Positions 1-64,000 of a DNA stretch of 64,000 nucleotides are shown here, piece by piece. Positions within the stretch are counted from its first letter, which is position 1; every line of letters begins with the position of its first letter. The notes under the pieces are model-generated. The model searched no databases. It was not told where the DNA came from and saw nothing but the letters and a program-made list of their open reading frames with translations. This DNA is from Candidatus Sumerlaeales bacterium. Its GTDB lineage: Bacteria > Sumerlaeota > Sumerlaeia > Sumerlaeales > Sumerlaeaceae. The stretch is taken from contig JAKFFN010000055.1 in NCBI GenBank assembly GCA_036675025.1, positions 10,752 through 74,751 of the forward strand, read 5' to 3'. Both the position numbers and the translations under genes were made by a program.

Positions 1-1532
1 ACCCCACACCCCGTCTGCCGTTTGTCGACGTAGCCACCGGTTCCCTCGGCCAAGGTCTCGGCGCCGGCGTTGGTCTCGCACTCAACTCCCGCGATCTCGA
101 CAAAACGAACTACCGCACCTATGTACTTCTTGGTGATGGCGAATCTGCCGAAGGCAGCGTATGGGAAGCCGCCCAGATGGCAAGCCACTATAAGCTTAAC
201 AACCTCGTCGCCGTAATCGACGTGAACCGCCTTGGCCAGAGCCAGGCTACAGCCCTCGAGCACCACACAGAGATTTACCGTGCCCGTTTTGAAGCCTTTG
301 GCTGGGACGCCGTAGCCGTTGACGGCCACGATGTATCCGCCCTGCTCGACGCCTTCAGCAAGGCTGGTCAGAGCGACAAGCCTCTGTGCATCGTAGCCTG
401 CACCTATAAGGGCCATGGCGTTTCCTGGCTTAACGACCAGGAAAACTGGCACGGCAAGCCCCTGAAAGCCGAAGATGCAGAAAAGGCCATCAAAGAAATT
501 GAAGCCGCTGGCATCACCAGCGACTACAAACTCGAAATTGAAAAACCAAAAGGTGGCCCCGCACCTAAGGCAGAAACTAAAGCCCCCGAGGCTCCCGGCT
601 ACAAAAAGGGTGACGAAGTTGCCACCCGCGAAGCTTACGGCGAAGCCCTTGCCCGCCTCGGCTCTGCCCGCTCCAACGTCGTCGGTCTCGACGCAGACAC
701 TAAAAACTCCACCTTCGCCGACAAGTTCATGAAAGCCCACCCCGATCGGTTCTTCGAGTGTTTCATCGCCGAACAGAACATGATCAGCGTGGCAGCGGGC
801 TTGTCCGCCGTTAACAAGATTCCATTTGCATCCACCTTTGCCGTCTTCCTCTCCCGCGGATTCGACCAGGTGCGCATGGCCGGTATCAGCCGCTCAAATA
901 TCAAGCTGTGCGGCAGCCACGTAGGTATCTCCATCGGTGAAGACGGTCCGTCCCAGATGGGCCTCGAAGATATTGCTCTCTTCCGCACCATCCCCAACGG
1001 CGTAGTGTTCTATCCCAGCGACGCCGTCTCCGCTGAAGCCGCCGTTCGCCTGGCTGCCGAGTACAAAGGCTTTGCCTATATCCGTACCTCACGGCCGAAA
1101 ACCAAGGTGATCTACGATAGCCCCGACGATTTCGCCATCGGTAAAGCCAAAGTCGTACTCCAAAGCGACAACGACGTCGTAACTATTGTCACCGGCGGTG
1201 TTACCCTGTTTGAATCCTTGAAAGCCGCCGAGGAACTTAAGGCTGAAGGAATCAGCGTTCGCATTATCGACCTGTTCACTGTAAAGCCCATCGATAAAGA
1301 GGCGCTTCTCAAGAACGCCAAAGAAACCGGCGGTAAAATCCTCACCGTAGAAGACCATTATCTCGAAGGCGGTATTGGCGAAGCCGTAGCCTCAGCTGTT
1401 TGTGAAGACGACGTCCGCGTGTACCGCATAGGCGTAGTCGGTGTACCTCATTCCGGCCCGCCCAACGCACTTCTCGAGAAGTTCGGCATTGATGCAAAAG
1501 CCATCGCCGCCAAGGTAAAAGAAGTAAAGTAA
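1..1532 (+). CDS. tkt: transketolase, 5'-truncated at window edge (frame enters at nt 3)
   Basis: The frame is open from nt 3 and translates 'VATGSLGQGLGAGVG...YVLLGDGESAEGSVWEAAQ', the ThDP-binding region. The pyrimidine-binding ('FIAEQNM') and C-terminal domains follow in the 451-aa ORF. Confidence 0.9.
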   Translation, partial: PTPRLPFVDVATGSLGQGLGAGVGLALNSRDLDKTNYRTYVLLGDGESAEGSVWEAAQMASHYKLNNLVAVIDVNRLGQSQATALEHHTEIYRARFEAFGWDAVAVDGHDVSALLDAFSKAGQSDKPLCIVACTYKGHGVSWLNDQENWHGKPLKAEDAEKAIKEIEAAGITSDYKLEIEKPKGGPAPKAETKAPEAPGYKKGDEVATREAYGEALARLGSARSNVVGLDADTKNSTFADKFMKAHPDRFFECFIAEQNMISVAAGLSAVNKIPFASTFAVFLSRGFDQVRMAGISRSNIKLCGSHVGISIGEDGPSQMGLEDIALFRTIPNGVVFYPSDAVSAEAAVRLAAEYKGFAYIRTSRPKTKVIYDSPDDFAIGKAKVVLQSDNDVVTIVTGGVTLFESLKAAEELKAEGISVRIIDLFTVKPIDKEALLKNAKETGGKILTVEDHYLEGGIGEAVASAVCEDDVRVYRIGVVGVPHSGPPNALLEKFGIDAKAIAAKVKEVK

Positions 1533-1548
1533 CTCGTTAAATTGTTAA

Positions 1549-1574
1549 GCCGCGGGCCCTGCCGGGTCCGCGGC
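1549..1574 (+). terminator. GC-rich hairpin downstream of tkt (weak T-tract)
   Basis: GCCGCGG...CCGCGGC inverted repeat 17 nt after the tkt stop. The downstream U-run is poor. Confidence 0.35.
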
Positions 1575-1653
1575 GGCTTGGCTCTCGTCTGTATTTGGTT
1601 GTGGTACAACACATGCTGTTAACTTAACCATAGAACTTACGGAGCCGACATTT

Positions 1654-1956
1654 TTGGAACTTTGGGGTTATACCGTCACTTCGGCCGTGCAATGGCTGAT
1701 CTTTGCCGTACTCCTGGTACTGGCACTGGTCATCTACTTCGCCTTTGTTGTCTTTGTCAGGAGATATACTACCGGGATAATGGGTGGCTTTATACTCGCT
1801 CTGCTGGGGCTGGCACTGATGATCTGGCCGGCGTACCACCTGATATTTTACGAATCGAATTTTGCCCAGATGATTTTAAGCGGCCTGGCTATCGCAGTGG
1901 GTTTTATAACCATGGCAGTCGCCGCCTATAAACTAACCAACTTCTGGGACTTCTAA
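1654..1956 (+). CDS. small hydrophobic membrane protein (hypothetical)
   Basis: 100-aa ORF with a TTG start and GGAG about 10 nt upstream. It has 3-4 hydrophobic helices and no recognisable family. Confidence 0.45.
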   Translation: MELWGYTVTSAVQWLIFAVLLVLALVIYFAFVVFVRRYTTGIMGGFILALLGLALMIWPAYHLIFYESNFAQMILSGLAIAVGFITMAVAAYKLTNFWDF

Positions 1957-1960
1957 CTCC

Positions 1961-3088
1961 TCAGGCGTGCCACTGGTAACTGCGCCGCATCATGTAGAAA
2001 GCCACCAGCGCAAAGATGACCGAGGGAACTATTGTAGCAGCCACCGGCGGAATAGACCCGGCCCGTCCCAGCGCCTGTAGAATAGCATTCACCAGGTAAT
2101 AAGCCACAGCCCAGCTGATACCATAGCCAATGATCTGCATCGCAGTACCAGCCCGGCTCTTAACGGCGAATGAAAAGCCAATCATCATGATGATCAGGAT
2201 ACCCAATGGATAGGTAAGCTTTCGGAGCAGGTCAGTCCGAAGATCCACCGTCGGTTGATCCCGGGCATCCAGGATGCGGATGCGCTCCTTCAGCTGGTGG
2301 TAATTCATTTCTTCCGGCTTCCGCTGTTGTGCCAGGATCGTCGGAAGATCTTCTTCCAAGGCAATGACTTTGCTACCCGCTTCAGCAGTGTAGGACGTCA
2401 GCTTTCCGTCAGCATCAAACTCCCAGATCCTGGGATTCTCAAAAAGCCAAAGACTCGATTTCTGATCCCGATTATTCTCCTGGAACTGGGCCGAATCAGC
2501 TTCAATCCGCATTCTGACGGCAGAATGATCCGCACTAAGGTTGACGATGCTCGGCCGCATCATCTCCTTTTCCTGGTTGGAGTAAACCCGCGCCATGTAG
2601 AACCACTCGTTCCGCCCACGGGCAAACACGTTAGCGTTCATGGTGATTTCGCGGATGTCTTCGCCTTCCAGTTTCAGCTCGTAAATCTTGTTAGCGCGCT
2701 CCAGCGGCGGTACCACATATTCCGTCATAATAAAGGTCGCTATCACGATAATGATGCCGCCGAAAACGATAGGAATACTAAGCCGCAGGCCGTGCACCCC
2801 ACTCGTCAACATGGCAAGCACCTCGTTGTTACGGGCAAGCGCCCCTACCGAAAAAAGCACCGCCAGCATGGATGCTATCGGAATAACGTGCATTAACTGT
2901 CCCGGCAGCGATGAAAGAAAGTAATAAGCTATTGTGGAAATTGGCGCGCCGGAATCAAGGATCTCGCCGAACTTGTCGAAGATTGAACCCACCAGCAAAA
3001 GCAGGGCACAGAAGGAAATAACAGCCACAAACGCAAGAACGAACTCGCGAAACAGGTAGCGATCCAGAATGATGGGGCGGAGGTTCAT
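1961..3088 (-). CDS. LptF/LptG (YjgP/YjgQ) family LPS export permease
   Basis: N-terminal 'ILDRYLFREF' signature. Three TM segments, a large periplasmic loop, then three more TM segments. 375 aa. Confidence 0.8.
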   Translation of the reverse strand: MNLRPIILDRYLFREFVLAFVAVISFCALLLLVGSIFDKFGEILDSGAPISTIAYYFLSSLPGQLMHVIPIASMLAVLFSVGALARNNEVLAMLTSGVHGLRLSIPIVFGGIIIVIATFIMTEYVVPPLERANKIYELKLEGEDIREITMNANVFARGRNEWFYMARVYSNQEKEMMRPSIVNLSADHSAVRMRIEADSAQFQENNRDQKSSLWLFENPRIWEFDADGKLTSYTAEAGSKVIALEEDLPTILAQQRKPEEMNYHQLKERIRILDARDQPTVDLRTDLLRKLTYPLGILIIMMIGFSFAVKSRAGTAMQIIGYGISWAVAYYLVNAILQALGRAGSIPPVAATIVPSVIFALVAFYMMRRSYQWHA

Positions 3089-3192
3089 GACCGCAAGATA
3101 CAGTTAGCGGACAGATAATTTTGACGGAATTGCACACAAATAAAGACCGCCCGGGAACCATCTCGCACCCGGCTCTGCTGTGCGATGGATAG

Positions 3193-4317
3193 CTAAAAGA
3201 ACTTCTCAATAGGCGTAAAGTATTTCATTTCGAAAGCAGCCGCCACAGGTTTGCAGGTCACCTGACCATCAGCAATGTTCACTCCCGCCGCCAGCGCAGT
3301 GTCTTCCCGGGCAAATTCCGGGAATCCCTGCCGCGCGATTTTCTGGGCGTACGGCAGAGTAACGTTGGTAAGCGCATACGTGCTGGTTCTGCCAACAGCA
3401 CCGGGCATATTCGTAACACAATAATGCACGATTCCGTCGACTACAAATATTGGCTCGGCGTGCGTTGTCGGTCTGGAAGTCTCTACACATCCGCCCTGGT
3501 CAATTGCCACATCCACTATGACCGCTCCCGGCTTCATTATGCTCAGCATGTCGCGCGTCACCAGGCGCGGAGCACGCGCTCCTACCACAAGCACTGCCCC
3601 GATCACCAGGTCCGCTTCACGGATGTGGTGACGGATGTTGTACTCGTTGCTCATGACCGTCACCACGTTAGGCGGCATAATTTCACTAAGGTACCGCATT
3701 CGATCCAGGTTGATGTCCAGTAGAATCACCCGCGCGCCCAGACCCGCAGCCATTCGGGCAGCATTCGTACCTACCACGCCGCCACCAAGTACTACTACAT
3801 CGGCAGGCTCTACGCCCGGCACCCCTGCCAGCAATATCCCGCGCCCTTTCTGAGGCTTTTCCAGGTACTTCGCCCCCTCCTGTATGCTCATGCGTCCGGC
3901 TACCTCGCTCATCGGCGTCAGCAGGGGCAACTTCCCATCAGGCGTGGATATGGTTTCATAGGCGACACAGATCGCCTTGCTCGCCATCATCGCATCCGTC
4001 AGTTCGCGAGAACTGGCAAAGTGAAAATACGTGAAAACGATCTGCCCCTCCCGGATCATGCCGTATTCTGAATGCAAAGGTTCTTTTACCTTCATGATCA
4101 TGTCAGCGCGCCCAAAGATCTCCGCAGGGGAGTGGACAATTTCCGCACCGGCTTCCACAAACTCTGCGTTGAGGATTCCACTGCCTTCTCCGGCATTGTT
4201 TTCCACCATTACTGTGTGGCCGTCCAGCACCAGTTGCCGCACCCCCGCCGGCACCATCGCAACTCGAAACTCGTTGTCTTTAACCTCGCGCGGAACTCCG
4301 ATAATCATAACTCGCAT
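3193..4317 (-). CDS. ald: alanine dehydrogenase
   Basis: 'MIIGVPREVKDNEFRVAMVPAGV', a Rossmann 'VVVLGGGVVGTNAA' motif and a typical ~374-aa length. Start chosen at MRVMIIG, which has GGGAG just upstream; the longer ORF-track start is unlikely. Confidence 0.9.
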   Translation of the reverse strand: MRVMIIGVPREVKDNEFRVAMVPAGVRQLVLDGHTVMVENNAGEGSGILNAEFVEAGAEIVHSPAEIFGRADMIMKVKEPLHSEYGMIREGQIVFTYFHFASSRELTDAMMASKAICVAYETISTPDGKLPLLTPMSEVAGRMSIQEGAKYLEKPQKGRGILLAGVPGVEPADVVVLGGGVVGTNAARMAAGLGARVILLDINLDRMRYLSEIMPPNVVTVMSNEYNIRHHIREADLVIGAVLVVGARAPRLVTRDMLSIMKPGAVIVDVAIDQGGCVETSRPTTHAEPIFVVDGIVHYCVTNMPGAVGRTSTYALTNVTLPYAQKIARQGFPEFAREDTALAAGVNIADGQVTCKPVAAAFEMKYFTPIEKFF

Positions 4318-4510
4318 TTGCTCCCGATTTTGGCGACTGCTACAGTACGTAAAGACAACCAAAACAAGCCGCGTTCCAAGTTGCAAGTGTAGTGGTAATC
4401 CATGTTATCAGCTATTCAAAGACCCGTGACGCGCATCGGCCGCTTAAAAATAGCTGAATTTACCTTTCTGCACTTGATGAGAGAGGGCGTGACGATAGTA
4501 ATACACTTTA

Positions 4511-7500
4511 ATGTCTGCCACCGTAAATCCCACATCTTCTGCCAGAATCGCTGGCAAAGATCTTTCCAATGAAGAAATCGCGCGAGAACTTGGTGCCCGA
4601 ATAGGCCCGGCAAAGGTTCTCACCCGACTTATCGAGAGAACTGCAAAGGCCGGCGATGCGAGTATATACCGCCTTGTGCCGCGGATGGTGGTTCAGCCTG
4701 AGACGGATGAACAGGTGCGGCAGGTGCTGCAGTATTGCGGCGCAAACGGCTTATATGTGACATTCAGGGCCGCAGGAACATCATTATCAGGCCAGGCGGT
4801 CACTGATGGAATCCTGGTGGATCTCGCTTCGCACTGGAAGCGCATGCGAGTTTTAAACGAGGCACGCCAGGTAGCTGTGGAGCCGGGTGTCATCGCGGCG
4901 CACGTAAATGCGTTTCTGGCGCCATACCGGGTAAAGATTGGTCCCGACCCTGCATCAATTGGCGCCTGCATGATGGGCGGCGTAGTAGCCAATAACGCCA
5001 GTGGCATGTGCTGCGGCGTGCAGTTTAACAGCTACAATACTCTGCACAGCCTGCGCCTGATGCTTGCTGACGGTTATACGCTTGATACCGCTGAACCCAA
5101 CGCCGATGAGCAACTGAAGCAGGATCGCCCCGCCATCTACAAAGGACTGCTGCAAATCAGGGATTTGATCCGCGGCGACAAAGAACTGGCAGATCGAGTT
5201 AAACGTAAGTTTGCCATCAAGAATACCACTGGCTACTCCATGAACGCGTTTGTGGACTATGAGCGGCCCGTGGATATCCTGGCACACCTGCTTATCGGCA
5301 GCGAAGGTACTTTAGGTTTCATCTCCGAGGCTACGCTGGACACACTTCCAGACAAACCGGTGAAAGCTACCGCCTTGGTTTACTTCCAGGAATTGGTGGA
5401 TGCCGGTCGCGCCGTTGCGCCGCTGGAGCGGGCGGGCGCAGCCGTGCTCGAGATCATGGACCGGGCAAGTATGCTTGCTGTTGTTGATGATATGCAGTAC
5501 CCGTTCACCATTGGTGCATACGATCCGAATTTTCCAGGCATTGTTAAGTCTGAAGGGCTGCCTGATTCAGTTCACAGTAACTGCGCAGCTTTGCTTATTG
5601 AGTTCCAGGAGGAGACAGAGGGGGCACTGGCGTCAAAACTTGATATGGCCCAGTCAATACTCGACCGTTTCCCGCTGCTGACCCCCGTATCCTTCACCCG
5701 AGATGCCAGGCTGCAGGCTGAGTACTGGCACATGCGCAAGGGATTATTCCCCAGCGTGGGTGGAATGCGCGAGATTGGCACCGCAGTAATCATCGAGGAT
5801 GTATGTGTTGAGCCGCATTACCTCGCTGATGCCATTCAGGACCTGCAGCAGATGTTTATACGGCACTCCTTTGGAGATGCCATAATCTTTGGACACGCAC
5901 GCAATGGCAACATCCACTTCGTTATCTGTACCGACTTTGCCGATCCTAAACAGGTGAACCGGTACGCGGCTCTCATGGATGAAATGACCTTGGTCATCGT
6001 GCAAAAGTATGACGGCAGCCTGAAAGCGGAACATGGTACAGGGCGTAATATAGCGCCCTTTGTGCAGCGAGAATGGGGCGAAACAATGACCGCGCTCATG
6101 TGGGACGTAAAGCATCTACTTGACCCGGCCAATGTGTTAAACCCGGGCGTGGTGCTTACCCATGATCCGCAGGCACACTTGAAAAACCTGAAGGTAATGC
6201 CAGCGTTTTCGCCAATTATCGACAAGTGCATCGAATGTGGTTTTTGCGAACCACGCTGCCCCAGCCGCGATCTGACCACCACGCCCAGACAGCGTATTGC
6301 GCTATTGCGGGAAATTGAACGACTGGATAGACTTGGCGACGCGTCAAGCCGTGCTACAGCGGATGAGCTGCTTGCAGAATACGAATATCACGGCAAAGAA
6401 ACCTGTGCAGCCGATGGCATGTGTGCAACGTCCTGCCCGGTGAAAATTAATACTGGCGAAATGATAAAGGTGCTGCGCGCCGCAGAACATAAGCCATGGT
6501 CTGCAAAGATGGCCAGGCTGGTTGCTAAGAATTTTCGACTCGCCGCCAGTGGCGCACGAGCCGGCCTTGCCGTTGTCCATTACGGCGGTGCACCTGCAAT
6601 GGCAGTCGGCCGCGTTGTCATGGGGGTCGCAAACAAACTGAGCGGCGGAAAAATACCGCACCTGCCCGAACAGGTCCCCATTCCTGCGCCAGCGCATAAG
6701 CTGCCACGCCTTGCGAAGCGTACTTCAGACGAGCAGCCAAAAGTTGTCTACTTTGCCACCTGCCTGACACGCTCCATGGGCGAAATTCCCAATGAACCCT
6801 CACAAGTATCAGTGCCTGAAGCCATAGTGAGAATAGCCGAAGCTTGCGGCAGGGAAGTGGTCTGGCCTGAAAAACTGGGGGGCCTGTGCTGCGGCCAGCC
6901 CTTTTTCAGCAAAGGTTTTGCTGATGCCGGACGAATCGCTGCGGAAAGAACAGTTGAGGCTTTATGGAAGGCCAGCGACAAAGGTCAGTGGCCGGTCATC
7001 AGCGACACTTCGCCTTGCACCGGTCAACTTCTTCACTGCGATGCTTACCTCACGGGTGACGCGCTAACGAAATGGAAGAAACTACGTTTTTTGGACGTCG
7101 CTTCATGGCTGGCACGCGAGGTAATTCCTGAGCGCACTGACTGGCCCAAGCTTAATAGGCGTGTGGTGCTTCACCCTACCTGTACAGTTATGAAACAGGG
7201 GTGGACGCCAGACTTGAAGAAAGTCGCCGAAACTTTCGCTGCTGAAGTGGAACTGCCAATTCTGGCAGAGTGTTGCGGATTCGCCGGCGACCGCGGTCTA
7301 CTGTTCCCGGAATTGACCATCAGTGCCACAACCCCCGAAGCCAGCGAGGTTCGCAGAAAATCCGGACTTGAGAAATTGGAAGCTGGAGACCCCTGCGCTT
7401 ATGACTTGAAACATGGTCCGTGCAGCGAAAACAGTTCTGGCTGCGAGACTCGGTACTACTCAAGCTGCCGTACCTGTGAAATGGGCATGGCGGCAACCAC

Positions 7501-7594
7501 TGGGGAGGCCTATGCAAGCATTGTGCAGTTAGTATACGATGCTTTGCTAGCCCCTACTGGCCAAACGGTATCAGGTAAGACTACACAGCTATAG
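4511..7594 (+). CDS. fused FAD-linked oxidase / 4Fe-4S / CCG-domain dehydrogenase (YdiJ-like D-2-hydroxyacid dehydrogenase)
   Basis: 1027 aa. It has an N-terminal FAD-binding PCMH domain, a 'CIECGFCEPRCP' ferredoxin cluster motif and C-terminal Cys-rich 'CCG' repeats ('LCCGQPF', 'ECCGFAG'). Confidence 0.8.
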   Translation: MSATVNPTSSARIAGKDLSNEEIARELGARIGPAKVLTRLIERTAKAGDASIYRLVPRMVVQPETDEQVRQVLQYCGANGLYVTFRAAGTSLSGQAVTDGILVDLASHWKRMRVLNEARQVAVEPGVIAAHVNAFLAPYRVKIGPDPASIGACMMGGVVANNASGMCCGVQFNSYNTLHSLRLMLADGYTLDTAEPNADEQLKQDRPAIYKGLLQIRDLIRGDKELADRVKRKFAIKNTTGYSMNAFVDYERPVDILAHLLIGSEGTLGFISEATLDTLPDKPVKATALVYFQELVDAGRAVAPLERAGAAVLEIMDRASMLAVVDDMQYPFTIGAYDPNFPGIVKSEGLPDSVHSNCAALLIEFQEETEGALASKLDMAQSILDRFPLLTPVSFTRDARLQAEYWHMRKGLFPSVGGMREIGTAVIIEDVCVEPHYLADAIQDLQQMFIRHSFGDAIIFGHARNGNIHFVICTDFADPKQVNRYAALMDEMTLVIVQKYDGSLKAEHGTGRNIAPFVQREWGETMTALMWDVKHLLDPANVLNPGVVLTHDPQAHLKNLKVMPAFSPIIDKCIECGFCEPRCPSRDLTTTPRQRIALLREIERLDRLGDASSRATADELLAEYEYHGKETCAADGMCATSCPVKINTGEMIKVLRAAEHKPWSAKMARLVAKNFRLAASGARAGLAVVHYGGAPAMAVGRVVMGVANKLSGGKIPHLPEQVPIPAPAHKLPRLAKRTSDEQPKVVYFATCLTRSMGEIPNEPSQVSVPEAIVRIAEACGREVVWPEKLGGLCCGQPFFSKGFADAGRIAAERTVEALWKASDKGQWPVISDTSPCTGQLLHCDAYLTGDALTKWKKLRFLDVASWLAREVIPERTDWPKLNRRVVLHPTCTVMKQGWTPDLKKVAETFAAEVELPILAECCGFAGDRGLLFPELTISATTPEASEVRRKSGLEKLEAGDPCAYDLKHGPCSENSSGCETRYYSSCRTCEMGMAATTGEAYASIVQLVYDALLAPTGQTVSGKTTQL

Positions 7595-7619
7595 CGACAA
7601 CATACTGCGAAAACAGCTC

Positions 7620-9026
7620 TTACTCGTAAAGATCCCAGCGTTGGGCTGCGGTAATATCTTCGAATGGTGGATATTCTGTTATATGAACGTTGATTAGCGC
7701 TCGCCACTCATCGGTCTCTAATGTATACCGGCCTGGGGTGACCACGCTTACAACTTGGGTGATGTCATCCATTTCTTCGTACACTTCCCCTGGTTCCTCA
7801 TCAATACCGTAGATAAGGTCGCCATCTACTTCTTCAACATTGGACTCAAGGCGCAGTTCAGTCTCATTCGGTTGCACTAGATCGTCAAACCACTTCAGGT
7901 TTACGGTAACAGAAGTATCCTGCTCCATTTCGACATAGGGAATACTGGCGTCATCCGCACGCACCTGGTGAATTGGATTTGTAATATTGTAAAGCACTTG
8001 TGCCTGCGGCGAGAAAACACGAACGCCAAACACGTACTCTCCATTGCCACCACTGCCATCACCATCAAACTCTTCTCGGGCTCTTACCTCTTCCAGGATT
8101 ATCGTTACGCGCTTGCGACCAAATATCTGAGCACCAATTCCGGCTCTCAGCCCCTCATAATCTTTAGTGCTCTCATGATTCGTGTGCATGGTGCTTAATG
8201 TAGGTTCCAGCCCAAGATAGAGACACTGCGGAGGCAGGTTCTCAAATTGCGAATCTTCTATTAACTGGACCCCATCATTGGCTTTTTCGCTCAAAAGGGT
8301 TATGAAATGCTCGTTAAAGTCATCGTCGCTGGCCAGCCATATATGGACCGGAAACTGTCCTAAGAAAGGAGAAGAACTGGTTTTTCTCGGGTCGTTAATA
8401 TGGTTTCTTACCCACTCATACTCCATATGCTCCACGTCAATGCTTGGAGCATCGTAGAAGTCATCGTAGAATTCTTCAAAGATGTCGCCACCATTGGTGG
8501 CTCCATGGTTTCCAGCAATTAAACCTTCAATAACAATCCAGCGTGCTATCTTGCCGCTGCTTGCCAACCCCTCAAGATCTTTTTCAATCATGTAACGGCT
8601 GATTAATCCGCCAAAGCTGATAGCATAGATATTGGCCTGTTCAGCACCACTACGTTGCACAACATGCTCTATGTACTTGGCCATTATCAACGCATAACGT
8701 GGAACACCATTTCCAGCAGCATCGACTTCAGTAATATCCTGTGCAGTGTAGTATGGCGGATGCTGATCGCCGTAATAAGTAGAGTATGCGATCTGATTTG
8801 GCGCTGTTGGAGCAATGTCGCCTGTGGGCAACCCTAGGGTATTAGCTAACTGCGTAACATATCCCTTGCTAAGGTCAGCACCAAACATGCCGTTTGTTCG
8901 GGCGCCGCTTGGATCAAATCCATGAACCACCACTGTGGCTACCTTATCGGGAGGAAAAGTCGCGGCTGTTGCCAGGGATCCCGCCGCGTTGACGATCAGC
9001 AAAGCTGCTATTACAAAGCGCGTCAT
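7620..9026 (-). CDS. secreted alpha/beta-hydrolase (lipase/esterase-like) with C-terminal beta-rich domain
   Basis: Signal peptide 'MTRFVIAALLIVNAAGSLATA', then 'VVVHGFD' and an AxSxG-type nucleophile elbow 'YAISFGG'. 468 aa. Confidence 0.55.
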   Translation of the reverse strand: MTRFVIAALLIVNAAGSLATAATFPPDKVATVVVHGFDPSGARTNGMFGADLSKGYVTQLANTLGLPTGDIAPTAPNQIAYSTYYGDQHPPYYTAQDITEVDAAGNGVPRYALIMAKYIEHVVQRSGAEQANIYAISFGGLISRYMIEKDLEGLASSGKIARWIVIEGLIAGNHGATNGGDIFEEFYDDFYDAPSIDVEHMEYEWVRNHINDPRKTSSSPFLGQFPVHIWLASDDDFNEHFITLLSEKANDGVQLIEDSQFENLPPQCLYLGLEPTLSTMHTNHESTKDYEGLRAGIGAQIFGRKRVTIILEEVRAREEFDGDGSGGNGEYVFGVRVFSPQAQVLYNITNPIHQVRADDASIPYVEMEQDTSVTVNLKWFDDLVQPNETELRLESNVEEVDGDLIYGIDEEPGEVYEEMDDITQVVSVVTPGRYTLETDEWRALINVHITEYPPFEDITAAQRWDLYE

Positions 9027-9370
9027 TAGTAGAGACCTCTAAAAGAAAAAAACCATTGCGCCAACATGTAAATTCTACTGAACTTGCAACAAACTACTGA
9101 CAAAAGTTGATCAGTACTTAACCATTGCTTAAAGGATAATCAGATAAGGAAAGGCGAAACTCTAGTTCACCGTTTAAGTCTATTAAGTACAGCACGTTGC
9201 CTTAGTATTATTAGGCTAAGTTGCTATAAAGCAATCGCGTTATAGATTAGACTTGATAACCATAGTTAGAAAGTTTTTTCTGCGCTTTCTCAAATCTCTG
9301 GCCGATTTTGCAGAAAAGTCCTATTGGAAAACTTAGCACTTGCGCTGAGAGAAATCGCGCACAAAAAAAA

Positions 9371-9446
<76 letters not shown>

Positions 9447-9582
9447 GCACCTGATCTCTTTCAAGATCGTTTGCCTATTACAGGGCGAGCCTGAAGGCAT
9501 TCTGTAAAAGCGAAATTTTCGATAAACTGGCTAACCTGAACGGTCGTCTGATCTATTCTACGGCGACTTTACTGACTCTGGC

Positions 9583-9628
9583 AAATAAAGGTCGCCGGAC
9601 GCGCCAACTTTGGGCTGCCTCCGGCGAC
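9583..9628 (-). terminator. hairpin terminator after thioredoxin-fold gene
   Basis: GTCGCCGGA...TCCGGCGAC 9-bp stem followed on the minus strand by CTTTATTT. Confidence 0.5.
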
Positions 9629-9667
9629 GATCAGACCTGCCAGGCAAATCGGGTGTATGGTAGCAGA

Positions 9668-10186
9668 TTAGTTCATGCTTTCCAGACTGCGACCCACCTG
9701 GCTAATTGTTCCGGGATCCATCACGCCAGTGTACTGGTACACCGGTGAACTGTAGTTGCCCGGAGCGAAGATTACTGTGGTTGGTGTTCCTGCCGAAGCA
9801 AAGCGCGCAGTCAGGTTGGGGTTGTAAGCTGATTCTACGCGCACCTTAATCGCCCCTCGAAGGGCACGGCGGCTTGAGTTGCTGGCGAGATTGCTTTCCA
9901 TCTCAGCACAGGCCGGACAACCGTTTTTGGCAATTAAAAGAAAAATCGGCTTACCTGAGCGCTCTGACTGTCTTACTGCGGATTCAAAACTGGAACCCCA
10001 CGATCCTGCAACGGAACCGTGAGCGGTGCTGAGCCCAAGTGCCATCAGTGTAAACATCAGCAACATCACAGATGTGACCATTATCCGCTTAATAGTTACC
10101 ACCTGTTCAAACACAATCCCGTCATGGGCCACCGCGTGAGCTTGCGGCTCGTAAGGGATGGCTTTCATTCTCATTGTCGTATTCAT
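9668..10186 (-). CDS. secreted thioredoxin-fold protein (CxxC)
   Basis: 'KNGCPACAEM' CxxC motif in a thioredoxin-like context. A hydrophobic signal or anchor 'MVTSVMLLMFTLMALGLSTAHG' is present. The true start may be internal to the ORF. Confidence 0.65.
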   Translation of the reverse strand: MNTTMRMKAIPYEPQAHAVAHDGIVFEQVVTIKRIMVTSVMLLMFTLMALGLSTAHGSVAGSWGSSFESAVRQSERSGKPIFLLIAKNGCPACAEMESNLASNSSRRALRGAIKVRVESAYNPNLTARFASAGTPTTVIFAPGNYSSPVYQYTGVMDPGTISQVGRSLESMN

Positions 10187-10300
10187 TTCTCTTGTAGTCC
10201 TCTTTAGGGTGAAATCAAAAACTCATCTGATTCTATAATCAAATGGCGTGCCAAAGGGTCTGTCTCTAACGGGGGGAAGATAGGCAGACCTGTATGTCTG

Positions 10301-10335
10301 AACAACGAAAGCCGGCACACCTTAGTGCGCCGGCT
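10301..10335 (-). terminator. hairpin terminator after Gfo/Idh/MocA gene
   Basis: On the minus strand, an AGCCGGCGCAC/GTGTGCCGGCT stem is followed by TTCGTTGTT. Confidence 0.5.
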
Positions 10336-10471
10336 GCAAATCGCTAGGTTCACAAACGGATGTAGGAACAGGCTGTGAGTGCTAATAGAACCTGCTTCAC
10401 TGAAGCCTGTGAGTCTGGAGGATCTGGTCTAGAGAGATTTTCCGCCCAGTCTGTATGGGAAGTTTACACGC

Positions 10472-11602
10472 CTACTTTACAACTGCCCAACGCCTTGAAG
10501 TCGCACTTCGTTCCACCGCATCCAGAACCTGCTGGCATCTGAGTCCATCATTCATATCCGGGAAGACCTGCTTGCGCCTGCCCAATCCATCCAGGAAATC
10601 GTGGATGGTGTTTACGAACGTGTGCTGATAACCGATAATGTGCCCCGGAGGCCACCAGCCCTCCATATAGGGATGAACCGGCTCGGTCACCATTATTTTA
10701 CGAAATCCCTGGGTTTTGTCAGAGTCTTTAGCAGACCAGAATTGCAGATGATTCATATCATCGAAGCTAAATATCAAACTGCCTTTTGACCCATAGATCT
10801 CGAACCCGTTCGCGTTCTTCCGCCCGCGCGCAAATCGAGTGGCTTCAAAAGTCCCTACCGCCCCATTCTCGAAGTTAGCCAGCCAGGAAACAGCATCATC
10901 CACGGTAACATTGCCCATTTTCTTAGAGCCAGGTTCTACAGGTCGCTTTTCTATAAATGTCTTCATCGAGGCACTGACTTCCAGTATCTCACCAACCAGG
11001 AACCGTGCGAGATCAGTAATGTGGCTGCCCAAATCCCCGAGGGCGCCGCTGCCGGTAAGCTTCTTGTCCAGCCGCCATACCATAGGAAAATTCGGGTCGG
11101 CAATCCAGTCCTGGAGGTACTGCGCGCGGAAGTGGTAAACCGTACCTATTTCACCCGCATCGATGAGCTGCTTCGCTAGGGCGACAGCCGGAATACGGCG
11201 ATAGTTAAACATAACAAGGCTCGATACATCTGCCTTGTTAACCGCATCAGTCATTGCCCTGGCCTCTTTCAGGGTATTTCCGATAGGTTTTTCGCAGATG
11301 ATATGTTTCCCTGCTTTTGCGGCTGCAATTACCTGCTCCTTGTGGGCCCACCCCGGTGTACACACATCCACAATATCAATATCAGGGCGATTGATGAGCT
11401 GCATGGCGTCAGTTTCATAAGATTCCCAGCCGAACTGCTCGGCAGCCTGCTTTACAGCCCCTTCATTTCGTCCGCAAATAGCTTTCATTACAGGCTTTAC
11501 CTTTACGTCTGGAAAATAACGGGCAACATCGCGATAGGCAGCGGAGTGGGCTTTTCCCATAAATGCATAGCCTATCATGCCGATGTTGAGGGTTTTTGCC
11601 AT
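10472..11602 (-). CDS. Gfo/Idh/MocA family NAD(P)-dependent oxidoreductase
   Basis: 'IGMIGYAFMGKAHS' Rossmann N-terminus and an 'EKP' catalytic-region motif ('IICEKPIG'). 376 aa. Confidence 0.85.
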   Translation of the reverse strand: MAKTLNIGMIGYAFMGKAHSAAYRDVARYFPDVKVKPVMKAICGRNEGAVKQAAEQFGWESYETDAMQLINRPDIDIVDVCTPGWAHKEQVIAAAKAGKHIICEKPIGNTLKEARAMTDAVNKADVSSLVMFNYRRIPAVALAKQLIDAGEIGTVYHFRAQYLQDWIADPNFPMVWRLDKKLTGSGALGDLGSHITDLARFLVGEILEVSASMKTFIEKRPVEPGSKKMGNVTVDDAVSWLANFENGAVGTFEATRFARGRKNANGFEIYGSKGSLIFSFDDMNHLQFWSAKDSDKTQGFRKIMVTEPVHPYMEGWWPPGHIIGYQHTFVNTIHDFLDGLGRRKQVFPDMNDGLRCQQVLDAVERSATSRRWAVVK

Positions 11603-11796
11603 ATCAGTAACCTTTAAAGTGGGAGTGTCTGGTTCGGATAGACCGTGCGAACGTGCACAGACGTCGGCAAGAAAAACCTTTGTTTTTCTCCGGAAGGAAA
11701 AAGCTGCCGATGATTACTTGTAGCGTGTTTATGCTTGCCGAGCAGGTTAGCAGACCCGCAAGTAGGTCCACAATGTAGTAATAGGTTTGGAATCAG

Positions 11797-14700
11797 TTGG
11801 ATTTTGTCCATCTTCACGTACACAGTCACTATTCGCCCGATGGAGTAGCATCCGTTCGCGAACTGGTGCGTTACGCCGAGCGCCTGGGAATGCGGGCGCT
11901 CGCCCTGACGGACCAGGACACTCTCGCCGGTATCCCCGGTTTTTGCGCCGCCTGTCGGGATTTTGGTATACGCCCGGTTATCGGGTGTGATCTTACTATT
12001 GTTCCCATTGCACACGGAACAATAACTCCGGATAGACCTTTTCGTATCGTACTTCTCGCGGAAACCGAGGCTGGGTACCGTAATCTGGTAAGCCTGGTAA
12101 ATCTGGCGCATTCCCATTCAAGGCGTGTTAGAATTGACCTCGACGCGCTGGAAAAGTACTCGGGCGGGCTGATCGCCATGACGGGCAGTTCCTCTTCAGA
12201 ACTTTATCAACTGCTGCTAAACAACCGTATTGAGGAGACCGAGAACTACATCAGGAAACTTGCCAGAATTTTTGGACGGGAAAACCTGGTGTTTCAGCTG
12301 GAAGATGTGGAATCATCGCGACAAAAGCAGATTAACGACCGTACGTTTGCTCTAAGCGACTTCTTAGGCGTAAGAACAGTGGCTACCAATGCGGTTGCCT
12401 TCCTTCGGCCGGAAGACAGTCTTGCCCGCGATTTCCTGCTGCGAGGACGTTTCCCAAGTTTTCTCCAGTTCCAGGCAGCGCGTGAAACTGCTCACTCGCA
12501 GCATTTGGCCAGCGGCATGCAAATGCGCGACAGGTTTATGAAGTATCCCCGTGCCCTGTATGCCACAGAAGAATTGGCAGATCGCTGTTCTTTCCAGCCG
12601 AATTACCAGAAACGCCGTTTCCCTGTACATGATTTTGTGAGAGGCTTCGATGCCGACAGCTTCCTTTGGGACCTCACATTTCGGGAGGCGCGGGCCAAGT
12701 TCGTTGAGCTTTCTTCCGAAATGAAGAACCGCCTCAATGAAGAATTCGACTATATTAAGAGCCACGGGCTTTCAAACAACATGCTGCTGCTTTGGAACAT
12801 CGCGCAGTTTGTCAGGAAAAACAAAATCAGCGTCGGCGTAGGCCGCGGTGATATGATCACCAGCCTCGTGGCCTACATCCTTGGAATTACGCGAATCAAC
12901 CCATTGGATTACAAAATGCGATTCCTGGGTTTTAGCCGTGATAACCAAGGCGAGCCCGCTCTTTCTGTGGAGATGCCCGTTCGGCACATTGAAGCTCTCC
13001 ATGAGTTTATGCGAGGCACATTTGGATCAGATTTCTGCAGCGCTGTAGGCAAGTACACATGGTATCAGCGCCAGGGCCTTGGCCGAGATGTTCGGGCATG
13101 GCTGTATGCCAAGCCGGGACGCGTTGATCATGATTCCGAACTTCAGGAGAATCGAAACCTCAATGTCGACTCTCCCATTGAGGACTTTTTTCCCGGCAAG
13201 GTAGACGGCGTGGCCCTTCCCAGTGCCGAGTTTGAGAATTTCCTGCTATCGCGCCTCTTGCCGCGCCCGAAAGAACTTGTCCTGGATGAAAACCAGTTTG
13301 CGATTTCCTCGGAAAACTTAAACCATCTGACGCCGCGAGTGCCTGTAGATGATCAGTTTGTCACCCAGATGGACGGTCAGGCATTCGACCTGTTTCATAT
13401 TCCTCGTATAACTGTCATTACTGACCCCGTTTTAAACATACTTGATTCCGCGTCTACATGGGTACGAAAAGAGGAAAACGCAGCCTTTGATTCAGACCGC
13501 ATTCCCATGGATGACGAAGCAACTTATGAACTTCTCAGCAGAGGGCTTACTAACGGCATCGAGCCTTTCAGCAGCATTACGTTAAAAAGTCTTCTCCGGG
13601 CCCATCGTCCTAAGAACTTTATGGAGCTCCTTAAAGTAAAAGGTATGGAACGGGCGCCGAATAATGAAGGCAAAGGTGACGTCCGTGAGCATGTGCCGGA
13701 ATGTTTGCTGACCTACCGGTGCGCTTATATTAAGGCACATTATCCCATGAGCTTCATGGCGGCCCTATTGACCCACACCTTCAGGAACCGTCGCAAGTTT
13801 ACAGTTATCCTGCGAGAAGCCAAGCAGATGGGTCTGAAAATTCTGCCGCCGGACATCAACCTGAGCGTGTATGAGTTCAGTCAGGTCCATAAGGCAATCC
13901 GTACAGGTCTTTTAGTTGTAACTGGCATGGGGCCAAAGGCCTACGCAGAACTGCATGATACGCGCAAAGGCGGCGATTTCAATGATCTTATGGATCTAAT
14001 CCGGCGAACTGATTCAAAGCTCATCAACACGCGGCTTTTGAGTAACCTTGTGAAAGTAGGGGCGTTGGATGGCTTCGGATATAAGCGGAGCCAGATGCTG
14101 CATATTATAGAGCACGACGTGGAAGCGGCCCGCCGCAATGCCGGATCGCCCAGCCTGTTTGACGAGCAGGATGATCGGCCACAAACGATCGTTGCCATTG
14201 ATCCGCCCGATGCACCCGAAATGCCATTGCAGGAGATAATCCGTAACGAGATAGCTGCAGCCGGATATTGTATTGGATTTGATCAGTTGCTGCTCTATAA
14301 AGATCTTGTAGACAAATGCCGGGCACTGGCCCCTGGCGACCTCGTGCCACGTATGGTCGGTCGCGAAGTCCATGTGGCTGGGTTTCTCGATCATGTTGAA
14401 AGCGACAGCCCGCTTGTAGAGGAGAAAGAACATATTCTTCTCGACCTGGAAGGCCACGTAGTGACCATGCCTATCAAGATCAGTAGACTTTACGACCAGG
14501 CCTTACACGCGAGTGCGCCTGTGCTTATTGGCGGGACAGTACACCGGCGGAAAGATGAGGTTTATGTAAAAGGTGTGACAGCCTTTACCCTTCGAATGGT
14601 ACAGGAAATGAGTCAGCATGTTAAGGGGCTTGAACTGGATCTGTCCGGCGAAGATGCACGAACTGTTCGCTTAATAAAGGGCCTGGTAAGTCATTACCGC

Positions 14701-14979
14701 GGACAGGGGACAGCTATTACTCTTCAAAATGTGCCCGACGGTACATTTTCTAAATGGTACGCCAGGAGTATCGAGAAGACCCTGGTGTTTTTTAGCCCAC
14801 CGTTCTATTACGCTCTGAAAAAGATATTGCCCGAGCAGCGCATTCGAATTGTAGCAGAAGAGGAAATGGATCCGTCGCTGCTTCACGCCTTGTCTCCATT
14901 GCGGTATGAAATGCCGGAGGGAGCCACTCGCAAACGTCGCTTTGAGGAAGATGAGACTCACATTGTCGATGTGTACTGA
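11797..14979 (+). CDS. DnaE-like (DNA pol III alpha family) protein with degenerate polymerase motifs
   Basis: TTG start. PHP N-terminus 'FVHLHVHSHYS', thumb/palm remnant 'GVGRGDMITSLVAYILGIT', HhH-like 'LLSNLVKVGALDGFG', a clamp-motif-like 'SPSLFD' and an OB-like C-terminus. The catalytic Asp motifs and finger motifs were not found (see findings). Confidence 0.8.
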   Translation: MDFVHLHVHSHYSPDGVASVRELVRYAERLGMRALALTDQDTLAGIPGFCAACRDFGIRPVIGCDLTIVPIAHGTITPDRPFRIVLLAETEAGYRNLVSLVNLAHSHSRRVRIDLDALEKYSGGLIAMTGSSSSELYQLLLNNRIEETENYIRKLARIFGRENLVFQLEDVESSRQKQINDRTFALSDFLGVRTVATNAVAFLRPEDSLARDFLLRGRFPSFLQFQAARETAHSQHLASGMQMRDRFMKYPRALYATEELADRCSFQPNYQKRRFPVHDFVRGFDADSFLWDLTFREARAKFVELSSEMKNRLNEEFDYIKSHGLSNNMLLLWNIAQFVRKNKISVGVGRGDMITSLVAYILGITRINPLDYKMRFLGFSRDNQGEPALSVEMPVRHIEALHEFMRGTFGSDFCSAVGKYTWYQRQGLGRDVRAWLYAKPGRVDHDSELQENRNLNVDSPIEDFFPGKVDGVALPSAEFENFLLSRLLPRPKELVLDENQFAISSENLNHLTPRVPVDDQFVTQMDGQAFDLFHIPRITVITDPVLNILDSASTWVRKEENAAFDSDRIPMDDEATYELLSRGLTNGIEPFSSITLKSLLRAHRPKNFMELLKVKGMERAPNNEGKGDVREHVPECLLTYRCAYIKAHYPMSFMAALLTHTFRNRRKFTVILREAKQMGLKILPPDINLSVYEFSQVHKAIRTGLLVVTGMGPKAYAELHDTRKGGDFNDLMDLIRRTDSKLINTRLLSNLVKVGALDGFGYKRSQMLHIIEHDVEAARRNAGSPSLFDEQDDRPQTIVAIDPPDAPEMPLQEIIRNEIAAAGYCIGFDQLLLYKDLVDKCRALAPGDLVPRMVGREVHVAGFLDHVESDSPLVEEKEHILLDLEGHVVTMPIKISRLYDQALHASAPVLIGGTVHRRKDEVYVKGVTAFTLRMVQEMSQHVKGLELDLSGEDARTVRLIKGLVSHYRGQGTAITLQNVPDGTFSKWYARSIEKTLVFFSPPFYYALKKILPEQRIRIVAEEEMDPSLLHALSPLRYEMPEGATRKRRFEEDETHIVDVY

Positions 14980-15323
14980 CTTGACGATTCCTGCAGCTAC
15001 CTGCGGCAGTTAATCAGGAATGTTAGTCCAGGGATCTTCAACCGTAAGGGTTCCCGCATAGAAGATTTCCCGTTCCAAGGCTTCAGCGCAGAGAACCATC
15101 TCTATGCAGGGCGCTTCGTACCTTGTATCGACCATCTGATCAGCTGTCGGCAAAATCCGACTTTCCACGGGAATTGGCTCCTTGGTGCGATTCACTTTAG
15201 ATGTAACTCCATAGATGGCAACGTGTGTCAACGGTTATTCGCCAATTTATTAGTTATGCACTGTTATTGTGCGATATTAACATATTAGCAGCTTATAGCA
15301 AAAGGACGATAGAAAAAATCAGG

Positions 15324-15410
15324 TGGTGCCGGGACCGGGAATCGAACCCGGATGGCCGTGAGGCCGAGGGATTTTAAGTCCCTTGCGTCTGCCAATTTCG
15401 CCATCCCGGC
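15324..15410 (-). tRNA. tRNA-Leu (anticodon UAA), long variable arm
   Basis: Reverse complement: GCCGGGA acceptor stem, anticodon arm AGGGA-CTTAAAA-TCCCT, a long variable arm, T-arm CCGGG-TTCGATT-CCCGG, encoded CCA. Confidence 0.92.
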
Positions 15411-15497
15411 AGCTGCCAAAAAGCATTTTCTATTACGCTACAGGTCTCTGCAAATTCCCCGCCTGAAAACAAAGCCGCGAATGATGGGAAATTATCC

Positions 15498-15917
15498 TCA
15501 ATCGTTTATATCGACAACGTCGACATCTGCTGCTCTAAGCAGCGCTTCGGCTTTCGATGGCGATTGAACACCGAATATAACGAGTTGCGTTCTAGTGGAC
15601 TTGCCGGAGCAGGTATAGATATAATCCACGTTCAGGCGCGCATCGGAAAGAATCCTCAGTGCATTATCAAGTGTGCCCGGCTCGTCAAAAAGTTTCATCG
15701 CAACCGCCTCACCGATGTCTACGGTAAACCCGCAATCCTCGAGCGCTTCTGCAGCTACCTTGGCATTATCAACTACCAGGCGCACCCAACCTATTTTCCC
15801 TGTACTTGATGCCGCAATCCCCCGGATATTAATGTTGGATTCTGCCAGGATTGCAGTAACCTGCGTTAATTGCCCCGGTATATTCTTCAGCTGAACCGAC
15901 AGTTCAGGTACCGACAT
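15498..15917 (-). CDS. tandem ACT-domain protein
   Basis: 139 aa with two 'ferredoxin-like' ACT repeats ('LSVQLKNIPGQLTQVTAILAESNINI', 'AMKLFDEPGTLDNALRILSDARLNV'). Confidence 0.7.
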   Translation of the reverse strand: MSVPELSVQLKNIPGQLTQVTAILAESNINIRGIAASSTGKIGWVRLVVDNAKVAAEALEDCGFTVDIGEAVAMKLFDEPGTLDNALRILSDARLNVDYIYTCSGKSTRTQLVIFGVQSPSKAEALLRAADVDVVDIND

Positions 15918-16129
15918 CGTTTGTCTCCCGCGAATGATACGAGATTCCGCGTGGTCAACGTGAGAAACACAAGCGAAATCTACAGCGTACGGCGGTGGAA
16001 GCTAAGCCTTGGGCAGGAGGTAATATGTGGATTTTACCTTAGACCGATAATTATTAATTGAGTTTGGCATAACTTAAGTGATCAACTTTATAAGTAAACA
16101 AGACCATTTTCTCATTAGGAGAAACATCA

Positions 16130-16426
16130 ATGAAAGTCGCACTTGAACTTGGAGAAGTTTTAGACGTTGCGCTAGTTGAAGGTGACCGAATAATCGGTAC
16201 TTTAAGTCTGGAGCTTAAAGGACTTTCCGGTTCTTCTTCGCGTACGGTAGGTCGCCCTAGTGGCGCATCCGCAAAAACAGCGTCAACTGCCGCTGATTCC
16301 GCGGTTACAGGCCGTCGGCGCAAACGTAAGCCTATGTCTGATGAGGCACGTAAGCGGATGGCCGAAGCACAACGCAAACGGTGGGAAAAGTCCCGGTCCT
16401 CTGACGGGGAACCAACTAACGAGTAA
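16130..16426 (+). CDS. small hypothetical protein with basic C-terminal helix
   Basis: Strong AGGAG 8 nt upstream of the ATG and a terminator downstream. The C-terminus is 'GRRRKRKPMSDEARKRMAEAQRKRWEK'. Confidence 0.6.
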   Translation: MKVALELGEVLDVALVEGDRIIGTLSLELKGLSGSSSRTVGRPSGASAKTASTAADSAVTGRRRKRKPMSDEARKRMAEAQRKRWEKSRSSDGEPTNE

Positions 16427-16437
16427 CTCCAACTGCT

Positions 16438-16481
16438 TAAAAAGAAAAACAGCCGGCCTAAACAGCCGGCTGTTTTCATTT
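16438..16481. terminator. bidirectional rho-independent terminator
   Basis: CAGCCGGC-ctaaaca-GCCGGCTG hairpin flanked by an A-run upstream and TTTTCATTT downstream. It lies between convergent genes. Confidence 0.8.
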
Positions 16482-16491
16482 ACGCCCCCTT

Positions 16492-18186
16492 TTATGCCCC
16501 AGTTGGAAAAAACAATATTGCCGATAAAATGAGTCCTAATACGACGAGAGCTAAACTATAGAAAAACAACTTAAATAGCAGCGCGTTTATATCCAGCTTT
16601 AAGAAACCACAAATCCACACGTTTTGAGTAGTCGTGGGATCTTGCAGCATACTGACGGAATGAAGCGCACCCATCGTAGCTGCTGGCGGCATAAAGTTCT
16701 GCATCAACTTAGCGACACCTACACCAAGACCAAAGGAATTCAGTGGCCCACGATAAAGTGAGAGGGGAGCCGCGAGTAGGAAAAAGATGATATATCCCAT
16801 TTGAGTAGTGGGGATAACTCGTGCCAGAACAGGCGTCAGAATACTTTCTACCATTGGATGCGTTGCAGCAGCTATTAGCATTCCAATACCAACCATCAGT
16901 ATCACAGGCGCAGCCACGTCAGCTACGCCATTCATTATTGAGCGGCCAAGTTTCTGAAGCGCTTGCGGGTCCGGAGTAGTAAGCACACCGTAGGCAAGTG
17001 ACGCCATAAAGGCAGGTATAAAAGCCTCGCCGAAGCCAAGGCCAAGGAGAAACAGCAGCGGCAATATAGGCGTAAGCAGCGTCCACCCGTCCAATATCTT
17101 GTTTTTTACATGATAGTTAAACTGTACTACGATGATGCCGATAACGAGTATTGCCCACGCTACCCACTTAAGGCCGGCGCTGATATTATCTTTAGCTACT
17201 ACCATGGAATGAAATACCGCCCGGCCGGAACTCGGAATCAGAGGCTCAAACTTGTCAAAAAATACAAATAGCATTAGGACAGCAGCTACCAGCGCAAAGC
17301 GGCCTAGCGACGCTGCAATGCTGCGTCCCGACAGGTTAATGCGCTTCATGCGGAGGAACTCGATTGTCAGGAAAGTAACGAGGACAATTACCTGCAATGA
17401 AGCCCAAATGAGAGAGTAGGCTCTGACCCGGGAAACTGATACAGAAAAGACCTCGGATACCCGTGCCCACTCTGCAGGGTTTAACGCAGCGCCAATGGGA
17501 AACGCCAGAAGTAATATACTGCCGCACACCGGAGCTGGTACCCCCAATGACAGCAAAATCGGAAACATCACAGTACCCAGCATAATGATCATCGGCAGGC
17601 CGCCCGCCGCCGTAAAAATCAGTATGGTGATGGCTGACATAAGCAGCGCGACGTTAAACGGATTCTCCCCACCGTATTCCGCTGCGTATTTTACAATGCG
17701 CTCGGCGATTCTGGCATCGCTGATAAACCGTGCAAAAATGCCGCCGAAAAGCACCCAGATGATTGCCTTGTAAAGCTGGAAACTGCCAGACGGGGCAGGC
17801 GAAGTTTTGCCCTCAAGTATGGCCTGCAGTATGCCGTCAGGGCCACGGAACGGGACACCAGCAACCATTCCAATACCTAAGGCCATCAGGGGCAGTGCAA
17901 GCATGGCCGGTAGTTTTCGCGTAGCGATAGCGACTGCAATGATTACGAAAAGCACAAAGATCAGAGCCGAACGCGTAGCTTGTTCCGTGGTTATAGGCTC
18001 TGACAGAAACTGCTCGGCAATTTTCTCATAATCTACTTCAACGGGTGCACTGCCGGATGTGACTTCCTGCGCGGTAGTTGTTAATGGCTCTGTGGTCTGG
18101 GCAAATAATGAGGCCCCACTGGTGACTACGAAGAACAGAAGTAATAGGGGAGAAATCAGTTTAAGTAGATGAAATTTTAAGGGCAT
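16492..18186 (-). CDS. polytopic membrane transporter (ion-transporter-superfamily-like; family unresolved)
   Basis: More than 12 hydrophobic segments and an N-terminal signal-like 'MPLKFHLLKLISPLLLLFFVVTSGASLFAQ'. Start chosen at that Met rather than the longer ORF. Confidence 0.55.
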   Translation of the reverse strand: MPLKFHLLKLISPLLLLFFVVTSGASLFAQTTEPLTTTAQEVTSGSAPVEVDYEKIAEQFLSEPITTEQATRSALIFVLFVIIAVAIATRKLPAMLALPLMALGIGMVAGVPFRGPDGILQAILEGKTSPAPSGSFQLYKAIIWVLFGGIFARFISDARIAERIVKYAAEYGGENPFNVALLMSAITILIFTAAGGLPMIIMLGTVMFPILLSLGVPAPVCGSILLLAFPIGAALNPAEWARVSEVFSVSVSRVRAYSLIWASLQVIVLVTFLTIEFLRMKRINLSGRSIAASLGRFALVAAVLMLFVFFDKFEPLIPSSGRAVFHSMVVAKDNISAGLKWVAWAILVIGIIVVQFNYHVKNKILDGWTLLTPILPLLFLLGLGFGEAFIPAFMASLAYGVLTTPDPQALQKLGRSIMNGVADVAAPVILMVGIGMLIAAATHPMVESILTPVLARVIPTTQMGYIIFFLLAAPLSLYRGPLNSFGLGVGVAKLMQNFMPPAATMGALHSVSMLQDPTTTQNVWICGFLKLDINALLFKLFFYSLALVVLGLILSAILFFPTGA

Positions 18187-18264
18187 GGAATCTTTCCAAT
18201 TTAAGGCTGGTGGGGTTCTGCGGGGCGAGAACCTGCGAGTCAAGCAAAGCGTTGCACTGTTGCG

Positions 18265-19635
18265 CTACCTGAGGGAGAGGACCTGCCCGACGGCAAATGC
18301 TGCTTCCAGAGATAAAATGGTAAACGCCCACGCCCTCGAGAAATTCCTCATTCCGTACGCGGCAAAAACTATCAGGATAAATTCCAGGGAAAATCTCTGT
18401 CTGGATGCCTCCCCCTGGTAAACTGCTGACAAAAAAATGAGAGCTGACAGCCCCAACACTGCAAGAGGGACAACGGCCGCGGAAATGTTTTTTCTCACAA
18501 CTTGATAGAGCCCGGCAAATGCCAATGGATAAATCAGTAAATAGAAGTACCACATGCCAGGATACATGCCGTACATCGGAGTGGGTTCTGGAAGAATGAG
18601 CCATGCATACGGCGCGAGGAAAAGCCTTGGAATGCCTGCGGCCATTCCAAGCAGTAGCTGCGAGGGCGTTCCAATGTCTGGGGGCGCCAATGCCAGAAAG
18701 CTATCACGGAGTTGTCTAAATATGGCGTTGCCGCCGGTAGTATAGGCGCCAATGAGCACAAGGAATAAGGCGCCGATTGCTGCACTCCGGATCAAAATCT
18801 TTCGCTTTAGCCGCATAAAGGGGAGCAGTGCTGCCCCTGCTACGACGCCCATCGCTGTGTAAGCCCGAACGGTAAACATATAAGGGAGAACAAAGAGCGC
18901 TCCCACTGCAAGGCGGGTGCTTTTTCTGCGGTACGCGCCCAGCACCAGTGTAAGGCCCGCTAGAAACACGAACGCTACATAGGTATCCTTCATTAAATAT
19001 GACGCCCAATAGAACTGTGTAGGGTGCAAGGCGGCCAGAATGCCCGCAATAAGTCCGTAGTCGCTTCGCAAGGTATCCGCTCCACCTTCTGAATCCGGGC
19101 TCCACAAGTAGCGGCTGATAAGGGCGCAAAAAAGTGGGAAGCAGGCAGCGCATACCGCATTAAGCAAAAGTCCGCAAATTGTGGATGAGCCAAAGATCAG
19201 GAACAGCGTACTGAGCGGGCGATGATAACCCGTGTGGAGGGTGCCAAGGTAAGGCGGTGAGCCCTTTAGTCCTATCTCAGGGTATTCGCCAGCGCCCCAT
19301 GCACCGGCTATGGCTTTGGCTTCTCGAAAGTAATTGTGGTCATCCTTCCAGTAGGTACCAAACACGGAGGCATCATAAAAATGGGATCTTCCTAATGCCC
19401 AGCCCACGTGGAGAACCAGCATAACCAGGCATACTAGCAGTATCCGCCGCCCCACCGGCGATCTTAGGTAACTAGATTCAGCCCGGACAATAGCAAATGC
19501 CGGTAGAGCCAGCATGGTGATCCAGAAGAACCAGGGCGCTATACCATGAGTTAGCACCGCTGCAAGCCCCCACAGCACGGTGGCTGCAGTCTCGATGTGT
19601 TTCTGTAGGTTAAGCTGGCGTATTAGGGGGTTCAT
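18265..19635 (-). CDS. polytopic membrane protein (possible GT-C-type glycosyltransferase or polymerase)
   Basis: About 12 TM segments with aromatic-rich loops. There is no soluble domain. The start is uncertain (19635 or 19689). Confidence 0.5.
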   Translation of the reverse strand: MNPLIRQLNLQKHIETAATVLWGLAAVLTHGIAPWFFWITMLALPAFAIVRAESSYLRSPVGRRILLVCLVMLVLHVGWALGRSHFYDASVFGTYWKDDHNYFREAKAIAGAWGAGEYPEIGLKGSPPYLGTLHTGYHRPLSTLFLIFGSSTICGLLLNAVCAACFPLFCALISRYLWSPDSEGGADTLRSDYGLIAGILAALHPTQFYWASYLMKDTYVAFVFLAGLTLVLGAYRRKSTRLAVGALFVLPYMFTVRAYTAMGVVAGAALLPFMRLKRKILIRSAAIGALFLVLIGAYTTGGNAIFRQLRDSFLALAPPDIGTPSQLLLGMAAGIPRLFLAPYAWLILPEPTPMYGMYPGMWYFYLLIYPLAFAGLYQVVRKNISAAVVPLAVLGLSALIFLSAVYQGEASRQRFSLEFILIVFAAYGMRNFSRAWAFTILSLEAAFAVGQVLSLR

Positions 19636-19721
19636 GAAGTTGGCAAAGGCAAAAAATATGCGGCAGCTTGAGTAGTCAAGCTGCCGCATACGATCTTAGC
19701 AGAAGTTATGTGAAAGAGAAA

Positions 19722-20264
19722 TCAGAGAGGAGTGCTCGCGCTCTTTTTGCGAGCTTCGCGGTCTTTCATCACTTTTTTCTTATACATCGTCTTCAGAGAT
19801 TCCTGGATGTCATCAGTTACCTTGTTTTTTGAGTCGGCGCTGATATAGGTTATTTCGTCCAGCAGGAACTTCTTGGCCTGCTCCATAATCTCACGCTCCT
19901 TGCCCTTCAGCTCGTTTGTCTGATCAAGGGTATAGAGATCACGAAGAAGTTTGCTGATTTTGTTCGGGTCGCCGCTGTTCATGATCTCGCGGTACGCACT
20001 GTACTGCATGCGCGCGTCGTTACGGTTAGGCGAAGTCGGCTGCTTCAAAAGGCTCATCACCTTCTTCGCATCTTCTTTGCTCATAGGCTTCCGCACACCA
20101 CGCTTCTCAATCTGGTTTTTCGGAACAAGCACCGTGGCATTATTCTGCGCGTGAAAGACGTAATAATCCTGCGTCTGCTTATCAACAGTGATACGCCGGA
20201 TTCCCTCCACATTGCAGATGCCAATGCTGGGTTCTACGACCACATCGCCAATCTTGAATTCCAT
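19722..20264 (-). CDS. carD: CarD/CdnL family RNA-polymerase-binding transcription factor
   Basis: 'FKIGDVVVEPSIGICNVEGI...DYYVF' Tudor-like RNAP-interaction domain followed by a helical C-terminal domain. 180 aa. Confidence 0.85.
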   Translation of the reverse strand: MEFKIGDVVVEPSIGICNVEGIRRITVDKQTQDYYVFHAQNNATVLVPKNQIEKRGVRKPMSKEDAKKVMSLLKQPTSPNRNDARMQYSAYREIMNSGDPNKISKLLRDLYTLDQTNELKGKEREIMEQAKKFLLDEITYISADSKNKVTDDIQESLKTMYKKKVMKDREARKKSASTPL

Positions 20265-20302
20265 GTTTGTTCCGAGGCCTTTCTTAGTTAATCAGGTCTA
20301 AC

Positions 20303-20328
20303 CGATTTCGGTTATACAGCCGAAATCG
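20303..20328 (-). promoter_or_regulatory. 9-bp stem hairpin between rsfS stop and carD start
   Basis: CGATTTCGG-ttatacag-CCGAAATCG with no U-tract. It may be a processing or attenuation element. Confidence 0.25.
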
Positions 20329-20336
20329 CGGAGTAA

Positions 20337-20702
20337 TTACTCCCAATCGATTCTGGGTGCATCTCCCCACAGTCTTTCGAGGTCAAAAAGCTGACGCGAG
20401 TCGTCCAGCATCGCATGGACCATAACATTGCTATAGTCGAATACCATCCAACCCGTGCCACGTTCACCGTCCACCTGGCCAGCTTTCAAACCATGTTCCC
20501 GCAGTGCTTTTTCAATGCGCGTACCGAGCGCCCGCAAATGGATTTGGCTGGTGCCGCTGAAAATCACAAAGAAATCTGTAATATTGCTAAGTTCCCGCAA
20601 ATCAAGAATCACTATACGTTCAGCTTTGCCTTCACTTGCCGCACTGGCAATAAGTTCTGCCCTCTGCATGCCAGTCATGCTGTTTTTTACGGGTACGGTC
20701 AA
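20337..20702 (-). CDS. rsfS: ribosome silencing factor RsfS (Iojap)
   Basis: 121 aa with 'DFFVIFSGTSQIHLRAL', 'GWMVFDYSNVMVHAM' and 'FDLERLWGDAP'. Confidence 0.9.
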   Translation of the reverse strand: MTVPVKNSMTGMQRAELIASAASEGKAERIVILDLRELSNITDFFVIFSGTSQIHLRALGTRIEKALREHGLKAGQVDGERGTGWMVFDYSNVMVHAMLDDSRQLFDLERLWGDAPRIDWE

Positions 20703-21260
20703 TTAGCTCTCCAAAGATTCTATTGTTTTATATATTCCCGGATGCGGTTTTTGATCTCTTTGAATTAAATCTTCTATTTTCCGGTTCAGCACTACTCGAA
20801 GACCCGTTCGCAAGTCTTTCCTGACAATTGCCCGTAATTCCTCAACATGCGGCTGCATTCTCGTTGGCTCCGCAAAGTCTGCACACATGATAATCTGTAA
20901 GGTTTTCGAAGGATTTTCACAGCCCAGGGTGTGATGTTCGACAGCCTGAAGTATGTCTGCATCTGTAATTTTGTAAACTGTCCGGGCAATCCAGGCTCCC
21001 ACTTTTCCATGCCATATAGCGGGGTAGTCGTAGTCGCACGCATCAAGGATAATGGCACCATGTTGCACCAGGCGCAGTGTTTCCTCCCGGTTTACGTGCT
21101 TAGCACAATCATGCAGGAGCGCAGCAGCCGTGAGTTTGCCAGGATCACCCCCATGAAGTTTTCCCAACGCCAGTGCGGTCTGTAATACTCCGAATATATG
21201 GAGAAGTCTATAGGGTTTTTGATTACGCTTAAGATCAGCGACAATGACGTCAGGAATCAT
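20703..21260 (-). CDS. yqeK: HD-domain bis(5'-nucleosyl)-tetraphosphatase YqeK
   Basis: 'HIFGVLQTALALG...AALLHDCAK' HD motif. It abuts the rsfS start with no gap, the canonical yqeK-rsfS order. Confidence 0.85.
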   Translation of the reverse strand: MIPDVIVADLKRNQKPYRLLHIFGVLQTALALGKLHGGDPGKLTAAALLHDCAKHVNREETLRLVQHGAIILDACDYDYPAIWHGKVGAWIARTVYKITDADILQAVEHHTLGCENPSKTLQIIMCADFAEPTRMQPHVEELRAIVRKDLRTGLRVVLNRKIEDLIQRDQKPHPGIYKTIESLES

Positions 21261-21561
21261 CAGTCAAACTGCTTGACGTGGATGGTCTTGGGAAACATTT
21301 CAGTTTCTACAAATGTCCATCCGCAGGAATTCTCGCCAGTACCATCGGCGCTTTTGTCCAGTTCGCGATCACTTCTATTGAATCTGCTGTAAGAATCTCA
21401 CTGTCTAATGCAACGATAAAGTGTATAAGTGCAATAAAGCGAAGTCGATAACCCTGCGATGAATTCGGCATTATAGTTGCGTATGTTGGGCCGAAGCCCA
21501 TAATTGATATTGTAGAACCACCCTAGTTTACCCGCAGTGATAGTTAAGGAGATTCCCACTC

Positions 21562-23775
21562 ATGTCACACAGATTCCGGATTGCCACATTAACGGTAAGT
21601 GCGTGCGTCTTTGCCTCGCTGGCATTCGCCCAGCCGGGGCGGGAAGATATGTCAAAACGCGAACGCAAAGAAGCGCGCCAGGCGGAACGGCAGCAGGATA
21701 GCCGCCAGCAGCAGTCAGGCAGCCAGGAGCGCCAGCAGCAGGAGAGCCGGCAGCAGGTAGAGCGTCAGGCCCGCCAGCAGCAGGAACAATCACAGAAGGC
21801 TGAACGCCAGGCTAGCCAGCAGCAGGCGCGTCAACAGCAGGAACGTCAGCAGCAGGAAGAGCGTGCCCGCCGGCAGCAGCAGGAGCAATCGCAAAAATCT
21901 GCCCAGCGCGAGGCTCAGCAGGAGCGACAGGCCGCTCAGGAGCGTGCAAAGCAACAGCAGTCTCGTGAACAGGCAGAACAGCGCGCCTCCCAGCAGCGCG
22001 AAAAGCAGCAGGAGGCAGAGCGCCGTCAGCAGCAGGAGCAGTCACAAAAGGCAGCCCAACGCCGTGAACAACAGGAGCAGCAGGCCAATCAGCAGCGCCA
22101 GAAAGAACAGGCTCAGGAGCAGGCGGAACGCCGTGCAACTCAGCAGCGGGAAAAGGAATTAGAGCAATCTCGCAAGCAGGAGCAGGACCAGGCTAAACGC
22201 GAGGCTCAACAGCGCGAGCAGCAGGAACGGCAGGCTGGTCAGCAGCAGGAAAAACAAGCTAAGCAAGAGGCTGAACAGGCCCGCAAAGCACAGCAGCAGG
22301 CTGAACAGGAAGCCAAACGCCAGGCTCAGCAGGAGCAGAAGGCTGCTAAAGGCCAGCAGCAGCAGGGACAGCAGCAGCAGGGTCAGCCGACTGATCGCAA
22401 GGCTGAGCAGCAAGCAGAACGAGCTGCGCGCCAGGAATCCGAGCAGGCTCGAAAGGCACAGCAGCAGGCCGAACAGGAAGCCAAGCGCCAGGCTCAGCAG
22501 GAGCAGAAGGCCGAACAGGATCGCCTGAAAGCGGAGCAGCGCGCACAGAAAGCCCAGACCGAGGAAGAACGTAACGCTGCCCGCCAGGAAGAACAGGCAG
22601 CCCGCAAACAGGCAGACGACGCCCGCAAGGCTCAACGGCAGGCCGAGCAGGACGCAAAGACAGCTGCGCAGCAGCAACAGCAGACCGCGCAGCGTGGCCA
22701 GCAGGATCTACAGCAGGGAGACAAGCAGGCGCAGAAGGAAGCACGTAAAGCTGAAGAGCAGCAGCGGCAGGCAGAGCGCCGCCAGGCCAAGGAAGAGCAG
22801 AAGCGCCTTGCCCAGGAAGCTAAAGGTCAGGAGCAGGCTGCAAAACAGGCTGCCAAGGAAATCAAGCTTGCCGAGCGTCGCGGCACTACAGCTGACATCG
22901 TTGGCGCCACAACAATGGTAGATGACGATGGTCAGCAGGTGGCAACTGGTCTTTCTAAAAAGGAACGTCGGAGGCTTTCCGCTGATGGTCGCCAGGCACT
23001 GAAACAAGCTGAGCAGGCACATAAGGTACTTGAGCAGGCGCTCCGTCGCGATGAAAAGGGTAAAAAGCTCAGCAAGGCACAACAGGCTGTATTGGTTGGA
23101 GCAGACGTCCTGCCAAGTAATTTAAGCAACGACAGATATTTTAACCACCTGTCTAGCGACGATGCCAAGATTGTAATCAACAACATCAAGATCAAGAATG
23201 TTAACAAAGACATCGACATTATCAACAATGGCGTCTGGAACCAGTTCCAGAACAACATCATCCCTGACCGCTATCGCCCCTATGGTGATTATGGCAGGAT
23301 CAATGCGCCGCTACATTACATTGACGATTACGACCCATACTTCCTGCCGCCGCCTGCACCTATCGGTGGTGGAGGCCTGGAGTTTGGTTTCGAATGGAAC
23401 TACTGGGACGGACACTCTTACTATGATCATGGGTATGCCAGCGACCTCTTTATTAGCATAGGTCACACCCGCTACAACGGCTATGACGGCATTGTTACCG
23501 GTGGTCGTTATTGGAGCTACGGCCATGGTTGGATCGATGGCTGTATCGACTACGGTCACCGCCGCATGTGGGTTCCGGGCTTCTGGGCCCCTTATACGGT
23601 AGAAGAATGCGGAACGGTACCCATCTGGCTGCCCCCGGTTTACGAAGACGTGTGGACCGGCTGCTGTTGGGAGCGTATCCAGGTCGATGGCGGATACTTT
23701 GTACCGTCGCCGCCAGAGTGTCACCTGGTTACTCGCTATACCTGGATTCCAGGCCACTACGAGTATTACTACTAA
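21562..23775 (+). CDS. secreted protein: signal peptide + ~430-aa Q/E/R/K/A low-complexity helix + aromatic/Gly/Cys-rich C-terminal domain
   Basis: Signal 'MSHRFRIATLTVSACVFASLAFAQ'. 'QQQE(R/Q)Q...' runs cover residues ~30-455. The C-terminus carries 'WVPGFWAPY' and 'WIPGHYEYYY'. A terminator follows. Confidence 0.7.
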   Translation: MSHRFRIATLTVSACVFASLAFAQPGREDMSKRERKEARQAERQQDSRQQQSGSQERQQQESRQQVERQARQQQEQSQKAERQASQQQARQQQERQQQEERARRQQQEQSQKSAQREAQQERQAAQERAKQQQSREQAEQRASQQREKQQEAERRQQQEQSQKAAQRREQQEQQANQQRQKEQAQEQAERRATQQREKELEQSRKQEQDQAKREAQQREQQERQAGQQQEKQAKQEAEQARKAQQQAEQEAKRQAQQEQKAAKGQQQQGQQQQGQPTDRKAEQQAERAARQESEQARKAQQQAEQEAKRQAQQEQKAEQDRLKAEQRAQKAQTEEERNAARQEEQAARKQADDARKAQRQAEQDAKTAAQQQQQTAQRGQQDLQQGDKQAQKEARKAEEQQRQAERRQAKEEQKRLAQEAKGQEQAAKQAAKEIKLAERRGTTADIVGATTMVDDDGQQVATGLSKKERRRLSADGRQALKQAEQAHKVLEQALRRDEKGKKLSKAQQAVLVGADVLPSNLSNDRYFNHLSSDDAKIVINNIKIKNVNKDIDIINNGVWNQFQNNIIPDRYRPYGDYGRINAPLHYIDDYDPYFLPPPAPIGGGGLEFGFEWNYWDGHSYYDHGYASDLFISIGHTRYNGYDGIVTGGRYWSYGHGWIDGCIDYGHRRMWVPGFWAPYTVEECGTVPIWLPPVYEDVWTGCCWERIQVDGGYFVPSPPECHLVTRYTWIPGHYEYYY
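22273..22511 (+). repeat. two ~71-nt near-identical copies inside the Q-rich gene
   Basis: 22273..22343 and 22441..22511 both encode 'EQARKAQQQAEQEAKRQAQQEQKA'. The copies start 168 nt apart. Confidence 0.85.
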
Positions 23776-23798
23776 GTCCTGGTTCGAACTAATCATGA

Positions 23799-23834
23799 GC
23801 GGAGGCTGCCATTACGGCTGCCTCCGCTTTTTTC
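23799..23834 (+). terminator. rho-independent terminator
   Basis: GCGGAGGC...GCCTCCGC stem followed by TTTTTT. Confidence 0.8.
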
Positions 23835-23871
23835 TTTGAAACCTTTTTCTCGCCGGTGCTTTCCTCTTAGT

Positions 23872-26778
23872 ATGACATCGACCCGCGTACTTCCAGTAAT
23901 TGTACTGCTTCTATTTGCGTTGAATTTTACCGCAGCTGCGGCTGAAACAACCACGCCTCAATCCAACCTGACTACTTCGTCTCTAGTCTCGCAGCAGAAG
24001 GCTCCGAATTCACAAACTACGAGTTCGTTAAAAGATCTGGTCTCGTTGTCGGATGGTGCCCAGACTACACCTCCTTTAGTAGCCAAAACAACTGAGACCC
24101 TAAAGCGGAATTACGACCAGATAGCTCCTGACGAGGATGCAACCACCCGCAGTTACTCCGAAGTGACCGCAGTGGCAAAGGACCGCGAACGCATTGAGTG
24201 GCTCCGGTCAGCAGCCATTAGCGACGATTACGAAGAAGATAAATCAGCCGACTTTCGCCTGTACCGCAATCTTGTTCCAGGTAACGAAGACGACCCGGGG
24301 GAAGGTGCGCGTTTTGTGCCGACTCGAGACATTTATGGCGCCAGCATTGGACGTCAACCTGTAGGACCATTGTCAGGGCGCATCATTTACGCAAGTGCTG
24401 GTCATGGCTGGACAAATGACAACACAAGTACGTCGCTGTGGTACACCCAGCGGCCTATAACATACGGCATGATAGAGGACTTTGGTAACCTCGACCAGAT
24501 GAATCTCTATGCCGACCTTTGTTTCCGGGCCGGCGCAACCATCGTTCCCATACGGCCTCTTGGGTTTCAGCATGTTGAACGCGTAATTGATAACGTAAGT
24601 GAGCACGCAGGGTTCCACGGGGAATGGGCAGATTCCCAATCTACCGCCTCCTTCGGATTTGCGGGCGCCGAAATCCCTTATCGTTTCGCGCGCGCTGCTG
24701 CGGAAGAATCATCTGTTGCGCGGTTCAGGCCGGTAATTCCTATTACAGATCGTTACCCCGTCTACTGCTGGGCGCGGGCTGGCGCGGATCGCGTAATACA
24801 GACGTATCGCGTCGTACACGCCGGCGGTGTCAATGAGGTCGATATCGACCATCGCAAAGTTGGTAACGGCTGGGTTTACCTCGGCAGCTACATGTTTGAA
24901 AAAGGCAACGGCGGCTACGTAGAGATAACCAATCGCGTTCGCGATCCCCAGCTTGCGGCCGAGCCACGGGTTGTTATTGCAGATGCTATCCGCTTTGGAA
25001 ATGGAATGGGCGACGTTAACCGTGGCGGCGGTATCAGCAGGCACCCGCGCGAAGAGGAATCCAGCCGCTACTGGACAGAAAGAGGTATTGCCGAAGCGGT
25101 GCCTCCAATATACGATGCATTTAAAGGTGAAGGTGACCAGGGTAATAACGTAGGCTCTGCTCCGCGCTATGCAGCACACATGAACCGCGAAACCAATGGT
25201 GACTTTTTCGACCGGCTTTTCATGAGTTTCCATTCAAATGCAGTGGGAGGCCGCGGCGTAATGGGGCTCTATAATGCTCACGCCATCCTGCGGCCGGATC
25301 ACCAGATCGAGCTTGCGAAGCTCGTGGCAGATGAACTCAACGCAGAAATGACGAGCGTAGGTCTTCAGTTGAACGATACTTGGAATGTGCGCCCGGTTCG
25401 TACCCAGGCCCACATCAATTTTGGTGAGATCCGCAAAGACTATCTTAACAATGAAATGTCGGCAACAATAGTTGAAGTCGCGTTCCACGACAACGCAGAA
25501 GATGCTGCGCTCATGCGATTACTCTCTGTGCGCGAGGCCATGGCAGAGTCCGCCTACCGGGCGACGCTGCGATATTTTGCTGAAGTCGGCAAGAAAGACG
25601 TTAAGCTCTACACGCCACCGTCGCCGCCAGTCCTGAGATATGCAGTGCAATCTGCCAAAAAGGGAGCGGCAGATCTTGCCTGGTCACCCGCAACGGAAGA
25701 TCCCCTTTCCTCAAAAACCGGGGCGATCCGGTATAAAATTTACCAGTCAAAAGACGGTCTGGCCTTCGACGACGGAACTGACGTCGGTTCACGAACAGAA
25801 TACACTCTTCAGGATCTGAACGAACAGGAACCTGTCTATGTCCGCGTAAATGCGGTCTCTGATGGCGGTGAGAGCAAACCTTCTACGGTGCTGGGAGTTA
25901 GCGTATCAAGCGGGCCTCGCGTTTTGATTGTTCAAGGTGCACCCACTGTGCTAGACGATTCCGTGCTGTCACAAACCGAAGAAGCTCATTTGGGGTGGCC
26001 GCTGAGGGACGGAGGCTCCTTCGTCAGACTGGTGCCGCACATCATGAACAACCGCGAGCAGATCCGCACAATAGGCGCCGGTATAGATCGCCTCAATGTC
26101 GGCTTCGAATCTATGGATATGGCTACGTTCCTCACCCAGGCAGTCATTCCTCAAAAGTACCATACCATCGCTATCCAGATGGGCCGAAGCCCAATACCCG
26201 ATGAATTGGCTACAACAAAGGTTCTTACTGGCCTGCACGATCATATCACGTCCAACGGCCGGCTGCTGCTTTCTGGCGCCTGCCTGGCAGAATGTGAAGG
26301 ATTGCAGCCCGACTCCCTTGCTCGATGGGGCGCTTTTGTTACGAACGCGCTGCAGACTGGATTTGATCCGCAAACCACGCTTACAAAAGTGATTAAGTCG
26401 GGAGATCGCGATCTCACCACAGTTACTCTCAACATTGGTAGCAGGTCGCTTCGCTACTTCGAACCACGACCTACGGAAGTTCTCTCGCCGCTGGAAAACG
26501 GAAGACCGGTTCTGGCATACGACAGTTTTAAGGGAATAGCTGCCGTGGCTACACTGAAGGAGAAGGCTCTTAGAACGGTTACGGTGGGCTTTCCCCTGGA
26601 GGAACTCGATGATCGGCAGGAGCAGGAGGTACTCGTCGCCCAGATCCTTACGGCAATGGGTCTTGAGATACAACCAGCTGCAAGCCTGAAGATAACCACG
26701 ACAGATCCGTCGGAATCCAAAGTGAAAATCACTGACGCAAAGCCTGGTACTGGCAAAGCGGCCGGCGCTGGCAAATAG
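23872..26778 (+). CDS. secreted N-acetylmuramoyl-L-alanine amidase (Amidase_3-like) with large insertion, FN3 domain and C-terminal domain
   Basis: Signal 'MTSTRVLPVIVLLLFALNFTAAAAE'. Amidase_3 elements are 'SAGHGW', 'FMSFHSNA' and 'TIVEVAFHDNAEDA'. FN3-like segment 'LAWSPA...YKIYQSKDG...YVRVNAVSDGGES'. Confidence 0.7.
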   Translation: MTSTRVLPVIVLLLFALNFTAAAAETTTPQSNLTTSSLVSQQKAPNSQTTSSLKDLVSLSDGAQTTPPLVAKTTETLKRNYDQIAPDEDATTRSYSEVTAVAKDRERIEWLRSAAISDDYEEDKSADFRLYRNLVPGNEDDPGEGARFVPTRDIYGASIGRQPVGPLSGRIIYASAGHGWTNDNTSTSLWYTQRPITYGMIEDFGNLDQMNLYADLCFRAGATIVPIRPLGFQHVERVIDNVSEHAGFHGEWADSQSTASFGFAGAEIPYRFARAAAEESSVARFRPVIPITDRYPVYCWARAGADRVIQTYRVVHAGGVNEVDIDHRKVGNGWVYLGSYMFEKGNGGYVEITNRVRDPQLAAEPRVVIADAIRFGNGMGDVNRGGGISRHPREEESSRYWTERGIAEAVPPIYDAFKGEGDQGNNVGSAPRYAAHMNRETNGDFFDRLFMSFHSNAVGGRGVMGLYNAHAILRPDHQIELAKLVADELNAEMTSVGLQLNDTWNVRPVRTQAHINFGEIRKDYLNNEMSATIVEVAFHDNAEDAALMRLLSVREAMAESAYRATLRYFAEVGKKDVKLYTPPSPPVLRYAVQSAKKGAADLAWSPATEDPLSSKTGAIRYKIYQSKDGLAFDDGTDVGSRTEYTLQDLNEQEPVYVRVNAVSDGGESKPSTVLGVSVSSGPRVLIVQGAPTVLDDSVLSQTEEAHLGWPLRDGGSFVRLVPHIMNNREQIRTIGAGIDRLNVGFESMDMATFLTQAVIPQKYHTIAIQMGRSPIPDELATTKVLTGLHDHITSNGRLLLSGACLAECEGLQPDSLARWGAFVTNALQTGFDPQTTLTKVIKSGDRDLTTVTLNIGSRSLRYFEPRPTEVLSPLENGRPVLAYDSFKGIAAVATLKEKALRTVTVGFPLEELDDRQEQEVLVAQILTAMGLEIQPAASLKITTTDPSESKVKITDAKPGTGKAAGAGK

Positions 26779-26855
26779 TCAAATGCGCTATCCAGTTGCC
26801 GCTGATGAGATTTGTTATATAAGTTACTCGAGTCTACGCAAAGAGGGTAATTTCG

Positions 26856-27323
26856 ATGTCGGGTAAACTACGAATTGTACTCAGCGAAACCATAGCAGCC
26901 ATTTTGATTGTGGCTACTGTTCATAGTGTTTCCGCACAGTATCCTAACACGGCAAACGCTAACCGTGCCCGGTACCAGCGCTCTGTGGCTGGTGTAAGTG
27001 GCGGAAGTAATGCAAGAACCGTTTCCGGCAACGCCAGTCTTTCAGGTGTGCGCGTGGGCCTAAGCGGATTTATGGCTGATATGGGTCGCATGCCAACGTC
27101 TGCTGAAGGTCTCCAGGCCTTAATAAAACGTCCCCCCGGTGCTACCAACTGGAGAGGCCCCTACATCAGCGTTACAAACGCCAAACAGCCGTTTGCTGAT
27201 CCGTGGGGCATGCAGTATCGGTACACCCAAACGCCGGCAGGTAGCCGCTTCATCTATACGATCGCTTCAAACGGTCCGGACAGGATGCCCGGAACCAGAG
27301 ATGATCTGCAAATCCAATTCTAA
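26856..27323 (+). CDS. GspG/pseudopilin-like protein with degenerate class-III signal
   Basis: The C-terminal T2SS-G fold motif is 'MPTSAEGLQALIKRPPGATNWRGPYI...PFADPWGMQYRY...YTIASNGPDRMPGTRDD'. The N-terminus 'KLRIVLSETIAAILIVA' resembles G/FTLIE but lacks the Gly. Confidence 0.6.
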   Translation: MSGKLRIVLSETIAAILIVATVHSVSAQYPNTANANRARYQRSVAGVSGGSNARTVSGNASLSGVRVGLSGFMADMGRMPTSAEGLQALIKRPPGATNWRGPYISVTNAKQPFADPWGMQYRYTQTPAGSRFIYTIASNGPDRMPGTRDDLQIQF

Positions 27324-27379
27324 TACAGGAAGCCGGCACTAAGACGGCTAAGCGGTCAGTTCGCGCCTCCAGCCGCAAC

Positions 27380-27706
27380 TTAGAAAATCACCCTTACCAT
27401 CCGCTTAAGCTCTGTCCACATTGCTTCGGGATCAGTAGTTCCAAAAAGTTGATGCAGAGCAAACCACGTTACAGAAACAAGTACTGCGCTGATGACCAAT
27501 GTGCGCAGGCAGCCGAATACGGAAAACCGGCGCCGCGGAATCGCTGCCTTTTCCGGAATGCGAGCCTGGAATTCCTGGAACTCCAGCTGGCATTCCATGC
27601 TGCAGAAGCGCCCACCTTCCGCGTTACACTGATCACACAGCGGCTTCCCGCATCTGCGGCATTCGTGAAGCGCCCGTCGTGTCGGGTGATTAATACAATT
27701 TGCCAC
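27380..27706 (-). CDS. B-box-type zinc-finger protein with C-terminal TM anchor
   Basis: 'CINHPTRRALHECRRCGKPLCDQC...RFCSMEC' Cys/His array plus the TM segment 'TLVISAVLVSVTWFAL'. Its start overlaps the GT4 gene stop by 17 nt. Confidence 0.5.
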   Translation of the reverse strand: MANCINHPTRRALHECRRCGKPLCDQCNAEGGRFCSMECQLEFQEFQARIPEKAAIPRRRFSVFGCLRTLVISAVLVSVTWFALHQLFGTTDPEAMWTELKRMVRVIF

Positions 27707-29030
27707 GATTTTTGCCCCTTAGTATCTGTGCCAGTTCTTCCGCTTGGCGCTGACGCGTATAGCTGTTTATTAGCGATTCATTGCGTTTGAAAGTCACACG
27801 CCCGAGAAACAACTCGAATAGCGTCTCTTTAATTCTGAAAACATTGTCTGGCGCTATTACAACTCCTGCCCGTGTACGTCGCACAAGATCAGCAAGGGCT
27901 CCCGGCGGTGCGACAGCCAGAATTGGTTTGTCCGCAGCAAGATACTCGAAAATCTTCTGCGTCAGCATAATGTGACTGTTCGGATTCTCTCCCTCAAGCA
28001 CCAGCAGCGCGTCCGCACTCTTTTGCAGACTTAGCGCATCCCGCCAACTGCCCATTCCCCAGTTGATAATCACCCGCTCCAGATTCAGGTCGCGGATCAT
28101 AGCCAGATGTTCTGGCTTCATATTGCTCCGGAAGATTACCTGGAAATTATCGGTCAGCCCCGGATACGAATCCAGCAAACCGCGCACAGCCGCAAAGAAG
28201 CTATCCGGTGACCGCTGCATAAACATGGTACCTGTATAAGCCAGGGTAAACTTATCGAATTCCATCTTTGGCACATCAGAAAGATCAGTTGGATCAAAGC
28301 CATTTGGTAATAGAACAACATTTCCCCGACCAGATAGCGTGGCGAGGTGGTCAACAATAGGAGAACTCACACCAGTTAAAGTGTCTGCCCCCTCTGCTAC
28401 TCTCTGTTCCAAACTGAAATTGACCTGCCGGTGAAGCGGCGTCACATAGTCCGCAAAATAGGGGTTTTGTGTCCAGCCATCGCGGAAGTCCGCATGCCAA
28501 TGGATGTTGTAGCGGCGCTTCAGGTAAAGCCCGATCAGGTGCGTACTGTTTGGGTAGGACGACGTTAGCACATACCGAATGGCCTGGCTGCGCAATAGAT
28601 GTTCCGCCATTGGAATCGCGGTCAGAAGCCACGGCATACGGTCGTCCGGCAAGGCCATAATACGGCGCGTGAAGCTTGCAGAGCCACTAAGCATGCGGCT
28701 GCGCAGGGTAACTGTCTTAGGCGGAGATTTTACGGGCGGTGCCGCATGATCCAGTTTTTTGCGAACAACTCTGACAGGGGAGAGGACCTGATTCAACATC
28801 GCTGCTGCATGGTCAAAGTCCGGGCTGGGAGTTCGAATAACCTGGTAGCCGCAGGCTTCTACTTCCTTTAGCCCATCCACATCAATTGCTGATCTACCGT
28901 TAGGGGTTGCAGAAAGTATGACAGGCTCAAAATCGTGATCAGGCAGATACCGGGCAAGTTTGGTTATCCTGCGGACCCCAGATAGGGTAGGGGGGAAGTC
29001 ATAATTAATAAGAAGGATGCGATCCTTCAT
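27690..29030 (-). CDS. glycosyltransferase family 4 (GT-B)
   Basis: 'ILLINYDFPP' N-terminus and a C-terminal E-x7-E-type region 'LVLEGENPNSHIMLTQKIFEYLAADKPILAV'. Confidence 0.8.
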   Translation of the reverse strand: MKDRILLINYDFPPTLSGVRRITKLARYLPDHDFEPVILSATPNGRSAIDVDGLKEVEACGYQVIRTPSPDFDHAAAMLNQVLSPVRVVRKKLDHAAPPVKSPPKTVTLRSRMLSGSASFTRRIMALPDDRMPWLLTAIPMAEHLLRSQAIRYVLTSSYPNSTHLIGLYLKRRYNIHWHADFRDGWTQNPYFADYVTPLHRQVNFSLEQRVAEGADTLTGVSSPIVDHLATLSGRGNVVLLPNGFDPTDLSDVPKMEFDKFTLAYTGTMFMQRSPDSFFAAVRGLLDSYPGLTDNFQVIFRSNMKPEHLAMIRDLNLERVIINWGMGSWRDALSLQKSADALLVLEGENPNSHIMLTQKIFEYLAADKPILAVAPPGALADLVRRTRAGVVIAPDNVFRIKETLFELFLGRVTFKRNESLINSYTRQRQAEELAQILRGKNRGKLY

Positions 29031-29075
29031 AAAATGCAGGGATGCGGTGGTGTGCCTGGCGTTACAGTTATGCTT

Positions 29076-30182
29076 CTAATCATGAACCTGCTTTGCCTCA
29101 TTGCTCATAATCATTTCCTCGATCTTGACTTCTGCGCCAATTTCACTCGAGAGGTAGATGGCATCCAGCACCCGTTGGATGTTAAGAGATTCCTCCGCCT
29201 TTACAAGCACATCATTTTCCCCGCGCAAGCATGAGCACCAGTATTTGATTTCTTCAGTATGCGGTTTTACCTCAGGCAAGCCCGAAGGGATAATGTCGAT
29301 AAGTGCTTCGTCCCTCGATTTCAGGATTCGAAGCGGCGTTGCTGCCGGTGGCTTTGAAAAGGGTATCAACTCTGCGCCGCCTTGATCGCCCAGGATCACT
29401 TGCGGGAAAGCCTCTTCTTCCTTCAGATGAGTAGCCCAGCTTGCCTCGAGCATCAGGCTGCTGCCGTTATCAAAGCGAATGAATGCACTGGCAAAATCTT
29501 CGACGTCATACTCTTCCCGCCGGTACGTGCCGTAGGGATTGTAGAAGTCAGGCCTATGGCCGAACTTGGTATATACTGATCCGCTGACTGTAACGGCTGT
29601 GGGGCTGCCCATCAGCCAGACAATCAGGTCGAGAGCATGCACACCAATATCAATTAAGGGGCCACCGCCAGATTTCGATTTTATGTGAAACTGTCCCCAT
29701 CCCGGAACCAGCCGCCGGCGCAATGCGTGAGAACGCCCATAATAAATCTGGCCAAGCTCACCGTTTACGATGATCTTTTTCAAAAACTGTGCGCTCGGCA
29801 TGAAGCGCATATGGTGCCCGACGGTCAGCATCTTGCCCGTTTCGTGAGCGGTTGCCACCATGAGTGCTGCACTATTACTGTTAGTGGCTATCGGTTTCTC
29901 GCACAGAACGTGAACTCCCGCCCGCAGCGCGGCTATAGTCGGATCCGCGTGTGCGTAATTAGGGGTGCAGACAGAGACCGCATCCAGCTTTTCGCTTTCC
30001 AGCATCTTGATATAGTCATCGTACGCATTCGGAATCTCAAATTCATTTGCGAAAGCCTGAGCCCTCTCAAGGCTGATATCTGAACATGCCACGACCTCGA
30101 CGTCGTCACATGCCCGATAGCCGGGCATATGAAATAACGCTGAAACCTTTCCCGTTCCAATAATGCCAATTTTTATCGTCAT
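29076..30182 (-). CDS. Gfo/Idh/MocA family oxidoreductase
   Basis: 'IKIGIIGTGKVSALFH' and 'VLCEKPIA'. 368 aa. Confidence 0.85.
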   Translation of the reverse strand: MTIKIGIIGTGKVSALFHMPGYRACDDVEVVACSDISLERAQAFANEFEIPNAYDDYIKMLESEKLDAVSVCTPNYAHADPTIAALRAGVHVLCEKPIATNSNSAALMVATAHETGKMLTVGHHMRFMPSAQFLKKIIVNGELGQIYYGRSHALRRRLVPGWGQFHIKSKSGGGPLIDIGVHALDLIVWLMGSPTAVTVSGSVYTKFGHRPDFYNPYGTYRREEYDVEDFASAFIRFDNGSSLMLEASWATHLKEEEAFPQVILGDQGGAELIPFSKPPAATPLRILKSRDEALIDIIPSGLPEVKPHTEEIKYWCSCLRGENDVLVKAEESLNIQRVLDAIYLSSEIGAEVKIEEMIMSNEAKQVHD

Positions 30183-30213
30183 ATTACTTCGGATTCTCCA
30201 TTACAAATACGGG

Positions 30214-31347
30214 CTACCGGTCACCGAATAACACATGAAACTGCTCGTCGCTCATGGCTGGGATATGAGCAAGTTCCATGTTCACTGAGACATGGTCGGG
30301 TGAACCCATGCCCACAAGCGCGGTTGATATGCCGGGTATACTCCGCACAAACTGGATTGCCCGCGCCGCATCGCAATCCATTTCTGGTATTGCCTGGCGC
30401 AACGTAACCGGAAGGTTTGAAGCAAGGCTGCCCTGGAGCAGCGACGCACTTGCTACTACACAGACATTCAGCGCACTGGCCGCTTCCAGGAGTGTCATCG
30501 TCTGGTCACCAACCTTCTGATTCAAATTTGTCAGTGCTTCCGGCATGGCGAGATTAACAGGTAGTTGCACAGCGCAGAAGTGGTGCCGTTCGCCTCCGGC
30601 ACGCCGTGCGCATTCAATCACGCGCTCAAGCTGCATAGGCTGCCGTGAACCGGGCGCTTCATGAAACCCGTCCCAGGTGGCAATGCCGTACATATTTATA
30701 CGTCCATCCTGCACTGCTGCCTCTAAGGCTCGAAAGGCCATCTCAAGGGCTTCGTAATACCGAACTTCGTGCAGCTCACCCATCTGGGTTTCCGGATTAT
30801 GCAGATAATAAACGTCGATAGTATCAATGCCAAGATTGCGCCTGCTTTGGGCAATTTCATGATAAAGATACATGGGTGACATGCAATGCCCATTGGGGTG
30901 AATCTCTTCAGGGGTGACTACACCTTTGTTTATAAGATTCTCTTCCACCCATTGATAAGGATCAGCCGGGTAACTACCGTCGTAGGAGATAAATCCTCCC
31001 TTGGTACAGATTACCAGTTCTTCGCGGCTGAAACCCCGGTTAAACAGATATTGAAGGGCTTGTCCGATGGCTCGCTCGCTGCGCTGGAAGCGGTAGTTTA
31101 TGGCACTATCCATCACGTTGCAGCCAGATCCTACAGCTCTTATAATGGAATCGGTATAAGCAGCATCCGCCTGGTCTGTCGGTGCTCCAAGGTAAGTACC
31201 AAGTCCGATCGAAGAAAAGAAAAGGCTATGGCACAGGCGGAAGTGGCTCGGGTGCAACTCCGCAAATTTCTCTGTATAATGTTCGGTTCCCTGCAGAGTG
31301 GCCCTGCCAGGAACCAGTGAAGGAAGAGAGGAATTATCATTGGCCAT
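30214..31347 (-). CDS. aldo/keto reductase
   Basis: 'IGLGTYLG', 'MDSAINYR' and 'VICTKGG' AKR motifs. Start moved to 'MANDNSS' (31347) because the longer ORF would overlap rplY and its terminator. Confidence 0.8.
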   Translation of the reverse strand: MANDNSSLPSLVPGRATLQGTEHYTEKFAELHPSHFRLCHSLFFSSIGLGTYLGAPTDQADAAYTDSIIRAVGSGCNVMDSAINYRFQRSERAIGQALQYLFNRGFSREELVICTKGGFISYDGSYPADPYQWVEENLINKGVVTPEEIHPNGHCMSPMYLYHEIAQSRRNLGIDTIDVYYLHNPETQMGELHEVRYYEALEMAFRALEAAVQDGRINMYGIATWDGFHEAPGSRQPMQLERVIECARRAGGERHHFCAVQLPVNLAMPEALTNLNQKVGDQTMTLLEAASALNVCVVASASLLQGSLASNLPVTLRQAIPEMDCDAARAIQFVRSIPGISTALVGMGSPDHVSVNMELAHIPAMSDEQFHVLFGDR

Positions 31348-31385
31348 GATACTATCGTGCTTAATAGATGCCGGGGCGGTATCGC

Positions 31386-31420
31386 AAACAAAAAAAGCCC
31401 GACCCATAAATGGGTCGGGC
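31386..31420 (-). terminator. rho-independent terminator after rplY
   Basis: GCCCGACCC-atttat-GGGTCGGGC followed by T7 on the minus strand. Confidence 0.85.
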
Positions 31421-31435
31421 GTTGCACTTGAAATT

Positions 31436-32062
31436 CTACTCTTCTTCTTTTTTCTTTCCGATAACTTCCGGCTGGGCGGCATCTTCTTCAGTTGCTTCAG
31501 CAGCAACCTTAACCGCATGCACGCCAAAGAGAGTCTCGGCGCCATCAGTTACAAGTGTCAGACCTTCTGTCAGCTGAATGTCGCTAACGTGGAGGGTCTC
31601 ATTAACCTGCAATTTGGAAATGTCGACAACAATGGATTCTGGCAGCTTGCCCGGCAGACACTTGACAGTGATCGAACGCAGATGCGTCTCAAGCATGCCG
31701 CCTTCACGTACGCCAACAGGGGTGCCGGTGGCATGTATCGGAACTTCAAACTCAGCTTCCTGGTCCATGCGCACGCGGAAAAGGTCGACATGGAGAAAAC
31801 GGCGGGTAACCGGGTCACGCTGGATCTCACGAATGACAGTGGTAGTCTTATCAAGTCCTTCACCGGCAAGGGTAAAAAGGTTTGTTTCCGCGTTAGGCTT
31901 GGAGAGAGCTTTCTCCAGCTCACGAAAGTTAAGAGCAACCATCTTTGGTTCTTCGTTTGAACCGTAGATTACTGCTGGAACCTGGCCCTGCGAACGAAGG
32001 CGACGGTTGGGGCCTTTACCGGTTTCGGTACGGCCGGTAACGTTAAGTGTATCGATATCCAT
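31436..32062 (-). CDS. rplY: 50S ribosomal protein L25 / general stress protein Ctc
   Basis: 'LNVTGRTETGKGPNRRLRSQGQVPAVIYG' and an acidic C-terminal tail. Start set at 'MDIDTL'. Confidence 0.9.
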   Translation of the reverse strand: MDIDTLNVTGRTETGKGPNRRLRSQGQVPAVIYGSNEEPKMVALNFRELEKALSKPNAETNLFTLAGEGLDKTTTVIREIQRDPVTRRFLHVDLFRVRMDQEAEFEVPIHATGTPVGVREGGMLETHLRSITVKCLPGKLPESIVVDISKLQVNETLHVSDIQLTEGLTLVTDGAETLFGVHAVKVAAEATEEDAAQPEVIGKKKEEE

Positions 32063-32231
32063 TGTAATGGAATCCTTAAAATTAGTCACCTGGGAGGCAG
32101 CCGGCCATGCTGTCGCATCGCCTGGGCTGTTGCAGGCGCCATGATGGGAACAACCTGCTTTACCAGCTATTCTTTTTACCCCACGCCTTTTATGTTGCGG
32201 CACGCTACCCTGAAAAAGCAAATAGCGGCCC

Positions 32232-33971
32232 ATGAGAGATCCTCAAACACGCCCTCGATTTCCCTATGCATGGTGGGCATTTGCAGTGCTTTGGTTCGCT
32301 GGGTGGCACTTGATGCATACGTGGCAGGTCTGGCTGGATCCCACAATGCGGGTGCCCGGCCCCATTGGAGACAATACGGTAATGCTCTGGAACCTTGGAT
32401 GGGTGAGGCATGCCTTAAACCACGGGCATCCCGGTTTCTGGTTCGCAAATGCGTACTACCCGGATGGCTTTCTTTTTCTCTATGGCACTCATACCTGGCT
32501 TGACGGATTCTTGGGCTGGCTGTTTTCACCGGTGTTGCCAGGTGGAATAGCCGCATCCATTTTGTGGGCCAACATAACTATGGCTTTGGCAACGGTCGTA
32601 AGCGGACTCGCTGTGATTGGGGCACTTAGAGCATGGGGAATCCGTCAGTGGCCTATCCTGATCCTGGTTGCTTCAATGGTAGTATTTTCATGGTTCAGGA
32701 TGTTTGCACTGCAAGGCCATTACCATTTTTATGGAACTCAATGGATGCTTCTTTGCCTGGCATTCGTCTCCGCTTCTCGCCGCGCCTTTCTTGATCGCCA
32801 TAGGCCCAAGGCCATAAACCTCATGATATGTGCCGGGCTGACGCTTGGTCTCACATTCCTTAACGACCAGACCATGGCGGTGTTTGCTGGTATTCTTGGC
32901 GGCCTGGTAATTATAAGCGGTGCAACGTCGGCGGGTGATAACCGGCTGAAGAACCTGGTTTTACCATTTTTCATCTTCTATGGTCTGTCTCTTATTCCCG
33001 CCAGTGTTCATCTTATACCGCTGGTCGTCTCGCTGGCAGATAACAGCTTAAATTATAACGTAAGCCTGGATACTCCTCGTCTTGTTGATGCAACCAGCTT
33101 GATTATACCGCCCGAGATCAGTTGGCTCGGCTTTCAGATATCCGGGCTGCGGGAAGGCTACGGATTTACTTGGGCGGAGGGTACTTATCTGGGCATAGTA
33201 CCTATCTCACTTCTGCTGGTCATCACCTTTGGTGCAATACGGTATATTCTCAAAAAGCCCGGCGAGCGTCCACAGTATCTGCGCGTGAGTTTTTACTCGG
33301 CATTGCTAGCGTGGCTGTTCATCCTGCTGGCAATGGGTGATACATTGATGCTGGGTCGCGACCAGTTCAATGCGATGCCAGGGCGGCTTTTGCGGCAGAT
33401 TCCTGTGTTAAACAATATCCGTCTGCCGCAGCGCTGGGTCTGGCCAGCTCACCTGTGTATTGCACTTGGCGGAGCCTCAGTCCTTGCGCTGGCCATACAG
33501 GCTAAGAAACAGTCCTGGCTCCGTTGGCTACCATTGGCGATAGCTGTAATACCAGCCCTGGAAGCTATCAGGTATCCCGCTGTAGCCCCGGTAGATTACA
33601 GAAACGACGCCTTTCTTCGTCCGCCCGGCCTGATTGAAGCTGTGCAAAAGCACTATACGGGTGGGGGAGTGCTTGTAATGCCGCCGGAAATAGCGTATGC
33701 GCATTCAAACGTCTTCCAGTTCCAGTGGGGCTATGACATTCCGGTTACCGTAGCCTACACAGCCCGAATGCCGTTTAAGATACAGGAACTCCCATGGAAG
33801 GGTCGCGTTTGGACACTAGAAACCGCTGAGTGGCTCCAGAAGAAAGACGTCACCATGATCGTCTTCGCTTTTCACGATGGCAAGGTACTGGAGTATCAGT
33901 CGTGGCTTACAGAAGCCAGGAAAGCAGTACCGGGAGTTATTGTTCTGAACAGGTTTGGTGAAGCGATATAA
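32232..33971 (+). CDS. polytopic membrane protein with C-terminal periplasmic domain (GT-C-like; hypothetical)
   Basis: 579 aa with about 12 TM segments, Trp/aromatic-rich loops and a soluble C-terminal region of about 130 aa. Confidence 0.5.
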   Translation: MRDPQTRPRFPYAWWAFAVLWFAGWHLMHTWQVWLDPTMRVPGPIGDNTVMLWNLGWVRHALNHGHPGFWFANAYYPDGFLFLYGTHTWLDGFLGWLFSPVLPGGIAASILWANITMALATVVSGLAVIGALRAWGIRQWPILILVASMVVFSWFRMFALQGHYHFYGTQWMLLCLAFVSASRRAFLDRHRPKAINLMICAGLTLGLTFLNDQTMAVFAGILGGLVIISGATSAGDNRLKNLVLPFFIFYGLSLIPASVHLIPLVVSLADNSLNYNVSLDTPRLVDATSLIIPPEISWLGFQISGLREGYGFTWAEGTYLGIVPISLLLVITFGAIRYILKKPGERPQYLRVSFYSALLAWLFILLAMGDTLMLGRDQFNAMPGRLLRQIPVLNNIRLPQRWVWPAHLCIALGGASVLALAIQAKKQSWLRWLPLAIAVIPALEAIRYPAVAPVDYRNDAFLRPPGLIEAVQKHYTGGGVLVMPPEIAYAHSNVFQFQWGYDIPVTVAYTARMPFKIQELPWKGRVWTLETAEWLQKKDVTMIVFAFHDGKVLEYQSWLTEARKAVPGVIVLNRFGEAI

Positions 33972-33986
33972 CCGAAAGTCCTTCGA

Positions 33987-35033
33987 TTACTTTCTTTCAT
34001 CCTCTTCAATATAGCTTTCGGACTCAGAATCGGGGAACTTATCATGTCCCGGTAATTCCTCAGGTTCATACCCTTCTCTACCGGCGGCCTTGTCTTCACG
34101 GCGCGCCACAAAGACGCTCGTAAGCACTGAAATCGCAAGAATTGCTGCTATTACGCCTAGTGACACGTTAATCGGGATTTTGTACTCGCTGTGGCCAAGA
34201 AGCATTTTTACACCAACGAACGCAAGCACGAGCGCAAGCCCGTACTTCAGGTACCGGAACATGTCCATAACGCCAGCGAGCAAAAAGTACAGAGCCCTGA
34301 GACCCAGGATAGCGAAGACGTTCGACGTGTATACGATAAACGGATTGTCAGTCACCGCGAAAACAGCCGGAATCGAGTCAATCGCAAAAAGCACATCCGT
34401 CGTTTCAATAACGAGCAGCACGATGAACAGATTCGTAACGAAGGTCTTGCCGTCTTTTTTGATCAGGAACTTCTGACCGTAGTCACCTTCCGCAACTGGC
34501 AACAGACGGCGAGCCAGTTTATAAACAAAACCTTCGGAGGGATCAGCTTCAGCCGGGTCGTGGATGGCCATTTTAATACCGGTAAGTATTAGAAGGACGC
34601 CAAACACATAGAGTATCCAACTAAAGTTGGTGATCAGGGCGGCGCCCGCTGCGATCATTGCGCCGCGCAGTAGCAACGCCCCGAGAATACCCCAGAATAA
34701 CAACCGGTGCTGGTATTTTGGAGCAATATTAAAGTAAGTAAAGAGCATGACGAACACAAAAATGTTGTCAACACTTAGAGACTTTTCGAGCAGGTAGCCG
34801 GCAAGAAACTCATGGCCGATTTGTGGGCCGTATTCGTAATACAGCCACGCATTGAATCCCAGGGCCAGGGTTATCCAGAAGATGGTCCACCCTAACGCTT
34901 CTTTAAACCTGATAACATGGGCTTTGCGGTTAAAAACCCCAAGATCCAGGGCGAGCATGCAGAGGACGAAGAGGTTAAACAGGACCCAGGCTGTGGTAGA
35001 AAACTGTACATCAGACACGTTAGGAAGGTTCAA
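33987..35033 (-). CDS. TerC family integral membrane protein
   Basis: 'YLLEKSLSVDNIFVFVM' and 'ETTDVLFAIDSIPAVFAVT' TerC signatures. TTG start. Confidence 0.85.
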   Translation of the reverse strand: MNLPNVSDVQFSTTAWVLFNLFVLCMLALDLGVFNRKAHVIRFKEALGWTIFWITLALGFNAWLYYEYGPQIGHEFLAGYLLEKSLSVDNIFVFVMLFTYFNIAPKYQHRLLFWGILGALLLRGAMIAAGAALITNFSWILYVFGVLLILTGIKMAIHDPAEADPSEGFVYKLARRLLPVAEGDYGQKFLIKKDGKTFVTNLFIVLLVIETTDVLFAIDSIPAVFAVTDNPFIVYTSNVFAILGLRALYFLLAGVMDMFRYLKYGLALVLAFVGVKMLLGHSEYKIPINVSLGVIAAILAISVLTSVFVARREDKAAGREGYEPEELPGHDKFPDSESESYIEEDERK

Positions 35034-35093
35034 GCGGGCAGGTCCTGGTCATGGTATTGTGTGGTAATACTTATCCGCAAAAATTCGCGGATG

Positions 35094-35699
35094 TTATTTT
35101 GACGTCAGGGCGTTTAGCAGGTCAGCCTGAATTTTCTTCATGGCCTGCCCCCTGTGGCTGATCGAATTCTTAGTCTCCGCATCCAACTCTGCAAGAGTCT
35201 GTGTGCTACTTCCCACGAGGAAAACCGGGTCGTAGCCAAAGCCATGGGAACCACGAGGCTCAAAAGCTATCCGTCCTTCCAGCACCCCCGTTTGTTCGAG
35301 CCGGGTACCGTCAGGCAAAGAGACGCATACAGCACAAACAAATCGTGCCGACCTATCCTCGCTTCCGGATTCTCTCACTTCCGTCAGCAGCTTTTCAATA
35401 CGCTCCTTGTCCGTTGGTGCGTAACGGGCCGAATATACACCAGGGCGTCCGCCCAAGGCATCCACCACCAGCCCGGAATCATCAGCCAGGGCCAACAGCC
35501 CCGTATGACTTGCGTAATAGTCGGCCTTTAGCCGGGCGTTCTCCTCAAAAGTACTACCAGTCTCTTCGGGATCATCGATTTGCGGGAAATCTGCAGCGCA
35601 GTAAATCTTACCGCTAAATCGATTTTCGAGGATTTCACGGATTTCTTTTAGCTTTTTGGGGTTGTTTGTTGCAAGGAGCAGGTCGTTAAGGGCTGACAT
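35094..35699 (-). CDS. rdgB: dITP/XTP pyrophosphatase (RdgB/HAM1)
   Basis: 'LLLATNNPKKLKEI', 'DDSGLVVDALGGRPGVYSARY' and 'GFGYDPVF'. Confidence 0.9.
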   Translation of the reverse strand: MSALNDLLLATNNPKKLKEIREILENRFSGKIYCAADFPQIDDPEETGSTFEENARLKADYYASHTGLLALADDSGLVVDALGGRPGVYSARYAPTDKERIEKLLTEVRESGSEDRSARFVCAVCVSLPDGTRLEQTGVLEGRIAFEPRGSHGFGYDPVFLVGSSTQTLAELDAETKNSISHRGQAMKKIQADLLNALTSK

Positions 35700-35725
35700 A
35701 TAGGCACCTGGGAGAACAAAAGGTT

Positions 35726-37750
35726 ATGATTAACAAACCATTACTAGTTCAGCAGCACCTCGACTATTTCCGTAGCAACACGATGGCTATGCTGCTAATC
35801 GTGCTTTGCTTCATGATTTCCGGGTGCGATACCCAACCTGAAGCCACTGGTTTAGGATCAGTAGCTGGCACCGTACAACTGGCTGCTCCTGACCCTGGCA
35901 CAGGCCACGCCGGTGTACTCGTATACCTTGCAGGAACACCTTACCAGGCAAGAACGGATCAGCAGGGGCGGTATCGCATTGACGGTGTTCCCGCAGGCAC
36001 CTACGATCTGGCGGCAGAAAAATCCGGGTTTCAGGGGCAGATTATTGAAGGCATTCAGGTCAACCCGGCCGTTCACGGCGCTGAGTCGCCAATGCAGCCC
36101 GCACCGGCAACGCTCGCCGCGGCCGCAGTCGCTCAAACGTCTCCTACAGAAACACTTAGCACTTTACGGGGCCGGGTCCTGCTGCAGGATATGGTGGATG
36201 AAAATGGCGGCGTTCGGGTGGAAGTCGATGGCACTGCTTTTGTAACAGTCAGCAGTAGCGACGGACAATACCGGCTCGTGAACGTCGATCCCGGCAGTTA
36301 CACCCTTAGCTATTTTAAAGAAGGTTTCCGCCCATATACCAGTGATCCCATAGAAGTAACCTCTGGCGTCCTGGAATTAAATGAAGTCGCATTGGAATTG
36401 CAGCAGCCGGGCGATCCGATTTCACCAGCACTTACCGCGGCGGCAGTGGCTGCCCGTACTGCGGCATCTGCTCCCGTCGGACCTCCACCTGGTCCGGCAG
36501 AACCCCGCAGTATCGTCGGGCTTGTAGAGCTTATCGGTCCTGATGGCCAGGTCAGCAGCAGTTTTGAGAACGTGACAGTCGCTATCAATGGCACAGACAA
36601 CATCGCAGAGGTAAACGACCAGGGACAGTTCCGGTTTGATAATCTTACCTCCGGAACCTATACGATTATCGGCACTATGGAAAATGGACCGATGGTGCAA
36701 ATCCCGGTCGACCTGGAAAACCAGCGTTCTGCTTCTGTGACGGTAAAACTGAACCAGTCTGCTGCTGCAGCACAAACAGTTGGATCCATTTCAGGCACAG
36801 TCGTACTGGTTGATGCCGAAGACCAGCCCCTGGACAGTTCCGCTGGCGTACAGGTCGCTGTTACGGGCACACAACTTATTGCCACGACTGCAGCTGATGG
36901 CAGTTTTACCTTAACAAATGTTCCCTCAGGAACCCACACTCTTTCTGCTACGCGCGACACCTTTGAACCAGCCCAGGTTCCAGACGTTGTTGTGGCGGCT
37001 CAGGCTCCTGCTAATGTAGGTGAAGTTCGCCTGATGCAGACGGTAGATCGGCCCCGCGTCGTATCAACCGATCCTGCTGATAACGCCCGAGATGTCGTAG
37101 TCGGATTCGATCTGCCGATCCAGGTGAAATTCAGCGCTCGAATGAATCCTGCCTCGGTGCGAAGTGCAATCTCATTAACACCATCAACGCCCTTTACGGC
37201 TTTAATAGGCAAGGGATTGGGAGCTGGCGCGGATGACGATACTCTCATCATTAATCTCTCCAATGACGACTCTAACAATCCTATCCAGTTCGGCGCCAAC
37301 TATCGCATTACCATTGATGATACGGCAGAAAGCATGGAAGGCGTAGCCATGGCTGAGCCCTACACGTTCTCATTCCGGACGGCTAGCCCGGGTGTTATCC
37401 AGACGTCACCGGCAAATGGAGAAGACAGGGCGTATGTTGATCAGCTTGAAAATCCTGTCCTGATAACATTCAATACCCGGCTGGACCCGGAGACCATTAA
37501 TGAACGCAACATAAGGGTTCGGCCTGACAATGGGCTGAGTGTAGCTACGACCTATACCAACTCCGACGCTAACGGCTGGACAACAATTCGCGTCGCCACG
37601 CAGTGGCAGGCAAACACCGCTTACACCGTTACTGTGTCGCGGCGTGTGAAGGCTTTCAATGGCCAAACCCTCGGCAATACTCCGTTCACACTCAGGTTTA
37701 GAACGGCACCCATGGAAATTATGACGATGCCAATCCTGGAAACACGGTAA
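35726..37750 (+). CDS. lipoprotein with repeated carboxypeptidase-regulatory-like and SbsA-type Ig-like domains
   Basis: Lipobox 'FMISGC'. Four 'G.Y.(I/L)..(V/L)P.G.Y.L' CarboxypepD_reg-like repeats are followed by 'P.V(V/I).T.PA(D/N)...V' Big_5-like modules. Confidence 0.6.
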   Translation: MINKPLLVQQHLDYFRSNTMAMLLIVLCFMISGCDTQPEATGLGSVAGTVQLAAPDPGTGHAGVLVYLAGTPYQARTDQQGRYRIDGVPAGTYDLAAEKSGFQGQIIEGIQVNPAVHGAESPMQPAPATLAAAAVAQTSPTETLSTLRGRVLLQDMVDENGGVRVEVDGTAFVTVSSSDGQYRLVNVDPGSYTLSYFKEGFRPYTSDPIEVTSGVLELNEVALELQQPGDPISPALTAAAVAARTAASAPVGPPPGPAEPRSIVGLVELIGPDGQVSSSFENVTVAINGTDNIAEVNDQGQFRFDNLTSGTYTIIGTMENGPMVQIPVDLENQRSASVTVKLNQSAAAAQTVGSISGTVVLVDAEDQPLDSSAGVQVAVTGTQLIATTAADGSFTLTNVPSGTHTLSATRDTFEPAQVPDVVVAAQAPANVGEVRLMQTVDRPRVVSTDPADNARDVVVGFDLPIQVKFSARMNPASVRSAISLTPSTPFTALIGKGLGAGADDDTLIINLSNDDSNNPIQFGANYRITIDDTAESMEGVAMAEPYTFSFRTASPGVIQTSPANGEDRAYVDQLENPVLITFNTRLDPETINERNIRVRPDNGLSVATTYTNSDANGWTTIRVATQWQANTAYTVTVSRRVKAFNGQTLGNTPFTLRFRTAPMEIMTMPILETR

Positions 37751-37977
37751 GCCGATAAGAAAATTACTACTGGTAAAGTTAATTTGCTAAAAGTTTCTTT
37801 ATCTATTAGCAAAGTATTGAAAGTGCCGATCAGCGATGTATGCCGTTTTAGTGCATCGCATAACCAAATGCACTTGTTGCAGATGCAAAAGGTGAAGATT
37901 CAATTGCAGGATCGCGTGGTATCATCCGGTGCTATACCGGTCCAAGAGAGTCAGCAGACTAACAACGTTGAGAGAAC

Positions 37978-38448
37978 ATGATAGAATTTGATAAGATGAT
38001 AGATGAGTCGCGCATCATTGATTTAAAAGCGACTACAAAAGAAGAAGCCTTGCGTGAACTGGTAGATGTCCTGGCCACATCACCTGATGTTTCCGATAAG
38101 GAAGAGCTGCTGACCGCGATTTTTGAACGCGAAAAGGTGATCTCAACCGGCGTAGGAATCGAAGTGGCGCTGCCACACGTGAAAATTCCTTCTGTTAAGA
38201 ATTTCGTAATCGCCATTGGCCGCAGCCATAAAGGCATCGACTTCGAGTCTCTCGACGACAAGCCAGTGTACATTGTTGTGATGATAGGCGCAAATGATAA
38301 ACAGGCCGGAGATTTTCTAAAGGTCTTGGCCCGGCTGGTTCTTAAGCTGAAGAACCGCACTTTCCGCAAACAGGTTATGTTTGCTCCCAACCCTAAGCGC
38401 ATTAAAGAGTTGTTTGTAAGCGACGAAGTTCTGGGAGACGAAGAATAA
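37978..38448 (+). CDS. ptsN: PTS EIIA type-2 domain protein (EIIA-Ntr/PtsN-like)
   Basis: 'ISTGVGIEVALPHVKI' with the phospho-acceptor His, and 'PVYIVVMIGAN'. 156 aa. Confidence 0.75.
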   Translation: MIEFDKMIDESRIIDLKATTKEEALRELVDVLATSPDVSDKEELLTAIFEREKVISTGVGIEVALPHVKIPSVKNFVIAIGRSHKGIDFESLDDKPVYIVVMIGANDKQAGDFLKVLARLVLKLKNRTFRKQVMFAPNPKRIKELFVSDEVLGDEE

Positions 38449-39324
38449 TTGAGCTCAGCATCCGCTGACTCCGCCAATGCCTCTGAGCATGCTGCGGTTG
38501 AGGTGGCCGCGGATGAAATACGCCGACAATTGCCAGGCGCAAACAGAGCAACTGTCCTTGTAATAGCAGGAAGCGGTCTGGGCGGATTTGTTAAATCCAT
38601 TTCCGCTTCTTCTGAACTAGCATACGATGCAATTTTTGGAATTGGCGGCAGCACTGTGGCGGGTCACGCCGGACGCCTTATGGTCGCCGAGGCAGGCGAT
38701 ATGCACACCCCGTTGCTGGTAATGAGTGGGCGCAGGCATTTATATGAAGGACTTACAGCTGCCGAGGCCGCAAGGCTGCCAAGGGCCGTCATGCTTGCGT
38801 TTCCGCAAATTAAACGCGTGGTGGTCAGCAATGCGGCCGGTGGCTTAAACCCGACCTTTTCCGTAGGCGATCTGATGGTCATTTCCGATCATGTTAACTG
38901 GATGTTTAAGAACCCGCTGGTCGGCCCGAATAGTGATGCATGGGGTCCCCGTTTCCCCGATGCCAGTGACATCTATAGCCGCTGCTTGCGCGAACTGGCC
39001 GTTGCTACTGCTACTGAGCATAACATTCCGCTACGTCACGGGGTATACGTGGCCATGCACGGCCCCAGCTACGAGACCCGGGCCGAAATCAATATGCTCC
39101 GTAATATCTTAGGGGCGGACGCGGTCGGAATGAGTACTGTGCCCGAGGCACTTATCGCCGCACATATGGGCAGGGAAGTGCTGGGCATCAGCTTTATATC
39201 CAACCTGCTCGTAAACCCCGCAGTTACCACGCATAAAGAAGTTGTCGAAAATGCCCGTCTGGTAGAAGAAAAGTTCAGCAAGCTGCTGACAGCGCTGCTG
39301 CCAGAATTACACCAGCCAATATGA
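38449..39324 (+). CDS. punA: purine nucleoside phosphorylase (trimeric PNP family)
   Basis: '[10 protein letters not shown]', 'SGRRHLYEG' and '[29 protein letters not shown]'. The TTG start directly abuts the ptsN stop. Confidence 0.85.
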
Positions 39325-39436
39325 AGGTTTTGCGGCCCTAAGCCGTATATGCCCCCTGAATCTCTTACTCGGAGAATCGCTGTCACCCGGCGATACCCTG
39401 GGTTTGAGACAATTTCCAGAAAGATTGGGTGAAACC

Positions 39437-39706
39437 ATGAGCGTTACTGCGGATAAGAAGCAGGAGATTATCTCCACTAACAAGACGCATGACACAGATA
39501 CCGGCTCGCCGGAAGTCCAGGTCGCAATCCTCACAGAGCGGATCAAAAACCTGACGGAGCATTTTAAGACGCACAAGAAAGACCACCATAGCCGTCGCGG
39601 TCTTCTCATGCTGGTCGGTCAGCGTAAGAGCATGCTGAACTACCTGAAAAAGAAAGACATCGAGCGTTACCGCGCACTGATCGAGAAGCTGGGTCTGCGT
39701 AAGTAA
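39437..39706 (+). CDS. rpsO: 30S ribosomal protein S15
   Basis: '[42 protein letters not shown]'. 89 aa from the internal ATG. Confidence 0.95.
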
Positions 39707-39723
39707 GGTTTAAAGTAACAATA

Positions 39724-39766
39724 AAGCGGGCGTCGTCTCATTGAGACAACGCCCGCTTTTTATTTC
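39724..39766 (+). terminator. rho-independent terminator after rpsO
   Basis: AAGCGGGCGTCGTCTC/GAGACAACGCCCGCTT hairpin followed by TTTTTATTT. Confidence 0.85.
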
Positions 39767-39817
39767 TACCTGAATCCTGCTGTTATGTCAGCAAGCTTAG
39801 AAAACAGCGGTTATCGC

Positions 39818-40432
39818 TTAGTTCTTGGCCAGGTGCACGCCACAGCCATACGGCTTGGTTTTAGTCGTAGCAGGAACCTCGCCTTTACTGGCCGCTTCCA
39901 CGGCCTGTGCTACGTAGTTCGTTGCAGAGGCGTCTTTCGACACGTCGGGAGATGGATTGTCATTTAACGCGCCGTCATAAACGACGTTGCCTTCCTTATT
40001 GATCACAAACATATGAGGAGTCGTTTTCGCTCCCAATGCCCTGGCAATGGTTCCCGAGGTATCAACCAGCGTCGGATACGTAATGCTGTACTTGTCAGAA
40101 ACGGCTTTGGAGTCCGCTGCGGTATTATAGTGTCCGCTATTAACCGCCAGGTAAACTCCGCCCTTGTCCTGCACGCTCTTTGCAAGGTTCTGCATGATCT
40201 TTTGCTCATATCGGGGAACCATAAATGGACAGCCTGATTTACCCGTTACCGGGCTTCCAGGATTAGTAAACTCCAGCACCACAACCTTGCCGTTGTAATC
40301 AGATAGCGAGTGTGTTTTGCCCTCTGCATCCTGGCCGCTGAATTCTGGAGCCTTTTTCAAATCCTGGGCCGGTGCAAGGGCTAGAAGAGAGAAGATAGAT
40401 ACTGCACCAAGGGTACGTTGAAGCACTTTCAT
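39818..40432 (-). CDS. secreted redoxin/AhpC-TSA-fold protein
   Basis: Signal 'MKVLQRTLGAVSIFSLLALAPAQ' and the redoxin context 'KVVVLEFTNPGSPVTGKSGCPF'. Confidence 0.7.
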   Translation of the reverse strand: MKVLQRTLGAVSIFSLLALAPAQDLKKAPEFSGQDAEGKTHSLSDYNGKVVVLEFTNPGSPVTGKSGCPFMVPRYEQKIMQNLAKSVQDKGGVYLAVNSGHYNTAADSKAVSDKYSITYPTLVDTSGTIARALGAKTTPHMFVINKEGNVVYDGALNDNPSPDVSKDASATNYVAQAVEAASKGEVPATTKTKPYGCGVHLAKN

Positions 40433-40500
40433 AGAGGTGTCCTCCTGGACTGTATTAAACTGTAACTATCCCCGCTAGTTTGAGGGTGAAAAGAGAATGC

Positions 40501-41586
40501 ATGTTCCGTGACATCCGCATGGCAGGTACGATTTCCATAAGGGGCATTTTCCTGTGCTGCGTGTTAAGTATGTTTGTTTTATCAGGCCTGGTGGCTCAGA
40601 AACCACCTGTTGTCCTGGAACAACGGCTGCTTCGGGTGGAAGCCCCTGCCGAAAATGAGAAGTATGCAAAATCCGTCCTCAGTCATGCCACCGCTGCTCT
40701 ACGTATCGTAAATGATCAGGCTGGCGAGGCCATGCACATTCCCATTACGTTTGAAGTAGTCCCTACCGAGAAGGAATTTCTGACCCGGGCCGGTGGAGTT
40801 GGCGAAAACTCCCTGGCAGTATCTCTTGGCGGTCAGGCACGGGTGCTCATCAGTCGGCCTGCTATGGCTGAATCCGGCTCTGACAAGATCAGGCAGGTGC
40901 TTGTTCATGAGCTGGCTCATGTATACCTGGACGCCAAAACAGCGGCTCCAGTGCCGCGCTGGGTGCATGAGGGCGTAGCGCAGGCGCTGGCGGGGGAATG
41001 GGCAGACGCACCCAGTGAGGGAAGAATGGCCATAGCCGCCTACACCGGCGGGCTCATTCCGCTCCGTAACCTCATAAATGGTTTTCCCTCGGATCAAACC
41101 CGGCGAGACATGGCCTACGCCCAATCCTACTCCGTGGTCAGATACCTTGTAAGAAATGACTTCGGCAATTCCCTGGCGCTCTTTCTACGCGCGATACGCG
41201 GCGAAGAGGGTAAAGATTACCTCAAGTCTTTGTCAGGCGGGATTCACCTGGAATCAGTAGATTACCGATGGAGGTCAGAGCTCCGGCACCCACGCTTCCT
41301 GTTTACCATAGTTCTCAGTAGCGGCTTTTTATGGGGTGCTGCTGCTCTGCTACTGCTGTTTGCCTACGTAGTAAAACGCCGACGCTCAAAGGTCCTGCGT
41401 CAGCAGTGGGCGCGCGAGGAGATGCTCGCCGCCGAATACGGGTCAATGACCGTCCCCCATGATACACGCGAAACATGGGACCCGGAAACAGAATCAGAAT
41501 TCGTTGATTACGTCGAATCAGATGAGTCATATCTCGCCGATGATGAGCCGGAAGATTCGACCGGTGATGATACCAGGTGGAGGTAG
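40501..41586 (+). CDS. membrane-anchored Peptidase_MA-like metalloprotein (HExxH)
   Basis: 'VLVHELAHVYLD' plus 'WVHEGVAQAL', a later TM segment and an acidic C-terminal tail. The start is uncertain (40480-40519). Confidence 0.55.
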   Translation: MFRDIRMAGTISIRGIFLCCVLSMFVLSGLVAQKPPVVLEQRLLRVEAPAENEKYAKSVLSHATAALRIVNDQAGEAMHIPITFEVVPTEKEFLTRAGGVGENSLAVSLGGQARVLISRPAMAESGSDKIRQVLVHELAHVYLDAKTAAPVPRWVHEGVAQALAGEWADAPSEGRMAIAAYTGGLIPLRNLINGFPSDQTRRDMAYAQSYSVVRYLVRNDFGNSLALFLRAIRGEEGKDYLKSLSGGIHLESVDYRWRSELRHPRFLFTIVLSSGFLWGAAALLLLFAYVVKRRRSKVLRQQWAREEMLAAEYGSMTVPHDTRETWDPETESEFVDYVESDESYLADDEPEDSTGDDTRWR

Positions 41587-41592
41587 CGAGTC

Positions 41593-42018
41593 ATGGCATT
41601 TTCTGAGCATTCACCCAGAACGCGTGATCCAAAACTCCTGCTGCGCGAAATGGACGCGACTTTGCGCATCCGCGAAATTGAAAAGGTTCACCGTTGCCGT
41701 GAACGCATCCAGGGGCGCTGGTACGACAGCGGAGTCGCTGCACTTCTATTTGTATCCGGGCTCGGGATCCTCATTACCGTGTTTAGAATCATTCCGGCAT
41801 CCACCGATTTGCTCTTCTGGTTTGTGTTCGGCTGGGTAGCGCTGTTTATCCTGTCGCTCATCGCCACCCTCGAGGTCCTGCACTCAAAAACCCTCGCTCT
41901 GCGTGAGCTCTGCGATTGGCAGGCGCGAGAACTCTCCGAACTCAGTCAGCAGGTAAACCGGCTATCGCACCAGCAGTCCATCGTGCAGCAATCTGTTCCG
42001 GGAGACAGACAGGGCTAA
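41593..42018 (+). CDS. hypothetical 2-TM membrane protein
   Basis: 141-aa ORF starting 7 nt after the previous stop, so likely co-transcribed. It has two hydrophobic helices and a coiled-coil-like C-terminus. Confidence 0.45.
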   Translation: MAFSEHSPRTRDPKLLLREMDATLRIREIEKVHRCRERIQGRWYDSGVAALLFVSGLGILITVFRIIPASTDLLFWFVFGWVALFILSLIATLEVLHSKTLALRELCDWQARELSELSQQVNRLSHQQSIVQQSVPGDRQG

Positions 42019-42021
42019 GAT

Positions 42022-43176
42022 CTAAAACTCACCATTTGGCAGGGTGAATCCGGCCATGGCCGGCGGAGTTATGGCCTCATCGCCAAAAGACGTCCCGATA
42101 GCCCGCGCCGATTTGACAATCGGATGATCCACCGGCACCTTCCGCAGCTGTTTTACAGAATCCTTCAGCGGAACAGAAACAAAATCCCCACACCTGTAGC
42201 TCGCCATCATTCCCCACTGGCCCGCAAGTGCAAGGCATGCCGCCGTATGTCCAAAACCAGTCGATAGCAGTCGATCCTGCGCACTCGGGGTGCCGCCCCG
42301 TTGGATGTGGCCAAGTACCGTCGCGCGAGCCTCTACGCCAGTAGTGGTCTCTATTTCATCAGCAAGCCGCTGCGCAATACCGCCCAATCGGATTGGATCT
42401 GGACTGCTCGCAATCACCTTGCTGACCGTCAGTTCGCCGCCCAGAGCTTTCGCTCCCTCAGCCACTGCAATAATACTGAACCGCTTGCCGACTTGCGATC
42501 TATCTTTAATCACCTGGCAGATAGATTCCATTGTATAAGGAATTTCCGGTATCAGTATCACGTCAGATCCGCTGGCCACTCCAGAGTAGAGCGTAAGCCA
42601 CCCCGCATAGCGCCCCATAATTTCCACAACCATGGCCCTGTGGTGGCTCATGGCAGTCGAGTGCAGACGGTCGATGCACTCCGTCGCTATCTGCACCGCA
42701 GTATCAAAACCAAAAGTTACATCTGTAGCAGCCAGATCGTTATCGATAGTTTTCGGGACCCCGATGCACTTAAGGCCCTTCTCATCCATAAGCCGTGTCG
42801 CCATGCTCATGGATCCATCACCGCCAATGACGATCAAGCCTTCCAGCTTTAGCTCCGCCATGACTTCGACAACGCGGTCGGAATAGTCCTCAGGCGGCTC
42901 TCCGTTTACCTGGTGAGAAGTTGGACTCCACATGAAGGGGTTGTCGCGGTTGCTGGAACCAAGCATTGTTCCCCCGGTGGTAAGTACGCCGGACAGATCG
43001 CAGTTAGTCAACCGCCGCCAACGGCGTTCAAGTATTCCTAGAAAGCCATCTTCGAAACCAACTACTTCGTGACCGTGACCGATAATCGTCTTTCCCACAG
43101 CTCGAAGCACTGCGTTTAATCCAGGGCAATCACCACCGGCCGTAAGAATACCGAAACGTCGCTTCCCTGTAGTCAT
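42022..43176 (-). CDS. pfk: 6-phosphofructokinase (ATP- vs PPi-dependence not resolved)
   Basis: 'FGILTAGGDCPGLNAV', 'IGGDGS', 'GVPKTIDNDL' and 'MGRYAG'. The start 'MTTGKRRFG' is preceded by GGAGG. Confidence 0.9.
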   Translation of the reverse strand: MTTGKRRFGILTAGGDCPGLNAVLRAVGKTIIGHGHEVVGFEDGFLGILERRWRRLTNCDLSGVLTTGGTMLGSSNRDNPFMWSPTSHQVNGEPPEDYSDRVVEVMAELKLEGLIVIGGDGSMSMATRLMDEKGLKCIGVPKTIDNDLAATDVTFGFDTAVQIATECIDRLHSTAMSHHRAMVVEIMGRYAGWLTLYSGVASGSDVILIPEIPYTMESICQVIKDRSQVGKRFSIIAVAEGAKALGGELTVSKVIASSPDPIRLGGIAQRLADEIETTTGVEARATVLGHIQRGGTPSAQDRLLSTGFGHTAACLALAGQWGMMASYRCGDFVSVPLKDSVKQLRKVPVDHPIVKSARAIGTSFGDEAITPPAMAGFTLPNGEF

Positions 43177-43195
43177 TGCTATCCTCCAAGTTGGA

Positions 43196-46100
43196 TCAGG
43201 AAAAAGTTTCAATCTTATTACGGGCAAATTTACGTCCGGATTCAAGTGCCTCATGCAACTTTTGAGGATCCTTGGCTCCGGCCATGGCCATTTCTGCCTT
43301 GCCGCCGCCGCTACCGCCTGCCACCTGCGCAGCCTGGCGGATGATATCGCCCGCAGCAAGGCCACGCGCCGCCACATCTTTGCTGGCACCAGCAATCAGC
43401 GCAACCTTCCCATCAACTACCGATCCAAGCAAAGCGAACAGGTTCTCAGGCTGACGCGACTTCATCGCATCGTACGCATCACGCAGGCCCTTGGCATCAA
43501 CCCCGGAAAACTGGTGAACCACCAGCTTAACCCCGTTAATTGTCTCTGCTTTCGCCAGCACATCCGCTGCGTCAGCACCGCTTGATGCAGCCTGCATCTT
43601 GCTGAGTTCACGCCGCGCGTTTTTCAGTTCTTCCTGCAGCGACGCAATTCGCTCACTGACTTTCGCCCGGGGAACCTTAAGGTCCTCCGCCAGTTTCTTG
43701 AGGGTCTGCCGTTCCAACTGGATCAGTTCCACAGCTGCCCGGCCGGTTACGGCCTCAATGCGCCGGACCCCAGCCGACACCGCACTCTCTGAAACTATAA
43801 GAACCGGTCCCGTCTCGCCAGTAGAAAGCAAGTGCGTACCGCCGCAAAACTCGGTGTCCCACTGCGGGATATCCACCACACGTACCCTTTGCCCATACTT
43901 TTCGCCAAACGGCGCGATTATGCCAGGCAGCTCACGGGCTTCCTCCAGGCTCATCCAGGTGATCTGCAGGGCCACGTCATCCATCACCTGCTCGTTCACC
44001 AGTTTTTCAATCTCAGCCAGCGCGTCCGCGCTTACTGCATCCGGATTCGTAAAGTCAAACCGCAGGTAATCCGGCCCCACGTATGAACCTTGCTGCGTAA
44101 CGTGCGTACCTACCACCCGCTTCAGCGCCCCTTGCAGGATATGGGTAGCTGTATGGTTCCGCATGATGTCCATGCGTCGTTCCACATCAATACCGGCATC
44201 AAGCACGCTATCCAGAGAGAGCGCCCCGTTTTCTACCGTTCCAAAGTGCACATAGATTTCATCGGCCGACTTATGTACGTCATACACTCGCACCCGGCAG
44301 TTGCCTTCGGTCAGCCATCCTGTATCTGCAACCTGGCCGCCAGACTCCGCATAAAACGGCGTCTGGTCCAAAACAAGCGCCACATCGTCACCCGCAGTAG
44401 CTTCAGATACAGCTTTGCCATCCTTATAAATGCCGAGCACCATGATGTTTGGCACTGTAGCTACAGGATAGGCGCCGGAGAAAAAATCATCTTCGTCCAT
44501 CGCGTCGATGATCTCTTCGTCAGACGGAAAATCATCAGGCATATCGAAAGGCAGATCGTCTTCGTTGGCATCGATGAAGCCCTCAAAGTCGTCGTCTTTC
44601 CCCTTCATCTTCCCAAACAAATCCGAAATGCTGTTTTGAAAGTTCTGAAATTCCTTCGACTTAAACAACGTTTCCATGTCCTCTGCGTTATCAGGACCTT
44701 CATCGTCGTCACTGTCGTCATAATCCCCATCTTCCAGCTCCAGGCCCTCCAGCGATCCCTCGGGATCCAGCATGTTCTGGAGCATTTCCATAGCCTGTGG
44801 GCCGCTCTCTTCCGGATATCCGAGAAACGCCGTCGGCCCATGTTCCAGGCTGATGACCTTAAGGTATTCTGTCAGGTCAGCCAGCTTGGTACCTTTGCTG
44901 GTTTGTCTGCTGATTTCCTGGTGTTCAGCCACATGCTTCTTATAAGATTCCATATCGATGCTGAAACCACGCTCAGTCGCGATTTCCAGTATATCGTCCA
45001 GCGGAAGTCCATACGTTGCCGTCAGCTGAAAAACGTCAGCGCCACTAATCTGCGGCGTTGAGCTTCCGGCGGTCGACAGCAGTGAGTCCAGCCGGGTCAG
45101 CCCGGCTCCAAGAGTCTGTACATACGCATTTTCTTCTGTGCGGATAACTTTGCGCAGGTGTTCCGGCGAACGTTTCAGTTCCGGGTATGTGTCTCCCATC
45201 ACCCGGATCACTGTATCCACCAGCTGCTCCATAAATGGCTCTTCCTTGCCGGCTCGTCGGGCATATCGAGCCGCACGCCGCAGCAGCCTGCGCATTACAT
45301 AGCCGCGGCCTTCATTGCCTGGAAGTATGCCCTCGCTGATGACAAACGTCAGTGCGCGCATGTGGTCCGCTACCACGTTTACTGCCTGCTGCAACTCAAG
45401 GGGAGCTTTTTGGTACTCGCCCACTCCCATAAGTTCAGCCGCATGTTCCACAATGGGAAGCAGCAGATCAGTCGTATAAGGGCTTTCTTTCTCCTGCACA
45501 AGGCAGCACAGGCGTTCAAGCCCCATGCCCGTATCCACGCCACGGTTTTTCAGCGGCGGACGGCTCCCGTCCTTCTGCTGATCGAATTGCGGAAATACAC
45601 AGTTCCAGAATTCCAGGAACCGGCTGCCCGGATCGTCATCGTTAATCGTCGCATGCTGAAAAGTTAAGCCGGCGCCATACTTTTCGCCGCGATCGTAGTA
45701 TAGCTCGCTACACGGGCCGCACGCACCCGTTTCACCGGCAGGGCCCCAGAAATTATCCCTCGCCCCCAGGCGCACCATGCGCTCTTCCGGCATTCCAATT
45801 TCTTTGGTCCAGATGTCCCACGCTTCGTCGTCATCTTCGTAAACGCTCGCATAAATCCGGCTTGGATCAAGCTTCACAACCTGCGTTGAGAACTCCCAGG
45901 CCCACGTCAGCGCTTCCCGCTTAAAATAATCGCCAAATGAGAAGTTGCCCAGCATCTCGAAGAACGTATGGTGGCGAAGCGTGCGGCCCACGTTTTCCAG
46001 GTCGCTGCCTTTGCCGCCGGCGCGCATACACTTCTGTACGCTACAGGCGCGGCGATATGGCAACTCTCCACTGCCCGCATAAAGCGGCTTGAACTGGACC

Positions 46101-46225
46101 ATTCCCGCCGTGGTAAAGAGCAGCGTCGGGTCATCCGGCGGCACCAGGGGCGATGATCCAACAACCTTATGGTCGCGCTGGGAGAAAAAATCGAGGTAGG
46201 CTTTACGTATCTGCTGGGCTTTCAT
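43196..46225 (-). CDS. alaS: alanine--tRNA ligase with internal acidic insertion
   Basis: 'FTTAGMVQFKP', 'HHTFFEMLGNFSFGDYFK', 'VLDQTPFYAESGGQ' and the editing-site 'HTATHIL'/'CGGTH'. 1009 aa. Confidence 0.95.
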   Translation of the reverse strand: MKAQQIRKAYLDFFSQRDHKVVGSSPLVPPDDPTLLFTTAGMVQFKPLYAGSGELPYRRACSVQKCMRAGGKGSDLENVGRTLRHHTFFEMLGNFSFGDYFKREALTWAWEFSTQVVKLDPSRIYASVYEDDDEAWDIWTKEIGMPEERMVRLGARDNFWGPAGETGACGPCSELYYDRGEKYGAGLTFQHATINDDDPGSRFLEFWNCVFPQFDQQKDGSRPPLKNRGVDTGMGLERLCCLVQEKESPYTTDLLLPIVEHAAELMGVGEYQKAPLELQQAVNVVADHMRALTFVISEGILPGNEGRGYVMRRLLRRAARYARRAGKEEPFMEQLVDTVIRVMGDTYPELKRSPEHLRKVIRTEENAYVQTLGAGLTRLDSLLSTAGSSTPQISGADVFQLTATYGLPLDDILEIATERGFSIDMESYKKHVAEHQEISRQTSKGTKLADLTEYLKVISLEHGPTAFLGYPEESGPQAMEMLQNMLDPEGSLEGLELEDGDYDDSDDDEGPDNAEDMETLFKSKEFQNFQNSISDLFGKMKGKDDDFEGFIDANEDDLPFDMPDDFPSDEEIIDAMDEDDFFSGAYPVATVPNIMVLGIYKDGKAVSEATAGDDVALVLDQTPFYAESGGQVADTGWLTEGNCRVRVYDVHKSADEIYVHFGTVENGALSLDSVLDAGIDVERRMDIMRNHTATHILQGALKRVVGTHVTQQGSYVGPDYLRFDFTNPDAVSADALAEIEKLVNEQVMDDVALQITWMSLEEARELPGIIAPFGEKYGQRVRVVDIPQWDTEFCGGTHLLSTGETGPVLIVSESAVSAGVRRIEAVTGRAAVELIQLERQTLKKLAEDLKVPRAKVSERIASLQEELKNARRELSKMQAASSGADAADVLAKAETINGVKLVVHQFSGVDAKGLRDAYDAMKSRQPENLFALLGSVVDGKVALIAGASKDVAARGLAAGDIIRQAAQVAGGSGGGKAEMAMAGAKDPQKLHEALESGRKFARNKIETFS

Positions 46226-46362
46226 ATCACCGGTTCTGACATACTGATTTCAGCTTTCTTCATGGGAAAACAGGCCATTATATTAATACAATTCAATTTA
46301 CCATAAATCCCGCACAGTTTCACGGATTGATAGCGAACTTCCTGGCATAGCAAAGCATTGTT

Positions 46363-47160
46363 TCAGCCGTTTAGATCGCGCCTCGTAAAAACTCCATAAG
46401 CGATACCTAGGAATGCCACCGAACTTGCCAGGCTGGTAATCAGCAGCAGGTGCATGTTATCCTGGTTCCACGACTCCGGAATTCCGCTGGCGATGCTGTT
46501 GCCAATCCCGATCGCGTCGTCATAGTAGCTGCTGAAAACGTAATCATCCACGTTGCGCACCAGGGCTTGGGCAGTGTACATAAACATAACCAGTCCCACC
46601 GCCACCCCGATAGCTGTCGCCACACTGCGAGATAACACACTTACAAGCAGCGCGAAACACACGGTAGCAGCATGCGGCAGATACGTCAGGCCAAGGGCAA
46701 TCCCAAAGATCGCCAGTTGCCCCGACGCCGGCGGCAGGTCCAGCCCTTCGTCGAATGAGTTGGTTAGGGGGTAACTGGCGGCTATTGGCAGCGCCACAAT
46801 CAGGTTTGCAGCAAACATCAGCACCAGGTAAATTAGCCCGGTAATTAGCTTCGCATGTAGAAAATGGGAGCGGTAAATCGGCCGGGGCAGCAGCATTCGC
46901 AGGCTTCCACGACTCGTCTCCGACGCAATTAAGGTCGACGCAAACACTGTTGAAAATATAGGGATTATGGAGGTCGAAACAAGGTTCAGGTTGAAAGTTA
47001 GGTAAACTCGCGAGCTGAGTTCGCCGGGTGCCCCCAGCCGTTCAACCGTATGCTTCGCCATAAAGGCCGTCAGCGCACTTAAGGCCAATCCCATCCAGGG
47101 CAGCTTCAGCCGCACGGCTTTTGTAAACTCTGCTGATATGAGGCGGGTCAGGGCGGCCAT
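46363..47160 (-). CDS. ABC-2 type transporter permease (no adjacent ATPase)
   Basis: Six TM segments and 'ASETSRGSLRMLLPRPI', typical of ABC-2 permeases. Confidence 0.55.
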   Translation of the reverse strand: MAALTRLISAEFTKAVRLKLPWMGLALSALTAFMAKHTVERLGAPGELSSRVYLTFNLNLVSTSIIPIFSTVFASTLIASETSRGSLRMLLPRPIYRSHFLHAKLITGLIYLVLMFAANLIVALPIAASYPLTNSFDEGLDLPPASGQLAIFGIALGLTYLPHAATVCFALLVSVLSRSVATAIGVAVGLVMFMYTAQALVRNVDDYVFSSYYDDAIGIGNSIASGIPESWNQDNMHLLLITSLASSVAFLGIAYGVFTRRDLNG

Positions 47161-47319
47161 TGCTTATCCGTGAAGTACCTCGCTTTTGCATATCTTGTTT
47201 GTAAAGGGGGAAAGCAAATGAACGGCCAAAGAAATCCGCAGTAAGATCAATGGCAGGAATGATCCCTCATGTTTTCTGTTGATACCATCGGCAGCCAGAA
47301 GGCTCATGAGGTTAAGACC

Positions 47320-48111
47320 ATGATTGATACACATTCACACATCCACGGACGGGAATTTATTGAAGACTTCCCGGAAATGCTAAAGCGAGCGCAGGACGCC
47401 GGTGTCGAGCGTGTGGCTCTGGTTGGCGTTCACATGGAAGATACCGACCGTGCGCTTGCAGTTGCCCAGGCTAACCCACATTGCTACGTTGTAGCCGGAG
47501 TTCATCCTCATGAAGCGAAGCTTTGGAATCAGGCTGCTTGCGAAACGCTCAAGGGGCAGATCACGGCCAACCGCGATCATGTGGTGGCAGTAGGGGAGAT
47601 GGGACTCGACTATCATTATGATTTTGCTCCGAAAGACGATCAGCGCAAAGCATTCCTTGGGCAGCTGAACCTTGCCCGCGAACTGGACCTGCCAATCGTC
47701 ATCCACTGCCGTGAGGCTTATGATGACTGTCTCGAGATTCTGAAAGACTTTTACGTTGATGCACCGGCCGACCCTGCCAGGCCGCGGGGCGTACTGCATT
47801 GCTGGTTTGGCACCCTGGCACAGGCAAGTGAGTCTGTGGCGCTCGGTTTTATGCTCGGCATAGGCGGAGCCTGCACCTTTAAGAAAGCAGACGAACTCCA
47901 TCGCGTTGTCTCAGAAATTCCCCTTGAACACTTCGTGCTGGAAACCGATGCCCCCTATATGGCGCCCGTACCCTACCGCGGAAAACGCAACGAACCCGCA
48001 TTCCTAACCCACGTAGTAGCCCGCATCGCAGAACTTAAAGGCATCATGCCCGCAGAAGTCGCCGAAATCACCACCGCCAACGCAAAGCGTCTTTATCGCT
48101 GGACAGACTAA
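47320..48111 (+). CDS. tatD: TatD family metal-dependent hydrolase
   Basis: 'MIDTHSHI', 'GEMGLDYHY', 'PIVIHCREA' and 'LETDAPYM'. Confidence 0.9.
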   Translation: MIDTHSHIHGREFIEDFPEMLKRAQDAGVERVALVGVHMEDTDRALAVAQANPHCYVVAGVHPHEAKLWNQAACETLKGQITANRDHVVAVGEMGLDYHYDFAPKDDQRKAFLGQLNLARELDLPIVIHCREAYDDCLEILKDFYVDAPADPARPRGVLHCWFGTLAQASESVALGFMLGIGGACTFKKADELHRVVSEIPLEHFVLETDAPYMAPVPYRGKRNEPAFLTHVVARIAELKGIMPAEVAEITTANAKRLYRWTD

Positions 48112-48253
48112 CCAAGGTGAACACCCGCAAAAACCCGCGCAGCACTGTTCGGCTGTCCGCGCAACGCCAAGTGCCGATAAAGCAGCACCTTCTTGAAGTG
48201 CGCCCGCTTGCTGGCGCTCTTGGAAAACTACTCATTGCCCCTCAATCTGCCCC

Positions 48254-49534
48254 ATGACACCTAACCTCACCCATCTCCCACGCTACACCGACTTCAACCC
48301 CCTCGTTCCCGTTTACTGTGCCACCCCCAACGATGGCCGCCTTATCCACCGCTTTTTTGATTCCAGCCCCCTCAGCCCCAGCGGCCGCTACCTCGCCCTC
48401 ACCCGCTTCCCTTTTGAAGATCGCTCTCCCAAACCCGGAGATACAGCCGAAGTCGTGCTTGTTAATCTGGAATCAGTTCACTTTACCACTATTGCCACTA
48501 CCGAGGCCTGGGGCTCACAACTTGGGGCCCAAGTTCAATGGGGAAGTAGCGATAATGACCTCTACTTCAATCAAATGGCCTCCGCCACCTTGCAGCCCCA
48601 TGGCATACGTTACAACGTGTCAACCGGCGAAAGCTACCCTCTCTGCGGCACCATCTACCACATATCACCCGATGGCAGCCATTCCGCCAGTCCATGCCTC
48701 CTCCGTACTTCCCGCACCCAGCTCGGCTACGGCGTCCTTGTGCCCGACAAACTCATTCCCGAAAACCACGGCGCCCCCACCGATGACGGGGTCTATGTCA
48801 CCGACACCAATACTGGCGACTCCCGCCTTCTCACGTCCATCCACTCTATCGTCTCCTCCGTCCCGTACTTGTCATCCGCAAACTACGCCGATGGCGACTT
48901 CTACGTTTTCCACACGAAGTGGAGCCCCGACGGCGAACGTATTATGGTCATCCTCCGCTGGACGCCGCGCCAGCCAAAACGCCGATTCTGGCAAAAGGCT
49001 AAACCCGCCAGCAAGAAGACCATGCGCAAGTTTGTCCTCACCATCGCCGCCGATGGCACCGATCCCCGCATTGCTATCACCGATGAGCTCTGGGCCCGCG
49101 GCGGCCATCACCCAAACTGGTGCCCCGACAGCCGCCATGTCATGATGAATCTGGATCTTAACGGTGATGGCCTACGGTTTGTGCAGGCAGATTTAGATGG
49201 CAAAACCATTAACCTGATGCACCCTACCGCCGGCGGCTCCGGACACCCGTCGCTCCACCCTAATGGCCGATTCCTTCTCACAGACGCCTACCCCGGCGAA
49301 CCCGCCAGCTACGGCGATGGCACCGTTCCCATCCGCTTCATTGACCTCCAGACAGGCGAAGAGAAGGTCATCGCCCGCATTAACTCCCGCCCCGCCTATG
49401 TAGGCGACCGCAAAGAAATGCGCCTCGACGCCCACCCCGCCTGGGATCGGTCCGGCAACTATATCATCTTTAATGGCTGTCCAACCGGCACACGCCAGGT
49501 CTTCATCGCGGACGTCACCTCCTTGGTGAGCTAA
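48254..49534 (+). CDS. beta-propeller (PD40/TolB-like repeat) protein, hypothetical
   Basis: Recurrent 'SP(D/S)G' blade motifs: 'SPSGRYLAL', 'SPDGSH', 'SPDGERIMV' and 'HPNGRFLL'. 426 aa with no signal peptide. Confidence 0.55.
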   Translation: MTPNLTHLPRYTDFNPLVPVYCATPNDGRLIHRFFDSSPLSPSGRYLALTRFPFEDRSPKPGDTAEVVLVNLESVHFTTIATTEAWGSQLGAQVQWGSSDNDLYFNQMASATLQPHGIRYNVSTGESYPLCGTIYHISPDGSHSASPCLLRTSRTQLGYGVLVPDKLIPENHGAPTDDGVYVTDTNTGDSRLLTSIHSIVSSVPYLSSANYADGDFYVFHTKWSPDGERIMVILRWTPRQPKRRFWQKAKPASKKTMRKFVLTIAADGTDPRIAITDELWARGGHHPNWCPDSRHVMMNLDLNGDGLRFVQADLDGKTINLMHPTAGGSGHPSLHPNGRFLLTDAYPGEPASYGDGTVPIRFIDLQTGEEKVIARINSRPAYVGDRKEMRLDAHPAWDRSGNYIIFNGCPTGTRQVFIADVTSLVS

Positions 49535-49565
49535 CACTAATGCCCACGTGTGCCACTCCGTCATA

Positions 49566-49608
49566 ACGCAAAACGGCAGCGCCGCTTCCGACGCTGCCAT
49601 AATATTTT
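49566..49608. terminator. bidirectional hairpin terminator between convergent genes
   Basis: GGCAGCG-N10-CGCTGCC flanked by A/T-rich runs on both sides. Confidence 0.6.
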
Positions 49609-49636
49609 GGCGCCTTTTGCGGCTAAACCAAATCTG

Positions 49637-50620
49637 CTACTGCGGCCAGCGTGGCATCAGGTCCGCGCTGGTAAACAGACCCGCAATACCCTGGCTGTTG
49701 AGCCAGAAGCCGGCATTCATGTATCCAAGGGCCGGGCCGTTCACATTCGCTGCCATGCTGGTTTCGTCGCCGAGGATAAACTGGTGAGTGGCTTTCTTAC
49801 CCTCAAATGTGGTACCTGTAATTTTCACATTCGTGCTCACTGGTTTCTTTGGGTTCCGTGTGTCCACCAGGCCGCCAACCTTCACCCTCGCCCGCTCAAG
49901 GATGCCCGCCTGCTCGAGCATGATATCGTCAGCGTGCTCCATGTTGACCAGCTCAAGCAGGCCATTGCGTTTCTCCAGCTCCTGCTCAATTTCCTGATCC
50001 GACATGGCCGAAACCTTGTTCACATCAAATCCGGCCAAATGAGCAATGTCTTCACGGATCGTTGCGCGATACGCATCCCAGTTGGGAATTCCCACACCAA
50101 ACCATATCGTCACATCTTCCACTTCCACAAACGACTGCGCAGCCAGCGCCGCCGCTGCCGTCAGCAGACCCGGCGTCGCGCCGCAACCTGTCACGTAAGT
50201 AATACCCGCTTTTGCCAGCACTTCGCGCCGTTCAAACACCATGTCCATGGCTGAAGTGCGCTTCAGCGCGTCCACAACTACGCCTTTGTAGCCACTGGCA
50301 ATAATCTTGTCGATGGTCTCAGGGATAAACTCGTTAGGCAGGTTCGGCAAAGCCAGGAAGATGCCATCGATCTCGGAGTGGCGCGCCAGCACTTCGGCGA
50401 TAGGATCGGCAGCGCGATTGCCGCTATGGAGATCACCAACGGTATGCCCCGGCGGCAGGTTCTCAAACACTGCTGACTCGATGCCATCAGTATCAAAAGC
50501 ATAACCTTCGGTGTCGCAGATTGCCACCAGTTTCAGGGATTTCTTAAAATCAAGAAGCCGAGCCATATTACGGCCAAGGCCGCCGGCACCCAAAACTGCT
50601 ACATGTTTCACTGCGCGCAT
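49637..50620 (-). CDS. saccharopine-dehydrogenase-like NAD(P)-binding oxidoreductase
   Basis: 'VAVLGAGGLGRNMA' Rossmann motif and 'GCGATPGL', characteristic of the Sacchrp_dh family. 327 aa. Confidence 0.5.
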   Translation of the reverse strand: MRAVKHVAVLGAGGLGRNMARLLDFKKSLKLVAICDTEGYAFDTDGIESAVFENLPPGHTVGDLHSGNRAADPIAEVLARHSEIDGIFLALPNLPNEFIPETIDKIIASGYKGVVVDALKRTSAMDMVFERREVLAKAGITYVTGCGATPGLLTAAAALAAQSFVEVEDVTIWFGVGIPNWDAYRATIREDIAHLAGFDVNKVSAMSDQEIEQELEKRNGLLELVNMEHADDIMLEQAGILERARVKVGGLVDTRNPKKPVSTNVKITGTTFEGKKATHQFILGDETSMAANVNGPALGYMNAGFWLNSQGIAGLFTSADLMPRWPQ

Positions 50621-50692
50621 AGTGTTACTTTCTCCGAGAGCATAATCTGAGTCTGAAAACGCGCCGGTACGGCGCCTGTTGCAAGGGAAAAT

Positions 50693-51133
50693 TCACGGCA
50701 GGTTTTCAATGTCTATTCGATCCTTTGCCCTGTTTGTCGAAAGCTTATTCTTTATAAGGTCATCTTTACCTATGAAACGAGCTGCGACACCCTCAATGTT
50801 CACCCGAATGACATTGGGAGCAGCTTCTTCAAAGCTTACGCCTGATATAGTGTTTAGAAGGTCAACTCGAACGGGCGGAACTCCAAACGTTACAAGATCG
50901 CCAGATTTAGACAGATCGGTTGCCTCAATTGCTTTTCGAGTAAATCCATGCTCTACCAATGCCGATGTTAGCTTCGTGACATTGTCTGCTGTTAACCTAT
51001 AGAAAATGTCTAAGTCTTTTGTGAAGCGAGGAAAACCGTGGACGCCTAATGCGTAGGCTCCAACAACCATGTAATCAACTCTGTGCTTTTCGAGTAACAG
51101 TAATAATTCTCTGAAGTCGACATGGGTAATCAT
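50693..51133 (-). CDS. minimal nucleotidyltransferase-fold protein (pol-beta superfamily)
   Basis: 'VVGAYALGVHGFPRFTKDLDIF' fits the hG[GS]-x9-13-Dh[DE]h pattern. AGGA lies 4 nt upstream of the ATG and an in-frame TAG lies two codons upstream. Confidence 0.65.
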   Translation of the reverse strand: MITHVDFRELLLLLEKHRVDYMVVGAYALGVHGFPRFTKDLDIFYRLTADNVTKLTSALVEHGFTRKAIEATDLSKSGDLVTFGVPPVRVDLLNTISGVSFEEAAPNVIRVNIEGVAARFIGKDDLIKNKLSTNRAKDRIDIENLP

Positions 51134-51263
51134 AAATTCCTAGTTTTCCAGCGTCGAGGCGAAGGTCTTCCATTAGAGCGAGTCGTTCTTGTGGAGACAT
51201 TTTCTTCCACATTTCCCGCTCTTCGCGTTCAAGATCTTCATGGGAGATGCGTTTAATTTCCAT
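51075..51263 (-). CDS. small helical partner protein of the NTase-fold gene
   Basis: 62 aa: 'EDLEREEREMWKKMSPQERLALMEDLR...RLQRIITV'. Its last 59 nt overlap the NTase gene in a different frame. Confidence 0.45.
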   Translation of the reverse strand: MEIKRISHEDLEREEREMWKKMSPQERLALMEDLRLDAGKLGIYDYPCRLQRIITVTRKAQS

Positions 51264-51336
51264 TAGTTGAGATACCTACATCGCAGAAATTGGTTCTTTG
51301 TCAATGGGAACAGAGAAATTACTCATCGTGGTAAAG

Positions 51337-51750
51337 CTACCCTGCCACCCGAGCCACCGGCGACCCTGGCTCTACCAGGCCTTCTTCCAGCAGAAGGAAC
51401 CTCACGGTATTTTCATCAACAGATACGACCTGGACCTTCGCGTCACCTATGCTGAACTTATCACCCAGGCTTAGCAATGCAAAGTTCATCTCCCGGAGAA
51501 CCAGGTTTTCACCCAGCAGGCCCGGTGCGACTTCCTGCCCAAGTTTATCTGACAGGTGGGTATAACTTTCTTCTGTTACGGCAACGAGTTCCAGCGGGTC
51601 AGCTCCGCCAAAAAGCTCTGCGTCCAGCCAGACTATCTCGCATACCCGGCTGCGGCCGGATTCACCGGAACCTGTCAGAATTGCGGCTACCCAGCCCACT
51701 GGCTCAGGTGCAGCGGAATCCTTAGTAGATGTAGTTTCGCCGGCGGGCAA
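51337..51750 (-). CDS. hypothetical small beta-barrel protein (weak MOSC/PK-barrel-like motif)
   Basis: 'GENLVLREM...LGDKFSIGDAKVQVV' is only a weak motif match. The start is uncertain; a GTG at 51699 would remove the overlap with the upstream gene. Confidence 0.35.
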   Translation of the reverse strand: MPAGETTSTKDSAAPEPVGWVAAILTGSGESGRSRVCEIVWLDAELFGGADPLELVAVTEESYTHLSDKLGQEVAPGLLGENLVLREMNFALLSLGDKFSIGDAKVQVVSVDENTVRFLLLEEGLVEPGSPVARVAG

Positions 51751-52003
51751 TTTCTTCTTTCTTCTGCATGAAGATAGCCTGCCACTCGGCGCTGCCCTGA
51801 GGGGGCTTGCGCTGCATCTTCTCGATCATGTCCACGACTTCCCGGTCAATCTCTTCCTCGACCTTCAGGTCCTCTAGGAGAACGCGGGCGATCTCTGACT
51901 CCAGGACGATGCGGCTGCCTGAGAACTTAATCATTTCCTTATCGACTAGTTCCTTGGCGATCTGGCCGGCGATGAACTGGATTCTATCTTCTGAAAGACG
52001 CAT
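51722..52003 (-). CDS. DUF507 family protein (copy 2)
   Basis: 93 aa: 'MRLSEDRIQFIAGQIAKELV...LEDLKVEEEIDREV'. Confidence 0.75.
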   Translation of the reverse strand: MRLSEDRIQFIAGQIAKELVDKEMIKFSGSRIVLESEIARVLLEDLKVEEEIDREVVDMIEKMQRKPPQGSAEWQAIFMQKKEEIARRRNYIY

Positions 52004-52017
52004 TTACACTAGTCCTG

Positions 52018-52299
52018 TCACAGTACGATTTTGCGCTGGCGGGCCAGCTCTCTTTTGGTGCGGTCGAGCAGGGTATTGTAGCTCATGTTCTGGCGGTCGA
52101 TAGCCATCTTATGCTGGCGAAGGATCTCTTCCGCTTCCTTCTCCAGGGCCATTTCGCGCTTCAGATCATCGGTAATCAGGCGCCGGACGGCTCCTTCGAT
52201 CTGCTCCTGCGATGTCAGGATTTCGGCTCGCTTATGGGCCTTCAGGGCGTTGGCCACCTTGGTGGCCAGTGAATCGATCTTCTCGGGTTTCAGTCGCAT
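52018..52299 (-). CDS. DUF507 family protein (copy 1)
   Basis: 93 aa: 'MRLKPEKIDSLATKVANAL...DDLKREMALEKEAEEIL'. Same length and layout as its neighbour. Confidence 0.75.
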   Translation of the reverse strand: MRLKPEKIDSLATKVANALKAHKRAEILTSQEQIEGAVRRLITDDLKREMALEKEAEEILRQHKMAIDRQNMSYNTLLDRTKRELARQRKIVL

Positions 52300-52312
52300 T
52301 AGGATCCTGGCG

Positions 52313-53059
52313 CTACTGGAATTGTTCGATCAGCTCATCGCTGATGTCAAAGTTTGCACTTACGTTCTGCACGTCATCGTGATCTTCAAGCCCATTCAGC
52401 AGCTTGAGGACCTGTTCCGCGTCTTTTCCTTCTACAGCCTTGGTCAGGTTAGGCACGTTGGCCACTTCAGAACTCTCAACTTTAAGCCCCGCCTGTTCCA
52501 GCGCCTCACGCACATCGTTCATGGCGGTCGGGCCGGTGGTTACCGTGTAGCCTTCTTCTTCTGCCTTTATGTCGTCAGCACCGGCTTCAAGCGCCACTTC
52601 CATCACCTTGTCTTCATCGGCACCTTCTTTTGAAACCAGGATCACGCCCTGCTTTTCAAACAGGTAGGAAACGCTGCCTACTGCGCCCAGGTTGCCGTTG
52701 TTCTTGCTGAAGAGGTGGCGAATCTCAGCTGCGGTGCGGTTGCGGTTGTCAGTGGTACATTCCACCATAACGGCGACACCGCCGGCTCCGTAGCCCTCGT
52801 AGACGATCTCTTCGTAGACCGCACCTTCGATTTCACCGGTGCCTTTCTTGATGGCATTTTCGATGTTTTTCCAGGGCATGTTCACGTCTTTGGCAGCCGC
52901 AATGGCAGTGCGCAGCCGCGGATTGCCCGACGGATCGCCGCCACCCATCCTGGCTGCAATGGTGAGTTCGCGGATTACGCGGGTAAAAATTTTGCCACGC
53001 TTGGCGTCAACCGCGGCTTTCTTATGTTTAATCGAGTGCCATTTGGAATGACCTGACAT
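52313..53059 (-). CDS. yebC: YebC/PmpR family DNA-binding transcriptional regulator
   Basis: '[26 protein letters not shown]' and '[14 protein letters not shown]'. Start set at MSGHSKW. Confidence 0.92.
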
Positions 53060-53510
53060 TCCCAGTACGTCCTGTTCAATCAGAGTAAGTGCGCGGGCAG
53101 CTTGACCCATCACCACTAGTACCACTAGATGAGATGGGCTTTAGGGATTCTGTCAAAGGTAGAATTTCGTCTGTAGGCCCAATTTACGGCATTCTATTTT
53201 TGACGGGTTCCTGCGTTGATATTACTGATGTTATAATGCAAATCTTGAAATCCTATTTATTTCGGCCTCCGGCATTGATAATGCAAGACTTGCGAAGATG
53301 TTTTTCGGAATTCCCAAAAAAATTTGCGGTTTGTTGACGTACATTGGTCGCATGTTCACTTTCTGTGTTTTTGTATCACTGTTTTAGCGGAGCTTAACAT
53401 GGCTGGCAATTCCCGCAGGGACCCTTACTGACCCTTACGGATGCTTAATTTCTGCGGGGCCCTGCATTCCGGCGTTGCAATTGGCCATGGAGAAAGGTTC
53501 ATTGCCCACC

Positions 53511-55304
53511 ATGCTGGAAGTCCTTCGAATTACGAACTACGCAATTATTGATGAGCTCGAGGTGGAGTTTAGCCGCGGCCTCACCGCTATTACCGGTGAG
53601 ACGGGTGCAGGTAAGTCGATTATCCTGGGGGCGTTTCGCATTCTGCTGGGAGGGCGGGCCACGAGCGAAGTGGTGCGGTCGGGTTGTCAGCGGGCGGGCA
53701 TTGAAGGTATTTTCCACCAGGTATCGGCAGACGCGGGAGCCTGGCTGAAACACAATGATTTTTACCCGGATGAGCCCGAGGAACAGGATACGCTGATCGT
53801 GCGTCGCGACATCCTGGCAAGTGGTTCGTCACGTAATTTTATCAATGGCCGCTCAGCCAATGTGACCCAGCTGAAGGAACTCGGAACCCTGCTGGTGGAT
53901 ATGCACGGGCAGAACGACCACACAAGGCTACACTCGCCAGTGACGCAGCTGCTGGTGCTGGACAGCTACGGGAGCTACGGCAAAGAACTGAAAGAGTACC
54001 AGTCGGCTTATGTGGAATGGAAATCTGCCCGGGATCGATTTGAGTCGCTTTCGACGGACCAGGGAGATGCCCAGCGGCGGAGGGATTTCCTGGAGTTCCA
54101 GGTGGACGAGATCACCAGGGCAGAGCCTAAACCGGGCGAGGACGAGGAGCTGGATCAGGAGCGCCGGCGGCTGGTAAATGCGGAGCGGCTGACGGAGATC
54201 TGCGGCAGTGTGTGTGACATCCTGTATGAAGGGGAGCGCAGCGAGAACCCGGCAGGTGCGCAGGTGGCAGCCGCCAGCAAGCTTCTCCAGGAGCTGGCAA
54301 CTCTTGATCCGGCACAGGAAAGCCTGGCGGCGGAGGCGGAATCGATCCGGTTTGCCCTGGAGGATTTGTCTGAGAAGGTGCGGGACTACATCGACTCGGT
54401 GGCCGGTGACCCGGAACGGCTGTCACAGGTGGATGACAGGCTGGAACTGCTGAAGAACCTGAAGCGAAAGTATGGCAGTACGCTGGAGGAAGTCATCGCG
54501 ACAGGGGAGAGGCTCGCGGCGGAACTGAACGACATTGTGAACCACGACGCGGCACTGGAGGAGGCGCAGTCTCGGCTGATGGCCGCCGAAAAAACAGCCG
54601 GAGCGGCCGCGGAAAAGCTAACGGCTGCAAGGCAGAAGGCGGCCCGCATATTTGAGAAACAGGTGCAGTCGGTCATGCGCGAACTGGAACTGCCGAAAGC
54701 CGTGCTGAAGATTGAACTTACCTCCGGCACGTCAGTGGAAACCGGTGCGGCAGCAGGCGTTGCGGAAGGCGCAGTGAAAGGTGCTTCAGAAGGCACAGTA
54801 AAAGACCTCTCAGCCAGGGCCGATGTCAGCAGGCGCAGCTTCTCACCGTCTGGCCAGGACACCATTGAGTTCATGGTGAGCCTGAACGCGGGCGAATCGC
54901 CGAAGCCGATGCGTAAAGTAGCGAGCGGCGGCGAGATCAGCCGGATCATGCTGTCGATTAAGAGCGTGCTGGCAGACCGCGATAACGTGCCGACGCTGGT
55001 GTTTGATGAAATTGACACGGGGATCAGCGGTCAGGCCGCGGCACGGGTTGGCGCGCAGCTGGAACAGTTGGCAGCGTCGCACCAGGTGATGTGTATCACC
55101 CACCTGCCGCAAGTGGCAGCGCGAGGGCATCTGCACCTGGTGGTGGAGAAGCAGACGGTGAAAGATCGCACAGTAACTGCAGTGCAGAAGGTAGAAGGCG
55201 AAGAGCGAACCCTGGCGCTGGCGCGGATGCTGAGCGGTCATGAGGTGGATGATACAACGCGCAAGTTCGCAGAGAAGCTGCTGGTGAAGTCCGAGGCGAA
55301 GTGA
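53511..55304 (+). CDS. recN: DNA repair protein RecN
   Basis: 'MLEVLRITNYAIIDELEVEF', Walker A 'GETGAGKS', signature 'ASGGEISR' and Walker B 'LVFDEIDTG'. Confidence 0.92.
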   Translation: MLEVLRITNYAIIDELEVEFSRGLTAITGETGAGKSIILGAFRILLGGRATSEVVRSGCQRAGIEGIFHQVSADAGAWLKHNDFYPDEPEEQDTLIVRRDILASGSSRNFINGRSANVTQLKELGTLLVDMHGQNDHTRLHSPVTQLLVLDSYGSYGKELKEYQSAYVEWKSARDRFESLSTDQGDAQRRRDFLEFQVDEITRAEPKPGEDEELDQERRRLVNAERLTEICGSVCDILYEGERSENPAGAQVAAASKLLQELATLDPAQESLAAEAESIRFALEDLSEKVRDYIDSVAGDPERLSQVDDRLELLKNLKRKYGSTLEEVIATGERLAAELNDIVNHDAALEEAQSRLMAAEKTAGAAAEKLTAARQKAARIFEKQVQSVMRELELPKAVLKIELTSGTSVETGAAAGVAEGAVKGASEGTVKDLSARADVSRRSFSPSGQDTIEFMVSLNAGESPKPMRKVASGGEISRIMLSIKSVLADRDNVPTLVFDEIDTGISGQAAARVGAQLEQLAASHQVMCITHLPQVAARGHLHLVVEKQTVKDRTVTAVQKVEGEERTLALARMLSGHEVDDTTRKFAEKLLVKSEAK

Positions 55305-55319
55305 TAGGGTGACGGGGAT

Positions 55320-55391
55320 GGGTCGGACGGGTCGGACGTGTCGGACGGATCGGACAGGTCGGGCAGGTCGGACAGGTCGGGCAGGTCGGAC
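55320..55391. repeat. 8 x 9-nt tandem array (consensus RGGTCGGAC)
   Basis: The units are gggtcggac, gggtcggac, gtgtcggac, ggatcggac, aggtcgggc, aggtcggac, aggtcgggc, aggtcggac. The array starts 16 nt after the recN stop. Confidence 0.95.
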
Positions 55392-55424
55392 GGGGGGAGA
55401 CTGGGTCTGACTGAAAAAAGCAGG

Positions 55425-55474
55425 AACACAAAACAGCACAAAGCGCTTCGCGCGGCACAAAAGGCACAAAAAAG
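55425..55474. repeat. GCACAAA(A)-type short repeats flanking a GCGCTTCGCGCG core
   Basis: The sequence reads aacacaaaa, cagcacaaa, [gcgcttcgcgcg], gcacaaaag, gcacaaaaaag. Confidence 0.7.
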
Positions 55475-55658
55475 ACGGCCAAGTCATTAACCTGGAACGT
55501 CGTTGGCGGCATTGAGCGGCTGCTTAAAAATAGGAATTCCGGGCGTGTGAAGCAGGGGTTTACTTTGATAAACTCTGTGATGAATTGCAGCAAAGCCAAA
55601 GATGTAGGTAGCTCGGCTAAGTAAAGCACCAGGTTCTTTCCCGGTGCTGAGGCAATGA

Positions 55659-55734
55659 GCGGGAGTAGCTCAGTTGGTAGAGCACTAGCCTTCCAAGCTT
55701 GTGGTCGCGAGTTCGAGTCTCGTCTCCCGCTCCA
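55659..55734 (+). tRNA. tRNA-Gly (anticodon UCC)
   Basis: GCGGGAG acceptor stem, D-arm GCTC-AGTTGGTA-GAGC, anticodon loop CTTCCAA, T-arm GCGAG-TTCGAGT-CTCGT, encoded CCA, then a T-run. There is one U-U mismatch in the anticodon stem. Confidence 0.88.
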
Positions 55735-55854
55735 TTTTTTCCTTTCATTCTGCCGATAACATTTAGGTTGACCAGCGCCCTTGATTGTCATCAGGTAAGG
55801 CTGATTAAATCACCATGGCCCCACGTGGGGCTAATGATCAGGGGAGACACTATC

Positions 55855-57159
55855 TTGAAGTCTGGAAAACTTTTCTTCGCGCTGCTTTGGCTGTGTATTT
55901 TTGCGACGAGCTTCGCTTCTGCCGATACGGATGTTGCGTTTAGTTACCAGGGCAGAGTTAAGGTTGAGGGACAGCCGTTTGGTGGCAGCGGCCAATTTAA
56001 GTTCGCTATCGTTTCTACGAGCGGAACAGAAACTCTCTGGTCAAATGACGGTACGGGCGCTAACGGTAACGAACCTGCCGGCAGCCTGGCTCTGCCTGTT
56101 GAGGATGGCATCTTTAACGTGATGATTGGTGATACCACGGCAGGTATGCAGCCAATCAGCCCCACTATTTTTGCTTCAAAGACGCCTGTAAAACTTCGCG
56201 TGTGGTTTAACGATGGCTCTCGCGGTTTTCAACAGTTGAACCCTGACCAGACCCTGGTAAACCTGGCCCTAACTACTATCGTAACTGGCGACGAAGACTT
56301 CACCGTTTACGTTAACGGGTCCACTGGCAACGATCGCAATAACGGCCTTAAGCCGGCGACCGCCAAGAAGACGATCCAGGCTGCCATTGATTCGCTGCCT
56401 GAGAGGCTCCGCTGTAACGTAACAGTAGAAATAGCCGACGGTGTTTACCGAGAGAGCGTTTCGATGGCTGGTTTTACTGCCATGCCGAAAAAGAAGCTGC
56501 GCATCATTGGAGATAATACCTGGACACCCTCTCAAGGTGGTTCCCCGGCAGTTATCTTAAATGGATACCTGGCCGGAGAAAGCGGAACCAGAAGCCTGAG
56601 CCACGGGATCTTTGCTGTTGGTTGCTCGAATGTAGAAATTGAGGGGCTAAAGGTGGTTGGTTACCAGGAAGACGGCATACTCACCGAGAACGGCACCTAT
56701 ACCTTAAAGAACTGCGTGATGAACTCGTGCGGTAGACAGGGTTATCTTGGACAAAAGAACTGCTACGCCGAGCTGGTGAATTGCTCTGCGGATTTGAACC
56801 TTCAGAGAGGTCTTTGCCTTTCCGACCTATCCAAAGCAACCCTCACCAGTTGCTCAGCGACACGGAATGGGGAAGTAGGATTAGCACTCTATAAAGAATG
56901 CGCAGTTGAGCTTTTCCAGGCTGGAACCTTTGATTCGAATGGTTCCAAACAGATCGAGTTGGGCGGCTGTAAGATTGCCGCGATGGATCCCATCCAGGTG
57001 AAAAACAGCCGGCCGAATGCGACCTGGGGTATTTTCAATAGCTACGATTCCATAACCTTCTCGTATGAGAAGTTCGTGTTTTCCGGGAACCTTTCGCCGC
57101 AGTTTCAGAACTACATTGGCGGTAAGGCCTTCTACGTTAATGGAAATCCGGCGCCGTAA
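55855..57159 (+). CDS. secreted right-handed beta-helix protein A (YQGR N-domain + DUF1565-like helix)
   Basis: TTG start with GGGGAG 8 nt upstream (alternative ATG at 55834). Signal 'KSGKLFFALLWLCIFATSFASA'. Motifs 'FSYQGRVKVEG...GQFKFAI' and 'FTVYVNGSTGNDRNNGLKPATAKKTIQAAID'. Confidence 0.7.
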   Translation: MKSGKLFFALLWLCIFATSFASADTDVAFSYQGRVKVEGQPFGGSGQFKFAIVSTSGTETLWSNDGTGANGNEPAGSLALPVEDGIFNVMIGDTTAGMQPISPTIFASKTPVKLRVWFNDGSRGFQQLNPDQTLVNLALTTIVTGDEDFTVYVNGSTGNDRNNGLKPATAKKTIQAAIDSLPERLRCNVTVEIADGVYRESVSMAGFTAMPKKKLRIIGDNTWTPSQGGSPAVILNGYLAGESGTRSLSHGIFAVGCSNVEIEGLKVVGYQEDGILTENGTYTLKNCVMNSCGRQGYLGQKNCYAELVNCSADLNLQRGLCLSDLSKATLTSCSATRNGEVGLALYKECAVELFQAGTFDSNGSKQIELGGCKIAAMDPIQVKNSRPNATWGIFNSYDSITFSYEKFVFSGNLSPQFQNYIGGKAFYVNGNPAP

Positions 57160-57350
57160 ACTAACTGATCAGTACGGTTCCAAGAGCGCCAGCAAGCGGG
57201 CGCACTCCCAGAAGGTGCGGCTTTGCGATGGGGGCGCTGCGCGAGTTGCGGGTATCGTTAAAGGTTCTGTGTACTACGTTCTGTTCGGCTTCGCGGAAGC
57301 CGCGGCCGCGATGTCCTTGAGCTGAACTGAAGGTGTCATCTTCACTGCTT

Positions 57351-58583
57351 CTATCCATAGAAAAAGTATCGGTAAACTTCAACGAACTGGATTGATGCCA
57401 TAGCACTAAAAAGCATGACTTTGACAAGGACTCGTGCGGTCGCTTCATTATGGGGAAATCTTGTACTCGCAATTTCTGACAGCCAGATTGTTCCCTGCCA
57501 GGCATAGTAAAATATTACTGGCCACATCATAAAGCATATCCTGGGCTGGATGAAATTTGACGCAAAAAACATAGCCGAAAAACTGCCGAAAAAGAGAATG
57601 ATATAGGGCCATTGGCCGATAACCGGTCGTTTGATCATTCCAAGTAAGGCAGCTAAAACAGGCAGAAAAAGAAACGCCTGAAAAGTGCCAATGACTTGTC
57701 TCAGAAAATTGCCGGATAGGCGGAAAACCTTTTCTTTGAAAGGTACCGAGAATAGTGTTTCTGCAAACCAGACAAGGAAGCCATGCCGTTCGGCGTATTT
57801 TGCCGGCTCAAAAATGTGAGCGACTTTTATGACGTAAAACAGCCAGCAGACGGTGGGAATAGTAGCCGCTGCAACAAATAAAATCGCAGCGCCCCATAGG
57901 CGTTTCATCATACAGATTCCCAAACCCAGCAGGATTAAGCAATAAACCTCTTTACCGAGGACGAGAATGCCAATTGCTAATCCTGTCAGGGCCCAACGTA
58001 CGAAACTTTGATTAGGCAGCCTTTGGGACGGCACTGATTTACTTTCACAGGCCCATACAATCAAGCAGATGGAGAGGATTACGCTAAAATAGGAAAGCAC
58101 CTCTGGCACCATTTGCGCCGTCCAAAAATTAAAGCCGTAGCTTAGTCCGGCAAGAATAGATGCTGCAAAGGCATTGCCCGCGCTCATGCCGAAATATCTG
58201 CTTAGGGAAAAAAACAACCAGAGACTACCAGCAGTTAACATCATATTCCAAACAAGCAAAACTTTAACGGACTGATCATTAATGGCTTGAGGAACATAAC
58301 CGGCAGGTTCTGAGAGTGTAAAATCTTCAGTTATACCTAATACCTGGGCCAGTTTTATCGGAGCAGGATATAGTGGTCGTGGCGCTCTCACAGGTACAGC
58401 CGATTTGGGCAGAAGAAGACCGGATTCCAACCACTGCATAAAGTCTGAGTTCTGGTAGCCGGTCTCTTTGTAAAAGTATTTAGCATAAGAGCCTTCTACC
58501 GGCTGATTGAACCGGAGCAAAAGAACGAAAATTGACAAGGCCAGGAAACAGCAAAGTGCTGCAATCCTCAGGGGGAGAGGCAT
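57351..58583 (-). CDS. polytopic membrane protein A, GT-C/PMT_2-like putative glycosyltransferase
   Basis: About 11-12 TM segments and a first periplasmic loop containing 'RAPRPLYPA'. It is a paralog of 59437..60705. The start could be 58583 (ATG) or 58622 (TTG). Confidence 0.55.
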   Translation of the reverse strand: MPLPLRIAALCCFLALSIFVLLLRFNQPVEGSYAKYFYKETGYQNSDFMQWLESGLLLPKSAVPVRAPRPLYPAPIKLAQVLGITEDFTLSEPAGYVPQAINDQSVKVLLVWNMMLTAGSLWLFFSLSRYFGMSAGNAFAASILAGLSYGFNFWTAQMVPEVLSYFSVILSICLIVWACESKSVPSQRLPNQSFVRWALTGLAIGILVLGKEVYCLILLGLGICMMKRLWGAAILFVAAATIPTVCWLFYVIKVAHIFEPAKYAERHGFLVWFAETLFSVPFKEKVFRLSGNFLRQVIGTFQAFLFLPVLAALLGMIKRPVIGQWPYIILFFGSFSAMFFASNFIQPRICFMMWPVIFYYAWQGTIWLSEIASTRFPHNEATARVLVKVMLFSAMASIQFVEVYRYFFYG

Positions 58584-58706
58584 GTCAGCTCCAATCACAT
58601 TAAAAATGACTGATTTCCCCAAATTTGGCTTATGCTGCTTAATGCGAAACCTCCATCGGCTTGCTTCACGTAAAACGGAATTTCTCTCAGGATAGATGCA
58701 GTGGGA

Positions 58707-59456
58707 TCACTTCCACAGTTCATCCAGCCAACGCAATCCATTAGGAAGATCTAATCCGGCATACTCAATATGGATCACCCGCCGGTGGGTTGGATTTGTT
58801 GCCGGGGAGGATGCATGGAGCAGTAGTGGCCGCATGAGCATGACGCCGCCTTTGGGGACGGGGCACGTGACCGGGTCGTGATTGGATAACCATTCGGCAA
58901 TGCCTGCGTCTTTTAACCGGCCGCTGGTGTGTGAGCCGGGCCATACTTTCAGGGCGCCGTTTTTTTCATCGCAGTCATCCAGGTGGAACCGGAGAGCCAG
59001 CATCTGTTCCAGGATTTGGACGGGTGGCTGGACGTTATGGATATCAGCTTTGATCGTCCATGGGCCGAAACCCGGAGCCTCCGCTTTCTCTCGCACTGCA
59101 ATGGTGACATCCTGATGGGGCGGGACTTTCCAGTTGGCGCCTGGGGTCTTGTCGAAGAAGGTCGCCTTTACAGCGCGGGCGGAGGGACCAAGCACGGATT
59201 TAACCAGCTGCAAAACGTGTGGCTGTATTGCCAGGGACCGAACACGGGCGCTTGAGTATAAGAGGTTACGGACAGCGTATGTGTTTGCACCCGCCGACTG
59301 ACCGTTACCGGAATCAGCTTCTCCCTGGACAGCTTCTATAAGTTCCTGAACCGCAGCCGGCGTCAGGAGACCCGGCAACATGCAATAGCCGAAGTTCTGT
59401 ATGTCGGTTGCGATTTGCTGAAGTGTTGGTTCGGTTTTATCCATAGTCGATGACAT
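58707..59456 (-). CDS. PhyH-family Fe(II)/2-oxoglutarate dioxygenase
   Basis: 'PPHQDV' (HxD), 'NGALKVWPGSH' and 'LLHASSPATNPTHRRV'. 249 aa. Its start overlaps the upstream gene's stop. Confidence 0.8.
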   Translation of the reverse strand: MSSTMDKTEPTLQQIATDIQNFGYCMLPGLLTPAAVQELIEAVQGEADSGNGQSAGANTYAVRNLLYSSARVRSLAIQPHVLQLVKSVLGPSARAVKATFFDKTPGANWKVPPHQDVTIAVREKAEAPGFGPWTIKADIHNVQPPVQILEQMLALRFHLDDCDEKNGALKVWPGSHTSGRLKDAGIAEWLSNHDPVTCPVPKGGVMLMRPLLLHASSPATNPTHRRVIHIEYAGLDLPNGLRWLDELWK

Positions 59457-60705
59457 GATACACTGGAAGGAATTGAATGGCGGCGTGAATCACCAGGGCT
59501 CCAATTTTAAGGTAAGGTTTCCACTTACCGTGAGAAATGCCGAAGATGCGTTTGTCAGCCCAGTCAGCGGCGGCAGAAACTGCAAGCCAGGAAAACCCGC
59601 AAACTACAGGCCACGCCATAAACGAGATCCTGGGCTTAATAAAGTTTGAGCCGAAATACATGGCGGAAAAGGCCAAAGCGAAGCAAACCAGCGGCACCAG
59701 AAGTCGACGTGGGCGGGCAATTACAAACCCGGAAATCATCAGTACGAACGGGTAATAGAGGAAAGCGTCACCCAAGCTTTTAATCTGCAGCAAAAAATTT
59801 CCGGATAGCCGACGGACTGACTCCGAGAGCGGTACAGTGAACAGCGTTTCCTGCAACCAGACAAAGTAGCCATATTTCTTGTTATAGGAGTCTGGATCAA
59901 AGACTTCGAGTACTTCGGTAATGTACAGTCTCCAGAGAATGGGCGGGATTGCGGCGGTAATAATAAAAGCCAGGCAGCTGATCCATTGCCTTTTCCAGCA
60001 CAGGAACATTGCGGCAAAGAGTATGAGGAAGTACAGCTCTTTGCCGAGCAGAAACAGTCCAATTACTGCCCCGGTGATAGCCCAGCGGACTACTGAGGCA
60101 CGTTTGCCGGGAGTTTCCTCAGCCCAGACAGCCAGCACAAATAGCAGAACAACCGCAAAGAACGTGAGGATTTCCGGGGTCAGCTGGGCAACCCAGAAGT
60201 TGAATCCAAAACAGGTTCCTGCAAAGATCGTTGCGCATAACGCATCGAAAAACGTGAGACCATAGTAGCGGCACAAACCAAAAAACAGCCACAAGCTTGC
60301 TACGGCCAGTAGTATATTCTCTACTGCCAGAGTCTTAACGGCGCCGTTCCACACGGCTTCGGGAATTGGTTCGGAGCTGCTTGTCATTGCGTGTTGTTCA
60401 ATTGCCCCCACAGCCCGGGCGACTGGAATGGCAGCCGGATAGAGGGGTCGGGGTGCCCGTGTTACGGTTGTGGACGTGGGAAGTAACAGTCCGGTGTTGA
60501 TCCATCCAGGGGTATCAACATTCTGATGCATCAGATCAGGCCGAAAATGGTGTGCGTGTTCCCCGGGAACCGGTTGGGCAAACCTCAGTAAAAAAGAAGC
60601 AACAACGATGGCAATAATTGCAATCGCTGCTGCTGCAAATTTTATCCGTGTAAGGTCGCGTCCACCGACAAAACGTAAGATGGACAAACTACTGTGATGA
60701 AGCAC
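59437..60705 (-). CDS. polytopic membrane protein B, GT-C/PMT_2-like putative glycosyltransferase
   Basis: It shares 'LLRF.QPV', 'RAPRPLYPA', 'RLSGNFL.Q' and 'FSAM(F/Y)F.SNFI.PRI.FM.WPV' with 57351..58583. Confidence 0.55.
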   Translation of the reverse strand: MLHHSSLSILRFVGGRDLTRIKFAAAAIAIIAIVVASFLLRFAQPVPGEHAHHFRPDLMHQNVDTPGWINTGLLLPTSTTVTRAPRPLYPAAIPVARAVGAIEQHAMTSSSEPIPEAVWNGAVKTLAVENILLAVASLWLFFGLCRYYGLTFFDALCATIFAGTCFGFNFWVAQLTPEILTFFAVVLLFVLAVWAEETPGKRASVVRWAITGAVIGLFLLGKELYFLILFAAMFLCWKRQWISCLAFIITAAIPPILWRLYITEVLEVFDPDSYNKKYGYFVWLQETLFTVPLSESVRRLSGNFLLQIKSLGDAFLYYPFVLMISGFVIARPRRLLVPLVCFALAFSAMYFGSNFIKPRISFMAWPVVCGFSWLAVSAAADWADKRIFGISHGKWKPYLKIGALVIHAAIQFLPVYHVIDYG

Positions 60706-60770
60706 TCTCGGCTTTCGGTGATGTTTTGATTATAGAGGTCGCCTCTGCTAAAGTCATAGCAGTCGTATGG

Positions 60771-62057
60771 CTACCAGTAGACTTCGCCGCCCTTGAACTC
60801 AAAGGTTGGACCCAGGATATTTCCGGAAATGTTGAGGCGGTTTTCGAAGTTGTGGAAGTAGGAATACCAGCCGGCGGAGAGGCCGTAGCCCTTGTTGTTC
60901 TGGACGGTGCCCTGGAAGGTGTTATCGACGCCGATCTGGGAACTGCCGATGCAGTGTATGCCGTGCTCGTTGTTGGAGGAGAAATTGGCAGACGTGAAAA
61001 TATTAACTGTGCTGCTATCCATGAGCAGCAGGCCGTAGCGGCCATTGCTTTTTGAAATGGGCGATGTCATGAAGGATCGGCTCTGGCTTCGCACTTCGAT
61101 GCCGCTGTTGCCGTTATTAGATGCAACGACGTTGTCCAACGTGGAGTGTGCCTGGTTAATAATCTCGAGTCCGACGCCTCCGTTATTGCGGATCAGGCAT
61201 TTCTCGAGATTGAATTTCCCGTTTTCGAATTTGACGCCGGTGGCGGTGGCACCTTCGAAAGCAATGCCGTGGAATTCAACTCCGGTGCAGTCTGCCGCCA
61301 GTACCACGTTTTCTTGAGCCGCTGCGCTGCCTGTGGCGGCGGCGGATATTATTACGGCAGGGGCGCCGGGGGAGGACGGGGTCCAGGCTTCATCGCCTTG
61401 AAAGCTGAGGGTTTCGCCGGGTTTTACGCTGATTCCGTAAACCGTGACTTTTTCGGGATAGGTGCCGTTGGCGATGTCGATCGTGACGCTTGCCATCACC
61501 CGCCCGGGAAGGATATCTACTGCACCCTGGACGGTTTTCTTAGCCTGGTTAGGCTTGAGGCCGGAGTTGCTGTCGTCGCCATTTTGTCCGTCGACGTAGA
61601 TGGTGAAGTCATCGCCGCCGGTCTGCGATGTTATCAGGTTCGTATTGATGAGATTATGGTCGGGATGCAGCTGCTGGAAACCGTTGACGCCGTCATTGAA
61701 CCAGGTGCGCAGTTTTAAGGGTTCCTTGGTTTGAAACACCGTGGAATTGATGGGCAGCATCAGGCCGTTTGCGCCCATTACGACGTTAAATACGCCGTCG
61801 GTCACGGTCAGGGTGAGACCGGTTGTGGGTTCTGAGCCGTCGACGCTAGTGCCGTCGTTTGACCATAGTGTGGAGCTGCCGTTTGGGCTTATGATGGCAA
61901 ACTTGAATTGGCCGTCGCCGTTGTGTTCGACTCCCTGAACCTTTACGCGGCCCTGGTAGTTGAACATGACTGTGCCGTCGGCAAATACTGGCACTGCAGC
62001 AGTTAATGCGGCGACCGCCGTGGTGGTGAGCAGCAAATTTCTTTTAGAAAAAAACAT
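60771..62057 (-). CDS. secreted right-handed beta-helix protein B (paralog of A)
   Basis: Signal 'MFFSKRNLLLTTTAVAALTAAVPVFA'. Motifs 'FNYQGRVKVQG...GQFKFAI' and 'FTIYVDGQNGDDSNSGLKPNQAKKTVQGAVD'. Confidence 0.7.
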   Translation of the reverse strand: MFFSKRNLLLTTTAVAALTAAVPVFADGTVMFNYQGRVKVQGVEHNGDGQFKFAIISPNGSSTLWSNDGTSVDGSEPTTGLTLTVTDGVFNVVMGANGLMLPINSTVFQTKEPLKLRTWFNDGVNGFQQLHPDHNLINTNLITSQTGGDDFTIYVDGQNGDDSNSGLKPNQAKKTVQGAVDILPGRVMASVTIDIANGTYPEKVTVYGISVKPGETLSFQGDEAWTPSSPGAPAVIISAAATGSAAAQENVVLAADCTGVEFHGIAFEGATATGVKFENGKFNLEKCLIRNNGGVGLEIINQAHSTLDNVVASNNGNSGIEVRSQSRSFMTSPISKSNGRYGLLLMDSSTVNIFTSANFSSNNEHGIHCIGSSQIGVDNTFQGTVQNNKGYGLSAGWYSYFHNFENRLNISGNILGPTFEFKGGEVYW

Positions 62058-62142
62058 GGCAGTGACCTTATAGGGCGTACGACCCGTTAGCGAATGTGGT
62101 GACAAAATTTGTCAGCAGGTTGTGACGGAAGAAGGGCGTAGC

Positions 62143-62418
62143 TCAGTACAGAGTCCAGCATGACACGGAAGCTCTTGGTGCGTCTGAGGCGCCTACAGCC
62201 GGTTCGAGGCTGTAGCTTAAGCTGCTGGCTACGCCGGCTGAGCCGGTGTCGTCAGTGTAGCCGACGAGGCTATACTTTTCAGAGCTGGATATGCCGCCGC
62301 CCATGCCTGTGGCTACGTATTCCATCGAGTAACTAGTGGAACGCGGCGTAACGCTGAAGCCTGCAGCGGCAATGGAGAAGATGGCTGCGCATGCGGCGAG
62401 TTTTACCGTGTTTGACAT
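62143..62418 (-). CDS. small secreted Ser/Gly-rich protein with three YS(L/M) repeats
   Basis: Start 'MSNTVKLAACAAIFSIAAAGFS' has GGGGG 9 nt upstream. Repeats are 'SYSMEYVATGMGGGISSS', 'KYSLVGYTDDTGSAGVASS' and 'SYSLEPAVGAS'. Confidence 0.55.
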   Translation of the reverse strand: MSNTVKLAACAAIFSIAAAGFSVTPRSTSYSMEYVATGMGGGISSSEKYSLVGYTDDTGSAGVASSLSYSLEPAVGASDAPRASVSCWTLY

Positions 62419-62524
62419 GATTGGAACCCCCTGACGATGTGGAAAATGTTCTGCCGTCTCTACAGGCACAGCACTACAGACGTAATTCTATCACTGGATA
62501 GGTGACGGGTGGTCAATAAAAAAC

Positions 62525-62601
<77 letters not shown>

Positions 62602-62613
62602 GCGGATTGGGAG

Positions 62614-62795
62614 CGGATTATGGCGCTTCGCGGGTGGGGCTGGTGGTGAAGTGACGTTTTTGCCGGCCGGGCCGCCGGCGCTCCCAGTAAGGACTGGTAC
62701 GAGAGACTGAGTGAGGATTGGCGCTGCGCGGGCGACGCTTCCAGTCGGATATGGTTCGAGAGAGAATGGCGGTTGGCGTTGCGTGGGAGGTGTTT
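62614..62795. repeat. degenerate longer direct repeats downstream of kdsD
   Basis: The motif GGATT(A)(T)GGCGCT.CGCGGG recurs at about 62614, 62715 and 62771. CGCT(C/T)CCAGT..GGA..TGGT(A/T)CGAGAGA occurs at about 62679 and 62735. Confidence 0.6.
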
Positions 62796-62797
62796 GT

Positions 62798-63790
62798 TTA
62801 GCCTATCAGGTCGTGGAGGTGGATCATTCCTACGGGGTGGTTTTGCTGGTCGACTACGGGGAGTACGAGGACTTTGCGGTTGCCGTTTTCCATGATCTGG
62901 AGGGCCTGGGTGGCGAGGATGTCGGAGGTGATGCGGAGGGGATCGCGGGTCATTACGCCGCTTACGGGCTGATGGAAGACGTCGTTGACGGTGCGGGCGG
63001 CACTGTCGGCTTCGCGCTGGAGTATGCGGCGGAGGTCGCCGTCTGTGAGGATGCCGCAGAGCTGGCCTTGCTCATTTACGATGGAGACGGCGCCGTGCTT
63101 TTCGGCGGTAATGGCGGCGATGGCTTCGCGGAAGGTGGCGGTTTCTATGACGATTGGGTTGGAGCCGGGTTTCATGAGATCGCCCACGCGCTTGAACTGG
63201 CGGCCGAGGGCGCCGTTGGGGTGGCGGAGGGCGAAGTCGCCGGGCTGAAAACCGCGCTGTTCGAGGAGAACAACGGCGAGGGCATCACCCATGGCGAGGG
63301 CGGCGGTGGTGGATGTAGTTGGGGCGAGGTTGAGGGGGCAGACTTCGCGGTCGACCTGGATGTCGAGAACGATGTCGGCTTCGAGGGCGAGGCGGCTTTT
63401 GAAGTTGCCGGTCATGGCGATGAGGAGGTTTTTGTTGCGCTTAAAGAAGGGGATGCAGGAGACGACTTCTTCGGTGGTGCCGCTGTTGGAGAGGGCGAGG
63501 ACGATGTCGTCGGGCTGGATCATGCCAAGGTCGCCATGGAGGGCTTCACCAGGGTGAATGTAGAAGGCGGGGGTGCCGGTGCTGGCCATGGTGGCTGCGA
63601 TTTTGCGGGCGATGAGGCCGTGTTTGCCCATGCCGGTGAGGACCACGCGGCCGCTGCAGTTGAGGATGGCGGTGATGGCGGCGTCGAAGCTGTCGCCGAT
63701 GCGGCTGGCCATGGCCTGAAGGGCGCAGATTTCCTGCTGGATGACTTCTTGGCCGCGCTGGGCCAGGTTATGGGCGGTATCGGTGGTCAT
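62798..63790 (-). CDS. kdsD: arabinose-5-phosphate isomerase (KdsD/KpsF; SIS + tandem CBS)
   Basis: 'GRVVLTGMGKHGLIARKIAATMASTGTPAFYIHPGEALHGDLGMI' followed by a CBS pair. 330 aa. Confidence 0.9.
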   Translation of the reverse strand: MTTDTAHNLAQRGQEVIQQEICALQAMASRIGDSFDAAITAILNCSGRVVLTGMGKHGLIARKIAATMASTGTPAFYIHPGEALHGDLGMIQPDDIVLALSNSGTTEEVVSCIPFFKRNKNLLIAMTGNFKSRLALEADIVLDIQVDREVCPLNLAPTTSTTAALAMGDALAVVLLEQRGFQPGDFALRHPNGALGRQFKRVGDLMKPGSNPIVIETATFREAIAAITAEKHGAVSIVNEQGQLCGILTDGDLRRILQREADSAARTVNDVFHQPVSGVMTRDPLRITSDILATQALQIMENGNRKVLVLPVVDQQNHPVGMIHLHDLIG

Positions 63791-63825
63791 GATTGGGGTT
63801 TTACCGTTAAGGGGGATTGTGATTC

Positions 63826-63866
63826 TAGAACGCGGAGAACGGCGAACGGAGAACGGAGAACGCGCC
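63826..63866. repeat. short tandem array of GAGAACG/GAACGGA-type 7-9-nt units
   Basis: The sequence reads agaacgcgg, agaacggcg, aacggag, aacggag, aacgcgc. It lies 36 nt upstream of the kdsD start. Confidence 0.75.
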
Positions 63867-63870
63867 GCAT

Positions 63871-63924
63871 ATAGGGCAGATAGGACCTATAGGACATATA
63901 GGACCAATAGGACATATGGGACAT
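63871..63924. repeat. 6 x 9-nt tandem array (consensus ATAGGACNT)
   Basis: The units are atagggcag, ataggacct, ataggacat, ataggacca, ataggacat, atgggacat. Confidence 0.92.
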
Positions 63925-64000
63925 ACAGGTGGTTGAAGCTGATTGGGGATAATTCTTGTGCCGTTGCTTGATTGTGGCCGTGTTCACTGGATTTTTCCGA

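Follow-up and report, generated by a model that had tools for sequence, protein, structure and literature searches.

A DnaE1 paralogue without a polymerase site, kept under purifying selection in Sumerlaeota

What is a replicase α subunit kept for when the residues that make it a polymerase are gone? Bacteria universally rely on C-family polymerases as their replicases, and the question is raised by a gene in a 64,000-nt stretch of DNA from a Candidatus Sumerlaeales bacterium (the whole stretch is called the window below). The gene was originally predicted to be an intact, DnaE-like reading frame of 1060 aa with a TTG start and an in-frame TAG 15 nt upstream of it, and the list of ORFs agrees, with the coding sequence at 11797..14979 of the + strand, stop codon included, and the TAG at 11782-11784. 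Close orthologues use TTG or a GVG-type GTG at the homologous codon, and the Pfam matches described below further support the assignment as a DnaE paralogue. The peptides quoted in the original prediction all lie where it had placed them: FVHLHVHSHYS (aa 3-13), AETEAGYRNLVSL (aa 88-100), GVGRGDMITS... (aa 347-372), PALSVEM (aa 387-393, nt 12955-12975), IPRITVITDPVL (aa 535-546), LLSNLVKVGALDGFG (aa 747-761) and SPSLFD (aa 784-789). Chance is not an issue here, as domain E-values run from 1e-10 to 1e-36 and the 3.2-kb frame stays open at a G+C content of 51%. The gene also contains many long antisense ORFs; their recurrence in orthologues is explained by conservation of the sense frame alone, and they were treated as spurious. 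A scan of the + strand for promoters and terminators gave nothing exceeding the shuffled expectation, and the contig index contains no exact match to the window protein. Four soil RNA libraries together contain eight 151-nt pieces that match the gene exactly, a weak hint of transcription; this evidence is sparse and may reflect carried-over DNA.

The α-subunit fold and its domains

Four Pfam domains score above their gathering scores: PHP, which is the best match (3.4e-36), HHH_6 (4.2e-21), DNA_pol3_alpha (7e-21, covering only profile positions 5-168 of 260) and DNA_pol3_finger (8e-10, covering only positions 2-76 of 166). The AF2 model has a pLDDT of 86 and a pTM of 0.78, and Foldseek aligns it with the full-length structures 2hpi, 7pu7 and 3e0d over about 1100-1200 columns (TM 0.6-0.7, E 1e-57); 4iqj is also among the full-length matches. 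The fold of the α subunit is therefore kept along with the order of its parts, which runs from PHP, palm, thumb and reduced fingers to the HhH/β-binding domain, the OB fold and a C-terminal domain.

The start of the palm is marked in alignments by a conserved block, RRFPVHDFVRGFDADSFLWDLTFREAR (12613..12693, +), that is unlike canonical DnaE1; R282 and S288 are conserved across the deep family and differ from the canonical residues. The palm entry GVGRGDMITSLVAYILGITRINPLDY follows at 12835..12912 (+), where canonical proteins have GPGRGSAAGSLVAY... in the alignment. The HhH/β-binding domain (aa 679-767; 13831..14097, +), identified by the HHH_6 match, is the most conserved of the protein: its mean column entropy, taken over 46 family clusters, is lower than that of any other domain, and by the same measure conservation is poor in the thumb and the OB fold. 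An OB-like C-terminus had been proposed from the letters; the OB domain is below Pfam detection, and its presence at about aa 855-935 (14359..14601, +) is backed by AF2 strands at 857-931 and by Foldseek matches to the OB folds of AspRS and RPA as well as to Stn1. It is followed by an α/β domain (about aa 936-1043; 14602..14925, +), recognised by Foldseek and by a phmmer alignment that extends up to Taq residue 1157, which is the positional equivalent of the τ-binding domain of DnaE1. The protein closes with an acidic, disordered tail (14926..14976, +; pLDDT <50 at residues 1044-1060) ending in IVDVY-COOH, and aligned C-termini show that conservation of this ending is limited to a Sumerlaeaceae-like clade.

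Between the HhH and OB domains lies SPSLFD (14146..14163, +), an internal β-clamp-binding motif in a disordered loop (pLDDT <50 at residues 783-797), which HMMER aligns with the region of the internal clamp motif of Taq, GLVGLFAE. A motif of the form xxx[LMFIV]F is found in 35 of the 46 clusters and is not recognisable in the other 11, about a quarter, and F788 is one of the 58 most conserved positions of the family. Among the non-catalytic roles first suggested for the protein, clamp binding thus appears to be the best supported, as judged from the conservation of the motif.

Polymerase site and PHP domain

The alignment by eye that first raised the suspicion of a lost active site had placed PALSVEM where DnaE has PDFDVDF, and both the HMMER and the multiple alignment arrive at the same result. 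HMMER sets PALSVEM under PDIDTDF of Taq Pol III α, and MAFFT with four canonical DnaE1 proteins puts A388 and S390 at E. coli D401 and D403, the two Asp of PDxDxDF, and E392 at the position of D405. This former catalytic strand (12955..12975, +) is still modelled as a β-strand at 389-392. The third-Asp block had likewise been reported lost, with IPRITVITDPVL in its stead (13399..13434, +); here HMMER sets IPRITVITD under LLKMDFLGL of Taq, T539 takes the position of E. coli D555 in the canonical KMDFLGL, and AF2 again models a strand (537-541). The three catalytic Asp are thus replaced by A, S and T in alignments to Taq Pol III α and to canonical DnaE1 alike. The fingers had been described as about 100 aa shorter and devoid of their motifs, which holds as well, as a short linker (aa 615-636; 13639..13704, +) stands in for about 103 aa that carry RPGP, YQEQ and GYGFNKSH. 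In the MAFFT alignment the finger segment has shrunk to 24 residues from the 126-128 of canonical DnaE1; in the HMMER alignment query residues 619-635 span the gap, which leaves Taq residues 698-821 unmatched, and the Pfam matches are in keeping with this. The STHAAG palm motif is absent and the GRG loop is retained in part. In NCBIfam the protein stays below every DnaE cut-off, scoring 439 against 1002 for the equivalog NF004226, 412.8 against 434.35 for the superfamily TIGR00594 and 271.7 against 939 for NF004225 (DnaE2).

The PHP domain (aa 1-270; 11797..12606, +) has an eroded metal site of its own. H7, H9 and D15 are kept, and the remaining positions read Q40 for H, D65 for E, R83 for H, S131 for C, A199 for D and A201 for H; the pattern HHDQDRSAA, against the canonical HHDHEH[C/H]DH, counts as four of nine metal ligands remaining. 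Across the family the pattern varies from nine of nine down to one of nine, and most members have lost three to eight ligands in differing combinations; a few basal members, such as P0033 (HHDHEHCDH) and P0034 (HHDHEHCNH), keep eight to nine. PHP-domain activity had been offered as one possible role of the protein. The ligands are lost in such varied ways despite purifying selection that PHP catalysis cannot be the reason for retention of the family as a whole, and for the window protein, with its four ligands, this suggestion is not upheld.

Family, selection and genomic neighbourhood

The losses are not peculiar to the window. The same losses of the catalytic Asp and of the fingers recur in at least 46 clusters (50% identity), and they are present in all 41 close as well as all 46 representative clusters, with sequence identities within the family reaching down to about 25-30%. 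The family forms a clade separate from canonical DnaE1 and spans 35 GTDB species, and all members with a taxonomic label belong to Sumerlaeota. No full-length orthologue is interrupted or has the frameshifts that decay would leave: 33 frames are open, counting that of the window, and the remaining three are cut solely by contig ends. With dS saturated in almost every pair, dN is reported together with saturation rather than as ratios; it amounts to 0.11-0.14 with synonymous sites saturated, the sole finite pair gives a dN/dS of about 0.05, and the finite per-domain estimates are all ≤0.1. In protein identity the paralogue is on a par with the oxidoreductase next to it. The original prediction that the open frame reflects selection for a non-catalytic role is supported by the deep-family losses, the uninterrupted orthologue frames and the low dN next to saturated dS. 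The family is under purifying selection and has so far been found in Sumerlaeota only, and its member in the window, with catalytic residues lost and ORF intact, is a pseudoenzyme under selection. The proteins carry the JGI label “DNA polymerase III alpha subunit”, and both reconstructions of metabolism and replication and marker-gene studies of Sumerlaeota can be led astray by it.

The genomic setting names no partner. When the family loci were compared, no conserved operon partner or neighbour gene was found; the neighbours are housekeeping genes, with no replication genes nearby. The GFO/IDH/MocA oxidoreductase that lies upstream of the gene in 7 loci and the cyclophilin that follows it downstream in 4-5 are clade-local, the other recurring neighbours belong to generic multi-copy families (histidine kinase, ABC transporter), and all of these were rejected as functional links. 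Neither imuA, imuB nor PolY is a neighbour in 34 of 35 loci. The locus L004 holds a convergent PolY and an active C-family polymerase whose motifs are intact (PPDIDLDL, KMDLLGN; TIGR00594 score of 542 against the cut-off of 434), a proximity that is probably coincidental. PADLOC models of defence systems gave no match.

A further question is whether a canonical dnaE1 exists beside this gene. A tblastn search for canonical DnaE1 in the window and in each of the 35 family loci recovered only the inactivated gene and the one active, DnaE2-like gene of L004. Several canonical proteins were considered as the Sumerlaeota DnaE1 and set aside: P0042, the best canonical phmmer match, is unrelated to Sumerlaeota, the canonical representatives that score highest with the family profile are from Firmicutes, and P0153 is Planctomycetota-like. 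No canonical protein stands out as the parent lineage of the paralogue. A published Sumerlaeota pangenome lists two COG0587 families, in a supplementary table that is ambiguous, and the supplements of a second Sumerlaeota paper contain nothing on dnaE. Further active C-family polymerases do exist in the phylum, as seen in the L004 gene, and the two COG0587 families of the pangenome point the same way. As no canonical dnaE1 of Sumerlaeota was retrieved, we infer its co-occurrence with the paralogue from the ambiguous table and from the general rule that every bacterium has a DnaE1 (PMC3919608, PMC12926913).

A phylum-wide conserved “dead polymerase” is of a kind not previously described for the C-family. 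No paper on an inactive DnaE or an inactive C-family group was found in the literature, and such a group is missing from two surveys of the C-family. The more recent survey, from 2026, covers 3070 complete genomes, a set that Sumerlaeota are outside of, and recognises only DnaE1-3 and PolC in the C-family; it reports inactivated members of the Y and X families and, for the A and B families, exonuclease domains that have lost their activity, and no inactivated C-family polymerase site. A deep, phylum-wide clade that is polymerase-dead, often PHP-dead and still equipped with a clamp motif implies that the α scaffold has a selectable non-catalytic function. The inactive α subunit is in this sense a natural separation-of-function variant for what α does besides catalysis, that is clamp occupancy, binding of τ or other partners and the handling of DNA.

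Possible functions and related systems

We lean towards reading the protein as a non-catalytic, clamp- and DNA-binding paralogue of DnaE1 with an accessory or scaffold role. It would be unable to polymerise and, in this species, unable to proofread; the conserved xxxLF motif suggests that it docks on the β sliding clamp, and the conserved HhH domain that it docks on duplex DNA. Held in both ways, it would therefore be a clamp-tethered accessory or scaffold at primer-template junctions that organises, holds the place for or regulates the active polymerases, which may be DnaE1 and, where present, DnaE2 or PolY, much as ImuB does for DnaE2 in the mutasome. A bolder version, which we consider quite doubtful, would make the inactive α a stoichiometric and possibly essential structural subunit of the replisome in Sumerlaeota. 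The replicase would then be asymmetric, and one α-like protein, bound to clamp and τ, would never polymerise; if so, this protein arose at the origin of the phylum and has been kept since. In a more extreme variant, a different polymerase would supply replicative catalysis in the phylum with the inactive α as its scaffold.

The main competitor is a non-catalytic role away from clamp and replisome, for instance in a DNA-binding structural or regulatory protein that reuses the α scaffold. The housekeeping neighbourhood without operon partner or replication genes would fit such a role, as would the quarter of clusters without a clamp motif and the acidic IVDVY tail, which suggests a partner in one clade; but the Phe of the clamp motif is among the most conserved positions, the motif sits exactly at its place in DnaE1 and the β-binding/HhH domain is the most conserved of all, and we regard this reading as unlikely while giving it real weight. 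A clamp-tethered PHP nuclease or phosphoesterase, in which the polymerase is lost and the PHP domain still works, is less credible again. PHP is the best Pfam match (3e-36), a few basal members are complete or nearly complete in their ligands and there is a precedent in PolX (PMC12926913), yet the window protein is down to its four ligands, and purifying selection persists through the varied losses in most other members.

That the protein might still be a polymerase with a relocated or unconventional site is hard to believe: a carboxylate at the position of E392 in roughly two-thirds of the clusters (counted by eye from the alignment table) and the partial GRG loop speak for it, but the three metal ligands have become A, S and T, STHAAG is gone, the dNTP-binding segment of the fingers is deleted and the 58 most conserved positions hold no alternative conserved acidic cluster. 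The eroded motifs, and the name “PHP domain-containing protein” that is all NCBI gives to orthologues, could also be taken as signs of a decaying pseudogene or an annotation artefact. This is effectively refuted by ORFs that are intact in all 35 species save where contigs end and by the low dN/dS, and the confident AF2 model and the depth of the family speak against it as well.

Among known systems, non-catalytic replisome subunits derived from polymerases or ATPases are exemplified by eukaryotic Pol ε, with its inactive polymerase module at the C-terminus, and by the δ′ subunit of the clamp loader. They resemble a scaffold role of the paralogue in concept only, as dead paralogues of replisome enzymes used as structural subunits, since folds and lineages are unrelated. 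The nearest structural relative is DnaE1 itself (2HPI/3E0D/4IQJ of T. aquaticus, 7PU7 of M. tuberculosis, 2HNH/5FKV of E. coli), with which the paralogue shares the domain order, the full-length fold, the same four Pfam domains, its best NCBIfam similarity and the place of the internal clamp motif. It differs from DnaE1 in lacking D401, D403 and D555, three Asp described as absolutely conserved in the C-family (PMC3919608), as well as STHAAG and about 103 aa of fingers, in failing the DnaE equivalog and TIGR00594 cut-offs and in forming its own clade. Nor is it a DnaE2, given its NF004225 score and the lack of a conserved association with imuA, imuB or PolY. The PHP domain is retained structurally after loss of its metal ligands in E. 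coli-type DnaE1 and in DnaE2/DnaE3 (PMC3666897, PMC3919608), as it is here; in those proteins, however, the polymerase site is absolutely conserved (PMC3919608), whereas here it is lost. There are bacterial PolX proteins that have lost polymerase activity and kept their PHP exonuclease (PMC12926913), and inactivated PolX or “PolX-like” proteins are similar in that a PHP-bearing polymerase is retained while its polymerase site decays; the PHP exonuclease is the conserved part of PolX, though, and in the paralogue the PHP site decays too. The closest analogy, one of function only, is ImuB, which has lost its catalytic carboxylates, kept its β-clamp motif and is thought to be a clamp-bound adaptor for an active polymerase (PMC12926913, PMC10421592). 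ImuB has a Y-family fold and is encoded with its partners in a conserved operon or regulon, in contrast to the C-family fold and the absence of a conserved neighbour in the paralogue, and what the two have in common is a polymerase fold that is stripped of its catalytic carboxylates and keeps its motif for the β clamp.

Reading frame, catalytic sites and predicted fold

The DnaE-like gene at window 11797..14979 (+) is a single frame of 1060 codons (ORF listing) that begins with a TTG, and no earlier start is possible because an in-frame TAG lies 15 nt 5' of it. All peptides quoted in the original prediction stand at the positions given there. At the homologous codon the closest orthologues likewise begin with TTG or GTG rather than ATG (window 11797; L001 5513, L007 3275, L005 10001, L002 and L006 10001, L003 9995, all loci with a family gene). 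The block TGTTTATGCTTGCC at window ~11735-11750, 50-60 nt 5' of the TTG, is conserved in the window, in L007 and partly in L005, between which the rest of the upstream region has diverged. It is not palindromic and is a possible promoter or operator; a generic sigma-70 scan gave no match on the + strand. Within the gene, the - strand carries several antisense ORFs of 80-170 aa (window 11614-14961, for instance 12364-12765 and 14014-14457), and similar ones recur at orthologous loci. They were treated as spurious, the recurrence being probably due only to the conserved sense frame.

Pfam matched four domains, namely PHP (aa 5-167, 3e-36), the Pol III alpha palm (profile positions 5-168 of 260, the N-terminal two-thirds), the finger domain (first 76 of 166 profile positions) and HHH_6, with no OB domain above threshold. 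All NCBIfam DnaE models match the protein and all do so far under their cut-offs, with scores of 439 versus 1002 for the DnaE1 equivalog and 412.8 versus 434.35 for the superfamily model TIGR00594.

By eye, PALSVEM had been placed where DnaE has PDFDVDF, with no counterpart for KFDFLGL, and this proved correct in a phmmer alignment with Thermus aquaticus Pol III alpha (3e0d, 2hpi) and in a MAFFT alignment with four canonical DnaE1 proteins. In the former, Taq PDIDTDF lies over PALSVEM and LLKMDFLGL over IPRITVITD, while Taq residues 698-821 find no counterpart. The latter agrees on these losses, with E. coli D401, D403, D405 and D555 aligned to A388, S390, E392 and T539. The finger segment has 24 residues versus 126-128 in canonical DnaE1, which bears out the predicted shortening by about 100 aa, and RPGP, YQEQ and GYGFNKSH, correctly reported as missing, all belong to the lost part. 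The palm motif STHAAGVVI has become ENQFAISS. At the nine PHP metal-ligand positions, HHDHEHCDH in the four canonical sequences, the protein reads HHDQDRSAA and keeps four of nine. On these alignments it is eroded at both catalytic sites of the alpha subunit, the PHP metal site being lost as well in the window species. Since it has lost the ligands for both metals of catalysis as well as the finger elements that hold an incoming nucleotide, we infer that it is not a polymerase.

AlphaFold2, run on an alignment of 41 family sequences, gave a confident model (mean pLDDT 86, pTM 0.78), with only four short low-confidence loops, one of which (783-797) includes the putative clamp motif SPSLFD. Foldseek against the PDB matched full-length Pol III alpha (2hpi, 7pu7, 3e0d, 4iqj, 5fkv; E 1e-47 to 1e-57, TM 0.6-0.7, ~1100-1200 columns), followed by PolC, then by isolated PHP proteins and lastly, for the C-terminal part, by the OB folds of AspRS, RPA and Stn1. 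The former catalytic strands 389-392 and 537-541 are still predicted as β-strands; in the model, the scaffold survives intact without its chemistry.

Distribution and conservation of the family

A search of 5.8 billion proteins gave 41 family clusters (1013-1092 aa, 100% down to 30% identity), none with a Pfam OB match, whose members are named "PHP domain-containing protein [Candidatus Sumerlaeaceae]" at NCBI and "DNA polymerase III alpha subunit" at JGI; canonical DnaE1 came next, at ~30% identity over ~60% of the query. In a profile search of 1.84 billion representatives at 50% identity, 46 family clusters stood among the best 150 matches. None of the 46 has the PDxD or the KxD motif, and in each a 15-36-residue linker takes the place of the ~127 canonical finger residues. 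Two scans of the GTDB species genomes, with a query from the close clade and one from the most remote subclade, yielded 17 + 18 = 35 loci labelled Sumerlaeota, Sumerlaeia, Sumerlaeaceae or BRC1 (four only "bacterium"), followed by canonical DnaE1 from other phyla (24-28% identity). These scans confine the family to a single phylum, Sumerlaeota, and in a neighbour-joining tree it is monophyletic, apart from DnaE1. The sequence is present in soil metagenomes. Four soil RNA libraries contributed eight exact pieces of read length that fall within the gene, which hints only weakly at transcription.

Inactivation is described for PHP domains, for Y- and X-family polymerases and for exonuclease domains in two dedicated C-family surveys (PMC3919608; PMC12926913). 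A C-family group with a lost polymerase site is absent from both, Sumerlaeota are absent from the 2026 data set, and literature phrase searches for inactive, noncatalytic or degenerate DnaE returned nothing relevant. We therefore regard the family as a pseudo-polymerase clade within the Pol III alpha family.

Column entropy was compared by domain for the 46 representative clusters. Canonical DnaE1 shares nearly all of the 58 most conserved positions, mainly fold-determining Gly, Pro and Leu plus a few charged residues; a few (R282, S288, G418) are family-specific. Mean entropy is lowest in the HhH/beta-binding domain and highest in the thumb, OB and C-terminal domains. In the loop after the HhH domain, the internal clamp-motif site of DnaE1, xxx[LMFIV]F is found in 35/46 clusters (for example QLQLF, SPSLF, PLEFF, QATLF), and its Phe (F788) is within the 58 positions. 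The disordered, acidic tail (aa 1044-1060, window 14926-14976) ends in (I/V)VD(V/A)Y-COOH in nearly all members of at least 50% identity and is absent in deeper subclades. It resembles a short linear motif for docking a partner and recalls acidic C-terminal tips like the one on SSB.

Neighbourhood and the canonical replicase

The gene resides among ordinary chromosomal genes (transketolase, LptF/G, alanine dehydrogenase, AlaRS, PFK, FAD-linked oxidase), flanked by a divergent oxidoreductase gene and by convergent tRNA-Leu and ACT-domain genes. Across the 35 loci no neighbour is conserved beyond a sub-clade, and PADLOC gave no match. In soil RNA libraries, depth peaks sharply over the tRNA-Leu(UAA) gene (window 15324-15410, -), between the DnaE-like and ACT-domain genes, and the loose ends there are heterogeneous and tRNA-like. 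Five large window ORFs of 468-737 aa had no Pfam match at the thresholds used (7620-9026 (-), 16492-18243 (-), 18265-19689 (-), 21562-23775 (+), 32232-33971 (+)).

At one of the 35 loci, L004 (Sumerlaeaceae SSF23, JAIBAT010000141.1), the gene converges at 34 nt with a PolIV-like Y-family gene (396 aa) lying directly upstream of a DnaE2-like C-family polymerase (1189 aa; pair at L004:13211-17977, -). The latter is catalytically intact (PPDIDLDL, KMDLLGN, GYSFCKGHS; TIGR00594 score 542 versus a cut-off of 434), with a degenerate PHP N-terminus, 'HLCAQS'. Sumerlaeota genomes presumably also have a canonical dnaE1, since all ~2000 and all 3070 surveyed complete bacterial genomes encode DnaE1, DnaE3 or PolC (PMC3919608; PMC12926913), since L004 carries this intact polymerase beside the DnaE-like gene, and since two distinct gene families under COG0587 ("DNA polymerase III, alpha subunit"), one of 16 genes and one of 9, appear in Data Set S1h of Fang et al. 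2021, which infers the presence of both at an ancestral node (PMC8092238). The last point is suggestive only, as the two could be subclades of the DnaE-like family. A canonical DnaE1, P0153, on the 14524 bp Logan contig SRR22387954_138961 was rejected as the Sumerlaeota dnaE1, being Planctomycetota-like; it adjoins an rpoA-rpsD-rpsK-rpsM-rpmJ ribosomal cluster.

Selection and probable role

The open frame had been taken to argue for selection, and this was borne out. Neither the window ORF nor any of the 32 genome copies uncut by contig ends is interrupted (1015-1128 aa, the frame of one genome copy extending further upstream). Against the closest orthologues (81-84% protein identity) dN is 0.11-0.14 with synonymous sites saturated (pS ~0.8); the sole pair with a finite dS gives a dN/dS of 0.05, and every computable per-domain estimate is at most 0.1, former catalytic segment included. 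In these genome pairs, the GFO/IDH/MocA oxidoreductase next to it is conserved to about the same degree. Together these results rule out a decaying pseudogene, a reading to which we give practically no credence, and an unconventional active polymerase is scarcely more believable.

That the protein serves as a PHP nuclease is improbable and would be plausible only for basal members: PHP ligands range from fully intact in one of these to almost entirely replaced, with four of nine left in the window protein. A single loss of the polymerase site in the family's common ancestor is likely, followed by independent decay of the PHP site in many lineages. A DNA-binding role outside the replisome deserves somewhat more weight, yet is itself unlikely. 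The best reading, held with moderate confidence, is a clamp- and duplex-binding, non-catalytic accessory or scaffold. Such a protein would dock on the beta clamp through the retained xxxLF-type motif, bind duplex DNA through its HhH domain and act at clamp-loaded primer ends. Although it lies outside ImuB's family and has no equivalent of ImuB's conserved operon context, its nearest functional analogue would be ImuB, a Y-family polymerase without activity that links the clamp to DnaE2.

Follow-up and report, generated by a model that had tools for sequence, protein, structure and literature searches.

A secreted beta-helix gene cassette with GT-C-like and PhyH-family neighbors between recN and kdsD of a Sumerlaeota bacterium: a possible lineage-specific mosaic

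Glycosyltransferases of the GT-C type, represented by the PMT_2 clan and its structural relatives (ArnT/GT83, PMT/GT39, ALG9 and ALG12/GT22, PimE and PglB), are polytopic membrane proteins in which the first transmembrane helix (TM1) leads into a long extracytoplasmic loop with an invariant aspartate. Right-handed beta-helix carbohydrate-active proteins, including Pel9A (PL9), the mannuronan epimerases AlgG and AlgE4, RbmB, GH136 and the phage tailspike depolymerases, possess an N-terminal cap and an Asn ladder. The mosaic adhesive trimer (MAT) fibres of Bdellovibrio bacteriovorus form a multigene family whose members combine a constant N-terminal domain with a C-terminal recognition domain that varies; for the N-terminal domain, binding to an as yet unidentified surface element has been proposed (PMC10769870). 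Oxygenases of the PhyH family contain an HxD...H triad and a 2-oxoglutarate (2OG)-binding arginine. Here we describe six genes with likenesses to these systems that lie between recN and kdsD in a 64,000-nucleotide stretch of DNA (the window) from a Candidatus Sumerlaeota bacterium. An earlier note on this DNA offered two working hypotheses for the six, one dedicated system for glycosylation and hydroxylation or a module for lipopolysaccharide (LPS) remodelling. In our view, at a probability of roughly 0.55, the block is a lineage-specific mosaic of three layers and not one conserved pathway.

The recN-kdsD interval

The features of the interval, with BH denoting a beta-helix protein and MP a membrane protein, are as follows.

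53475..55304, plus strand: recN, forming the conserved left flank (61-65% identity to its counterparts in the Sumerlaeota relatives L007, L008 and L091)
55659..55734, plus strand: tRNA-Gly(UCC), one edge of the variable interval
55834..57159, plus strand: BH-A, predicted Sec-secreted; N-terminal beta-sandwich, conserved cap and divergent right-handed beta-helix (Pfam Beta_helix PF13229, E 7e-11)
57351..58583, minus strand: MP-A, compact 410-aa membrane protein of predicted GT-C fold, an old paralog of MP-B (P0005 in the exhaustive profile search)
58707..59456, minus strand: PhyH-family Fe(II)/2OG oxygenase (Pfam PhyH PF05721, E 2e-20, 74.6 bits against a cutoff of 22)
59437..60705, minus strand: MP-B, compact 422-aa membrane protein of predicted GT-C fold; TM1, a loop of about 75 aa, then about 11 helices
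60771..62057, minus strand: BH-B, predicted secreted; beta-sandwich (28-137), linker and beta-helix (150-428) (Pfam Beta_helix PF13229, E 1e-12)
62143..62418, minus strand: small secreted Ser/Tyr-rich protein of 91 aa with a signal peptide, S-x-x-Y repeats and a C-terminal W-x-L-Y
62798..63790, minus strand: kdsD, arabinose-5-phosphate isomerase with SIS and CBS domains (Pfam), the conserved right flank

All six open reading frames of the block are present where the earlier note had placed them, as is the neighboring tRNA gene, which ARAGORN reports as tRNA-Gly(tcc) on the plus strand. The start given for BH-A, which converges on the minus-strand genes, is an in-frame TTG at position 55855, and an ATG is found at 55834, 100 nt downstream of the tRNA. 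Database gene call P0095 is 441 aa long, the length expected for BH-A starting at this ATG. The flanking RecN is 63-65% identical to that of two Sumerlaeales MAGs and 61% to that of L091, compared with 40% for the best match outside Sumerlaeota, and KdsD is 81-82% identical to its counterparts in L007 and L091. The content between the two flanks differs in each relative compared. In L007 it consists of a PhyH gene, a TIM-barrel gene and a tRNA-Gly, the latter at the kdsD end and thus opposite to its position here, while L091 has a small-protein gene, two BH genes and a DUF488 gene. As part of the mosaic reading, we take the interval to be a rearrangement-prone chromosomal site.

The location of the block directly 3' of tRNA-Gly could instead mark a horizontally acquired genomic island carrying self-contained surface-modification cargo. 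Also consistent with an island are the low GC content of MP-A, the extremely sparse and patchy occurrence of the MP family and the divergence between the window and L005, in which MP-B is far less conserved (64% identity to its ortholog) than the flanking BH genes (85-88%). We consider an island highly improbable. No integrase or other mobility gene was found among the open reading frames (ORF list and Pfam), the window contains no second copy of the tRNA 3' end, the L007 interval has its tRNA at the opposite end, and composition is ordinary in five of the six genes. Furthermore, small-protein and BH genes occupy the same kdsD-adjacent position in L091 and PhyH occupies the same interval in L007, which indicates that most of the content is vertically resident. 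Acquisition of MP-A alone is possible. Its GC content of 0.451 is the lowest of the block (z = -2.0 among the 51 ORFs of the window), so that the greater AT-richness attributed earlier to both membrane-protein genes holds for MP-A, as a modest outlier, but not for MP-B (z = -0.5); recN and kdsD, the comparators then used, are themselves GC-rich extremes. The stated lack of GT2, flippase and Wzx/Wzy genes agrees with Pfam searches of the ORFs to the left of the block; to the right, the window ends about 200 nt past kdsD.

The small protein and the beta-helix family

The conserved unit of the block is the small protein together with one to four beta-helix paralogs. In 13 Sumerlaeota loci (including L087, L089, L091, L093-095, L097-099, L103, L105 and L113), the gene immediately preceding the first BH gene encodes a homolog of the small protein, which matches no curated family, and BH-B is likewise the first BH gene after the small-protein gene. 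An iterated HMM of the small domain matches 42 of 80 beta-sandwich loci and none of 80 control loci (1.39 Mb), with 48 matches counted in BH loci and zero in control loci. In a survey of 10-kb flanks, many of them on contigs that are fragments, a small-domain match lies adjacent and on the same strand in 44 of the 85 loci with a BH or beta-sandwich match. The small domain is paired with the N-terminal beta-sandwich of the BH proteins across several phyla, and the tightness of this pairing argues for a specific partner rather than chance adjacency. The small protein and variable beta-helix surface proteins constitute a widespread and so far undescribed gene pair. We note that the earlier note had missed the pair as a conserved unit.

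BH-A and BH-B are paralogous, with 40% identity over 407 aa (E 6e-98), and share an N-terminus while diverging at the C-terminus, both as had been claimed. Identity between them falls from 57% in the sandwich (28-137) through 49% in the cap (150-240) to 24% in the helix body (241-428); the corresponding family-wide values are 62, 59 and 29%. The family to which they belong counts over 246 full-length proteins with a length of about 425 aa, frequently with two to four encoded on one contig, and within it each of the two proteins ranks only about 47th of 62 as a relative of the other. The earlier description of the block as internally duplicated is therefore accurate in that both pairs, BH and MP, are paralogous, but not in the sense of a recent duplication. 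BH-A has an ortholog of 88% identity in L005, and orthologs of BH-B (51-54%) are found at the same kdsD-adjacent site in L091. The full BH architecture is found almost exclusively in Sumerlaeota, whereas the beta-sandwich by itself extends to Verrucomicrobiota, Chloroflexota and Phycisphaerae.

The AF2 model of BH-B has a pLDDT of 91.5, and its predicted fold matches those of Pel9A, AlgE4/AlgG, RbmB, GH136 and the P22 tailspike, as well as phage tail fibres and depolymerases, so that the modelled likenesses span polysaccharide lyases, epimerases, glycosidases and phage depolymerases. These matches raise the question of whether the BH proteins simply serve feeding, as ordinary secreted lyases or glycosidases that break down polysaccharides, with the small protein and the GT-C-like proteins as functionally unrelated neighbors. 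The fold matches to PL9 pectate lyase, rhamnogalacturonan lyase, GH136, GH87 and alginate lyase/epimerases agree with such a role, and variation of the substrate-facing helix within a multigene family would be in keeping with polysaccharide degradation. Conservation in the family, however, sits in the N-terminal sandwich and cap and not in the helix body; the only Pfam models matched are Beta_helix and NosD, both generic, with no CAZy-type family-level sequence match found; and the tight cross-phylum pairing of small protein and sandwich speaks against chance adjacency. We regard feeding enzymes as a somewhat unlikely explanation. In the mosaic reading, the first layer would be a two-part cassette in which the small Sec-secreted protein may work jointly with the beta-sandwich, as anchor, adaptor or partner in assembly, to display on the outside of the cell variable beta-helices that bind or cleave carbohydrates. 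Such a cassette would be like fibres and tailspikes in its logic, with a constant N-terminus and a variable tip.

The membrane proteins and the oxygenase

MP-A and MP-B share 42% identity over 391 aa (E 8e-104), in agreement with the paralogy proposed earlier; they are each other's nearest relatives, yet old paralogs. Neither matches any Pfam or NCBIfam model. An exhaustive profile search recovered 51 cluster representatives of the family among 1.84 billion. PMT_2 is matched by 15 of 40 family members, and two distant members, among those individually checked, exceed the Pfam gathering cutoff for PMT_2. The loop after TM1 of MP-B holds an R-A-P-R-P-L-Y-P motif and Asp64, which is invariant across the 40 family sequences, as anticipated for a conserved acidic residue in the first loop; Gln61, Asp64, Trp68, Arg83, Arg86, Pro87, Lys222, Glu223 and Arg359 are invariant in the close subfamily. 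The AF2 model of MP-B has a pTM of 0.74, with a pLDDT below 50 in the Asp64 loop. Its top Foldseek matches are ALG12, ALG9, ArnT, PglB and PimE (probability 0.96-1.0), with Pmt4 also among the best; TM scores of about 0.5 for the best four and 0.36-0.40 for PglB and PimE make this a moderate match (E 1e-3). Taken together, the distant family relationships and the modelled fold support the assignment of both proteins as GT-C-like and distantly related to PMT_2, as the earlier note had suggested. A transporter fold was also considered for MP-B, but the MFS and RND matches reach a probability of at most 0.33 and a TM score of at most 0.18.

The oxygenase retains His114-x-Asp116, His214 and the Arg of an RRV motif in seven relatives and has neither a signal peptide nor an N-terminal hydrophobic segment. 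No equivalog-level assignment was found for it. Its gene and that of MP-B overlap by 20 nt (PhyH start 59456, MP-B stop 59437), confirming the overlap described before, and this overlap and the common strand suggest co-expression. A homolog of 59% identity lies between recN and kdsD in L007 without MP or BH genes. As the third layer of the mosaic, PhyH would be an intact Fe(II)/2OG enzyme of the cytoplasm whose gene had been in the interval beforehand; it is probably co-transcribed with MP-B and appears evolutionarily linked to neither the MP nor the BH genes.

A role in remodelling the LPS core or lipid A has little likelihood; it would pair an ArnT-like GT-C that attaches a sugar to lipid A or Kdo with a dioxygenase that, like KdoO or LpxO, hydroxylates Kdo or an acyl chain. 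This reading draws on the adjoining kdsD, a gene of Kdo synthesis, on ArnT among the best fold matches and on a cytoplasmic oxygenase, as KdoO/LpxO chemistry would need. However, L007 and L091 share the kdsD adjacency with quite different content, ALG9 and ALG12 fit the MP-B fold at least as well as ArnT, and the oxygenase matches PhyH alone and no KdoO-type or LpxO-type Pfam family. In addition, none of the inspected loci places the MP relatives, or the PhyH relatives in other phyla, next to lipid A or Kdo genes.

Synteny in relatives bears most directly on whether the block is one system. In L005 and L006 a BH-B-like gene is followed by a single MP gene and then by a BH-A-like gene in convergent orientation; PhyH and a second MP are absent, the gene missing from L005 being MP-A. 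In L091, kdsD, the small gene and two BH genes stand at the same site with neither MP nor PhyH. No MP family member was found within 10 kb of 80 BH-type loci or within 8 kb of six PhyH loci, and neither BH nor PhyH genes lie near four more distant MP relatives. The idea of a single dedicated system is not supported by these patterns or by the solitary PhyH of L007: across related genomes, the small and BH genes co-occur, BH and MP genes do so only here and in a close relative, and PhyH does not follow either. Because BH-MP synteny outside the window is confined to that close relative, it is weak evidence for or against coupling.

The same observations weigh on the possibility that the two GT-C-like proteins are protein O-glycosyltransferases (PMT or TMTC/TMEM260-like) whose dedicated substrates are the BH proteins or the small protein, with PhyH hydroxylating these substrates or the sugar donor. 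Five genes on one strand with short gaps, the MP-B/PhyH overlap, the BH-MP-BH order kept in L005/L006 and the relationship of the MP family to PMT_2, the clan of protein O-mannosyltransferases, are in keeping with it. So are the Ser- and Thr-rich composition of the small protein and of the BH linker, and the presence of PMT_2 proteins within 6 kb of two other BH cassettes (120 neighboring ORFs). The orthologous cassette of L091 nevertheless lacks MP and PhyH, L005 lacks PhyH and the second MP, the 80 BH-type loci have no MP family member nearby, the MP relatives of four other lineages have no BH neighbors, and an oxygenase lacking a signal peptide is unlikely to act in the periplasm, which also speaks against the periplasmic hydroxylation proposed earlier. 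We judge this explanation unlikely. In the mosaic reading the two old MP paralogs, the second layer, would have been inserted among the BH genes as an accessory of this lineage only. They may transfer a sugar from a polyprenyl-phosphate carrier, at the outer face of the cytoplasmic membrane, to the adjacent secreted proteins or to an envelope glycan bound by those proteins. MP relatives in L004 and L002/L003 adjoin other large polytopic membrane proteins, that of L004 being a PMT_2 member, and a distant MP relative is coupled to oxygenase-like DUF455 genes. Given this coupling, the MP-B/PhyH overlap and the common strand, a functional link between GT-C and oxygenase is possible.

Comparison with known systems

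The signature motifs of the MP family (Q-N-x-D...W, R-A-P-R-P-L-Y-P, L-G-K-E and P-R-I-x-F-M-x-W-P) are, to our knowledge, not those of the ArnT, PMT, ALG9, ALG12, PimE or PglB families. MP-A and MP-B resemble these enzymes in the long loop after TM1 and its invariant Asp, GT-C enzymes provide the best fold matches for MP-B, and distant relatives pass the PMT_2 threshold. Unlike the named GT-C families, MP-A and MP-B match no curated model themselves, are compact with no soluble C-terminal domain and belong to an extremely rare family. The oxygenase has a full-length Pfam PhyH match and a conserved triad and 2OG-binding Arg; the closest solved structure is a 'putative oxygenase' (PDB entry 4xaa; E 1e-6, 80 residues aligned).

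BH-B superposes on the right-handed beta-helix carbohydrate-active proteins, cap and Asn ladder included, with a Foldseek probability of 1.0, but at a sequence identity of just 8-15%. The BH proteins differ from them in having no family-level match and no identified conserved catalytic residues, and in a helix body that is their least conserved part. We know of no small partner reported for MAT proteins. The sandwich sequences give consistent but weak matches to the MAT N-terminal domain, with 11 of 12 matching the Bdello_MAT_N model and no other (about 21 bits against a cutoff of 60). At about 425 aa, the BH proteins are short and have neither the long fibre shaft nor the S74 domain of MAT fibres, but like them they form a multigene family that combines a constant N-terminal domain with a variable C-terminal one.

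Gene content and history of the recN–kdsD interval

The block lies between recN and kdsD and comprises genes for two secreted beta-sandwich and beta-helix proteins (BH-A and BH-B), two GT-C-like membrane proteins (MP-A and MP-B, 410 and 422 residues), a PhyH-type Fe(II)/2-oxoglutarate (2OG) oxygenase and a 91-residue secreted Ser/Tyr-rich protein, referred to below as the small protein. All six open reading frames proposed in the earlier note were confirmed where it had placed them.

Features of the block and its flanks
53475–55304, recN, left flank of the block
55659–55734, tRNA-Gly(tcc)
55834–57159, plus strand, BH-A, Pfam Beta_helix
57351–58583, minus strand, MP-A, no Pfam or NCBIfam match
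58707–59456, minus strand, PhyH oxygenase, Pfam PhyH
59437–60705, minus strand, MP-B, no Pfam or NCBIfam match
60771–62057, minus strand, BH-B, Pfam Beta_helix
62143–62418, minus strand, small protein, no curated family
62798–63790, kdsD (SIS and CBS domains), right flank of the block

Both pairs are paralogous, as had been proposed: BH-A and BH-B share 40% identity over 407 residues (E 6e-98), and MP-A and MP-B 42% over 391 residues (E 8e-104). The paralogs are old, and a recent tandem duplication was rejected for this reason. Within the BH pair the beta-sandwich is 57% identical, the cap with the first coils 49% and the helix body 24%, matching the earlier description of similar N-termini and diverged C-terminal helices. 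Signal-like hydrophobic segments are found at the N-termini of BH-A, BH-B and the small protein; the N-terminus of the PhyH oxygenase has none.

The housekeeping flanks encode PFK, AlaRS, TatD, two DUF507 proteins, YebC, RecN and KdsD. The flank ORFs inspected include no Wzx, Wzy, exporter or GT2, and a classical EPS or O-antigen locus was rejected for this reason; neither a GT2 donor synthase nor a flippase was present among them. A defence system was rejected because a PADLOC search gave no match. The membrane-protein genes had been described as AT-rich by comparison with recN and kdsD. Among the 51 window ORFs this holds for MP-A, the only low-GC gene of the block (0.451, z = −2.0), but MP-B is ordinary and the two comparators are the high-GC extremes of the window. 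An integrative genomic island linked to the tRNA is also unlikely, as no integrase is encoded among the ORFs, no att-like direct repeat of the tRNA-Gly 3' end was found and MP-A alone is deviant in composition. Promoter-like sites were no commoner than in shuffled sequences and terminator-like sites were about twice as common (16 versus 8.5 ± 3.0); both scans left the operon structure undefined.

Two further features of the window were noted. Short tandem repeats with 7-nt and 9-nt units occupy intergenic positions around recN, the small-protein gene and kdsD, at 55316–55394 (unit GGACGGGTC, 8.8 copies), 62520–62579 (GTAGAAA, 6.9 copies), 63833–63862 (CGGAGAA, 4.3 copies) and 63868–63929 (CATATAGGA, 6.9 copies), and border the variable recN–kdsD interval on both sides; they may take part in recombination or phase variation, or have no role. 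The lowest-GC ORF of the window (50693–51133, minus strand; GC 0.433, z = −2.5) is a DUF6036/DUF2204 nucleotidyltransferase gene, perhaps a mobile one or one of toxin–antitoxin type.

The RecN of the window is 63–65% identical to those of two Candidatus Sumerlaeota MAGs, and its best match outside Sumerlaeota is 40% identical. Two related 2.8-kb contigs (L005 and L006) carry, in order, the C-terminus of a BH-B-like gene (85% identity), a single MP gene whose product is closer to MP-B than to MP-A (64 and 41% identity, respectively) and a convergent BH-A-like gene (88%). The stop codons of the latter two genes are only about 30 nt apart, and PhyH and MP-A are therefore absent there. The order in contig L091 is kdsD (81%), the small-protein gene (45%) and two BH genes (51 and 54%), then DUF488 and recN (61%) on the other strand, YebC and two DUF507 genes. 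The interval thus corresponds to that of the window and has the same small-protein and BH genes next to kdsD, without MP or PhyH. In L007, from a Sumerlaeales MAG, recN is followed by a PhyH homolog (59%), a TIM-barrel protein, tRNA-Gly(tcc) and kdsD (82%), with neither BH nor MP. We note that this PhyH homolog (11813–12433, minus strand) is about 45 N-terminal residues shorter, its open frame beginning at the equivalent of residue 47, and it may be truncated or use a different start.

The different contents of the interval in the window, L091 and L007 identify it as a rearrangement hot spot. PhyH and the small-protein and BH genes are each resident in it, in different lineages, and the MP genes are a lineage-specific addition. 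Comparison of the window (59437–60705) with L005 (419–1678) gives 64% protein and 66% nucleotide identity for the MP gene, against 85–88% and 76–80%, respectively, for the flanking BH genes. The MP gene is thus far more diverged than its neighbours, which fits a fast-evolving or exchanged surface-modifying gene.

The earlier note had proposed that the block encodes one periplasmic glycosylation and hydroxylation system, and the co-orientation and overlapping frames seen in this one window did suggest a system. The relatives L005/L006, L091 and L007 split the block into separate parts and do not support that proposal; that three relatives sufficed to dissolve the system is a caution for the reading of gene neighbourhoods in general.

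The membrane proteins and the PhyH oxygenase

Relatives of the membrane proteins are rare. A word-indexed search of 5.8 billion proteins identified three relatives, and two such searches gave only four hits each; a profile search run exhaustively over 1.84 billion cluster representatives yielded 51 family members, 13 of them at E below 1e-80. Pattern scans gave no confirmed relative in 185,579 species-representative genomes and one locus in metagenomes. Neither MP-A nor MP-B has a significant match in Pfam, NCBIfam, PADLOC or the sequences of the PDB. When 40 family members were scanned singly, 15, all of them distant, matched Pfam PMT_2 (PF13231); two of the family members, P0021 and P0025, which match the MP profile with E values of 6e-14 and 6e-12, score 33.1 and 26.9 bits, above the gathering threshold of 26.1 bits. 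MP-A and MP-B themselves do not match this model and by Pfam's own rule are not members. Since the matches occur only in distant relatives, the link of MP-A and MP-B to PMT_2 is transitive. Alignment of the MP profile with the PMT_2 protein of L004, a contig carrying an MP relative, gave a probability of 0.14 (hhalign), a value that is uninformative because the template is one sequence only.

Hydropathy and AF2 secondary structure place TM1 of MP-B at residues 19–42, followed by a loop (43–115) and about 11 further helices, an arrangement that agrees with the GT-C pattern of at least ten transmembrane helices with a long extracytoplasmic loop after TM1. The AF2 model (pTM 0.74, pLDDT 69) has ALG12, ALG9, ArnT, PglB, PimE and Pmt4 as its top Foldseek matches in the PDB (probability 0.96–1.0); the wider list adds ALG3, AftA and EmbA/B, with probabilities mostly of 0.75–1.0 and a few lower. 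TMq reaches 0.53 and the best E is 1.3e-3. Transporters of the MFS and RND types are interleaved in this list at probabilities of 0.33 or less and TM values of 0.18 or less, and a transporter identity was rejected on these probabilities. At a pTM of 0.74, the model gives moderate support to a GT-C fold for MP-B. Asp64, in the loop of about 75 residues after TM1, is invariant in 40 of 40 family sequences, although this loop is modelled at pLDDT below 50, too poorly to be superposed on the catalytic Asp of ArnT, PglB and the ALG enzymes. The close subfamily is marked by invariant Gln61, Asp64, Trp68, Arg83, Arg86, Pro87, Lys222, Glu223 and Arg359.

The PMT_2 matches of distant kin, the fold matches and the conserved residues together support at the superfamily level the GT-C resemblance suggested in the earlier note. 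MP-A and MP-B are a new, uncurated subfamily inside the known GT-C superfamily. With its signature motifs and invariant loop-1 Asp outside every curated model, this rare subfamily adds to the range of sequences known for lipid-linked-sugar transferases; its members offer a small, domain-free scaffold for structural work. The two proteins would act as lipid-linked-sugar transferases at the outer face of the cytoplasmic membrane, with the adjacent secreted proteins, or a glycan recognized by them, as the possible acceptor.

Elsewhere, MP relatives tend to have other large polytopic membrane proteins encoded close by. The neighbour in L004 is the PMT_2 member. In L002 (11061–12815, minus strand) and L003 (4038–5441, minus strand), both high-GC contigs, a conserved convergent gene adjoining the MP homolog encodes a 584-residue polytopic protein without a Pfam match, which may be a second uncharacterized partner of the family. 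Such neighbours, and the two MP copies in the window, would be in keeping with the stepwise assembly of a glycan outside the cytoplasm. In L002 a stretch of some 2.6 kb (6962–9600), upstream of the MP homolog, contains repeated sequence and no convincing ORF; its spurious ORF translations repeat 'PLTTTPSPPLHQSRHHCGTGVSPVK', and the stretch may represent an RNA gene or an array of repeats. In contig L001 a RiPP-like cluster (5483–11290) ends with the gene of a distant MP relative (35% identical), preceded in order by an 84-residue ORF, a flavoprotein (PF02441), PqqD, a 52-residue ORF, an HprK-like P-loop protein, a 176-residue ORF and two DUF455 genes. The second of these ferritin-like di-iron genes overlaps the MP start, and the MP relative is translationally coupled to two di-iron-oxygenase-like genes. 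Its place in such a cluster suggests that peptides may sometimes be acted on by members of the rare GT-C family.

The oxygenase scores 74.6 bits against Pfam PF05721 (cutoff 22). Its HxD...H iron triad (His114, Asp116 and His214) and the 2OG-binding Arg of an R-R-V motif are conserved in seven relatives, including ones from Thermoanaerobaculia, Verrucomicrobiota and Planctomycetota, and score, triad and Arg together place it in the PhyH family. The loci of these relatives have no MP or BH neighbour, save one (L122) in which the genes are 7 kb apart. Its nearest solved structure by sequence is 4xaa, a 'putative oxygenase' (E 1e-6 over 80 residues).

The alternative proposal of the earlier note, an LPS core or lipid A remodelling module, drew on the neighbouring kdsD and on analogy with LpxO and KdoO. 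PhyH was the sole family matched by the oxygenase, adjacency to kdsD is common to loci of unrelated content, and the loci inspected for MP and PhyH relatives elsewhere contain no lipid A or Kdo gene neighbours; the proposal was not upheld. In the resources searched, no characterized locus for polysaccharides or for LPS modification matched the block.

The 20-nt overlap of MP-B and PhyH suggests co-translation in the window, to which this pairing is unique. The oxygenase is probably cytoplasmic and simply co-located with the other genes of the block. We nevertheless keep a GT-C/oxygenase link open because of this overlap and the coupling of the L001 relative to DUF455 genes.

The small protein and beta-helix cassette

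The conserved unit of the block is the small protein together with BH. We define the cassette by a small secreted protein that has S-x-x-Y repeats, terminates in W-x-L-Y and is encoded directly upstream of at least one sandwich and beta-helix protein of about 425 residues; in the window the small-protein gene (62418–62143) precedes BH-B (62057–60771). In an HMM survey of all the loci collected, the first BH gene is immediately preceded by a small-protein homolog in the window and in 12 further Sumerlaeota loci. Common to these small proteins are a signal peptide, a G-G-G turn set among S-x-x-Y repeats and (D/C)-W-x-L-Y at the C-terminus. In the same survey no MP homolog lay within 10 kb of any of 80 BH-type loci, and the one PhyH homolog was 7 kb distant.

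The BH family numbers over 246 full-length proteins of about 425 residues, from sources named Sumerlaeaceae and often in two to four copies per contig. Arrays following a small ORF hold three or four BH genes in L087 and L088, three in L089 and two in L091. In species-representative genomes, proteins with the complete architecture are limited essentially to Sumerlaeota. On its own, the beta-sandwich stands at the head of larger proteins in Verrucomicrobiota, Chloroflexota/Anaerolineae, Phycisphaerae and other groups. The model of BH-B is confident (pLDDT 91.5) and consists of a signal peptide, a beta-sandwich (28–137), a flexible linker and a beta-helix (150–428). Across the family the sandwich and the cap are 62 and 59% identical, respectively, and the helix body 29%; invariant residues lie mainly in the sandwich and cap; by these identities the module is constant at its N-terminus and variable in the helix.

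Iteration of the small-domain HMM revealed a related domain of about 65 residues beside beta-sandwich proteins of other phyla, with the pattern Y-x-I-D-W...G-G-G-G-x-S...Y-x-V-x-G-T-I-G-Q-P...Y-x-L-x-G-G-F-W. The beta-sandwich loci gave 48 matches in 1.07 Mb, in 42 of 80 loci, against none in 1.39 Mb from 80 unrelated recN loci. When the set is widened to the 85 loci that match either BH or the beta-sandwich, 44 have an adjacent small-domain match on the same strand. No curated family covering the small domain was found in the libraries searched, and the small/beta-sandwich pair, the most interesting by-product of the analysis, appears to be undescribed in them.

Enrichment analysis of the neighbourhoods of 18 Sumerlaeota cassettes gave no recurrent partner family. 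Two individual neighbourhoods are worth recording. In L089 (10948–19926 and 249–5439) a cassette with three BH genes has Tad/TadE-like pilus genes on one side and, on the other, a nonulosonic-acid-type sugar pathway (NTP_transferase, epimerase, DegT, NeuB, formyltransferase, CTP_transf_3 and Epimerase_2), with HEPN/NTase pairs interspersed; this glycan-rich context does not recur among the 18. In L087 a Methyltransf_24 gene (5406–6410) lies inside a four-gene BH array, which is followed by genes for a radical-SAM/SPASM protein and a 1384-residue DUF1565/beta-helix protein.

To our knowledge, the Sumerlaeota have no well-studied cultured model, and any lead on their surface biology is of some value, although no long-standing open question is touched directly. 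The small/beta-sandwich pairing is statistically clean and offers a concrete candidate for the docking of surface proteins with a constant N-terminus and a variable tip.

A possible docking role and known systems

The small protein and the beta-sandwich would act together to dock or assemble extracellular proteins bearing a variable glycan-binding or glycan-cleaving beta-helix. A further, more tentative reading of these data, to which we assign a probability of about one in five, is that the small domain and the sandwich form a hitherto unrecognized two-component docking system found across several phyla and distantly akin to the dock of MAT fibres. The small protein would then serve as the cell-surface partner (an anchor, adaptor or assembly factor) of modular surface proteins with interchangeable C-terminal domains, which are beta-helices in Sumerlaeota, while Verrucomicrobiota and Chloroflexota have larger proteins. 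In the lineage of the window the rare, fast-evolving GT-C pair would glycosylate the system or its glycan ligand and so vary the cell surface.

The BH proteins, like the PhyH oxygenase, belong as ordinary members to broad superfamilies. The helix of BH-B has fold matches to PL9 pectate lyase, the epimerases AlgE4 and AlgG, RbmB, GH136, GH87 and phage tailspikes and depolymerases. A tblastn search of GenBank phages gave no match to BH-B, so that the tailspike likeness is at fold level only, and likeness to the lyase and hydrolase beta-helix enzymes was likewise found only at this level. The sandwich profile has no relative among PDB sequences, its sole match being a spurious one to Rab27 (E 0.11). 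The only curated model that the sandwich touches is that of the N-terminal region of the Bdellovibrio MAT fibres (NCBIfam NF053851), which matches 11 of 12 isolated sandwich domains weakly but consistently (best E 2.4e-5); full BH proteins score 17–21.5 bits, below the 60-bit cutoff, and are not members. We treat this sequence likeness as a lead only. The constant N-terminal domain of the MAT fibres has been proposed to bind an unidentified element of the predator surface (PMC10769870). How such fibres dock on the cell was a question left open in that study; the docking reading would make the sandwich a distant relative of their N-terminal dock.
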